A stretch of 39,568 nt of DNA from Candidatus Komeilibacteria bacterium (GTDB lineage: Bacteria; Patescibacteriota; Patescibacteriia; UBA1558; JAPLWL01), in assembly GCA_026396635.1 (NCBI GenBank), contig JAPLWL010000021.1:11928-51495 (forward strand), in the 5' to 3' direction. Within the stretch, counting starts at the first letter, position 1; each line of letters starts with the position of its first letter. Made by a program: the position numbers and the translations under genes. This document shows positions 1 through 39,568 of the stretch, piece by piece. The notes beneath the pieces were generated by a model. It saw nothing but the letters and a program-made list of their open reading frames with translations, was not told the DNA's origin and did no database searches.

Positions 1-212
1 AATCTAATTAAAAAAATTAAACCGGCCGCTAAGAGTAGGCCAAAAAGAATCAAACCAATTGTTTGCCAGCGAAACAATAGAAAAATTAAAAAAAATGGCA
101 GGAGAAAAATTAATAAACTAAAGAAGCCGGCCCAAAAATACATTATCCAGAATCTGGGTACTGAGGCTAAAACCTCTTCATCTTCTTTTAAAAATTTGGT
201 AAAATTACTCAT
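1..212 (-). CDS. hypothetical membrane protein, N-terminal part only (gene runs off the window start)
   Basis: Hand translation from the ATG at 212-210 gives MSNFTKFLKEDEEVLASVPRFWIMYFWAGFFSLLIFLLPFFLIFLLFRWQTIGLILFGLLLAAGLIFLIR with no stop before position 1. Two hydrophobic helices are visible. It is not in the supplied ORF track. Confidence 0.35.
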   Translation of the reverse strand, partial: MSNFTKFLKEDEEVLASVPRFWIMYFWAGFFSLLIFLLPFFLIFLLFRWQTIGLILFGLLLAAGLIFLIR

Positions 213-308
213 ATGAAAAGAAAAACTCAAAAAGCTGTTTGGACAGTCATTAGCGCCATGGTTGTTTTATCCATGATTTTGTGGACGTTTGGATTGTTCT
301 ATCGTTAA
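213..308 (+). CDS. small single-pass membrane peptide (31 aa)
   Basis: ATG at 213 gives MKRKTQKAVWTVISAMVVLSMILWTFGLFYR, then TAA. The peptide has a basic N-terminus followed by one TM helix. It is followed by a strong hairpin with a T-run (321-416). Its start codon abuts the divergent start at 212 (CATATG), so the two calls conflict somewhat. Confidence 0.3.
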   Translation: MKRKTQKAVWTVISAMVVLSMILWTFGLFYR

Positions 309-320
309 TAGTATACAAGA

Positions 321-414
321 AAAATAGGTTTTTGCCTATAATTAATGTAGGTCTTTGATTAACCTGCCTGCCAGTAGGCAGGTCAAAGACCTACATTGGG
401 CAAAAACCTATTTT
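321..414. terminator. three-tier nested hairpin, probable bidirectional intrinsic terminator
   Basis: Three arm pairs are each perfectly complementary: 321-336/399-414 (16 bp), 344-358/383-397 (15 bp) and 363-369/376-382 (7 bp). A T-run follows on the plus strand (411-416) and TTTTCTTGT follows on the minus strand. The structure overlaps the lepA stop codon (408-410). Confidence 0.6.
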
Positions 415-2072
415 TTGAATATTTCTAAATAAACATTGCCGGGAATATCTACTCGGCCCAAAGATTTCATCTTCTTTTTGCCGGCCTTTTGCTTTTCCAA
501 TAACTTTCTCTTACGGGTCACGTCGCCGCCATAGAGTTTGGCAATAACATCCTTTTTCATGGCCGACAAGCGCTCTGAAGCAATAATGTGGCCGCCAATG
601 GTAGCTTGAATTTTAATTTCAAACATTTGCCGAGGCAATAAATTTTTTAACTTAGCCACAATTTTTCGGCCCACAAAATTGGCATTGTCTTTGTAAGTTA
701 AAGAAGAAAAGGCTGGTACGATTTCTTCGGCCACCAAAATATCAATTTTTATAACTTCGGCTGGCCGAAAACCAATCATTTCATAACTTAAAGAGGCATA
801 GCCAGAAGAAATGCTTTTTAGATCATCATAAAAATCTATAATCATAACGGCTAAGGGCATTTCATAACGTAAGATTGCCCGATTAGCTTCTAGATATTCG
901 GTTTCACGGTAAACGCCTCGTCGGTCAGACATTAATTGCATGATACTACCCAGATAATTACTGGGAGTAACAATATCAATTTTAATGAAGGGTTCTAAAA
1001 TTTCAGCAATCGTGCCCGGATCCGGATAGTCTTGTGGATTGGTTACAATAATGACTTGTCCGTTAGTTAAGCGGATTTGATAAGCCACCGAAGGTGCGGT
1101 AGCGATAAGTTGTAAATTAAATTCACGGCGCAATCTTTCTTGAAATATTTCTAGATGAAGTAAGCCTAAAAAGCCGCACCGAAAGCCCGAGCCTAGGGAT
1201 AAAAAATTTTCCGGCTCATAAGTCAGGGCCGCATCGTTTAATTTTAATTTGCCAATGCCTTTGCGGAGTTTTTCAAATTCAGAACCGTCTTGCGGAAAAA
1301 TACTAGCAAAAACCATGGGTTTTATCTGTTTGTAGCCAGGCAAGGGCAGAGCCGGATCATTGGCCAGAGTTACAGTATCGCCTACCCTTACTTGATCAAT
1401 TTCTTTTAAGCCGGAAACAATATAGCCAATTTCCCCACTTAGTAGTTCTTGGTTTTTGATTAAGTCTGGTTTAAAATAGCCAACTTCTAAAACCTCACTG
1501 ACTTGTCCGGTAGCTAAGTGTAAAATTTTATCCCCGGCCCTAAGAGAGCCGTTTTTAACTCGACAAAAAGCTACTACGCCCCGATAATCATCAAAATAAG
1601 AATCAAAAATTAAAGCTTGTAATTTATTTTGAGTTTTGCCAATTGGTTCGGGGACTTTTTTAATAACTGTTTCTAGAATTTTTTCAACATTTTGTCCGGT
1701 TTTGGCTGAGACCGGAATAATTTCTGAAAAATCACAACCCAAAAGGTGAGCAATTTCCTGACTTACTTCTTCTACTCGGGCATTGGGCAGATCAATTTTA
1801 TTTAAAACTGGAATAATAGTTAGGCCCTGCTCTAAGGCTAGATATAAATTAGCCAGGGTTTGAGCCTCTATACCTTGTGTTGAATCAACTACTAAAATAG
1901 CACCCTCAACGCAAGCTAAAGACCGGGAAACATCATAGTTAAAATCAACGTGGCCAGGGGTATCAATTAAATTTAGTTCATAGCCTTGATAACTCATCCG
2001 CACTGGCTGAAGTTTGATGGTGATTCCCCGTTCTCGCTCCAGATCCATTCTATCTAAAAATTGCTCTTTCAT
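408..2072 (-). CDS. lepA: translation elongation factor 4 (LepA), lacking the G1/P-loop segment
   Basis: GTPase motifs G2 RGITIK, G3 DTPGH, G4 NKID and G5 SAK are present, as is the LepA C-terminal domain. The ORF starts inside the conserved ...DREMKEQFLDRMDLERERGITIK region. See the 5' remnant at 2113-2154. Confidence 0.9.
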   Translation of the reverse strand: MKEQFLDRMDLERERGITIKLQPVRMSYQGYELNLIDTPGHVDFNYDVSRSLACVEGAILVVDSTQGIEAQTLANLYLALEQGLTIIPVLNKIDLPNARVEEVSQEIAHLLGCDFSEIIPVSAKTGQNVEKILETVIKKVPEPIGKTQNKLQALIFDSYFDDYRGVVAFCRVKNGSLRAGDKILHLATGQVSEVLEVGYFKPDLIKNQELLSGEIGYIVSGLKEIDQVRVGDTVTLANDPALPLPGYKQIKPMVFASIFPQDGSEFEKLRKGIGKLKLNDAALTYEPENFLSLGSGFRCGFLGLLHLEIFQERLRREFNLQLIATAPSVAYQIRLTNGQVIIVTNPQDYPDPGTIAEILEPFIKIDIVTPSNYLGSIMQLMSDRRGVYRETEYLEANRAILRYEMPLAVMIIDFYDDLKSISSGYASLSYEMIGFRPAEVIKIDILVAEEIVPAFSSLTYKDNANFVGRKIVAKLKNLLPRQMFEIKIQATIGGHIIASERLSAMKKDVIAKLYGGDVTRKRKLLEKQKAGKKKMKSLGRVDIPGNVYLEIFKK

Positions 2073-2112
2073 TTCACGATCCGGAACAGTTTTGGTAATT
2101 TGTAAAAATCTA

Positions 2113-2154
2113 TCAAATAATGCAAAAGTTACGAATCAAACGATTTTCCAGCAT
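2113..2154 (-). pseudogene. lepA: orphaned 5' end of lepA (13 codons: MLENRLIRNFCII, then TGA)
   Basis: The ATG lies 6 nt after the murJ stop. IRNFCII matches the conserved LepA N-terminus IRNFSII, which normally precedes AHIDHGKST. This fragment is in a different frame from the main lepA ORF, and the P-loop codons are absent. Confidence 0.6.
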
Positions 2155-2160
2155 AAGCTT

Positions 2161-3744
2161 TTACGGACGTTTGGCCAAAAATCGCCAATATTTACCCAGC
2201 CAATTTTTAATTAAGGCAATTTCTTCACAATTAGTTAGTAAACTGGAGGCAAAATAAATTAAGACACCAACCAGTCCGGCGACTAAGCCTTGAGTGGCAA
2301 TTCCCCAAAAAGTATGCATATCAACTAGATTAGCCAAAATTCTTAAGACAATATAAACTCCTAGGCCAGCCAGTAAGGCATTAAAAGTAATTTTAATGGT
2401 GGCCCAGATAATTCGGCGGTCATCTAAGCGACCCAGTTTGAATTTTAGAAAAATATAAAGCAGGATTAATTGAGTAATACCGCCTGTAGTTTGGGCGGCA
2501 GCCAAGCCAATTACTCCGTAAACCGGCGCCAGATGCCAAGCTAAGTAAATAGTTAAACCAACATTAATTAAACTAATTAAAACTGGAGTAATGGTATCTT
2601 CGAGCGCATAAAAAACTCGGGCTAAAGTAGGTATTAAGCTTTGAGCAAACAAACCAATGGCAAACCAACCTAAGGTTTGAGCGGTCCAATAAGTCGCCTG
2701 CCAATCAAACTGACCAGCGCCTAGCACTACCCTAACAATCTGCGCGCGCAATAAAATAATAAAAACAGTTATGGGTACTGAAAAGAAAATAATTCGCCGC
2801 ACTGATAAAGAAAAAGTATCTTGGAAACGATCAGAGTTGCCATCCCGCAAAGTTTCGGCAAAAACCGGAAAAACCGCAATGGCCAAAGAAACGCCGACTA
2901 GGCCAATGGGTACGTTTTGCAAATTATCAGCTAAACGGTAAATGGCTAAACTGCCAGCCGCCATTTGGGTAGCCAACATGGTAATAATTATTTCAGTAAT
3001 TTGATTGCCGGCCAAACCAACAGTCCGGGGTCCCATTAACAAAAAAACTCGCTTAACTTCTTGGCTAATTTTAATAGAAAATTCCCACTGCCAGCCAACT
3101 TTCCTGGCTTCCCAAAATTGGATAGCCAGATGACCAAAAGCTCCTAACACTACACCCCAAGCCAAGCCGGTTAAGCCAAGCCAAGGATAAAACAATACGA
3201 TGCCCAAAATGATGCCTAAGTTATAAATAATTGGGGCGGCGGCAAAAGTGGCAAACCGACGCAAAGAATTTAGCATACCACCCACTACATTAGAAATTGC
3301 AAAAAAGACAATACTTAACAACATTATCCTGGTTAGCAAAATAGTATCAATTAACTGTTGGCCGCTAAAACCCGGAGCAATAAAACCCATTAATTGTGGA
3401 GCAATAACTAAAGCAACAATGGTTAGGGATAGTAAGATAATTAATAAAATATTTAAAACTGAATTGGCTAGGCGCCAGGCGGCCTTGGCATCATTTTGGT
3501 AAAGCTTGGTAAAAATTGGAATAAAAGCTGAGGCCAGGGCGCCTAGAATTAGAGTGTTAAAAATTAAATCCGGAATTTTGAAGGCGGCGTAATAACTGTC
3601 TAAAGTTGAACCAGCACCAAAATTAGCCGCCAGTAAACGATCTCTTAATAAACCGGCAATTTTGCTTAGAACCGAAAAAAGAGCAATTATTATTGCTCCT
3701 CCCGTTATACTAGCAGTTAATCTGGACCAAATTGACTTTGCCAT
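2161..3744 (-). CDS. murJ: lipid II flippase MurJ (MviN family)
   Basis: This is a 527-aa polytopic membrane protein with a typical MurJ N-terminus (ITGGAIIIALFSVLSKIAGLLRDRLLAANFGAGSTLDSYYAAFKIPD) and about 14 TM segments. Confidence 0.85.
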   Translation of the reverse strand: MAKSIWSRLTASITGGAIIIALFSVLSKIAGLLRDRLLAANFGAGSTLDSYYAAFKIPDLIFNTLILGALASAFIPIFTKLYQNDAKAAWRLANSVLNILLIILLSLTIVALVIAPQLMGFIAPGFSGQQLIDTILLTRIMLLSIVFFAISNVVGGMLNSLRRFATFAAAPIIYNLGIILGIVLFYPWLGLTGLAWGVVLGAFGHLAIQFWEARKVGWQWEFSIKISQEVKRVFLLMGPRTVGLAGNQITEIIITMLATQMAAGSLAIYRLADNLQNVPIGLVGVSLAIAVFPVFAETLRDGNSDRFQDTFSLSVRRIIFFSVPITVFIILLRAQIVRVVLGAGQFDWQATYWTAQTLGWFAIGLFAQSLIPTLARVFYALEDTITPVLISLINVGLTIYLAWHLAPVYGVIGLAAAQTTGGITQLILLYIFLKFKLGRLDDRRIIWATIKITFNALLAGLGVYIVLRILANLVDMHTFWGIATQGLVAGLVGVLIYFASSLLTNCEEIALIKNWLGKYWRFLAKRP

Positions 3745-3779
3745 GACCGGATTATAGTGATAAATCAGAATAAAATCAA

Positions 3780-6401
3780 CTATTTTTTAACTATATTTAG
3801 AATAATTTTTTCATCTTGAGTCTGGGTGTAGCTAATAGTTAATTGGCCCACTTCACTTTCTACTAGGGCGTTAGCTGGTGACTTATTAATGGTAACTTCA
3901 TAATTTTTAGGCCAGCTAAAATGGTTAATAATTTTTTGATTATTAAGGCCGGATTGTTTTTGAATCAGCAACTCATAGGTACCTTGTTTGGCTTGCGGCC
4001 AACCTAATTTATTAAGCCAATTTTTTAAGCGGTTGGTCTGCCATTGGATTAAGCCGCTCGGCAAATGGTAAACAAAACTCAAAGTTTTATTTTCACTAGG
4101 AGAGGTTAAGAGCCAGTTGCCAAAAGTTTTTTTACCAAATTCTTGATTGATGCTGGTTTGACTAATAGGGTCTTTGGTAATTTCCCCGCTAATCCGGAGG
4201 AGATCAGGATCCGAAGTTAAATAGCTGGCTGGTTTTTGAAAATTTTCTGGCGTCGGTAAAATTTGACCCGTTACTTTTAGAAGTTCGGCACTTAGGGGTG
4301 CATAAACTCTAATAAAAGAATTGTTTTGATTAAAGCTAAAGATGTCAGTTGGGATGGCTGATTGCTGAAAACGGTTAATTGATACAGTTTTTAAAATAGA
4401 ATCGTCGGAAGCAAAATTAATGTACTGTTCCAAAGTTTGAGCGGTATATTTATCACTTTTGCCGCCGCCAATGTTTTGAGTTATAGCTAAAGTATAATCG
4501 CCGGTAGTTGAAGCAATACGACCGGTCCACTGCCAAGCATCAGCTTTTTGCTCTAAATCTTGATTTTTAAAATAAAGCTGAACTTCTTTTTGTTTTAAAC
4601 CATTTAAAACTGTAGTCAGAAGACTAGTATATTTTTCTTTGGGCAAATTTTGCAGTCTGGCTAAAATAATTGGGGCGGCATCGGCAATGATTTGTTTAGG
4701 TTTATTTTCCACTTTGTCGTATTTAAATTCAACTTGTTTTTGCAGTTCATCAATAACATTTTTTTCATCAAGAGTAACTTGAAATTTAGGCAAAGTGACT
4801 GGGCCAACTAAATTTAACAATTTTGGCAATAAAGAAGCATTGATAGCAATGACGCCATCCGTGCTTGGTCCGCCAGCCTTTTCATAGAACCATTGGATTT
4901 TTTGAGCGTTAGCATTAAAGTCTGGCCACCAATTGGCATCTTGAGCCATCCAACGGCCACCCTTTCCTACTAATCGCATAGGCTCTGGGCTCATAGTATA
5001 GTTAGTGGCTTGGCCTTGAAGATCATAAAATCCACCACCAGGAATATCCATTTTGGCAATTTGACCATTACGTAAATCAACTTGGGCAAAACTACCTAAA
5101 AATCCACCGCCAGCCCGTAATTCACCTTCGTTCTGAAAAACAAGCAAGTAACGGCGTTCTTGATTGTAGCCCAAAATGTCATTTAATGAAGTTGTTAAAT
5201 CTTTTAATTGGCTTAGCTGGTTGATAAAATAAGGCAAAAATATTTTTAAGTCTTTAATTTGATTTTGATATTTTGTTGGTAAGCCAAAAGTAGACGCCTG
5301 CTGTAAAGAAGCATTAGCGGCTTGAGCTTGAGGCAAAAGATCGTCCAGCTGTTTTCTAGCCCAAGGTAATTGCTGGTCGGCGGATTGCTGTTGAGCCGTC
5401 CAAACAGCTAAACTGGTAGTAAATTGCTCAGCTAATTTGGTTAATTGAGTAGCGCCGGTAATTAAATAACTGGCACTTTCTAAAGGGTTTAAGCCAAATA
5501 AAACTTGCCGCAAATTGGCTTGAGTATTTTGGAGATAATCGGCGGCTTGAGTTAAGGAATTTTCAGCTGATTGAAATTTAATTAAGGCGCCTTCCCAATC
5601 AGCTGCCGTGGCCGCTTGGACTCCGGATTGCAAATCTCTGGCCGCGGTTTGGGAAATATTTACTAGTTGATCTTTAATAACATTAACTTTTTTGTAAAAA
5701 ACAAAGCCCTTGACCGGCATGACTAACAAAAAAGCAAAAACAATAAAGGTCAGGACAATTCTAATTCTTTCCAGCGAAGGTAGCCAAAGTAATGGGGGTT
5801 TTTCTATAAAAGCCGGCAGAGTTTTTTTCTTTAATTGAAATTTTGGAAATTTAAAAGCGACTTTATCTGGCCAGCGCAAAAAAGAGGAGGTTTGAACTGG
5901 AATGGGTTTGCCGGGAGTCGGTTCTTTAGGACGAACTATTTTTTCCGGCGGCCGCAAATCCAAAAGATGGCCAGATCTGTCTAGATGGTTTTGAATATTA
6001 ACTTCGGAAGTTTGGCCGTTTTTATCCAAGACAACCTTCCGATCTGTAATGGTAGCCAATTGTTTAGAAGTTAAGCTTGGCCAGGGCAGATCTTCCATTG
6101 GCGTTTTATTGGCTTCAACAGCAAAATCCCCTTCTTTGGCGGTTAATTCTTCCAAATCCCAAGCTAGTAACGGCGTAAATTCAGGTTCTATTTCTGTAGC
6201 CGGTTGTAAAAAATCAACCTCAACCGCCGAAATAGTGGTCCGTTGATGATGTAGGCTGTCGGCGGCAAAGGCGCTCCGACTAGACAAAAAAGACCTAGGG
6301 CCAATTTTGGTAGTGCTAGTTTTGGAAATGCCAATGGTTTTTTTACTAGAAGCCGCTGCTTTTTTCTTTGGTTCTGTATTTTTAATTTGTTTTGGCATCA
6401 A
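3780..6401 (-). CDS. DUF4012 domain-containing envelope protein (873 aa, single N-terminal TM anchor)
   Basis: There is a central TM segment (RIVLTFIVFAFLLVMPV). The motif ERRYLLVFQNEGELRAGGGFLGSFAQVDL matches the DUF4012 signature as I recall it. The N-terminus is Lys/Ser/Thr-rich. Confidence 0.7.
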   Translation of the reverse strand: MMPKQIKNTEPKKKAAASSKKTIGISKTSTTKIGPRSFLSSRSAFAADSLHHQRTTISAVEVDFLQPATEIEPEFTPLLAWDLEELTAKEGDFAVEANKTPMEDLPWPSLTSKQLATITDRKVVLDKNGQTSEVNIQNHLDRSGHLLDLRPPEKIVRPKEPTPGKPIPVQTSSFLRWPDKVAFKFPKFQLKKKTLPAFIEKPPLLWLPSLERIRIVLTFIVFAFLLVMPVKGFVFYKKVNVIKDQLVNISQTAARDLQSGVQAATAADWEGALIKFQSAENSLTQAADYLQNTQANLRQVLFGLNPLESASYLITGATQLTKLAEQFTTSLAVWTAQQQSADQQLPWARKQLDDLLPQAQAANASLQQASTFGLPTKYQNQIKDLKIFLPYFINQLSQLKDLTTSLNDILGYNQERRYLLVFQNEGELRAGGGFLGSFAQVDLRNGQIAKMDIPGGGFYDLQGQATNYTMSPEPMRLVGKGGRWMAQDANWWPDFNANAQKIQWFYEKAGGPSTDGVIAINASLLPKLLNLVGPVTLPKFQVTLDEKNVIDELQKQVEFKYDKVENKPKQIIADAAPIILARLQNLPKEKYTSLLTTVLNGLKQKEVQLYFKNQDLEQKADAWQWTGRIASTTGDYTLAITQNIGGGKSDKYTAQTLEQYINFASDDSILKTVSINRFQQSAIPTDIFSFNQNNSFIRVYAPLSAELLKVTGQILPTPENFQKPASYLTSDPDLLRISGEITKDPISQTSINQEFGKKTFGNWLLTSPSENKTLSFVYHLPSGLIQWQTNRLKNWLNKLGWPQAKQGTYELLIQKQSGLNNQKIINHFSWPKNYEVTINKSPANALVESEVGQLTISYTQTQDEKIILNIVKK

Positions 6402-6457
6402 ATTATCTTTTTACGTTGATAATTATACCACAAACCTTTTCAAAATACCAAATGAGG

Positions 6458-7495
6458 CTATGATAAAATTTTAACTAGACCTAAATCGGCGTTTACTTCT
6501 ACCCTGTCTCCAGTTTTAAGGAGTTGAGTGGCAATTTTAGTGCCAACAATGCAGGGTTTTTTCAGCTCGCGGGCAATAATCGCGGCATGACAAGTTAAAC
6601 CGCCTTCATTGGTGATAATAGCTTTGGCCTTTTTTAGGGCCTGGATAAAGTCCGGCGAAGTCATGTCGGTTACTAAAATTTCGCCCACCTTTAATTTATT
6701 AATATCTTTTTTGTATCTAATTATTCTAACCTTGCCACTAACATTACCTCGAAAAGCAACAGAACCTTTAATAGCTTGGTTTTGAGCCTGAACAATTGTT
6801 TCCAGAGTTAGATTTTGATCAGCAAGTTTTTTCTTAAGACTAGGCAGCGTAAGAATTTGATGGTGAAAAATACCGTAACCCCGCGACCGTTTTTTAATGA
6901 TGTTAATAGTTTTAGAGTCAAATTTTTTATTTTGGACAGAAAAAACCTCGGCCGGAGTCACCAAATTGGCAATGATTTTATATTTGGGAAAATAGTAAGT
7001 AAAAAAATTTACAAATAACCTATCGCCGGCCTCGCCATATTCTTGCGTCTTTTCTCTAAGCTTGAGCAATTGCTTCCTGATAGCTAAGGGAATTTTAAGC
7101 AAATCAATGGCATCAAAAACAATGGCTTGGGTAGCCCACCAGCGTACCCATAACTGATAAAACTTTTTTAAATCAGTTATTGAGTTTATTTTTTTCTTAC
7201 CTTGATAATAAGCCAAGATAACTTTCCAACGAGCAGAAAACTCTTTAATTAGCTTTTTAGCTTCAATGGGCTTATTAATTTTTTTCACCTCGGCCGCATA
7301 AATTCGCGCCAATTCCTCTTTTTCATACCAAACAGAAATTTTATTGCTAGAATTTTCTTTTAAAAACAAATTATCTTTAACATCAAAATCAATCCACTTC
7401 TTAACAAAATAAGCATCCGAATCATGCCAGGCCCAGAAGTAAAATAAAGAATGTTCCCGGGTTAGCAACTTAGTGAGAACTTTTGGTTTTAGCAT
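6458..7495 (-). CDS. PEP-utilizer swivel (phospho-histidine) domain protein, paralogue 3 (345 aa)
   Basis: The C-terminus GEILVTDMTSPDFIQALKKAKAIITNEGGLTCHAAIIARELKKPCIVGTK is a PEP-utilizing enzyme mobile domain containing the carrier His. The N-terminal ~230 aa resemble those of ORF 7470-8561. The ORF overlaps the upstream gene by 26 nt. Confidence 0.8.
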   Translation of the reverse strand: MLKPKVLTKLLTREHSLFYFWAWHDSDAYFVKKWIDFDVKDNLFLKENSSNKISVWYEKEELARIYAAEVKKINKPIEAKKLIKEFSARWKVILAYYQGKKKINSITDLKKFYQLWVRWWATQAIVFDAIDLLKIPLAIRKQLLKLREKTQEYGEAGDRLFVNFFTYYFPKYKIIANLVTPAEVFSVQNKKFDSKTINIIKKRSRGYGIFHHQILTLPSLKKKLADQNLTLETIVQAQNQAIKGSVAFRGNVSGKVRIIRYKKDINKLKVGEILVTDMTSPDFIQALKKAKAIITNEGGLTCHAAIIARELKKPCIVGTKIATQLLKTGDRVEVNADLGLVKILS

Positions 7496-8561
7496 GGCGC
7501 TTTAAAATTTTAATGACGCCAGTGTTGGCGTTTAATTCTATTTGATCACCGGTTTTTAGCACTTCAGTTGCCACTTTAGTGCCGATAATGGTTGGTTTTT
7601 TTAACTCTCTAGCACTGATGGCCGCATGACACGTAATACCGCCTTCATCAGTAATAATGGCGGCAGCTTTCTTGATTGCCGGCAAATATCTAGGGTTGGT
7701 CATATGGGCCACTAAAATTTCGCCTGGTTTAAGGGTGTTAATTTCTGAAGTTAGGTTAACCACTCTAACTTTGCCAGTAACTTTTCCCTTAAAAGCAATT
7801 TGGCCAGTTAATTGATTAGTGGCCAGTGGTAAAGGATTAAATGACAGAGCCTTTATTTTATTTAATGGTTGCAGTTGGCTTTGTTGATAAATAAATCCTT
7901 GTTTTTTTCGTTGGTCAAAAGTTTTAAGTTGTAATTTAGAAAAAGGTTTATTAAATAAAGAAAAAACTTCGGCCGGAGTAATAATTTCCGCATATTGAGC
8001 GTATTTAGGGTATTGTTTTTTGAAAAAATCTAAAAACAAAAGCTCGCTATCATCAGAAAACTTTTCAGTTTGCTTTCTTAAATGTTTAGCTTCTGTCACT
8101 TGAGGCCCGCCAAAAGTTAAACTGTCTGGCGCCGGAATCCAGTAGATTAAAGACATCAGCGGCCACCAGGCAGTTAGGTTTTGATAAAACTTACCAAACT
8201 CTTTGATGGAACTGATTTTTCTGCCTTGGGCGTAAGGCTTAAGAGGTTGCCAATATTTGAGAAAGTATTTTTTAACCTTTGGAAAAAATTTATGATCTTT
8301 TAAAGTTTTGTCTCTAATAAGTTTGTCAAAATAATCTAATTCAGTTCGGTCATAATAAATTGTTATTAGCGGCGAAGCAGCTTTTTTAACAAATAAAACT
8401 TGAGCTAAGCCTTGACCTAGCCACTTCTTTAGTCCGAACCTATCTCCCTCTTCCCAAACCACACAACTGAATAGGGACAATTCCCGTTCAAACTGTCTAT
8501 CAAATAATAATTTTTTATCCAGCACTAAATTTTTAGTGCTGGATTTATTTTTTTGTTTCAC
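7470..8561 (-). CDS. PEP-utilizer swivel (phospho-histidine) domain protein, paralogue 2 (363 aa)
   Basis: The C-terminus is GEILVAHMTNPRYLPAIKKAAAIITDEGGITCHAAISARELKKPTIIGTK. The N-terminal region shares W-rich helices and the ITPAEVFSLF motif with 6458-7495. The ORF overlaps the upstream gene by 17 nt. Confidence 0.8.
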   Translation of the reverse strand: MKQKNKSSTKNLVLDKKLLFDRQFERELSLFSCVVWEEGDRFGLKKWLGQGLAQVLFVKKAASPLITIYYDRTELDYFDKLIRDKTLKDHKFFPKVKKYFLKYWQPLKPYAQGRKISSIKEFGKFYQNLTAWWPLMSLIYWIPAPDSLTFGGPQVTEAKHLRKQTEKFSDDSELLFLDFFKKQYPKYAQYAEIITPAEVFSLFNKPFSKLQLKTFDQRKKQGFIYQQSQLQPLNKIKALSFNPLPLATNQLTGQIAFKGKVTGKVRVVNLTSEINTLKPGEILVAHMTNPRYLPAIKKAAAIITDEGGITCHAAISARELKKPTIIGTKVATEVLKTGDQIELNANTGVIKILKRHAKTKSSH

Positions 8562-9429
8562 CGCAAGCTAATTGATTAATTAAATCTACTGACACTTCTT
8601 CGTCAAAATGAAAAAGTACTTGGCCATCTTTTTCTTTATGGTAAAAAACATGAATTTTTTGGCCGCCATCGGGCCCGGTATCAATAAATATTTTAAAACC
8701 TTCGGTGGGAGCAAAGTTTTCATCATCTAATAATTTAATTAATATGTCTCTTTGTTCTTTGCCCTTAAGTGTCTCAATAATTTTTAGTAAAAAAGCCTCC
8801 AGCATACCACCATGAGAACCAAAAAATCTAGACAGTACATTAGATGGGTATTTTTCCTGCTTAACTAACCTATCCCAAACCGGAGCAACTTTAAGATGCT
8901 TTTGTATAAACTTTGCCACTCGAGCCGACAAACGGCTATAAGTATAAACACTAGTAGTGTCACCCAATTCTTTAGCTAATTGATCACTTTCGTTGGTAAT
9001 AAATGATAAATAACCATCGCCATACCAATGTTCGGCCACTGCAGCGCCAAAAGGTCCGGAATAATCCATACTTAAATCCAACTCTGGATCAATGACAATT
9101 TTAGTACCGATTTTTAAAGTGGCATTTAATTTAGCTTTTAGCTCTTCAAAGCTTTCATCGCCGGTGATTTCCGCTTCAGCGCCGGCCATTTTTAATAGGG
9201 CTGAATGTGGCGCTCGTTCTCTTGGACTGCCAAAAGCCAAAGATTGTCTAATCTTACCTGGCTCAGCTTGTTTTTTTATAAAATGGCGTCCGGCCGGTGA
9301 TAACGGGTTGACAGAATCATCACTAAAAATATTTTCTTTTATGCTGTGTCTGAAAAAATCCAATTCAATTCTGGATTGATATTCTTTTTCTGGCTCCGGG
9401 CTGAGCAATGCCTCCTTAATTCTTTCCAT
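8545..9429 (-). CDS. histidine phosphatase superfamily (PGAM-like) protein
   Basis: The RHG-type motif appears as LDFFRHS, followed by LSPAGR and FGSPRERAPHSA (the SP..RA..TA pattern). The second catalytic His motif appears as FFGSHGGMLEAFL. Assignment is from motifs only. Confidence 0.6.
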   Translation of the reverse strand: MERIKEALLSPEPEKEYQSRIELDFFRHSIKENIFSDDSVNPLSPAGRHFIKKQAEPGKIRQSLAFGSPRERAPHSALLKMAGAEAEITGDESFEELKAKLNATLKIGTKIVIDPELDLSMDYSGPFGAAVAEHWYGDGYLSFITNESDQLAKELGDTTSVYTYSRLSARVAKFIQKHLKVAPVWDRLVKQEKYPSNVLSRFFGSHGGMLEAFLLKIIETLKGKEQRDILIKLLDDENFAPTEGFKIFIDTGPDGGQKIHVFYHKEKDGQVLFHFDEEVSVDLINQLACGETKK

Positions 9430-9430
9430 A

Positions 9431-10099
9431 TTATTTAGATTTTAAAATTTTAACTATACCATTGTTAGCATTTACTTCAATAAAATTTCCATTTTTTAAC
9501 ATTTTAGTAGCTAATTTAGTACCCACAATACACGGTATCTTAAATTCTCTGGAAATCAAAGCCGCGTGACTCATTAAACCGCCCTCATCAGTAACAATAG
9601 CGCTGGCTTTTCTGATGGCTGGCATCAATTCCGGACCAGTAGTTTCTGAAACTAAAATCTCGCCCTTTTTAAATTGTCTTAAGTAGTAGCTGGGATTATC
9701 TGATAAAGGAATAATCCTGACTTTTCCCCTAACTAAACCTTTGCAAGCAATGGTTCCGACCAATTCTTTGATAGTTAGTTTAGGGACTAACTGTTTGGCT
9801 AATTTTTTAACCTGGGCACCCGTTTTTATAATAACCTTATTAGACTTTAGCTGAGTTTGTAGACAAGAAGATATTTGGCGGTGATTTTGATTGTTAACTT
9901 TTTTGTTTCTAAGTAGATTTTTGACTTCGTCAACTGTCAAAGCAATAATATCGCGGCGGTTAGTTTTTTTAATAATAGCTATAACCAAACGGTCTAAAAC
10001 TGAATCTTGGCTTAAACAAAGTTTATTTAAAGGTCCTCTGATTTGAAATTTTAATTTTTGAATAGTTATTAAGTAACGAATCAGTCTTTGAGCTTGCAA
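9431..10099 (-). CDS. PEP-utilizer swivel (phospho-histidine) domain protein, paralogue 1, C-terminal fragment (222 aa, TTG start in the ORF track)
   Basis: The C-terminus is GEILVSETTGPELMPAIRKASAIVTDEGGLMSHAALISREFKIPCIVGTK. The segment ALTVDEVKNLL aligns with ITPAEVFSLF and VTPAEVFSVQ of the paralogues. Confidence 0.75.
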   Translation of the reverse strand: MQAQRLIRYLITIQKLKFQIRGPLNKLCLSQDSVLDRLVIAIIKKTNRRDIIALTVDEVKNLLRNKKVNNQNHRQISSCLQTQLKSNKVIIKTGAQVKKLAKQLVPKLTIKELVGTIACKGLVRGKVRIIPLSDNPSYYLRQFKKGEILVSETTGPELMPAIRKASAIVTDEGGLMSHAALISREFKIPCIVGTKLATKMLKNGNFIEVNANNGIVKILKSK

Positions 10100-10110
10100 C
10101 GGTAAATGAT

Positions 10111-10533
10111 TTATTGTAATTGAGTTTGATTTGGAATGAGCTGAGTAAGTTCTTTTTCAATTTTGATAAAATTAAAATATTCGGTTTGCTTGTAAAAAAT
10201 AAAGGCTTGTTGAATTGATTTTTGAAATTGATCCAAAGCCAATATTAGCTCTTTATTTGAAAGAACACGGTGGTATTGTAGTTTGAGAATCGGCCTTAAC
10301 TCTTTTAGAGATTTTTTATAGCCTTGTTTTAGTTTTATTAAGATGTTTTTAGTTAAAGCCTGTTTAAAACCAGCATTAGCCAGTTGAGTTAAGGAATTGT
10401 GCGGAAAAAACATTTCCATGCGGTTGTGATCAAATAATGCCAAAGGTTGTTCTTTTTTATAACATGGTAAATATATGCTCATGAAAAAGACACTGGAAAA
10501 ATTGATTTTAAAAATTGATTCGTATTTGATCAT
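10111..10533 (-). CDS. N-terminal fragment of swivel-domain paralogue 1 (140 aa)
   Basis: Its length plus the 222-aa ORF (362 aa) equals the paralogue length of 345-363 aa. It has similar hydrophobic and aromatic helices. It makes an ATGA overlap with the upstream ATP-grasp gene. It is in a different frame from 9431-10099. Confidence 0.55.
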   Translation of the reverse strand: MIKYESIFKINFSSVFFMSIYLPCYKKEQPLALFDHNRMEMFFPHNSLTQLANAGFKQALTKNILIKLKQGYKKSLKELRPILKLQYHRVLSNKELILALDQFQKSIQQAFIFYKQTEYFNFIKIEKELTQLIPNQTQLQ

Positions 10534-11480
10534 TTCTTTTTGACTAAAGTTGTAATCGGCCGGGATTGGACAATATAAAATTTACCTTTTTCATAAGCCC
10601 ATTCAATGTCGCAAGGAAAATTATAGTGTTTTTCAATTTGGCAGATAATCTTACTCAATTTGATGATTTGGGCATCTGTTAGGGCCTGTTTTTGGCCTTT
10701 GGAGACGGATATTGCCTGCCATTTTGAACCGCCAATAGAGGTTTTATACAATCCCCGTTCTTGGACACTAATATTTTTATCAATAATCCGTAAAGGCTTT
10801 TTTTCTACCACATAACTATCCGGAGTAATACTCCCTGAAACAATGGCTTCACCCAAGCCAAATCCGGCCTCTATAATTAATTGGTTATAATCTTCAGTGA
10901 CCGGGTGCACGGAAAAGGCAATACCAGAAACTTCCGATTGCACCATTTTTTGAACTACCACGGCCACAGAGATTTTTTGCTGATGAAGTTTTTTCTCAAA
11001 CCGGTAAAAAATAGCGCGAGGCGTAAACAAAGACGCCCAACATCTTTTAACATTTTCTAATAATGTTTTATTGGTAGTATTAAGAAAGCTGTCTAATTGA
11101 CCAGCCCAAGCAGCTGAAGCAGAGTCTTCGGCGGTGGCTGAAGATCTGACTGCCACAAATTTAGTATTTAATTTTTTAAAAAACTTTTGAATGTCACTGG
11201 CAATTTCCTTAGGCATTTTGGCCCGCAAAATCAAAGCTTGGATTTTGGCTGAAGCCTGTTCTACTGTGTCAATTTTTTTAATATTGACTGAATGCAAAAT
11301 AGAGTCTATTTCTACATTAAGATCAGTTTCGTCCAAAAACTTTTCAAAACTGTCAGCTAAAATTACAAAGCCTGGCGGCACCGGAATACCGACTTGGGTC
11401 ATTTCACCTAAAGAAGCGCCCTTGCCACCAGCCTGATCCACATCTGACTTAGATAATTTTTTAAAATCTTTAATATACAT
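10530..11480 (-). CDS. stand-alone PPDK/PEP-synthase N-terminal ATP-grasp (nucleotide-binding) domain protein (316 aa)
   Basis: Diagnostic motifs are GGKGASLGEM, VAVRSSATAEDSASAAWAGQLDSFLN, VAVVVQKMVQSEVSGIAFSVHPVT, IIEAGFGLGEAIVSG and DIEWAYEKGKFYIVQSRPIT. The protein has no swivel domain and no TIM-barrel domain. Confidence 0.85.
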   Translation of the reverse strand: MYIKDFKKLSKSDVDQAGGKGASLGEMTQVGIPVPPGFVILADSFEKFLDETDLNVEIDSILHSVNIKKIDTVEQASAKIQALILRAKMPKEIASDIQKFFKKLNTKFVAVRSSATAEDSASAAWAGQLDSFLNTTNKTLLENVKRCWASLFTPRAIFYRFEKKLHQQKISVAVVVQKMVQSEVSGIAFSVHPVTEDYNQLIIEAGFGLGEAIVSGSITPDSYVVEKKPLRIIDKNISVQERGLYKTSIGGSKWQAISVSKGQKQALTDAQIIKLSKIICQIEKHYNFPCDIEWAYEKGKFYIVQSRPITTLVKKK

Positions 11481-12302
11481 TTATTTTATTTGATTTAATA
11501 ATCTCAACCACTCTTGGCCAAAAGTTTGCCAAGAAAAACGCTGACAGTTAATAAACCCAGCTTGACGCAATCTGTCGGCACAACTTGAATCATTAACAAA
11601 CTCTTGCCAGGCAGCTAATAACGATTCTTGCTGTTTTGGATGAAAATAAATAACTGATTCGCCTAAAATTTCCGGCAAACAAGAAGCATTAGAGGAAATC
11701 ACCGGACAATTAAGATTTTGTGCTTCTAAAGGCGGAATGCCAAAACCTTCGTATAAACTTGGGAAAATTAAAGCCTGGGCTTGTTTGTATAAAGTTGTTA
11801 ATTGCAAATCCGTGGCTTCGCCAAAAAAGATTACCGAAAAATCGCGAGTTTGTTTTTTTAATTGGCTATAAAAATAATCTGATCGGCCTACTAAAACTAA
11901 CTGATAATTATTTTGCTGATTAAATTTAGTCCAAGTTTTAATTAAAAATTCTAAATTTTTATGAGGATAGGCCGCGCCAACATACAAAAAGAAAGGTTTA
12001 TTAATAACATTTGGTAATTCCACTAAGGCATCAGCTAGGTTGGATAATTCTTTGCCTTCGTAAATAACTAAAACCTTAGACGGTTTTAAACCCAAAGTTT
12101 TAATTACATCCTGGCGTACAAATTCGGTTGGTACAATAATCTTTTCGGCCCGCAATGCACTAATAACCAAAAGCATTTTAGATAAATAGACTTTAAGCCA
12201 GTAAATTGGCTTAGGTAGAGTTGTGGCTCGCGATCCCGGAAAATGCCAAATAGTTAAATCATGAATAACCATCCAAAACTTAACCGGACAAAATAACGGC
12301 AC
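11481..12302 (-). CDS. GT4 glycosyltransferase, C-terminal fragment of a frameshifted gene
   Basis: VIHDLTIWHFP and FPSLYEGFGIPPLEAQNLNCPVISSNASCLPEILG are GT4/GT-B motifs. The ORF-track start is a GTG. The N-terminus of the same gene lies in ORF 12254-12517. Confidence 0.8.
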   Translation of the reverse strand: MPLFCPVKFWMVIHDLTIWHFPGSRATTLPKPIYWLKVYLSKMLLVISALRAEKIIVPTEFVRQDVIKTLGLKPSKVLVIYEGKELSNLADALVELPNVINKPFFLYVGAAYPHKNLEFLIKTWTKFNQQNNYQLVLVGRSDYFYSQLKKQTRDFSVIFFGEATDLQLTTLYKQAQALIFPSLYEGFGIPPLEAQNLNCPVISSNASCLPEILGESVIYFHPKQQESLLAAWQEFVNDSSCADRLRQAGFINCQRFSWQTFGQEWLRLLNQIK

Positions 12303-12517
12303 ATTAAAATGAGGAAAAATTCAAAAATACTATACCAGCGCCACGGCCATTGTTTAGCTGATAAGCCGCTAAAATAATCCAGCTGATCTTTTGAATAATA
12401 GTAATAAGTTAATTGATGAGTTTGCTGTAATCTAAGTCCTTTGACTAATTCTAAAACATAGCGGCCAATACCACGATGACGAGTCCCAATCATTCTAGCG
12501 TCAACACCTATTTTCAT
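12254..12517 (-). CDS. GT4 glycosyltransferase, N-terminal fragment of the same frameshifted gene
   Basis: MKIGVDARMIGTRHRGIGRYVLELVKGL is a typical GT4 N-terminus. I chose the ATG at 12517, which overlaps the upstream gene's end (12501) by 17 nt. The reading frame is lost at the homopolymer at 12315-12319. Confidence 0.7.
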   Translation of the reverse strand: MKIGVDARMIGTRHRGIGRYVLELVKGLRLQQTHQLTYYYYSKDQLDYFSGLSAKQWPWRWYSIFEFFLILMCRYFVRLSFGWLFMI

Positions 12518-13649
12518 ATATATCTTTAAAGTAATTATACAGTTCCTGGGCGGTTTTTGACCAGGTAAATTCTCTAGCCCTTTCATAAGCCGGGATTAAT
12601 AAATGATCAGACTTATTAGGATTTTGAATAAAATCAGTTAGGGTCTTAGTTAGTGATTCTAAATTTTGAGGATCAACATAAATGGCATTATCACCCATTA
12701 ATTCCGGCAAGCTGGTAGTTTGGCTGCAAATAACCGGGCATTTTGAAGCCGCAGCTTCTAAAACCGGAAAACCAAAACCTTCATGTAGGCTAGGAAAGAT
12801 AAAAGCCTGGGCGGCTTGATACAAAGCCGGACGATCTTCGTCAGCCACATAACCCAAAAATTTAACCTTTGAGCTGGCCCCTAATTTTTCAACATAATTA
12901 ATCAAACTGCGATCTTTAATGTGCCCGGCAATAACTATTTGATACTCGCCTAGTTGATTTTTTTCTTTTAATTTAGCCAAGCTCTCAATAATCAATTTAA
13001 CATTTTTCCTTTTCATGACATCTCCCAAGAATAAAAAGTATTTTTCTGGCAATAAATATTTAGTTTTAACTTGAGTTAGAGTTTCATTTGACGCTGTTTG
13101 AAAAAATTTTTCTTCAATCCCTGGATAAATCACTCTAATTTTTTCGGCCGGGACATTAAACAATTTAATCATTTCCTGCTTGGTATGTTCGGAAACCGCC
13201 ACAAAATAATCAAAATAGTTGGTTAATTTTTTTGCTAAGAGCACGTGCCAAAGCCGCTCTTTCCAAGGATACCACTGGGGCTGAATTAAAAAAGAACAAT
13301 CGTGAATAGTGACTATTCGTTTAGTTTTACCATTGGCAGCTTTTTTGTTAACAAAAGTCAGATTGGGAAACCAAATTAAATCAGGATTATTAACTAAGCT
13401 TTCAAATTTTGGCCAATTAAAAAAACGCTCTAAAGGCGTAAAAAATTTGTTAGGGATCCGGTACCGAAATAATTCAGCACCTGAGCCAATCAATTCATCC
13501 ACTTGATGATTTAGACTAAAACGATTATCAAAAAAAGACCATTTTACTCCGGGTAAACTTTTAAGCTGTTTAACCAGGGCGGCGGTATAATAGCCCACTC
13601 CGGACCACGGCTGGTAACCCAAAGAACGCAGATCAACGTTAATTTTCAT
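12501..13649 (-). CDS. GT4 family glycosyltransferase
   Basis: Motifs are TIHDCSF and FPSLHEGFGFPVLEAAASKCPVICSQTTSLPELMG. Length is 382 aa. Confidence 0.85.
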   Translation of the reverse strand: MKINVDLRSLGYQPWSGVGYYTAALVKQLKSLPGVKWSFFDNRFSLNHQVDELIGSGAELFRYRIPNKFFTPLERFFNWPKFESLVNNPDLIWFPNLTFVNKKAANGKTKRIVTIHDCSFLIQPQWYPWKERLWHVLLAKKLTNYFDYFVAVSEHTKQEMIKLFNVPAEKIRVIYPGIEEKFFQTASNETLTQVKTKYLLPEKYFLFLGDVMKRKNVKLIIESLAKLKEKNQLGEYQIVIAGHIKDRSLINYVEKLGASSKVKFLGYVADEDRPALYQAAQAFIFPSLHEGFGFPVLEAAASKCPVICSQTTSLPELMGDNAIYVDPQNLESLTKTLTDFIQNPNKSDHLLIPAYERAREFTWSKTAQELYNYFKDIYENRC

Positions 13650-13654
13650 AATCT

Positions 13655-14740
13655 TTAATGGAGCCTGCTTTCAATATATTCGCCCATTTCTTTTAAAAAC
13701 CTTTCCTGGCTAAATTTTTGAGCATAAGCTTGAATTGCCGCCGGATCAAATTGCTTAAAATCAAAACGTAAAACCGCGTCAACCAAGCTTTCCCAAGTTT
13801 GTTCTTTAAAAAAGGTACCGGAAACGCCTTCAATAACGCTTTCCAAAGCTCCGCCGGCCTGATAAGCAATAACTGGCGTGCCGGCCGCCATGGCCTCTAC
13901 TGCCGCAATGCCAAAATCTTCTTCCTGTGGGTGAATAAAGGCTTTAGCGTGCTGTAAAATTTTATTCCGTTCAAAGTCTGGAAGCTCACCTAAAAATTCC
14001 ACATTGGATTTGGCTAAGGCTTGTAGTCTGACTAATTCTTCGCCGCCGCCAATAACTTTAAGCGGTAAGCCAAGCTGATTAAAAGCCTTAATAACCAAGT
14101 CCACTCTTTTATAGGGCCTTAATCGTCCAACAACCACAAAATAATTTTCTTTTTCTTTTATGGCTGGACTAAATTGACTAACATTAACCGGCGGATAAAT
14201 AACCACAGAATCCCGGCCGTAATATTTTTTAATCCGACTGGCAATAAAGTTTGAATTGGCAATAAAATAGTCTACCCGCTGGGCAGCGGACCAATCCCAT
14301 TGCCTGAGCCAAGTTAAAACAAAGGGCAAGATCTTTTTAACAATTCTATTCTGAGGCAAATCCTCTACGTATTGATGAGTGTCGGACCACAGATAACGAG
14401 TGGGCGTGTGGCAATAACAAAAGTGTTTAACGTGAGTAGAGGTCACAATCCCCTTGCAAAAAGCTGAAGTAGAAGATAAAACCGCATCATAGTTAGAAAA
14501 ATCAAACTGTTCCCAAAAAGTCGGCATCGCCCATAGGTACCATTTTAAATGATTGTAAGCGCCCGGCCATTTAGTTAGCCCGGATTCAATAATTTTAGTG
14601 CCGGTAAAAAAATTACGGCTTTCCGGCCCGGCCAACAAAGTATAAATCGGGCTGGCCGGATACAATTTAACCAACTCTTTTAAAACATGCTCGGCACCGC
14701 CAATTTGTAATAAGTGATCATGGACTAAAGCAACTTTCAT
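13655..14740 (-). CDS. GT4 family glycosyltransferase
   Basis: Motifs are MKVALVHDHLLQIGGAEHVL and EEDFGIAAVEAMAAGTPVIAYQAGGALESV. Length is 361 aa. Confidence 0.85.
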   Translation of the reverse strand: MKVALVHDHLLQIGGAEHVLKELVKLYPASPIYTLLAGPESRNFFTGTKIIESGLTKWPGAYNHLKWYLWAMPTFWEQFDFSNYDAVLSSTSAFCKGIVTSTHVKHFCYCHTPTRYLWSDTHQYVEDLPQNRIVKKILPFVLTWLRQWDWSAAQRVDYFIANSNFIASRIKKYYGRDSVVIYPPVNVSQFSPAIKEKENYFVVVGRLRPYKRVDLVIKAFNQLGLPLKVIGGGEELVRLQALAKSNVEFLGELPDFERNKILQHAKAFIHPQEEDFGIAAVEAMAAGTPVIAYQAGGALESVIEGVSGTFFKEQTWESLVDAVLRFDFKQFDPAAIQAYAQKFSQERFLKEMGEYIESRLH

Positions 14741-14745
14741 AATTT

Positions 14746-16137
14746 TTATTCAGCTGTCCTCCGGCGCAAGATAGTTAACGGAGTTTTTAATAAAATTTGT
14801 AAATCTAAACCAATTGACCAATTTTCAATATAATATAAATCCAACTTAACCTCTTCTTCCCAAGGTAAATCGCTGCGGCCGGAAATTTGAGCCAAACCAG
14901 TTAAGCCTGGTTTGATGGCCAGTAACCGGCGATCATCAGTGCGATAGCGTGAAACTTCTTCTGGTTCATGAGGGCGCGGGCCCACCAAGCTCATCTGACC
15001 AACTAAGATATTAAACAATTGCGGTAATTCATCCAGGCTAAAACGTCTTAGCCATTTGCCCACTTGAGTAATTCTTGGATCATTCTTCATTTTAAATAAC
15101 GGCCCATCACGGCGTTCGTTAAATTGGTTTAATTGGCCAGATAATTTTATTTCATGAGCATTTATTACCATAGATCTAAACTTGTATAAGCCAAAAAGTT
15201 GCCGTTTAGCCCCAATACGATTTAACCGAACAAAAACCGGGCCTCTAGAATCCAACTTAATAATTATGGCCAAAATAATAAAAATTGGTAATAAAATTAT
15301 AATGCCCAACAAAGAAATAATTAAATCACAAATTCTTTTGACTACCCGGCCCCAGCCATCCAAAGGCGTTTCTTTGCAGCTAACCAAGGGCAAGCCGGCC
15401 ACAAAATCAAATTCTACCCTACTAGAACGAGTAGCTAGTAATGGCGTGGCATATTTGAATGTTAGATAGTGATTAAGACAATATTTTTGCACTTCAATCA
15501 GCTCTTCTTCCTGGCCGTGGGCTAAATAGATTAATTCATCAGCTGGCTCTTTTAAAAGTAATTGATTGAGTTCATTTTTTGTTGTTTCAGACCATTCGGA
15601 GTATTCTCCGGCTAATCTAAAACCAAAAGATGGATGATAAAAAAATTCTTCTTTAAGTCTAAGTCTGGCTTCGGCTTGACCCACGACTACTATTCTAGTA
15701 ACTCCGTAGCCTTTGTAGTAAAAAATTTTCTTAATTAAATGAACCGCTAATCGTTCTAAGGAAATATAGACAACGGCGGCTAGCCAAGCAGCCAAAATAA
15801 TAAAACGAGAGGAAAATAATTGGGTGTTAAAAAAGAAGGCCACTACAATAATTAAAGTGGCGGCTGAACAGCTAATAAAAATTTTAGTTAAATCAGAAGT
15901 AATTTTCCGTCGACGAAAACTGTACAAACCACTTAAGGCAAAAATTATCAGCCAATATGGAATAATCATTAAGCTGATAATAATAAACTTATGATAGGGT
16001 AAATTAAAAATAACCGGCATTAAGTCGGTAACAAAAGTTTGAAAACGCAAGCCGTAAGCGCTTAAGCCGGCTAAAAATAATCCTACAAAATCAAGCGGGA
16101 CTAACAGGGTGGTAAAAAGTAATTCGGATTTTTTCAT
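14746..16137 (-). CDS. polyprenyl-phosphate sugar phosphotransferase (WbaP/EpsL-type bacterial sugar transferase)
   Basis: There are N-terminal TM helices and a C-terminal sugar-transferase domain (KRICDLIISLLGIIILLPIFIILAIIIKLDSRGPVFVRLNRIG...YKFRSM...LDELPQLFNILVGQMSLVGPRPH). I moved the start to MKKSELLF at 16137, because the longer ORF (to 16263) overlaps the RNase P RNA. Confidence 0.85.
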   Translation of the reverse strand: MKKSELLFTTLLVPLDFVGLFLAGLSAYGLRFQTFVTDLMPVIFNLPYHKFIIISLMIIPYWLIIFALSGLYSFRRRKITSDLTKIFISCSAATLIIVVAFFFNTQLFSSRFIILAAWLAAVVYISLERLAVHLIKKIFYYKGYGVTRIVVVGQAEARLRLKEEFFYHPSFGFRLAGEYSEWSETTKNELNQLLLKEPADELIYLAHGQEEELIEVQKYCLNHYLTFKYATPLLATRSSRVEFDFVAGLPLVSCKETPLDGWGRVVKRICDLIISLLGIIILLPIFIILAIIIKLDSRGPVFVRLNRIGAKRQLFGLYKFRSMVINAHEIKLSGQLNQFNERRDGPLFKMKNDPRITQVGKWLRRFSLDELPQLFNILVGQMSLVGPRPHEPEEVSRYRTDDRRLLAIKPGLTGLAQISGRSDLPWEEEVKLDLYYIENWSIGLDLQILLKTPLTILRRRTAE

Positions 16138-16181
16138 ATCAAGGATACGCCCTATTCTATTGCTAAAGGAAGTAAATAGCT

Positions 16182-16653
16182 GCTCACTTAAGATTACGAT
16201 AAGCCGAATTCTGTCGAGGACAATCATTTCTCTAGCCCCACTATTGCTAATGGGATCAAGCAACCAACCCGCTCCGACGTTGGCAAGCCAAGTCGGAGCC
16301 TATTTGGTTTTGCACTGGGTAGAGTTTACCTCTTTTTCTTTGTCGCCAAAGAAACGAGCCAAGTCATTACCTGGCTATTTCACCCTTACCCCGCACTACT
16401 CGCTTCGCTTGAGTGCGGGCCATGCCCCTCTAAATAATTAAGGGACTTACCATGACTCAACCGCAAGGAGTAATGTGGGGAGGAATATTTTCTGTTGCAC
16501 TTGTCCTATACCAACTTAAGCGCATTTTCCTAAGTTGATACGGCGGCCATTAACCGTTACCCATCCCGAAAGTCGGGATCGCTGTAGTGTTCGGACTTTC
16601 CTCCCTAAACCATTTTCATGGTTCACGGCGATTGCCTATAATCTTAAGTGAGC
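16182..16653 (-). ncRNA. rnpB: RNase P RNA, bacterial type A, about 470 nt
   Basis: Read on the minus strand:
- P1 is a perfect 15-bp pairing, GCTCACTTAAGATTA (16653-16639) with TAATCTTAAGTGAGC (16196-16182).
- P3 is the hairpin AACCAT-GAAA-ATGGTT.
- Conserved blocks GGAGGAAAGTCCGAAC, AAGTGCAACAGAAAATA, GGGTAAGGGTGAAA, GGTAAACTCTACCCAGTGCAAAACCAAATAGG and GACAGAATTCGGCTTATCG match E. coli M1 RNA blocks. Confidence 0.88.
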
Positions 16654-16659
16654 GACTAT

Positions 16660-16688
16660 AATATAATATAAAATTGATTAGTTGTCAA
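16660..16688 (-). promoter_or_regulatory. sigma70-type promoter of rnpB (TTGACA-17-TATATT)
   Basis: On the minus strand, TTGACA is at 16688-16683, followed by a 17-nt spacer and TATATT at 16665-16660. That places a start about 6-7 nt downstream, at the first base of P1. The -35 box overlaps the stop codon of the upstream GT4 gene. Confidence 0.6.
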
Positions 16689-17797
16689 AGTTTTATGGCT
16701 TTTAAAGCACTAAGCGTTAATTGGGCTGTATTTTTCCAAGAAAACTTAGCAATTTGACTCTGAGCTTGAGCTAATAACTCTATTTGATAATTATGATCAT
16801 TAACTACTTTGTCCAAGCCATTAATCAAAGAATTAATTGATTGCGGCTCAACATAACAAACTGCTTGTCCGCCGATTTCATGAATTATTGGCAAGTCACT
16901 AGCTACTACCGGACACTTACAACTCAGTGCCTCTAAAACCGGCAAGCCAAAACCCTCGGCTAAGCTAGGAAAAAATAAACACTGAGCTCCACTATACAAT
17001 GCGGCCAGCTCATCTTGATTAAACTTTTCAACTCTAACTATTTCTGCTTGATGTTCGGCAATTAAATTTTCAACTTTATCAAAACCAAAGCCTGAAGAAC
17101 CGGCCAAAACCAATTGAAAATTATGATTATTTTTTTGGTTAAAAACAATGAAAGTCTTAATGATGTTTTGAATATTCTTTTTTGCTTCTAATCGGCCTAC
17201 AAATAAAATATAAGGTTTAGAAATGATTAATCTATTAAGCAGAGATTTAATTTCTAAATCAGCCCGTTGATAAAAAATTGCTTGATCAATTCCCAATGGT
17301 GTTACTTTAATTTTTTCCCCAACCCTTGGATATTTAGATACGGCGTAATCTTTAACCGCTTGAGATGGCACCAAAATCAAATCGGCTTGATGTAAAACTT
17401 TTTGCCAACCATGTATTAAAATTTTACGCTGTTTTGGGAAATAACTTTCTGGCCAAGTTTCATAAGCAAAATCATGCCAAGTAATCGCTTGTGGGCAATT
17501 TTTTATCGGCGGCAAAACATAGGCCGGCACCAACAAAATTTCAGGTTTGTGTCTTAAAAGCTCCCAAGATAAACCCAATTTACTCCAGCCCTTATTAGTC
17601 GGCCAACCTAGTTGATGCCATTGAAAATTAGCCGGCAACTCTGGTAAGTCACTGGGCTTGCTTCTGGGCGAATACAAAAAATATTGATTTTGATCATCAA
17701 TATCAATTAACTGTTTAAGTAAATTGTAACTATACCATTCAACGCCAGTCCGAGCATTGGGCTGGCCCAGCCGAGAGACATCTAGGCCTAAAAGCAT
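16685..17797 (-). CDS. GT4 family glycosyltransferase
   Basis: Motifs are ITWHDFAYE and FPSLAEGFGLPVLEALSCKCPVVASDLPIIHEIGG. Length is 370 aa. Confidence 0.85.
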   Translation of the reverse strand: MLLGLDVSRLGQPNARTGVEWYSYNLLKQLIDIDDQNQYFLYSPRSKPSDLPELPANFQWHQLGWPTNKGWSKLGLSWELLRHKPEILLVPAYVLPPIKNCPQAITWHDFAYETWPESYFPKQRKILIHGWQKVLHQADLILVPSQAVKDYAVSKYPRVGEKIKVTPLGIDQAIFYQRADLEIKSLLNRLIISKPYILFVGRLEAKKNIQNIIKTFIVFNQKNNHNFQLVLAGSSGFGFDKVENLIAEHQAEIVRVEKFNQDELAALYSGAQCLFFPSLAEGFGLPVLEALSCKCPVVASDLPIIHEIGGQAVCYVEPQSINSLINGLDKVVNDHNYQIELLAQAQSQIAKFSWKNTAQLTLSALKAIKL

Positions 17798-17805
17798 ATT
17801 ATTTT

Positions 17806-18819
17806 TTATTTGGTAGACAAAATACTTCGTTTATAGGCATCCAAATTTTCTAAAGCCAAACCCGTGCCCTTGGCTACGCACAAACTGGCCTCATCAGCTA
17901 CGTAAGCCGCTACGCCAGTAGCTTCGGCTATTAAATCAGCAATATGCCGCAATTGAGCGGTACCGCCAGAAAGTACCATGCCCTTTTCCATAACATCGGC
18001 CGAAAGTTCGGGCGGAGTTTTAAATAATACTGATTTAATGGCCGTAATAATGCCTTGCAGTTCATTTTGCAAAGCCTCGGTAATGTCATCGGAATTAATG
18101 CCTACTGTCATTGGCAAGCCAGAGACTAAATCCCGACCCTTAATATCCAGCCGTAACTTTTTATCTTCCGGCAAATACATGGCCGAGCCAATCTTAATCT
18201 TAATTTCTTCGGCGGTTTGCTCACCAATAGCTAGACCATATTTTTTTCTAATAAAATCCATAATCGCGGCATCAAATTTATTGCCACCAATTCGCACTGA
18301 AGTATTAGCCACAATTCCACCTAAAGAAATAACCGCAATTTCTGAAGTGCCACCACCCATATCCACAATCATGTGCCCGGAGGCTGAACCAATGGGAATG
18401 TCAGCACCAATGGCGGCAGCAATTGGCTCTTTAATAATATAAACAGCTTTAGCACCGGCTTGAGTAGCTGCGTCAATAACCGCCCGACGTTCGGTTGAAG
18501 TAATACCAGCTGGCACGGCAATCATTACTTCAGGCCGAAAAATCCGCCAATTGCCCAATACTTTATTAATAAAATACTTCAGCATGCTCTCGGTGGATTT
18601 ATAATCAGCAATTACCCCATCCTTTAAGGGCCGATGAGCAATAATAGTATCTGGGGTCCGGCCAATCATTTGCTTAGCCTCATCTCCCACTGCCAAAACC
18701 TTGCCATCAATAGTTGAAATGGCCACCACCGAAGGTTCATTAATGACAATTCCTCGCTTGGGAACATGAACCAAAGTATAGGTTGTGCCTAAATCAATAG
18801 CAATTTTATTGACTAACAT
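17806..18819 (-). CDS. mreB: MreB/Mbl-family actin-like protein (second copy)
   Basis: Motifs are IAIDLGTTYTLVHV, NEPSVVAI, HRPLKDGVIADY, MIVDMGGGTSEIAVISLGG and GMVLSGGTAQL. Confidence 0.88.
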   Translation of the reverse strand: MLVNKIAIDLGTTYTLVHVPKRGIVINEPSVVAISTIDGKVLAVGDEAKQMIGRTPDTIIAHRPLKDGVIADYKSTESMLKYFINKVLGNWRIFRPEVMIAVPAGITSTERRAVIDAATQAGAKAVYIIKEPIAAAIGADIPIGSASGHMIVDMGGGTSEIAVISLGGIVANTSVRIGGNKFDAAIMDFIRKKYGLAIGEQTAEEIKIKIGSAMYLPEDKKLRLDIKGRDLVSGLPMTVGINSDDITEALQNELQGIITAIKSVLFKTPPELSADVMEKGMVLSGGTAQLRHIADLIAEATGVAAYVADEASLCVAKGTGLALENLDAYKRSILSTK

Positions 18820-18824
18820 AATAA

Positions 18825-19295
18825 TTACCGAATAGCCTTAATGGTGTAAACAACTAAACCCTTAGGAGTTTCAACCGAAATTTTATCATTAAGTTTTTTA
18901 CTTAGCAAAGCTTGGCCTAAAGGAGAGTCACAAGAGACCAAGCCTAAAGTTGGATTAGCTTCGGTTGAGCCAACAATTTGATATTTTTTAATTTCATCAT
19001 TAATTAAAAGTTCCACCGTTGAACCAATACTTACTTCGGCAGCTCTAGATTTAGCGTTGCCAGCCTCGGCAGTTTGAGCCAATCGCAGAGTACTTTCAAT
19101 TTCTATAATCCGACCTTCAATAAAAGCCTGGTCTTCTTTAGCTTGATGATATTCAGCATTTTCCCGTAAGTCACCAAGTTCCCGAGCCTGCTTAATCCGG
19201 TCCAACACTTCCGGCCGCTTAATTTCAATTAATTCTTTTAATTCGGCTTCTAATTTAGCACTGCCTTCGGCAGTTAAAATAATCACTTCACTCAT
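18825..19295 (-). CDS. greA: transcription elongation factor GreA
   Basis: The sequence LTAEGSAKLEAELKELIEIKRPEVLDRIKQARELGDLRENAEYHQAKEDQAFIEGRI covers the GreA coiled-coil and C-terminal domain. I preferred the ATG at 19295 over the TTG at 19301. Confidence 0.9.
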   Translation of the reverse strand: MSEVIILTAEGSAKLEAELKELIEIKRPEVLDRIKQARELGDLRENAEYHQAKEDQAFIEGRIIEIESTLRLAQTAEAGNAKSRAAEVSIGSTVELLINDEIKKYQIVGSTEANPTLGLVSCDSPLGQALLSKKLNDKISVETPKGLVVYTIKAIR

Positions 19296-19371
19296 AACCA
19301 AATTTTAACATTATATAATGAAATCACCAATAGGGATCTATTGGTTTATATGGGTTTTCTCTTAGATTATT

Positions 19372-19400
19372 AGTATACTATGTTCATTTTAAAGGGTCAA
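19372..19400 (-). promoter_or_regulatory. sigma70-type promoter upstream of greA (TTGACC-17-TATACT)
   Basis: On the minus strand, TTGACC is at 19400-19395, followed by a 17-nt spacer and TATACT at 19377-19372. It lies in the 118-nt gap between pbp2 and greA. An 8-bp hairpin (19326-19345) sits in the predicted leader. Confidence 0.55.
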
Positions 19401-19419
19401 GATACAACCCTAAACAAGC

Positions 19420-21369
19420 CTATTCTTCTTTTAAACGATGCTCGGCATACCAAGAAAAAATTTCCTTGGCAATTGGCGTAGCTATGGAAGAGCCCTCACC
19501 GCCATTTTCCACTAAAACTGTAACCACCAAACTCGGGTTCTCATATGGCATAAACCCAGAAAACCAAGCATGGGGTAAATTTTTAGTATCAACTTGAGCT
19601 GTGCCGGTTTTACCGGCTATCTCATAAGGTAAATCATTCAAAGAACGAGCACTACCAGAAGTCACAGTTGTTCTAAGTCCTTCTCTGACAATGGCCAAAA
19701 CATTGTCACTAATAAAATTACTTCTAATAATTTGGGGGTTAAATTCTTTTATTGACTGATTATCTTCTCTTTTAATACTAGCTACTAAATAAGGTTTGTA
19801 TAAAATACCACCGTTAGCAATAGCTGCCGTATAATTAGCCACTTGTAAAGGCGTAACCAATAAATCACCCTGGCCAATAGCCAAATGAAGGGTATCTCCA
19901 GGATACCAGGCTTCTTTTTTGGTTGCCAACTTCCATTCTTTAGATGGTATAAAACCAGCTGCTTCGTGTAATAAATCAATGCCGGTTTTAGCATCAATGC
20001 CAAATAATTTAAGATATTTTTGCATCCCAATTAAACCCAAGCCCGTATGATTTTGATAATTCTCTGCCCCCAAGATATAGAAAAAAGTATTAACCGATTC
20101 AGATAAAGCTTTAATAACATTGGTTACACCATGCCCACCGGCTTTCCAGTCAGCAAAAAACCATTCACCTAAATGAATTCCGCCAGTACTTAAAACTGTA
20201 GTAGTCTTAGTAATGACTCCTTCAGCTAATCCGGCAGCGGCATAAACCATTTTAATAGTAGAGCCCGAAGGATATTGACCGGAAATCGCCCGGTTAAAAA
20301 GAGGTTGGAGAGGATTTTTAAAAAGTTCTACTACTTCATCAACGGTCAAAGTATGATGAAACATATTACTATCATAAACCGGCCAGCTAATCATGGCTAA
20401 AATTTGGCCATTCTGAGGATTCATAACCACCACTGCCCCTTTAGATCTTGGAACCTTGGTTTTTAAGATTTTTAAAATAAATTCACTTAGATCCGCGTCT
20501 AAGGTGGTATATAAGTTAGCGCCGGCTTGTTCTGGTTGCAAAGTTAATTCATCAATAATTTTACCCAAAGAATTAACTTCTAATTGCCTGACTCCTTCTT
20601 GACCATGCAAATCAGCTTCATAAACCGCCTCTAAACCATCCAGGCCAACCCGTTCAGTTAATTGATAGTTATTCTTTAAATATTTATCTTTATCCTCTGG
20701 TTTGATCCTACCTAAATAACCCAAAATATGAGCCCAGGCTCCGCCGCCACCATATTGTCGCTCGGCTTCAGCCATCACACTAACTACATCTGCTTCCGGT
20801 AAAGTCAATTTTAATTTTAAAGCGTCATTATACTCTAAATCTTCAATTAAAACTTGCGGCTCAACAGTGGCTTTTTTAACCATTTCTTGCCAAACATTTT
20901 CAGCGGCTATATTTTTTTTATATTTGACAAAATAAGGTTCTAAAAAATTATACTCACCCGCCAAACTTTGTTTATCAATATTACGAGGTAATTTATTTAA
21001 AACTAAACTAAATGATCCATTATTACTTACTAAAGGTTTTTCAAAACGATCAAAAATAATCCCTCGCCTAGGCACTAAATATTCTTCCTTGATCCGATTG
21101 CCTTCGGCTATGGCTCGAAAATGATCTCCTTGATAAATTTGCAAATAAGCCAGCCGGCTAAAAAAAATTAAAAAAATTATAACCAGCAACGCCTTTAAAA
21201 AATTAACCTTGCTTACAGTCAAGGTGTGCCCTAGCCAAAAAGGTGAAAATTCCTCTTCACTAATAAAGTTGCCGGCATTATTATTATGAAGCCAGTTGCG
21301 CAAGCCGCCTTCTTTAAAAACATTTTCTAAAGAAGAAGGAAAAATTTTATATTTATCTTTCATGAGCAA
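19420..21369 (-). CDS. mrdA: penicillin-binding protein 2 (elongasome transpeptidase)
   Basis: There is an N-terminal TM segment, the SGSTIK active-site motif, SESVN (SxN) and KTGTA (KTG). The gene follows mreD. Confidence 0.88.
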   Translation of the reverse strand: MLMKDKYKIFPSSLENVFKEGGLRNWLHNNNAGNFISEEEFSPFWLGHTLTVSKVNFLKALLVIIFLIFFSRLAYLQIYQGDHFRAIAEGNRIKEEYLVPRRGIIFDRFEKPLVSNNGSFSLVLNKLPRNIDKQSLAGEYNFLEPYFVKYKKNIAAENVWQEMVKKATVEPQVLIEDLEYNDALKLKLTLPEADVVSVMAEAERQYGGGGAWAHILGYLGRIKPEDKDKYLKNNYQLTERVGLDGLEAVYEADLHGQEGVRQLEVNSLGKIIDELTLQPEQAGANLYTTLDADLSEFILKILKTKVPRSKGAVVVMNPQNGQILAMISWPVYDSNMFHHTLTVDEVVELFKNPLQPLFNRAISGQYPSGSTIKMVYAAAGLAEGVITKTTTVLSTGGIHLGEWFFADWKAGGHGVTNVIKALSESVNTFFYILGAENYQNHTGLGLIGMQKYLKLFGIDAKTGIDLLHEAAGFIPSKEWKLATKKEAWYPGDTLHLAIGQGDLLVTPLQVANYTAAIANGGILYKPYLVASIKREDNQSIKEFNPQIIRSNFISDNVLAIVREGLRTTVTSGSARSLNDLPYEIAGKTGTAQVDTKNLPHAWFSGFMPYENPSLVVTVLVENGGEGSSIATPIAKEIFSWYAEHRLKEE

Positions 21370-21832
21370 AGCTAGTTAGCCAATAACCTATTAACAACAA
21401 AGCTAGATGGGCTAAAAAATAAAGATACCACTGTGGAAGCCAAGCAATTTGTGGCCACGCTATTTTAGGAAACATCATGGCTAATAAATTTGGCGCTAAC
21501 AATAAAAGAATAAAAAGAATCAACGTAGCCAAGCCAAAAATACTAAGCTCCCAAAAGCGAGAAGTGCCAGAAAAAAATTGTCTCAACCACCAAGCAAATA
21601 ACGCGGTTAAACCAAAACTTAGCCACCACCAACCGCCCGGACCCAGCCAGACAAAAAACAAACTAAAAATAATCCAAGGCCACCACAGCTGGGACTTTCT
21701 AAAAATTAAAATTAAGCTAATGACTAAATAGAGGCTAAGCCAAGAGTGAAATAGGCCACTTAAGAAATTCATTTCCAAAAAGTAGCAGCTTAAGCTTAAT
21801 AAAAAAGCTTGAATAATTTTTTTTATTGGCAT
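21353..21832 (-). CDS. mreD: rod shape-determining protein MreD (by position and topology)
   Basis: This is a 159-aa polytopic, Trp-rich membrane protein located between mreC and pbp2. I recognise no diagnostic motif. Confidence 0.55.
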   Translation of the reverse strand: MPIKKIIQAFLLSLSCYFLEMNFLSGLFHSWLSLYLVISLILIFRKSQLWWPWIIFSLFFVWLGPGGWWWLSFGLTALFAWWLRQFFSGTSRFWELSIFGLATLILFILLLLAPNLLAMMFPKIAWPQIAWLPQWYLYFLAHLALLLIGYWLTSFAHER

Positions 21833-21835
21833 AAA

Positions 21836-22609
21836 TCATTGAATTAGCCAACCCTGACTACTTTCTTGAGCATTGACCGGGCTTTGAATGCCAGCCTCTT
21901 GAAACAAATCACCAACTTCTTTACGAACTGCCGTGATTTGCCCAACTACCAACCCAGCTGGAATCTTTGGCTCTAAGCCAGAAGTATAAACTAATTGATT
22001 TAATTTAATCTCGGCGGCTAAAGGCAGATAATTCATTACCAAACCACCGCCCAAACGACCCTCAACCAAGCCAATAGTTGACCCATCTTGAATAGCCACC
22101 GCCAATTGGCTTTTGGGATCGCCTAATAATAAAACCGAGGATCGGTCTGGCCCGACTTCCACTACTTTACCCAAAATAACTCCCTGCTCATTAATAAAAG
22201 CCTGGCCCTTTTCCGCTCCATTGTTTTGCCCCCGATCAACAATTACCAAACGTTCATTAAATTTATCTTTGGCAATAATTCTAGCTCCTAAATAATTAAA
22301 TTTTTTGGTGGCTAAAAATTTTAAAGCGTTTTCCAAAATAATTTTATCTTTTTCTAAACTTAAAACTTGGGCCTGGTTAGCTAACCAAGTGTATTTTTCG
22401 GCTTGTAAAGCATTACGTTCGGCTAATAATTGAGGCGTATGCCACCACCACTGAACATATGATCCGGTTTGCCAAAACCAACTTTGAACTCCGCTAGTAA
22501 CGCCCCACCAAAATTCTTGAACCGGTTTAAGCAAGCCGCTTAGCAATAAAATGGCTATAACTAAACCCGACCAAAAAAAACGTTTGGTGGCGTGGCCTCT
22601 TTTTTTCAT
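21836..22609 (-). CDS. mreC: rod shape-determining protein MreC
   Basis: There is an N-terminal TM segment, a coiled coil (LLAERNALQAEKYTWLANQAQVLSLEKDK) and beta-rich repeats (GVILGKVVEVGPDRSSVLLLGDPKSQLAV; AGLVVGQITAV). Confidence 0.85.
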   Translation of the reverse strand: MKKRGHATKRFFWSGLVIAILLLSGLLKPVQEFWWGVTSGVQSWFWQTGSYVQWWWHTPQLLAERNALQAEKYTWLANQAQVLSLEKDKIILENALKFLATKKFNYLGARIIAKDKFNERLVIVDRGQNNGAEKGQAFINEQGVILGKVVEVGPDRSSVLLLGDPKSQLAVAIQDGSTIGLVEGRLGGGLVMNYLPLAAEIKLNQLVYTSGLEPKIPAGLVVGQITAVRKEVGDLFQEAGIQSPVNAQESSQGWLIQ

Positions 22610-23634
22610 TAGCTTGTAAGAGTTAAGTCTTTAAGATTGGCTAAATCTTCTAAAACAATACCTAAACCACGAATAACCGTAGTTAATGGGTCATCAGCCA
22701 AGTGAACCGGTATTTTTAATTCTTTTTGGATCAAGGCCGCCAAGCCGTCTAAATAAGCGCCGCCGCCGGATAGAACTAAGCCGCGTTGATAAATTTCAGC
22801 TACTAATTCAGGTGGAGTTTGAGCTAAAGTATCTCTAATAGCTTCAATAATTCGTTTAATTGGTTTAATAATTGCCTCTTTAATTTGAAAACTGGTAATA
22901 ATAACTTCCCTGGGCAAGCCAGTTAACATGTCTCGTCCTCGTAAGTTCATTTCTTTACTTAAAGCTTGATCGCCTACCGTAGCCAGCTTAATTTTAATTT
23001 CCTCAGCACTAGCTTCACCTAATAATAAATTAAAATTTTCCCGAACATAATTGATAATCTGCTCATCTAAGGTTCGGCCAGCAATTGGCAAGGTGGTTGA
23101 AGTTACAATCCCGCCCAAAGAAATAACCGCAATTTCGGTCACGCCGCCGCCCATTTCCACAATTAAATTACCAGAAGCCTCGGTGACTGGCAATTGAACA
23201 CCAATGGCCGTAAGTAATGGTTGATAAACTAAATAAACTTCCCGGGCGCCAGCGGACTTAGTCGCATCAATCACGGCCTTGCGTTCCACCTCGGTGACAT
23301 CCAAAGGAATGCCAATTACTACAATCGGCCGAGGCAGCCAAGAAAAGCTTTCATGTTGAACCTGATCAATAAAATATTTGATCATTTTTTCCGCTACTTC
23401 AAAATCAGCAATTACTCCTTCGGTCAATGGATTATTAATAACAATGTGGGGTGGGGTTTTGCCTAACATTTTTTTGGCCTCATCGCCCACGGCCACAATA
23501 TGTTCGGTTCGGTTATTAATTGCCACAATAGAAGGCTGTTGAATAACAATGCCCTTACCAGCCACATAAACCAAAGTGTTGCTAGTGCCCAAATCTAAAG
23601 CAATATTTTTAGAAATTTTTGAAAGGATGCCCAT
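22609..23634 (-). CDS. mreB: rod shape-determining protein MreB
   Basis: Motifs are IALDLGTSNTLVYV, QQPSIVAI, NNPLTEGVIADF, LIVEMGGGVTEIAVISLGG and GLVLSGGGAYL. I preferred the ATG at 23634 over the TTG at 23640. Confidence 0.9.
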   Translation of the reverse strand: MGILSKISKNIALDLGTSNTLVYVAGKGIVIQQPSIVAINNRTEHIVAVGDEAKKMLGKTPPHIVINNPLTEGVIADFEVAEKMIKYFIDQVQHESFSWLPRPIVVIGIPLDVTEVERKAVIDATKSAGAREVYLVYQPLLTAIGVQLPVTEASGNLIVEMGGGVTEIAVISLGGIVTSTTLPIAGRTLDEQIINYVRENFNLLLGEASAEEIKIKLATVGDQALSKEMNLRGRDMLTGLPREVIITSFQIKEAIIKPIKRIIEAIRDTLAQTPPELVAEIYQRGLVLSGGGAYLDGLAALIQKELKIPVHLADDPLTTVIRGLGIVLEDLANLKDLTLTS

Positions 23635-23643
23635 GACCAATAT

Positions 23644-24894
23644 TTAAGAATTATAAAATTCAGTTAATAATTGTTGGGCTTTTTGGACAGAAACAGCTAC
23701 GGCTTTGGCTAAATCCGTACGCTGACGATATTCAAGTTTGCCCGTCTCCTTTTTACCAATAATTAGCTGAATTGGCAAGCCAATTAATTCCGCATCAGCC
23801 AGTTTTACCCCGGCCGATTCAGTTCGATCATCATATAAAACGTCGTAGGAATTACTAAGTTCGGTGTAAACCTGATCGGCCCAAGAACGCTGCTCTTCAT
23901 CTAATAAAATCAGATGGGCTTGAAATGGCGCAACCTCCTTAGGCCAATTCAAGCCTTTAGTATCAGAAAAAACCTCAGCAATGGTACCCAATAACCGACT
24001 AGGGCCAATGCCGTAGCTGCCCATAACCACTTCTCGGCTTTCTCCGTTCTCATCTTTATAATTAAGGCCTAACGGCGCAGAAAAACGAGTGCCCAATTTA
24101 AAAATATTACCAACCTCAATGGATTTTTCTTCAGTTAATTCATCTTTGGCCAAACCCAGATCCTTTAATACTTCCGGATTATAAACTTCTTTATTGATGG
24201 CAATCTTTTTTTCACGAGCCAGATAAATAGTATCTTCGCCGGCCGGACTAAGAGTTTGAAACTCATGACTATATTTACTAAAAACTCCACCGCTAGCAAA
24301 AGTCAAAAAAGTATTATCACCCAAGCCCACGCGCCGAAAAACATTACTATAAGCTACTTTCATCTTCTCATAAAAATCATCCAGCTCTTGCTCATCTTTA
24401 CAAAATGAATACAGGTCCTTCATTAAAAATTCACGGCCCCGCATTAAGCCACTCTTGGCCCGCTCTTCATTTCTAAATTTAGTTTGAATTTGATAAACAA
24501 AAACCGGCAGATCTCTATAAGAAGTTACATATTGCTTCATTAAATTGGTCAGTGGCTCTTCGTGGGTAAAACCCAGACCCAAAATTGTCTCATTTTTTAG
24601 TTTAGTTTTAAACCAATTATCAACCACCTCATCAGCCCAACGATTAGTCTTGGTCCAGAGCTCAGGGTTTTGGAAAACCGTCAATTGAACTTCCTGCCCG
24701 CCACAAGCATTCATTTCTTGCCGAATAATATTATTAATTTTATTTAGAGTCAGCAGGCCTAGCGGCAAAAAATCATACGCCCCGGCTATTTCTTTATAAA
24801 CAAAACCGGCCCTAATTAATAATTGAGCGTTTTGACTAACCTCATCCTTGGGTGTTTCCTTTTTTGTTTTAGTAAATAATTGGGTTTGTCTCAT
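23644..24894 (-). CDS. proS: proline--tRNA ligase, short form without the INS editing domain
   Basis: The bacterial-type N-terminus is MRQTQLFTKTKKETPKDEVSQNAQLLIRAGFV. Class II motifs are present (RNEERAKSGLMRGREFLMKD; MGSYGIGPSRLLG), together with an anticodon-binding C-terminus. Length is only 416 aa. Confidence 0.85.
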   Translation of the reverse strand: MRQTQLFTKTKKETPKDEVSQNAQLLIRAGFVYKEIAGAYDFLPLGLLTLNKINNIIRQEMNACGGQEVQLTVFQNPELWTKTNRWADEVVDNWFKTKLKNETILGLGFTHEEPLTNLMKQYVTSYRDLPVFVYQIQTKFRNEERAKSGLMRGREFLMKDLYSFCKDEQELDDFYEKMKVAYSNVFRRVGLGDNTFLTFASGGVFSKYSHEFQTLSPAGEDTIYLAREKKIAINKEVYNPEVLKDLGLAKDELTEEKSIEVGNIFKLGTRFSAPLGLNYKDENGESREVVMGSYGIGPSRLLGTIAEVFSDTKGLNWPKEVAPFQAHLILLDEEQRSWADQVYTELSNSYDVLYDDRTESAGVKLADAELIGLPIQLIIGKKETGKLEYRQRTDLAKAVAVSVQKAQQLLTEFYNS

Positions 24895-24895
24895 A

Positions 24896-25309
24896 TTATA
24901 AGAAAAAAATAATTAAAAGGATAATTGCTACAAAAATGACTGCCAACCAAACACCTTCAAAAGACTTAGCCGGCAACGGCCCAGCTGGATCATTAGCTAC
25001 TGGCTGGGCGGATCTATTAATAATTTCCATGACTCGTTGAAATTCATCGGCCACAATCGCGCCAGAATATTCTTCGCCGTGAACCGGATGAGCCTGAACT
25101 GTCTGGCGCAAATCATAATGCAAATTCCCTTCCCAAGCTGCCGGAGTTTGACGGAGGTACAAATGAAAACGTGGAAAAAAATTAGTCCGAGACAACCGCC
25201 GGGAAAAAACCAATTCCGAACCCTGAGTTCGATAGAGTTGATAGCCGGCTTGGCGTAAAACCGTAGCCAAAGTTTGATGTAAAGTTGCTAAAGGAATTCT
25301 GATATTCAC
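24896..25309 (-). CDS. hypothetical protein with a C-terminal TM anchor
   Basis: This 137-aa ORF is tightly packed between rseP and proS. It ends in the hydrophobic tail VWLAVIFVAIILLIIFFL. I recognise no family. Confidence 0.5.
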   Translation of the reverse strand: MNIRIPLATLHQTLATVLRQAGYQLYRTQGSELVFSRRLSRTNFFPRFHLYLRQTPAAWEGNLHYDLRQTVQAHPVHGEEYSGAIVADEFQRVMEIINRSAQPVANDPAGPLPAKSFEGVWLAVIFVAIILLIIFFL

Positions 25310-25321
25310 AAAATATGGTGA

Positions 25322-26422
25322 TTAAAATAAATTTTTTAACTGTTGCCACCAAGATGAAGTATATAATAATAAATCTTTATAAGTGATCAAGGCTACTAGA
25401 ATGAGCAGCAAAGCAAAACCGGTTTGATGAAAAGCATTCTCCAAAGAGGCTCGATTAGGCTTGCGTCTAATTTTTTCAATAATAATAAATAAGATTCGGC
25501 CGCCATCTAGCGCTGGAATAGGTAAGATATTAATTACGGCCAAATTTAAGGATAACAGGGCGGCAAACTGCAATAAATATCTAAAACCCAAATCCACCAT
25601 TTGCCCAGTCATGACCGCCACCCCAACCGGACCGGACAACGAAGCGGCAGTTCCGTGTCCGGTAACCAAACCACCTATTAGCTTGGCTAAACTAATAAAA
25701 ATTTGAGCCACAATAAAACCCGTCAATTTTAAGGCTTCCCAAGGAGCCCGCCACCAAGAATATTTTATTAAACCAGTCTGAGCCAGATTAACTCCTAAAA
25801 TTTTATTAGTTTGTCCGGGAACAGTTTGAGCTTGAGCCCGAATTTCCTGTTTTTGATTTTTTCTTTCTATTTCTAAAGTAAATACCTTGTCCGAATGGCT
25901 TTGAATATATTGAACATAGCCTTCCGGGGTTTTAAAAGTTTGGCCATCAATATTTTTAATGATATCACCTAAATGTAAGCCGGCAGTCGCCGCCGCCGAT
26001 TTAGGCAAAACTTGAGTAATTTGAATTTGCGAATCAATTGCTTTACCGGCCACAGATTGATCTACCACGCCCGGCAAGCCAATTATTAAACCAATACTTA
26101 ATAAAAACCAGCCCAAAACAATGTTCATAGCCACGCCGGCCACCAAAACCAAAAACTTTTTCCAAAAAGGTTGAATGGAAAAACTATCGGGCTCAGTGAT
26201 TAAATCACCGTTCTCTCCTTTAATTTTTACAAAACCACCCAGAGGTACCCAATTTAAGGAATAAACAATACCATCTTTAATTTTACTGGCTAATCTGGGC
26301 GGAAAGCCTAAACCAAATTCTTCCACGCCAATTTTTAATCGGCGGGCAACTTGAAAATGCCCAACTTCATGAACTAAAACTAAAATTCCCAATAAAATAA
26401 GGAAGGCGACAATGGTAACCAT
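25322..26422 (-). CDS. rseP: RIP metalloprotease RseP (M50 site-2 protease)
   Basis: The HEVGHF (HExxH) motif lies in the first TM segment. There is a central PDZ-like segment (GLHLGDIIKNIDGQ). The NILPIPALDGG motif is present. Confidence 0.88.
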   Translation of the reverse strand: MVTIVAFLILLGILVLVHEVGHFQVARRLKIGVEEFGLGFPPRLASKIKDGIVYSLNWVPLGGFVKIKGENGDLITEPDSFSIQPFWKKFLVLVAGVAMNIVLGWFLLSIGLIIGLPGVVDQSVAGKAIDSQIQITQVLPKSAAATAGLHLGDIIKNIDGQTFKTPEGYVQYIQSHSDKVFTLEIERKNQKQEIRAQAQTVPGQTNKILGVNLAQTGLIKYSWWRAPWEALKLTGFIVAQIFISLAKLIGGLVTGHGTAASLSGPVGVAVMTGQMVDLGFRYLLQFAALLSLNLAVINILPIPALDGGRILFIIIEKIRRKPNRASLENAFHQTGFALLLILVALITYKDLLLYTSSWWQQLKNLF

Positions 26423-26424
26423 AA

Positions 26425-26979
26425 TTAAATTTTCATGATTTCTTCTTCTTTGCTTTCACCCAACTCTTTAATCACATCGGTTTGTTTTCTAATTAATTCA
26501 TCCAACTCTTCCAAATACTTAAACTTAGCATCTTCGGAAAATTCTTTCCGTTTTTCTTTATTAATAACCTCTTCTTTTATCTTTTCCCGAATTTGCCGCA
26601 AGCTAACCTTAGCTTCTTCTAATTTTTGATGAAGTTGTTTAACAATTTCTTTCCGACGCTCTTCCGTTAATGATGCAAACGACAACCGAATCAAAGTCCC
26701 ATCAACTATAGGCTGGGCGCCAACATTAGCCTGTTGCAAAGCTTTTTCAATATTTTTAACTACTGCTTTATCCCAAGGCTGAATTACTAAAGTTCTAGCT
26801 TCTGGATTACTAATACTGGCCAACTGAATTAATGGCATCAGGGCGTCATAAACCTCAACATTAACATTTTCAATTAAACTAGAATTGACCCGATTAGTTC
26901 GCAAACTGCCCATCTCCGACTTTAGAAACTCAATTACCCTAGTTAGATCTGCTTTATAGTTTTGAATAAAATCACTCAT
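26425..26979 (-). CDS. frr: ribosome recycling factor
   Basis: This 184-aa protein shows typical Frr sequence (VEVYDALMPLIQLASISNPEARTLVIQPWDK...LTEERRKEIVK). Confidence 0.9.
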   Translation of the reverse strand: MSDFIQNYKADLTRVIEFLKSEMGSLRTNRVNSSLIENVNVEVYDALMPLIQLASISNPEARTLVIQPWDKAVVKNIEKALQQANVGAQPIVDGTLIRLSFASLTEERRKEIVKQLHQKLEEAKVSLRQIREKIKEEVINKEKRKEFSEDAKFKYLEELDELIRKQTDVIKELGESKEEEIMKI

Positions 26980-28052
26980 AGGTTATAAATTGAATTAACA
27001 ACAACTTTATGAACACCTAAATAAATTTGTGCTGGGTTTTCTGGATTAATGCCAATAAAAAAGGCAGCTCTAGAAGTTGGCAAAGTTCTGGGAATCCAGT
27101 TTAAACCACCATCTTGAGTTCGATACAGAGCCGTACCAATACCATAATAAATTTCTTTACTATTTTTAGGATTAACTGCCAGACCATAAATAATGGCAGT
27201 GCCGGGTGGCGTTAATAATTTAATAGCTTCCCAAGATTCCCCACCATTAGCACTCTTTAACAAACCATATTGAGAGGCGTAAATTAAACCATCATCTTGG
27301 GCCGGATCAAAAATTAAACTACGATAAATAGTTGAATGAGACCAGGGTTTCATTTTGGACCCTGGAATAATGTCTTGCCAATTTAAACCGCCGTCTTGAG
27401 ACTTAAAAACACCCTGATCAGCAGTGGCCACATACATGGTCCTAGAATTTTTAGGATTAATTAATAATTTAACTAAGTTGGGAGCAAAAAATTTAACTGC
27501 TTGCCAAGAAATTCCGGCATCCAAACTTTTAAACAACGTGCCGCCAGAAGTGATACCATAAATTATACTGCTGTTTTGAGGATCAATAACTAAGTCGGTA
27601 ATTTTATTAACTGGGTCAATTCTGGTTTCAATAAGCGTTTTACCCCAACGCCGGCTGCAATCGTTGGTTTTATAAACCCGGCTGCCAATCGCCGCATAAA
27701 CAACACAATGATTTTTAGCATCAACCGTAATGGCATTAATCCTACCTTCACCAACTAAAGTATTTTGCCAGCCGGCCCCGGCATTATAACTATAATAAAT
27801 TCCATTTTGCTCGGTACCAACATAAATAGCCTGACCATCAACTGGATCAATAGTTAGGGCAGTTACATCAACCTGATTAAAACTCCGACTAATATCATCG
27901 GTTCGATAAACCAAGGTTCGTTGGACCCAATTGTCGCCCCGATCAGCACTAACATATAAACCGCCATCAAAACCCCGAGAGGTTTTGATATTAACCACAC
28001 AACCTGAAAGAAAAAACATTAAAATAATGGCAATGCCAATTTTATTTTTCAT
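26976..28052 (-). CDS. BNR/Asp-box repeat beta-propeller lipoprotein (Ycf48-like)
   Basis: There are six or more SxDxGxxW-type repeats (SADRGDNW, SYNAGAGW, SLDAGISW, SQDGGLNW, SANGGESW, TQDGGLNW). The signal peptide has a lipobox, MKNKIGIAIILMFFLSGC. The chosen start makes an ATGA overlap with the end of holB. Confidence 0.75.
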   Translation of the reverse strand: MKNKIGIAIILMFFLSGCVVNIKTSRGFDGGLYVSADRGDNWVQRTLVYRTDDISRSFNQVDVTALTIDPVDGQAIYVGTEQNGIYYSYNAGAGWQNTLVGEGRINAITVDAKNHCVVYAAIGSRVYKTNDCSRRWGKTLIETRIDPVNKITDLVIDPQNSSIIYGITSGGTLFKSLDAGISWQAVKFFAPNLVKLLINPKNSRTMYVATADQGVFKSQDGGLNWQDIIPGSKMKPWSHSTIYRSLIFDPAQDDGLIYASQYGLLKSANGGESWEAIKLLTPPGTAIIYGLAVNPKNSKEIYYGIGTALYRTQDGGLNWIPRTLPTSRAAFFIGINPENPAQIYLGVHKVVVNSIYNL

Positions 28053-28435
28053 AGACTCATAATTAAATATTCCCAAATAACTTGCGGGGTAACATTTTGC
28101 CTAAGCAAAGTCTTGCCCCAGCGCAAACTTTCTCCTATTTTTAAAATTTTATTAATTGGCCAATTTCCCTGTCTGATTATTTCGGCCAGGCTAGCTGCTA
28201 AAAAACTAATATTTTCACGGATACCTTCTGTTGAATAATCATCCTGATTCAGAATAAAAGCCGAACGATTAGCCTGATCAGCTTCTTGGATTAATTTTTT
28301 AAACACCGCTTCTTTATTCTGCTGCTCCTGAAAAAGATTTGGTTCATTAAACCAATTAATGGCTAAGCCCGGCCGCCAGTTACACTTTTTGGCATATTCA
28401 TTAGCTAACTGAGGCAAACTGCCAGCCGCCAACAA
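28049..28435 (-). CDS. holB: DNA polymerase III delta' subunit, C-terminal fragment
   Basis: This fragment continues the holB N-terminal fragment in another frame. That frame is open upstream to about 28494 and reads ...SPTEEITNGLLAAGSLPQLANEYAKK. Confidence 0.6.
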   Translation of the reverse strand: MLAAGSLPQLANEYAKKCNWRPGLAINWFNEPNLFQEQQNKEAVFKKLIQEADQANRSAFILNQDDYSTEGIRENISFLAASLAEIIRQGNWPINKILKIGESLRWGKTLLRQNVTPQVIWEYLIMSL

Positions 28436-28914
28436 ACCATTAGTAATTTCCTCTGTCGGGCTCGGGAACGAATAGTCGGTAGGATTTTTTGCCCATCATT
28501 AACTATAATTATTATTAAGGTTTGGCCGCTTGGTTCTTCTAAAATCTTCAGTAAAGCATTGCTGGATTCCTGATTTAAATATTCAGCCTCTTGAATTATT
28601 CCGACTTTGTAAGGCGCGGCAAATGGCCGTAAAATTAAATCTTTTTGCCAAACTCTAACCTGTTCAATACCAATTTCTGTTTTATCTGGCAATCTTTCCA
28701 ATAAATGCACATCTGGCTGCTGCCAAATTGAAACCTCATCTGCCAATTTTAACAGCCTTTTAATGAACTCTTCGGCCACCAAGGTTTTGCCCAAATGCCG
28801 TTGGCCGCAAAACAAAAAAGCATGATTATGTAAATATGGATTGGCTAAAAGATGATCCAGAAGAGTAGTTATTGATTGATGGCCAATGATTGGCCAATAG
28901 CTTTGTTTAGCCAT
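28405..28914 (-). CDS. holB: DNA polymerase III delta' subunit, N-terminal AAA+ fragment
   Basis: Motifs are IIGHQSITTLL, the P-loop FLFCGQRHLGKT, Walker B-like VGIIQEAEYL, SNALLKILEEP and the sensor motif LPTIRSRA. After that point the sequence reads as nonsense to the stop. Confidence 0.8.
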   Translation of the reverse strand: MAKQSYWPIIGHQSITTLLDHLLANPYLHNHAFLFCGQRHLGKTLVAEEFIKRLLKLADEVSIWQQPDVHLLERLPDKTEIGIEQVRVWQKDLILRPFAAPYKVGIIQEAEYLNQESSNALLKILEEPSGQTLIIIIVNDGQKILPTIRSRARQRKLLMVCWRLAVCLS

Positions 28915-29088
28915 GAAAAAATATTAACCTAATTGCTTTATATTGTACTAAACTATATCAACAAGATGGAGTTTAATCAAGTTTTTAAACAAAAATATGG
29001 CCCTTTTGTCAACCATTTTTAACCTATTCTAACTTCAAGTTACAAAAATTAATTATAATCAACCATCTTTAATAATGGGCCGATCTCG

Positions 29089-29124
29089 CCCACCATAGTC
29101 CCGATTTATCGGGACGAAGGTGGG
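29089..29124. other. two-tier hairpin in a 327-nt non-coding gap
   Basis: CCCACC (29089-29094) pairs with GGTGGG (29119-29124). The inner stem GTCCCGA (29098-29104) pairs with TCGGGAC (29109-29115), with loop TTTA. No U-run follows on either strand. Confidence 0.4.
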
Positions 29125-29145
29125 TCAAGAAAAAATACACCCTTA

Positions 29146-29229
29146 AGCCCGAAACATGACTACGGCAAAAATAAAACCCAAAATAATAAAAAATATGGGA
29201 ATAATATGAGTTAAATCAATAACCAACAT
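29146..29229 (-). CDS. possible 27-aa hydrophobic micro-protein
   Basis: Hand translation gives ATG (29229) MLVIDLTHIIPIFFIILGFIFAVVMFRA, then TAA. It lies 12 nt after the rnhA stop and is a single TM helix. It is too short for statistical support. Confidence 0.2.
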
Positions 29230-29241
29230 ATTGTCTCTTAG

Positions 29242-29655
29242 CTAAGCAGCTTTGTCTAATTCAACATTAACCAGTCGGTCTGCTTCTTTATTTTTTGACC
29301 TAACCACGTGCTGGAAAGTGATTTGCTGATAACCGGCCTTTAAATTCCAAACTTTAAGGAATAATTTTCCTAATTCCGGATCTTTAACTTTGTATTCCCC
29401 ATTTAATTGCTGAACCACCAATTCGCTGTCTAGAAAAAAGTTAAATTGATGCTCTTTGTAGGGCATTAATTTTTCTAAAGCTAAAATAACCGCGGCATAT
29501 TCAGCCTGATTATTAGTGGCTCGGCCTAAAAATTTGCTAAAAGAATCTATTTTCTTTAAAACTCCCTCCAACCTTTCATAAACTACCGCCGCGCAAGCGG
29601 CCGGACCAGGATTGCCTCGCGCGCCACCATCAGTAAAAACTGTTAACTGTTTCAT
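29242..29655 (-). CDS. rnhA: ribonuclease HI
   Basis: Motifs are VFTDGGARGNPGPAACAAVV, NNQAEYAAVILALE, DSELVVQQLNGEYKVK and VVRSKNKEADRLVN. Confidence 0.88.
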   Translation of the reverse strand: MKQLTVFTDGGARGNPGPAACAAVVYERLEGVLKKIDSFSKFLGRATNNQAEYAAVILALEKLMPYKEHQFNFFLDSELVVQQLNGEYKVKDPELGKLFLKVWNLKAGYQQITFQHVVRSKNKEADRLVNVELDKAA

Positions 29656-29658
29656 AAC

Positions 29659-29991
29659 CTAAGAAATTATCTGATAATCGATTAAAGTTAGTTGAATTTC
29701 TTTATTACCATTCCATTGATTAATACCTAAACGACACAAACCATCAATAGTCTTACCCACGGTCAATTCCAAATCTTGACCAAAACCAAAAGCCATAACT
29801 TTACGATCTTTGCGGCCATTGGAAAGGATTAAACGCAAATGTTTACCTTCGGTTAATTTTTCAGCCACTAAAACAACAACTTTTTCTAAAACAAAATATG
29901 GCTCGGCATTGCCTTGGCCAAAGGGCGCCAAAGCTAAAACTTGATCAACTAAATTCCAATCAATTTCCGAAAGGTTCAGGGGCGCTGCCAC
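29659..29991 (-). CDS. recJ: single-stranded-DNA exonuclease RecJ, C-terminal (OB-fold) fragment
   Basis: LAPFGQGNAEPYFVL and GKHLRLILSNG are typical of the RecJ C-terminus. The frame is open upstream to the T7 run at 30024-30030. Confidence 0.75.
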   Translation of the reverse strand: MAAPLNLSEIDWNLVDQVLALAPFGQGNAEPYFVLEKVVVLVAEKLTEGKHLRLILSNGRKDRKVMAFGFGQDLELTVGKTIDGLCRLGINQWNGNKEIQLTLIDYQIIS

Positions 29992-29993
29992 TT

Positions 29994-31301
29994 CTACGGT
30001 GGGCTGAGGAACGCTATCAATTCTTTTTTTAACCGAAACCCGGCCGCTTGAGGATGACCACCAAATTTATCTAATAATTCAGCTTGAGCAGTAATGGCCG
30101 TCATTAGATTCCAATCTTTAATACTACGGCCCGAGCCAACATATTGGCGTCCGTCCCAGGTAATAACTAAAGACGGCTTACTAAATTCCTGGGTAATTTT
30201 AGAAGAGACTAGTCCCAGTAGTCCGGCCGGCCAACCATCACCCACGGCTATTAACAAATTATCATTAATTTGCAAAGTGGCTTTGGCGACTTGCAAAACT
30301 TCTTCTACCTGTTGCTGCCGATCAAGATTATTCTGATTTAAACCTAAGGCCAATCCAGTTGCCTCTTCTAAACTTTCGGTAACCAATAACTCTAAAGCCG
30401 TATTGGCGTGTTCCATTCGACCGGCAGCATTTAAGCGGGGTGCAAGTTGCCAAGAAATAGTATCAGCAGTAATTTTATCAGTGTTAGTATTGGCTAAAAT
30501 CATTAATTCATTTAAGCCTAAATTTTGAGTTTTGCTTAAAACAATCAGCCCATACTTAACCAGAGTCCGATTTTCTCCTAAAAGCGGCACCATATCAGCT
30601 ACCGCCGAAATTGCTACCAAATCCAATAACCACTTTTTCATCTTTTCTTTTTCCAGATCCGACCAATCAGATTTTTCAATTAAACCACAGGCTAATTTAT
30701 AGGCCACTCCGCCGCCGGCTAAATATTTAAAAGGATAAGCCTCTCCTGGTGCTTGCGGATGAATAATGCCCAGGGCCTTAGGCAACTCGGCCGGCAATTG
30801 ATGATGATCAGTAATAATTACTTCTAAACCCAAAGAATTAGCATAAGCAACTTCCTCGGTATTACTAATGCCACAATCAACTGTTATAACAATTTTAGCA
30901 CCCTGATCTTTAATAAAATCTAAAGCCAGCTTATTCAAGCCATAGCCTTCTTTTTCCCGATGTGGTAAATAAACGGCAAATTTAAAACCCAACTTTTTAA
31001 AAGTTCTGGCTAAAATAGCACTGCCACAAACACCGTCGGCATCATAATCTCCATAAATATAAACCAACTCGTCCTTAGCCTTGGCTTGTTGTAACCGTTC
31101 AACCACTTTAGCTAAGTGATTAAACAAAAATGGCGAATAAAGATCGCGGGAATAATCTGGAGACAAAAAACTTTCAATTTCCTGATCAGTGCTTAGTTGA
31201 CGTTGCCAAAGTAAAGTACCAACCGCCTCTGATAATTCTGGAAATTTTTCCAACCATTCCTTAGGCGCCGCCGGCAAAATTTTCCAAGTAAATTTTGACA
31301 T
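29994..31301 (-). CDS. recJ: single-stranded-DNA exonuclease RecJ, DHH/DHHA1 fragment
   Basis: Motifs are IYGDYDADGVCGSAIL, ITVDCGISN, IITDHH and GGHPQAAGF. I chose the start MSKFTWKIL at 31301, directly after the upstream stop. Confidence 0.85.
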   Translation of the reverse strand: MSKFTWKILPAAPKEWLEKFPELSEAVGTLLWQRQLSTDQEIESFLSPDYSRDLYSPFLFNHLAKVVERLQQAKAKDELVYIYGDYDADGVCGSAILARTFKKLGFKFAVYLPHREKEGYGLNKLALDFIKDQGAKIVITVDCGISNTEEVAYANSLGLEVIITDHHQLPAELPKALGIIHPQAPGEAYPFKYLAGGGVAYKLACGLIEKSDWSDLEKEKMKKWLLDLVAISAVADMVPLLGENRTLVKYGLIVLSKTQNLGLNELMILANTNTDKITADTISWQLAPRLNAAGRMEHANTALELLVTESLEEATGLALGLNQNNLDRQQQVEEVLQVAKATLQINDNLLIAVGDGWPAGLLGLVSSKITQEFSKPSLVITWDGRQYVGSGRSIKDWNLMTAITAQAELLDKFGGHPQAAGFRLKKELIAFLSPP

Positions 31302-31302
31302 A

Positions 31303-32163
31303 TTATAAAAAGTACAAAGCGACTGCAATAACAATCTGGCTCAAACCTAACATTAATTTCATATATCGATTAGACCGTTCCTGCCAATCTTTAACTTCAA
31401 AAATTCTTTTGCTCCAAAGCAACCCAATAAAAATCACCAAAATTGGCACAATAAACATAAAATTGTACCAAAGTAAATAAACCAAAACTTTAGCCCAAGT
31501 AAATAAACCAGTTAAAATGGTAACCGAACCAATATAAATTGGCAGGCTACACGGTAATTCAAATAAAGTCACCAAAACCCCTAAAATAATAACCGTAGGA
31601 AAACTAAGCTTTTCTAAATACTTTAGAATAATCCCGGATTGTTTTTTAGAAATACCCAGACTTAAACCTTTTTGATACCAAAAATAATCTTTTAGATTTA
31701 ATAAGCCGGCCAAAGCAATTAAAGCCAAAACCACAATTTTAAAAACTTGGCTAACTATTGGGTAGGCCGTCCAATTAAGCAGCCTAGAAGCAAATTCAGA
31801 AAAAATAATCCCAATAAAAAAATAAGTAACAAAAATTGTAATAATATAAACCGAGCCCAAGGGCAACATTAACTTTTCTTTTTTGGCAAAAATCATTAAA
31901 TAACCCAGCAACAAAATTAAAGTGCCAATAGCACAAGGATTAATGCCGTCAATTAATCCAGCCACGGTTAACATTAGCCAAGTTTGTTTCTGACCACCCA
32001 AAAATTGCAACAAACCAGTGGCTGGCCTGGCACAAGTTCCACCTTGAACGCATTCAATGGCTATATTATCAGTATTTTGAGCATAAGCCGATCCCACCCA
32101 GCTTAAGCTAGTCAAGGCAATCAAGGCTAATACAAAAATAATCAATCCTTTTCTAAAACCCAT
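31303..32163 (-). CDS. CcdA/DsbD-family thiol-disulfide transmembrane protein
   Basis: There is a signal peptide. The motif GLIDGINPCAIGTL and a second Cys motif, ELPCSLPIY, both lie in TM helices. The protein is polytopic. Confidence 0.6.
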   Translation of the reverse strand: MGFRKGLIIFVLALIALTSLSWVGSAYAQNTDNIAIECVQGGTCARPATGLLQFLGGQKQTWLMLTVAGLIDGINPCAIGTLILLLGYLMIFAKKEKLMLPLGSVYIITIFVTYFFIGIIFSEFASRLLNWTAYPIVSQVFKIVVLALIALAGLLNLKDYFWYQKGLSLGISKKQSGIILKYLEKLSFPTVIILGVLVTLFELPCSLPIYIGSVTILTGLFTWAKVLVYLLWYNFMFIVPILVIFIGLLWSKRIFEVKDWQERSNRYMKLMLGLSQIVIAVALYFL

Positions 32164-32168
32164 AGTAA

Positions 32169-32840
32169 TTAAACGGAAAAACGTTTTTTAGTTGTTGGCT
32201 TCTTTTTAATAGCAATTTCTTTTAAATCAATTACTTCGTTAGATTTTTTTACTGTTTTTTTAACCTCTGGGGCCGGCGAAGTAACCACCACTTTTTTATT
32301 AATAACCGGTGGCTGACTAAAAGCCTGCTGATTAACCGCGCGAGCTTCTGGTTGTGGGACGAATTGTTGAACTAGCCCAGCTTGAATAACTGGCGCTACT
32401 CTTTCTTCTCGTTGCTCCCTTTGTAAATATAAAAATGTTCTACTTTCCTGCCTCAGCCAACGCAAGAGGACTATAATAATAACTAAAATCAACAGAACAA
32501 TCAATCCTAATAGGTAGGGTAAAATTTCTTCAAACCAACCAGTTGGCTTAACTAAAGCGCCAGTCATTTCACTTTCAGACTGTTTTAATTCTTTGGTACT
32601 AGCAATAAAAGGATAAGTTACAGTAGCATTTTGATTTAAAATCCTCATTAATTCCTTAACCTTAGCCTCATCAACAACTGCCGGGCCAACAACTGGACTA
32701 CTTACCGGCTTAGTTTGGGCAGATTTAGTCGTTGTTGGTTTTTGAAAAATATTTCTACTAGGAGTAGCTCCCCTGGCCTCATAAGAAAACCCAATCAAGC
32801 AGGCCGTGATCACTAATAATAAACCGAATTTTTTGATCAT
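32169..32840 (-). CDS. hypothetical bitopic membrane protein
   Basis: It has a signal peptide, an extracytoplasmic segment, one TM segment (ILPYLLGLIVLLILVIIIVLL) and a Lys/Gln/Pro-rich tail. It makes an ATGA overlap with the upstream gene. Confidence 0.55.
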   Translation of the reverse strand: MIKKFGLLLVITACLIGFSYEARGATPSRNIFQKPTTTKSAQTKPVSSPVVGPAVVDEAKVKELMRILNQNATVTYPFIASTKELKQSESEMTGALVKPTGWFEEILPYLLGLIVLLILVIIIVLLRWLRQESRTFLYLQREQREERVAPVIQAGLVQQFVPQPEARAVNQQAFSQPPVINKKVVVTSPAPEVKKTVKKSNEVIDLKEIAIKKKPTTKKRFSV

Positions 32841-33991
32841 ATAGTTTTGGTATTAGCTAAAAGCAGCTGAGTAATAAGGGCCGCTTCATCTACTGCCACC
32901 ACAAAATTCTTTGGTTTTTGGGCTAAGTGCAAACCGCCCCAAACTAATTTTCTAACCACCTCGCTTTGACAACCAATGGTTCCACCCCAAACTATGGCCT
33001 GAAGGCTGCCGGCCACCGCACTAAAACTGCCAATGGTTTTTTGTAGCTGATAAATAAAGATCTCTAAAGCCAAACGCGCACCACTCTTTTGCGCCGGACT
33101 GTATTTTATTTTAGTTTTATAATTATTCACCACAAAACCGGCTGCCTGTAAAATATCTCTAAAATCAACTAACCCACAAACGCCTAACCAACCAGATTCT
33201 TGAAACAACAAAGCTTTTAACTCTTTAGTGGTATAACCCTGCTCCAGCAAATAAATCATTAAATAAGGATCCGCGTCACCAAGTTGCCGCGCCCCAGACA
33301 AACCTGAGCTCAGGCTTAATCCAAAACTAACATCAACTGCCCGGCCGTTTTGGATTAAACAAACACTGGAAATATTTCCCAGTTGAATGGTAATTATATT
33401 AACCTTACTTTCTGAAGTCTTTAATTTATTGGCCGTGGCTTTCAATAAAAATTGATGGACTAGTCCTTGATAGCCAATTTTTTTAAGATTAAAACGATTA
33501 GTAATTTTTGCTGGCAAGGCATAGGTCTTGGCTTTTAACGGCAAACTATTTAAAAAAGCACTATCAGCCACTGCCCACTGCTTAGCCTTAGGGAAAGCAT
33601 TAAATGAAGCCGGCAATATAATTTGACTCGTCTCATTATAACTTGGAGCCAAAAAAGACCATTGTCTTAACTTTTTTAATAAATCTTTATTAACTACTGA
33701 GATCATGGCTGGTTCAGGACCCAAAGCCATTACCTGATGTCCAATGGTAGTTATTTGGCCGTAAATTTCTTTGGGAATCAGTTTGACCAATTGCTTAAAA
33801 GCAGCTGAATAAGTTAACCCTTGTTGAAAATTTAATTGATTCTTTTTGATTCCCCGCTCAACAATAAAACTATTTTTTTGGTTTAGCTGTTCGGCTTTGG
33901 CCTGCCAAACACTCTTTAATTTTGGCAGCTCAAATAATTCTAGAGCCAAGCTAGAATTACCAGGGATAATGACTGCCAAATATTTGCTCAT
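32837..33991 (-). CDS. acetate/propionate kinase family protein, divergent (catalytic residues substituted)
   Basis: It is colinear with AckA. Matching segments are VIIPGNSSLALEL, IGHQVMALG, LAPSYNE, AVADSAFLNSLP, IGYQGLVHQF, IQLGNISSV, GARQLGDADP, DFRDIL, ALEIFIYQLQKTIGSFSAV and GGTIGCQS. Confidence 0.7.
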   Translation of the reverse strand: MSKYLAVIIPGNSSLALELFELPKLKSVWQAKAEQLNQKNSFIVERGIKKNQLNFQQGLTYSAAFKQLVKLIPKEIYGQITTIGHQVMALGPEPAMISVVNKDLLKKLRQWSFLAPSYNETSQIILPASFNAFPKAKQWAVADSAFLNSLPLKAKTYALPAKITNRFNLKKIGYQGLVHQFLLKATANKLKTSESKVNIITIQLGNISSVCLIQNGRAVDVSFGLSLSSGLSGARQLGDADPYLMIYLLEQGYTTKELKALLFQESGWLGVCGLVDFRDILQAAGFVVNNYKTKIKYSPAQKSGARLALEIFIYQLQKTIGSFSAVAGSLQAIVWGGTIGCQSEVVRKLVWGGLHLAQKPKNFVVAVDEAALITQLLLANTKTI

Positions 33992-33995
33992 GAAA

Positions 33996-34979
33996 TTACC
34001 ACAAACGATATTTTTTCACTTCTTTGTCTGTTAATAAACCAACCTGAGCGCCAACATGTCGTACAACATTACCACTTCTTAGCATAGCTAAACGCAAAGC
34101 TTTATTAATATCCCCATTAAAATGCTCTAAGCCAGCTACTAAGCTGGAACCAAAAGCATCGCCGGCGCCCGTGGTATTAACCGCCGTACCCAATAATTTT
34201 TTATGATAGTAAATTTTTTGCCCATCATAGACATAAGCGCCACGGGCGCCGCAACTAATCGCCACATACTTTGGACCCCAGGCTTTAATTTTTATCAACA
34301 AATCTTTAATGGGCGTGCCAATTTTAGCGCAGCCTAAAACCAATTCTTCGGCCTCTTCCTGATTAATAATAAAAACCGTCACCTTGGGCAATAAATCTTT
34401 AAAATATTTTTGACCCAGGGCTAACTGTTCTACTCCCGGATTCCAAGCCAGTTTGGTTGGTTTATTTTTAAGATAGCCAAAAATGGTTTTAACATTGCTT
34501 GCCTGCCCAGCGCCGACCAAAGATGACAAATAAATCCAGTCGGTTTTGATCTGCGATAAAACTTTAGTACTTAATTTAAAAAAGAGATTAGCCCCACGGT
34601 TAAGAAAAATTATATGATCTTTGGATTGGCCCGGCGTTACCACCAAAGAAAAAGCTGAATAAGCTTTATCGGTGTATTGGAGTAAAGAAGTGTCTACGCC
34701 TTCTTTATTTAAGTGCAAAATAATCATCTGACCAATTTGATCATCCCGCAAACAAAATAAAGTGCCAGTTTCAAAGCCTAATCTGGCAAAACTGACTGCC
34801 GTGTTGGCCGCGCCGCCGCCGAAAGTATATAAAATTTCTTTGGCCGCGACTTTGCTGCCATAAGAAAAGGCAGTTAATTCTTCTTGATTTTGACGAATTG
34901 TTCGCCCGGCATCAGTATAAAACATGATGTCTTGAGTAGCACCGCCAATTGTTAATATTTTATATTGTTTCATATGCAT
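33996..34979 (-). CDS. PfkB-family carbohydrate kinase (ribokinase-like)
   Basis: Motifs are ILTIGGATQDI, GGGAANTAV and TTGAGDAFGSSLVAGL. Confidence 0.85.
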   Translation of the reverse strand: MHMKQYKILTIGGATQDIMFYTDAGRTIRQNQEELTAFSYGSKVAAKEILYTFGGGAANTAVSFARLGFETGTLFCLRDDQIGQMIILHLNKEGVDTSLLQYTDKAYSAFSLVVTPGQSKDHIIFLNRGANLFFKLSTKVLSQIKTDWIYLSSLVGAGQASNVKTIFGYLKNKPTKLAWNPGVEQLALGQKYFKDLLPKVTVFIINQEEAEELVLGCAKIGTPIKDLLIKIKAWGPKYVAISCGARGAYVYDGQKIYYHKKLLGTAVNTTGAGDAFGSSLVAGLEHFNGDINKALRLAMLRSGNVVRHVGAQVGLLTDKEVKKYRLW

Positions 34980-35035
34980 TATTATAACAGAAAAAGTTTA
35001 TTTTAAATACATCCAAATAAAATACAAATCTAAAC

Positions 35036-35064
35036 TTGACAAAACAAACATATAGTGATATACT
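35036..35064 (+). promoter_or_regulatory. sigma70-type promoter (TTGACA-17-TATACT)
   Basis: TTGACA is at 35036-35041, followed by a 17-nt spacer and TATACT at 35059-35064. The promoter lies about 50 nt upstream of the ATG at 35117. Confidence 0.55.
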
Positions 35065-35116
35065 AATGATACAAATTGTCCTTCCGCAAAAACAACCCTC
35101 CAATAAGGAGCTTGTC

Positions 35117-35527
35117 ATGAAGTTATTTAACTTCTGTCTGGGCGCCGCTTTCATCTCGGCATTTCTCTTTCTTCTACTTGTGTTCGTTGTTCCAGAAAGC
35201 GCTTTCACCGCCATCGGGCTGACCAGCTTCACTACGATAGCTTGGTTGAAGTTCGCCCCGCTGGCCCTAACCGCATTCTTCTTCCTGCTGGGCTTGTACC
35301 CCTCCTACACAAAAAAGGAGTATGCCCGACTCATCGGATTGATCATCGGGACCGGCGTGGTCGGGATAGCGGCAGAAGCGCTACTTGTCGCGACAGGGGT
35401 GCTACTTATCTGGAAGTTCGGACTTTTAAAAGTCTGGGTCGCCTGCGTGGTAATAACCATTACCATCGGATTGCTGACAGCAAGAACTCATTCGGCAAAG
35501 CATGTCCACCCAGGAATTTCGACCTGA
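35117..35527 (+). CDS. hypothetical 4-TM membrane protein (136 aa), compositionally atypical
   Basis: An AAGGAG Shine-Dalgarno sequence lies 6 nt upstream of the ATG at 35117. Four hydrophobic helices are visible. Hand counts give 50% and 56% G+C in 35161-35260 and 35261-35360. A terminator follows. Confidence 0.6.
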   Translation: MKLFNFCLGAAFISAFLFLLLVFVVPESAFTAIGLTSFTTIAWLKFAPLALTAFFFLLGLYPSYTKKEYARLIGLIIGTGVVGIAAEALLVATGVLLIWKFGLLKVWVACVVITITIGLLTARTHSAKHVHPGIST

Positions 35528-35554
35528 TTTATCCCAGACCAACTCACGCATACA

Positions 35555-35595
35555 AAAAGGCGAGCACTGCACACTCAACGCAGGACTCGCCTTTT
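35555..35595 (+). terminator. intrinsic terminator
   Basis: AAAAGGCGAG (35555-35564) pairs with CTCGCCTTTT (35586-35595), and the T-rich sequence GTAATTTT follows. Confidence 0.55.
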
Positions 35596-35609
35596 GTAAT
35601 TTTACACAA

Positions 35610-35638
35610 TTGACAATCTGCCTAACGAATACTAAGAT
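35610..35638 (+). promoter_or_regulatory. possible sigma70-type promoter of hutU (TTGACA-17-TAAGAT)
   Basis: TTGACA is at 35610-35615, followed by a 17-nt spacer and TAAGAT at 35633-35638. Confidence 0.4.
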
Positions 35639-35673
35639 TTTAGTGCTATTTAATTAATTTTAATATATTTAAA

Positions 35674-37329
35674 ATGATAGAAATACCCAAGCTGATTACT
35701 GGCTCAAAACTTAATTGCCGCAATTGGCAAATTGAAGCCTTATTGCGGATGCTCGTCAACAACATTGTCCAAGGTGCTAAGCCGGAAGAATTGATTATCT
35801 ATGGCGGCCGCGGCAAAGCTGCCCGTAACTGGGACTGTTACCACGCCATTGTTCAAGAATTGCTCCACCTCCAACCCAACCAAACATTGCTAATTCAAAG
35901 CGGCAAACCGGTTGGGGTTATTACCACCAGTGAATATGCGCCCCGAGCTTTAATAGTTAACTCCATGATGGTGCCACTCTGGTCCACTGATGCCATTTTT
36001 TATGACCTAGAAGCCCGCGGACTCACCATGTACGGCCAAATGACGGCCGGCTCTTGGGCCTTTATTGGCCAACAAGGCATTATGCAAGGCACTTATGAAA
36101 CCTTTGCCGCGGCCGGTGCTGGCCCAGGTAAATTTTTATTTTCCGCTGGGCTTGGCAATATGGGTGGAGCTCAGGCTATTGCTGGAAAAATGACCGGTGC
36201 CGCTACCTTAATTGTAGAAATTGACGAAACTAAAGCTGAGCGCTGTCTTAAAGAGGGCTGGATTGATACTTACACCAAAGACATTGAACACGCTTTTCGT
36301 TTAATTGCCGAGGCTAAGAAAAATCAACAAGCCACCTCCATTGCTCTCATCGCTAACGTGGTTGATGTTTTGCAATGGCTTTTGACCCAAGATGCTAATA
36401 AATTACCGGACATTATCACTGACCAAACCGCTGCCCATGATCCATTAACTGGCTACTTCCCTACTGGTTTAAATTTTTTGGATGCTCTGGCCTTACGAAA
36501 AAACCAGCCCGAAGAATACATCAATCGTTGCAAGGTCACCATGGCCGAACATGTTACCTGCCTCTTAAAACTTCAGGAAAAAGGCATTACGGTTTTTGAT
36601 TACGGCAATGGCTTGCGTTTTCATGCTAAAGATCAAGGCGTACAAAATGCTTTTGATATCAAAGGTTTTGTGCCGCTCTATGTCCGACCATTATTCTGCG
36701 AAGGCCGCGGACCATTTAGAGTGGCGGCTTTATCCGGCGATCCCAAAGATATAGAAGTTATTGATGAAATTATCTTAAAACTATTCCCTGATAACCACCT
36801 ACTAGTTAATTGGATTGCCAAAGCTAAGAAATATATTAATTTTGCCAAGCAACCGGGCTTACCAGCCAGAGTTTGCTGGCTAGGCATGGGTGAACGCGCT
36901 CGGGCGGTTGAAGAAATTTGGTGGGCTATCCGCCGCGGACAAATCTCCGCGCCAATCTGGGTTGGCCGCGACCACCTTGATTGCGGCTCGGTGTCTTCTC
37001 CGGGCCGAGAAACCGAAGGCATGCTAGACGGCTCTGACGCCATTGCTGATTGGCCGATTTTAAATGCTTTAGTAGCCACGGCCAGCGGCGCCACCTGGGT
37101 TTCCGTCCATAACGGCGGCGGCGTGGGCATTGGCAAATCCATTCATGCCGGTCAATGTTTTGTTATTACTTCTTCAGAAAAAAGTTTATGGCAAGCTCAA
37201 AAAGTATTCACCAATGATCCATTGATGGGTATTATTCGCCACGCTGACGCCGGCTATCCGGATGCCCGGCAAGCTGCAGCCAAACATCAAATTCGCTTAC
37301 CCATGTTAGATAAACATTGGGAGAGCTAA
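35674..37329 (+). CDS. hutU: urocanate hydratase (urocanase)
   Basis: Matching segments are NWQIEALLRML, EELIIYGGRGKAARNW, LLIQSGKPVGV, MYGQMTAGSWAFIGQQGIMQGTYETF and GLGNMGGAQ (the NAD site). It is full length at 551 aa. Confidence 0.88.
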   Translation: MIEIPKLITGSKLNCRNWQIEALLRMLVNNIVQGAKPEELIIYGGRGKAARNWDCYHAIVQELLHLQPNQTLLIQSGKPVGVITTSEYAPRALIVNSMMVPLWSTDAIFYDLEARGLTMYGQMTAGSWAFIGQQGIMQGTYETFAAAGAGPGKFLFSAGLGNMGGAQAIAGKMTGAATLIVEIDETKAERCLKEGWIDTYTKDIEHAFRLIAEAKKNQQATSIALIANVVDVLQWLLTQDANKLPDIITDQTAAHDPLTGYFPTGLNFLDALALRKNQPEEYINRCKVTMAEHVTCLLKLQEKGITVFDYGNGLRFHAKDQGVQNAFDIKGFVPLYVRPLFCEGRGPFRVAALSGDPKDIEVIDEIILKLFPDNHLLVNWIAKAKKYINFAKQPGLPARVCWLGMGERARAVEEIWWAIRRGQISAPIWVGRDHLDCGSVSSPGRETEGMLDGSDAIADWPILNALVATASGATWVSVHNGGGVGIGKSIHAGQCFVITSSEKSLWQAQKVFTNDPLMGIIRHADAGYPDARQAAAKHQIRLPMLDKHWES

Positions 37330-37351
37330 AATAGAATCAACGCTAAATTTT

Positions 37352-37380
37352 AAAACCCTCCGACTTAATCGGAGGGTTTT
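37352..37380. terminator. bidirectional intrinsic terminator between convergent genes
   Basis: AAAACCCTCCGA (37352-37363) pairs with TCGGAGGGTTTT (37369-37380) around a 5-nt loop. The A-run and T-run give a U-tail on both strands. Confidence 0.75.
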
Positions 37381-37392
37381 AATATATCTAAA

Positions 37393-38208
37393 TTATTTAA
37401 TCTGATAGGTCAAGTTCATTTCTACCACCACATCCATTGGTCCATAAGGCACTGGATTAGAAACACCCGCTGCTCCACCGCCGCCACCTATGCCACCCTT
37501 TTCTCCGCCATAAGGATAGTTATAAGCTTGGTATGGCACCTGGATAAAATTTTCCCACCAGCCAGTAATATCACCTAATCGCACGCCAACTACCTTGGCA
37601 TATTCAGCTGATTTACTTTTAGCATCAGCCACGGCCTTAAGCCGAGCTTCATTTTTAAATTCATCCATGTCTTCCACTGTAAACATCACGTTATTAATTC
37701 GGTTGGCGCCAGCCGAGGTAACTTTTTCAATTAAACTGCTCATCTTGCTTAAATCCCGAACCGTCACGGTAACGGTTTGCAGCGCCTGATAGCCGGATAA
37801 ATTATTCTGGCCATTATCATATTGATAAACTGGATTTAATGAGTAGTCGGCGGTTTGCAGATCCTGATCAACAATGCCCACCGCTTTAATGGCCTGGGTA
37901 ATTTTTACCATGGCTTCCGAAGCGGTTTTATAAGCCTCGGCCGCATTGAAAGTTTTAGCGGTCTCTATGCCAACCGTAACCTTGGCCAAATCCGGCTTAA
38001 CCGAGATTTTGCCTTGGCCAACAATATTAACCGACCACTGCTGATTATTAACCAAGCGATCACGTAAAATTGCTACAACTACAATAGCGCCTAAAATTAT
38101 CGCTACTGCCAGCCACAGCCAAAATCGCTTTTGACCGCCAGAACAGCAGTCAACCTCACAACCACAATCTTGTTGATTGCAATCAACGCAAATATCTTGA
38201 TTTTCCAT
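37393..38208 (-). CDS. SIMPL/DUF541 domain protein with a Cys-rich N-terminal tail and TM anchor
   Basis: ISVKPDLAKVTVGIETAKTFNAAEAYKTASEAM...DYSLNPVY and ARLKAVADAKSKSAEYAK are typical of the SIMPL (BP26-like) family. The N-terminus is MENQDICVDCNQQDCGCEVDCCSGG, followed by a TM segment. Confidence 0.7.
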   Translation of the reverse strand: MENQDICVDCNQQDCGCEVDCCSGGQKRFWLWLAVAIILGAIVVVAILRDRLVNNQQWSVNIVGQGKISVKPDLAKVTVGIETAKTFNAAEAYKTASEAMVKITQAIKAVGIVDQDLQTADYSLNPVYQYDNGQNNLSGYQALQTVTVTVRDLSKMSSLIEKVTSAGANRINNVMFTVEDMDEFKNEARLKAVADAKSKSAEYAKVVGVRLGDITGWWENFIQVPYQAYNYPYGGEKGGIGGGGGAAGVSNPVPYGPMDVVVEMNLTYQIK

Positions 38209-38230
38209 AAAAATTTAAATTAAATTATTA

Positions 38231-39568
38231 TTAAAAGCTAGCTTGCAAATGAGCGTAAGGTGGCGAATTGCGATACCGCTGAATAGCGTAAGAAATTACC
38301 TCTTCTAGAAAATCCCCGTAATTTTGGCCAATCAACTCAGCTGAAGCCGGCACGCAGTCATTTTCATCAATGGATGGGTTAGGATTTAATTCCAAAACAA
38401 ATGGATTACCTTCTTTATCAACTCTAATTTCCACCCGGCCATAATCATGGCAATCTAAGATATTATAAGTATCCAAGGCAATTTCTGAAATAATTTTAGC
38501 TAATTTAGCCGGCACCAAAGCTGGCCGCTCAACTTTAATCAAATCATAAACTGAATTTTCGTGCCATTTGGCATCATAAGGATAAATGTGCCAAATATTT
38601 TTAGGCAAATCATCAAAAGTGGACCTGGATAAAGGCAAAACTATGGCCTCATCATCATTGCCAATGATAGTTACGTCATACTCATCACCTTCAATATATT
38701 CTTCAATTAAAGCCGCTGGCGCCAATTTTAAACAACGTTCAATCTGCTGACGTAATTGCTCCGGAGTAGTTACTACCGAATCATTGGTAATACCAATGGA
38801 GTTATCTGTGCTAGCTGGCTTAACCATTAATGGATAGCGTAAAGATGAATCAATTTCATCTTCAGTAGAAAAAGCATAATCCCATTTAGGCGTAGGGATA
38901 CTATGGTAATCTAATAATTTTTTAACCCTAATTTTATCAATGCACAAAGCCAAGGTCTGCGGATTAGAACCGGTATAGGGAATCTGCAAAATATCCAACA
39001 AAGAAGCACCATGCGGTTCCAAATAAGAAGAATCATTAATCCGTTCACAGACATTAAAAACAATATCCACATCCGCCCGCATTAATTTAATAATTGGCAA
39101 CGGATCTTCATTCATATCAAAAAAAGTAACTTTATGACCCCGGCCTTCTAAAGTTTTTTTAATAGAATTCCCAACTTTGGTTAAATCATTTTCAACCTCA
39201 CTATCGCCCCCGTAAATATTGCATAAAACTCCAACCTTTAACTTGGGCAAAGGCTTGGTTGGTAAATAACGCAACCGTTCAATTTTGGAACTCCGCAAAA
39301 TATGCTCCCGGATAACTGAAGCGGCTGAAAATGGATTCTTCCGTTTAGTTTGGCCAATAGAAGAAATCGGCTCATAAGGTGTAACGGTAATGGAAATTCC
39401 TTCTACAATTTCTTCTAAGTTTTGCTGGGCCTGGTAATGACTTTGGCCATGCGTCACAATCCAACCAATGCTTTCAAAGCCTGAGGGTGGCACCAAAACT
39501 GAATCCCCAACCTTTTTAAAAATTTTAATTTCATGAATATCTGAATGCCGATTTAAAGCCTTTAATCC
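38231..39568 (-). CDS. D-alanine--D-alanine ligase family ATP-grasp protein with an N-terminal extension (5' end outside the window)
   Basis: Motifs are LQIPYTGSNPQTLALCIDKIRVKKLL, YPLMVKPASTDNSIGI, EEYIEGDEYDVTIIG and GRVEIRVDKEGNPFVLELNPNPS. The frame stays open from 39496 to the window end (GLKALNRHSDIHEIKIFKKVGDSVL...), so the GTG in the ORF track is probably not the start. Confidence 0.75.
   Translation of the reverse strand, partial: GLKALNRHSDIHEIKIFKKVGDSVLVPPSGFESIGWIVTHGQSHYQAQQNLEEIVEGISITVTPYEPISSIGQTKRKNPFSAASVIREHILRSSKIERLRYLPTKPLPKLKVGVLCNIYGGDSEVENDLTKVGNSIKKTLEGRGHKVTFFDMNEDPLPIIKLMRADVDIVFNVCERINDSSYLEPHGASLLDILQIPYTGSNPQTLALCIDKIRVKKLLDYHSIPTPKWDYAFSTEDEIDSSLRYPLMVKPASTDNSIGITNDSVVTTPEQLRQQIERCLKLAPAALIEEYIEGDEYDVTIIGNDDEAIVLPLSRSTFDDLPKNIWHIYPYDAKWHENSVYDLIKVERPALVPAKLAKIISEIALDTYNILDCHDYGRVEIRVDKEGNPFVLELNPNPSIDENDCVPASAELIGQNYGDFLEEVISYAIQRYRNSPPYAHLQASF

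Follow-up and report, generated by a model that had tools for sequence, protein, structure and literature searches.

A putative dikinase block with one ATP-grasp domain, three swivel modules and a histidine-phosphatase-fold protein, a small example of the multi-module arrays of ultra-small bacteria and archaea

Gene layout and domains of the block

[quoted passage not shown] Re-derivation of the ORFs returned six minus-strand frames with the coordinates and the zero-gap or overlapping junctions given in an earlier note on this DNA (Table 1). The stop codon of the ORF upstream of A begins at 11481 and adjoins the start of A at 11480, while A and B1 share an ATGA overlap (10530-10533) in which the start of B1 lies within the stop codon of A. 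B2 and C are separated by a 1-nt gap at 9430, and the C/D and D/E pairs overlap by 17 nt (8545-8561) and 26 nt (7470-7495), respectively. Upstream of this cassette, on the same strand, are four GT4 genes and a Bac_transf priming transferase (11481-17797), and downstream, also on the same strand, DUF4012 and MurJ (2161-6401).

Table 1. Features of the dikinase block, with window positions
Feature	Position	Strand	Support
A: ATP-grasp nucleotide-binding domain, 316 aa	10530..11480	minus	PF01326, E-value 5e-100
B1: N-terminal part of the module B acceptor (central) domain, 140 aa	10111..10533	minus	
B1/B2 open-frame overlap zone, frameshift site interrupting module B	10114..10156	minus	
B2: C-terminal remainder of the acceptor domain, then swivel phospho-His domain, 222 aa, TTG start	9431..10099	minus	PF00391
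C: divergent histidine-phosphatase-fold protein (predicted), 294 aa	8545..9429	minus	Family profile and AF2/Foldseek
D: stand-alone module, short-class acceptor plus swivel, 363 aa, GTG start	7470..8561	minus	PF00391
E: stand-alone module, short-class acceptor plus swivel, 345 aa	6458..7495	minus	PF00391

HMM searches placed PF01326 on residues 15-314 of A, which had no other relevant Pfam match and holds the sole ATP-grasp domain in the window, and PF00391 on the C-termini of B2 (E-value 3e-23), D (2e-24) and E (3e-25), the distribution that had been predicted. The quoted motifs were all found, including those with the carrier histidines: GGLMSHAAL in B2 (His178, codon 9566-9568), GGITCHAAI in D (His312, codon 7626-7628) and GGLTCHAAI in E (His303, codon 6587-6589). 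A Pfam scan gave no match to the PEP/pyruvate TIM barrel (PF02896) in the six proteins or in 36 further ORFs of the window, in agreement with the absence of this domain claimed before. Protein A aligned end to end with residues 4-316 of RPH-Lm (5fbs), the rifampin phosphotransferase (RPH) of Listeria, and PEP synthases were matched too.

D and E are intact modules that lack an ATP-grasp domain, and C, D and E each have orthologues in other genomes at 40-52% identity. Custom-built HMMs for the N-domain (Ndom, 1.8e-65) and the swivel (3.8e-49) both matched D, whose best N-domain relative, 52% identical, lies in another locus. The AF2 model of E (pLDDT 95.4, pTM 0.91) is a single compact unit with the swivel packed against the N-domain, and its top Foldseek matches in the PDB were the RPH-Lm structures 5fbt and 5fbu (E-value 5e-11, ~278 columns spanning N-domain and swivel); the TM-score is modest (0.42), and the swivel contributes some of the match. 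At the sequence level, neither the RIF-binding domain nor the central domains of HpeH and PpsA were similar to the N-domains, and NCBIfam and PDB matches covered the terminal domains only. Swivels are ~105 aa long and 54-60% identical among the window modules, whereas the N-domains, the acceptors (~230-250 aa, with a second class of ~380 aa), are 20-33% identical. Since the swivels are conserved whereas the acceptor domains are divergent and RPH-like in fold, modules B, D and E look functionally distinct. The description of one ATP-grasp domain accompanied by three carrier modules, each with a different N-domain, is upheld.

Interruption of module B and its fused relatives

The reading frames of B1 and B2 differ, with an overlap of their open stretches, and the remaining two frames of the B1 region are full of stops. 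A word-indexed search of 5.8e9 protein clusters returned no homologue of B1 but itself. When B1 and B2 were merged, hhalign found them colinear with residues 29-364 of the D/E family profile (probability 100%), which indicates one module cut by a frameshift and not two genes. A fused 681-aa protein of locus L020 shares 74% identity with A in its N-terminal part, and its residues 462-678 align with B2. The closest relatives (74% identity) have ATP-grasp, central domain and swivel (A-X-S) in one protein of 681-694 aa, against a sum of 678 aa for A+B1+B2, and fused proteins of 681-833 aa occur in L020, L028, L080, L010, L014, L022 and L054. The A|B1 junction falls in an A-rich run and is one A-run indel away from fusion, and in the same contig frameshifts split at least three further genes (GT4, RecJ and probably holB).

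Most probably, A, B1 and B2 are one ~680-aa three-domain gene that one or two frameshifts in the assembly interrupt, with A probably forming the N-terminal third of this A-X-S gene. The earlier claim that the ATP-grasp domain of the window is a stand-alone subunit is therefore doubtful, given the fused relatives, the junction and the other split genes. If A-B is one gene, the block consists of four genes, namely A-B, C, D and E; if the frameshift in module B were real, the core module would be a pseudogene.

Multi-module arrays and the histidine-phosphatase-fold partner

The comparison set comprised 160 related loci, found in bacteria of the CPR and in DPANN archaea, with counts covering the stretch fetched per locus. 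These loci carry arrays of 2-12 swivel modules with one ATP-grasp domain or none on the stretch fetched, and never two; where at least three swivel domains were present, one ATP-grasp domain was found in 36 loci, none in 24 and two in no case. The GGxxxH motif is kept in 423 of 436 swivel domains, the best match of an N-domain lies in another locus for 403 of 412 N-domains, and the modules of one locus almost never fall in a common 30%-identity cluster. A single frame of 3768 aa (L093:6875-18178) contains one PPDK_N and eight PEP-utilizers domains, and another single polypeptide (L097:8852-17758) contains one PPDK_N and six. In L005, a 341-aa module and a C homologue come after a 1363-aa protein with one ATP-grasp domain and three modules, so that the parts of the window recur there in a similar arrangement, except that the C gene is last in L005 and between modules in the window. 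Many other loci likewise join one ATP-grasp domain with extra modules. Ultra-small bacteria and archaea widely possess multi-module arrays, of which the window block is a small example; the multi-carrier idea is strongly supported by these arrays and by the single proteins with six or eight modules. No description of such arrays (up to 8 modules per protein) was found in the literature.

Protein C alone gave no Pfam or NCBIfam match. It carries an FFRHS motif (R27-H28, H28 codon 9346-9348), with RHS instead of RHG, and in alignment A2 all 16 sequences share the RH residues, R70, R72 and H206; the RH motif follows the first beta-strand, and further downstream come a second cluster of Arg and an invariant His. 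Among 15 C homologues, five have a precomputed PF00300 match. The C family profile matched the SixA-like 3f2i (E-value 5.7e-4), known histidine phosphatases scoring weakly (E-value ~1e-4), and the Foldseek matches of the AF2 model (pLDDT 84.8) were all histidine phosphatases at TM 0.3-0.4, so that profile and fold matches are restricted to this superfamily. On its family profile and model, C is predicted to be a divergent histidine-phosphatase-fold enzyme, and the phosphatase partner of the earlier note is borne out, although it is divergent and took a family profile and structure prediction to recognise.

The C family is almost never found away from these dikinases. A swivel or ATP-grasp domain lies within 1.5 kb in 33 of the 34 C-family loci with both flanks, a swivel domain ends at most 200 nt upstream of C in 47 of the 62 C loci with upstream room, and of the 80 genome-survey loci that have modules, 11 contain C. 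In 1225 locus pairs, C and swivel always aligned (45% and 52% identity), while the C-adjacent acceptor domain aligned in 82 pairs only. Because the linkage of C to the core dikinase gene does not depend on the acceptor domain, C would act on something common to the systems. Most likely it would reset or regulate the phospho-His swivel in the manner of SixA; dephosphorylation of the products is less likely. Placed next to a dikinase, a phosphatase might set up a futile cycle.

Proposed function, alternatives and known systems

On balance, the block is probably a small-molecule dikinase system of the RPH/HpeHI type, in which one ATP-grasp domain charges three modules, each with its own substrate. 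A would bind ATP and pass the beta-phosphate to the conserved swivel His, with AMP and Pi as by-products; the phospho-His swivel would then dock on the preceding, largely helical RPH-like acceptor domain of the same polypeptide and hand the phosphate to a small molecule bound there. Because there is a single ATP-grasp domain, with conserved swivels and strongly diverged acceptors, it most likely charges B, D and E. Module B would be charged in cis or as the immediate neighbour, while A would charge D and E in trans, as gene order and the fused relatives suggest, and each of the three modules may phosphorylate a different substrate. Charging in trans has a precedent in HpeHI, CreHI and PpsAB, whose ATP-grasp component is separate, and HpeH alone moves phosphate between substrates (PMC12167813). 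As the window covers only 39.6 kb of the genome, another ATP-grasp domain could exist elsewhere.

The envelope-glycan or lipid-linked acceptor first suggested from the neighbours, with glucan-water-dikinase-like modules acting on a cell-surface polysaccharide or carrier as part of a GT/DUF4012/MurJ cluster, was not sustained and is quite unlikely: the cassette does lie between GT4/Bac_transf genes and DUF4012/MurJ, and GT4 is beside a few other loci, but the flanks are not conserved. The commonest flanking family occurs at 10 of ~160 loci and GT4 at 6 of ~160, other loci having UvrB/RmuC, TrmB/MFS, LeuRS or recombinases as neighbours; Pfam revealed no carbohydrate-binding module in any module, and the N-domain resembles a small-molecule-binding domain. 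It is unlikely as well that the ORFs are the decaying remains of an ordinary fused PEP-synthase or RPH-like gene devoid of multi-subunit function. The match of A+B1+B2 to single fused proteins, the different frames of B1 and B2 inside one domain and the A-rich junction speak for such fragments in A-B, but D and E, like C, are intact with orthologues elsewhere, D and E are no pieces of a fused PEP synthase, and there is no PF02896 domain to make an ordinary PEP synthase. Furthermore, one ATP-grasp domain with several modules and C recurs in L005, extra modules occur at many loci, and the splitting of RecJ and probably holB, normally indispensable genes, suggests errors of assembly and not decay.

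A phosphorelay from the swivel His~P to His28 of C, with C as the real phosphotransferase or mutase and the helical N-domains serving for docking or regulation, is similarly improbable. Phosphoglycerate-mutase-superfamily enzymes act through a phospho-His on the RHG histidine, and the position of C genes, nearly always directly after a swivel-domain gene, and their conservation whatever acceptor domain precedes are consistent with a relay. However, the scarcity of C among the genome-survey loci implies that most arrays work without it, and the N-domains are RPH-like, with the swivel of the confident E model packed against the N-domain, the usual arrangement of an acceptor site. Very improbable is reverse running for energy harvest, by which phosphate from host metabolites would be loaded onto the His and the ATP-grasp domain would make ATP from AMP and Pi. 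PPDK or PEP synthase work in the ATP-forming direction in some anaerobes and archaea, but the water-dikinase reaction with ordinary phosphoesters is strongly exergonic in the ATP-consuming direction, no sign of high-energy phosphoryl donors was found, and the associated phosphatase would waste phosphate. On the side of reversal, organisms of the CPR and DPANN groups are presumably energy-limited scavengers, and the second half-reaction of HpeH is reversible (PMC12167813).

Several known systems are close to the block or to parts of it. Among histidine phosphatases (SixA, PhoE/PGM-like, TIGAR, CobC), C shares the RH motif, the second Arg cluster and the downstream His, but it has 294 aa with large insertions, low TM-scores and a near-exclusive occurrence beside these dikinases. 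In sequence, PEP synthases have the ATP-grasp and swivel domains most like those found here, and D and E carry GGxTCHAA with the regulatory-type Thr of PEP synthase/PPDK; unlike in those enzymes, the TIM barrel is missing and the swivel, instead of being central, lies on the C-terminal side of a largely helical domain. RPH (RPH-Lm, PDB 5FBT/5HV1; NF041857, PRK06241 group) has the order of the fused relatives, and probably of A-B, namely ATP-grasp, acceptor and C-terminal swivel; it is also the best structural match of module E and aligns with the whole of A. However, the RPH NCBIfam score is far below the curated cut-off (299 bits vs 999) and covers the two end domains only, the central domain has a window counterpart of half the size, and RPH offers no counterpart to the extra modules or to the phosphatase partner.

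The splitting of the RPH architecture into subunits, described in the earlier note, is already known. HpeHI (Rhodococcus), CreHI (Corynebacterium) and phenylphosphate synthase PpsAB (Thauera) are two-component small-molecule dikinases in which a separate ATP-grasp component serves a separate component, in which a substrate-binding domain is N-terminal and a swivel His domain C-terminal; the two components are RPH homologues, and the reaction is ATP -> AMP + Pi + X-P (PMC12167813). The block shares with them this pairing of RPH-homologous components, and at -2 from the His, module B carries the Met of HpeH and RPH, whereas D and E keep the PEP-synthase-type Thr there. Those systems pair 1:1, have a ~530-aa substrate domain, act on phenolic compounds and belong to catabolic operons; in the window, one ATP-grasp domain faces three modules, and up to 8-12 in the relatives, with shorter acceptors dissimilar in sequence to HpeH/PpsA, in CPR and DPANN hosts and with a histidine-phosphatase-fold partner.

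Domain content and reading frames of the window cassette

Analysis of the minus strand at 6458-11480 recovered six ORFs, with the coordinates and every junction as an earlier note on this DNA had given them, and with one ATP-grasp domain against three swivel modules, as counted there. Pfam and NCBIfam scans revealed PF01326 on the 316-aa protein A (E-value 5e-100, no other relevant match) and PF00391 on the C-termini of B2, D and E (E-values 3e-23 to 3e-25), both as expected beforehand, and gave no match for B1 and C. The reported lack of a PEP/pyruvate TIM barrel was also borne out, PF02896 being absent from the six proteins and from the 36 other ORFs covering the window.

Coordinates of features in the window and of the main multi-module proteins in related loci
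Feature	Position	Strand	Description
A	10530-11480	-	316 aa, ATP-grasp
B1	10111-10533	-	module B, first part
B2	9431-10099	-	module B, second part; carrier H178
C	8545-9429	-	294 aa, probable histidine-phosphatase fold
D	7470-8561	-	module; carrier H312
E	6458-7495	-	module; carrier H303
GT4 glycosyltransferase, apparently split	12254-12586 and 11481-12302	-	110 aa, N-terminal (MKIGVDARMIG...), and 273 aa (Glycos_transf_1)
RecJ, split	29994-31334 and 29659-29991	-	446 aa (DHH/DHHA1) and 110 aa (RecJ_OB, other frame)
holB, probably split	28405-28914 and 28049-28435		DNA_pol3_delta2 part and 128-aa part
MreB paralogues	17806-18819 and 22609-23640		two copies
PBP2-type transpeptidase	19420-21369		
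Urocanase	35674-37329	+	three Pfam domains
Woesearchaeota locus L093	6875-18178		single frame of 3768 aa, 1 PPDK_N and 8 PEP-utilizers (Pfam)
DPANN archaeon locus L097	8852-17758		single frame of 2969 aa, 1 PPDK_N and 6 PEP-utilizers (Pfam)
Locus L005			1363-aa protein (1 ATP-grasp and 3 modules), then 341-aa module and C homologue

Each module comprises an acceptor domain followed by a C-terminal swivel domain, in which B2, D and E each carry the GGxxxH motif. Overall identity between D and E is 39%, and the swivel domains of the window share 54-60% identity as against only 20-33% for the N-domains; alignment of the module family revealed four nearly invariant residues, R13, R147, E183 and R203. 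The family of the E-type N-domain is small: of 1.84 billion representative proteins searched, 178 representative clusters matched it with an E-value up to 1e-3, and many of the matches are multi-module giants of 1000-1800 aa. The AlphaFold2 model of E (pLDDT 95.4, pTM 0.91) showed a domain of about 235 aa, which begins with a short beta-sheet, continues as a helical bundle and packs on the swivel domain. The best PDB matches of this model were the RPH-Lm (rifampin phosphotransferase) structures 5FBT, 5FBU and 5HV1 (E-value 5e-11, about 278 aligned columns, covering N-domain and swivel). Pyruvate kinase, PPDK and Enzyme I ranked after them and were matched via the swivel alone. At the sequence level, the N-domain gave no match to the RIF-binding domain, and the NCBIfam alignments to the RPH and PRK06241 models covered, besides the swivel, no more than about 50-60 residues ahead of it.

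B1 and B2 lie in different frames, with open stretches overlapping at 10114-10156. The merged sequence is colinear with residues 29-364 of the module family profile (hhalign probability 100%), indicating that B is one module of about 365 aa cut by a frameshift. Single chains of ATP-grasp, central domain and swivel were found in related loci with 681 aa (L020), 686 aa (L028) and 694 aa (L080), and in longer versions of 800 aa (L010), 809 aa (L014), 811 aa (L054) and 833 aa (L022); A, B1 and B2 together amount to 678 aa. The N-terminal part of the L020 protein is 74% identical to A, its residues 462-678 align with B2, and the A|B1 junction (gtcaaaaagaaATGAtcaaatac) is one A-run nucleotide short of an in-frame fusion. 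A word-indexed search of 5.8e9 protein clusters returned no B1 homologue beyond B1 itself, and an HMM built from the central domains of four relatives missed it because these domains are barely alignable with each other; the identity of B1 is therefore based on colinearity and on a short resemblance, seen by eye, between its start and that of the L020 central domain (YES...S(I/S)YL). Taken together, A and module B are probably one gene.

The ATP-grasp subunit had been described as stand-alone, and this was only partly sustained: the 316-aa ORF does carry PF01326 alone, but its closest relatives are fused, a single A-run indel separates it from fusion and other genes of the contig are split, which makes its status in the window uncertain. 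Of the 84 ATP-grasp domains in the related loci, 40 have a reading frame to themselves. In L015 (4690-4780), the ATP-grasp gene ends with TGA and is followed, after a 15-nt spacer, by the ATG of a module gene in the same frame, and separate ATP-grasp versions do genuinely occur outside the window. The L015 arrangement could be a true pair of genes, or its TGA a candidate read-through stop. As to the other split genes, the open frames of the two GT4 halves overlap by 64 nt and their combined length is close to that of the intact 382-aa GT4 paralogue adjoining them; this gene, too, appears to be split by a frameshift. The frame-splitting of normally indispensable genes suggests assembly indels rather than decay. 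A search for independent assemblies of the A/B region yielded only a 2.5-kb Logan contig with D and E, and A, B2 and C had no other record. The window is a modest, partly frame-damaged example, the value of which is as a pointer to a wider class.

Two further observations concern the remainder of the window. The MreB paralogues, together with MreC and the PBP2-type transpeptidase, amount to a complete rod-shape module, here in the genome of a CPR bacterium and located beside a polysaccharide gene cluster. The urocanase gene is the only sizeable plus-strand gene with a Pfam match in an otherwise minus-strand window. Only in the stretch where it lies does the G+C content rise to 0.45-0.47, from about 0.38 in the remainder, which may reflect horizontal acquisition or a chimeric join.

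Arrays of modules in related loci

The survey covered 80 metagenome loci fetched via the C family, including some near-duplicates, and 80 GTDB-genome loci fetched via the module family. Six-frame translations, as stop-to-stop frames instead of curated gene calls, were scanned with our own HMMs for ATP-grasp, short N-domain, swivel and C; as all loci were retrieved with queries from this family, the frequencies refer to family members and not to genomes at large. According to record titles, 48 of the 80 genome loci belong to named CPR lineages and 11 to DPANN or unnamed archaea, the rest being MAGs with generic or probably automatic labels.

The modules were found to form same-strand arrays. 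The largest module cluster per genome locus contained one module in 25 loci, two in 15, three in 12, four in 9, five in 6 and 6-12 in 13, and about 13 swivel domains were present on 21 kb in L092. The spacing between swivels was bimodal (700-800 nt and 1000-1250 nt), in keeping with two sizes of acceptor domain, about 246 aa and about 379 aa. Among the loci with at least three swivel domains, 36 had one ATP-grasp, 24 had none on the fetched stretch and no locus had two. The parts of L005 are the same as those of the window and their arrangement is similar.

The GGxxxH motif was kept in 423 of 436 swivel domains. The idea that Thr as opposed to Met/Leu at -2 separates the swivels into two functional classes was rejected, Thr being found in about two-thirds of every positional class. 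The acceptor domains formed 172 clusters at a threshold of at least 30% identity, and two modules of one locus fell in the same cluster in just 10 of 89 multi-module loci. A recent origin of array modules by tandem duplication was likewise rejected, as 403 of 412 acceptor domains had their best match in another locus; on these sequence comparisons, they appear to be old paralogues.

Conserved neighbours were sought as pointers to the substrate. Clustering of 919 flanking ORFs revealed no neighbour family in more than 10 loci; the families detected comprised EPSP-synthase-like/HTH proteins, serine recombinases, LeuRS, GT4, TrmB, PIN and HAD. A fixed pathway context was rejected, since flanking genes are not conserved among loci, and so was a role in anti-phage defence, PADLOC having returned no matches. 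The earlier idea of a glucan-water-dikinase-like reaction was not supported: the six proteins had no CBM or starch-binding Pfam match, and other loci do not share the setting among glycan genes. In eight loci (L076:10840-12249 and seven others), large serine recombinases (Resolvase, Recombinase, Zn_ribbon_recom) were observed directly beside the dikinase/C cassette, and the cassette may therefore be mobile, which would fit its sharing between CPR bacteria and DPANN archaea.

Protein C and its possible role

A word-indexed search revealed 15 homologues of C, five of which carry a precomputed PF00300 match, and the metagenome scan added 97 further C-encoding loci. R27-H28 (in the FFRHS motif), R70, R72 and H206 are invariant in 16 sequences of the family, so that C has the RH-type motif and the partner Arg, Arg and His residues of the histidine phosphatase superfamily, with the motif being RHS, RHG, RHD or RHN and not strictly RHG. 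The family profile matched the SixA-like 3F2I (E-value 5.7e-4) and PhoE/PGM-type phosphatases across the RH...R region. Foldseek searches with the AlphaFold2 model (pLDDT 84.8) gave matches with E-values up to 0.001 that all belong to this superfamily, as did the other named matches where recognised among the best 50. They include Legionella acid phosphatase, TIGAR, mycobacterial hydrolases, CobC and SixA, with modest scores (E-values down to 6e-5, TM 0.3-0.4). The original phosphatase call for C is, on these grounds, reasonable for a divergent member.

C hardly occurs away from these dikinases. Of the 62 loci with room upstream, 47 have the end of a swivel domain no more than 200 nt upstream of C, and in 33 of the 34 loci that extend at least 1.5 kb to either side, a swivel or ATP-grasp is found inside that distance. 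The common core of C loci is ATP-grasp, central domain and swivel, followed by C. C was present in just 11 of the 80 module loci from genomes.

What C acts on may be judged from its conservation. In 52 loci with the order acceptor domain, swivel, C (1225 non-redundant pairs), C aligned in all pairs (median identity 45%), as did the swivel (52%), and the adjoining acceptor domain aligned in just 82 pairs (24% identity). Such conservation regardless of the acceptor domain suggests that C recognises something common to all systems, and we favour the reading that C would act, in the manner of SixA, as a phospho-His phosphatase and so reset or regulate the swivel. The main alternative is that C would instead dephosphorylate the product, which is analogous to the kinase, carboxylase and dephosphorylation logic of the Hpe pathway (PMC12167813). 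The C family would be a new branch of histidine phosphatases, possibly a phospho-His phosphatase for swivel domains. Separately, HAD-family hydrolases were observed inside six arrays (L113:11282-11893 and five other loci) and ordinary His_Phos_1 proteins near two (L001:11558-12148; L007:8944-9624); with this recurrence, dephosphorylation seems to have been linked to these dikinases more than once, by enzymes of unrelated folds.

A proposed shared ATP-loading step and its relation to known dikinases

The ratio of one ATP-grasp to many swivels, the giant single chains and the conservation of swivels as opposed to the divergence of acceptor domains indicate that, most likely, one ATP-grasp would load several modules, each with its own acceptor specificity. 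In the window, A, the only ATP-grasp on the part of the genome covered, would charge module B in cis or from an adjoining gene, and modules D and E in trans. The large driving force of the dikinase reaction suits high-affinity scavenging, as noted for HpeHI of Rhodococcus (PMC12167813), and also the irreversible inactivation of toxic compounds, as with RPH. The present systems may serve either use, with neither favoured. Our overall proposal, held tentatively and with somewhat less than even confidence, is that CPR and DPANN may share an undescribed class of dikinase in which a single ATP-grasp charges 2-12 paralogous swivel-His modules, separate or in one chain of up to 3768 aa, each with a different RPH-like acceptor domain and a subset having its own histidine-phosphatase-fold partner for resetting the phospho-His. 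Genome-reduced episymbionts would thereby possess a multi-specific irreversible phosphorylation device, with which they trap metabolites that they scavenge or inactivate toxic small molecules from the host, and the window would be a three-module example.

If one ATP-grasp does serve many modules, this is a new way to build an enzyme, in which a shared, expensive ATP-loading step feeds a battery of diversified, substrate-specific phosphotransfer modules. The hosts are the two great radiations of ultra-small, host-dependent prokaryotes, and in some genomes with a size of about 1 Mb the arrays take up 10-15 kb, which implies that they matter for an episymbiotic way of life. They may plausibly serve to scavenge metabolites, to detoxify antibiotics of the host or to do something else. 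The current labels "PEP-utilizing enzyme" and "phosphoenolpyruvate synthase" mislead metabolic reconstructions of CPR and DPANN.

A multi-carrier split system had been thought to be undescribed. Splitting as such is known, and the one-to-many arrangement is absent from the literature searched: publications on PEP-utilizing enzymes, PF00391, PPDK_N, RPH or swivel domains in CPR, Patescibacteria and DPANN describe no such arrays, nor the short acceptor domains, the phosphatase partner or the CPR/DPANN distribution, and one resistome survey just counts rph-like matches in Microgenomates. To our knowledge, the RPH-type dikinases characterised so far have only 1:1 fused or two-component forms.

Several assignments to known enzymes were considered. 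PEP synthase and PPDK were rejected, since, unlike in these enzymes, no PF02896 follows the swivel. A PTS Enzyme I-like reading, which would account for a helical domain joined to a swivel, was also rejected, as Enzyme I matches via the swivel only and well below RPH. The proteins are not members of the curated RPH, PigC, PEP-synthase or PpsA-like families, with scores far under the cut-offs and central domains unmatched. Against the RPH models (NF041857 / NF000283; cut-off 999), A scored 298.8 bits and B2 76.4 bits, with the end domains alone matching, and the fused relatives likewise remained below the cut-off with matches to the end domains alone.

RPH-type small-molecule dikinases are a large family, the substrates of which are mostly unknown, and the RPH central domain contains a catalytic Arg-Glu/Lys block and RIF-contacting residues (Stogios et al., 2016). 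In RPH and in the two-component HpeHI, CreHI (Corynebacterium) and PpsAB (Thauera), the ATP-grasp moves the beta- and gamma-phosphates of ATP to the swivel His, the gamma-phosphate is hydrolysed, and the phospho-His domain swings and phosphorylates a small molecule bound to the acceptor domain, the net reaction being ATP + X + H2O -> AMP + Pi + X-P (PMC12167813; Stogios et al., 2016). HpeHI further demonstrates that an ATP-grasp is able to serve a separate swivel-bearing protein (PMC12167813). By analogy, the present system would work as an RPH/HpeHI-type dikinase. Like the second component of HpeHI, CreHI and PpsAB, the window modules have an RPH-like acceptor domain followed by the swivel His, although their acceptor domain is shorter than that of HpeH and not alignable to it in sequence. 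Whereas those systems pair their components 1:1, the window combines one ATP-grasp with three modules, and its relatives carry up to eight in one chain.
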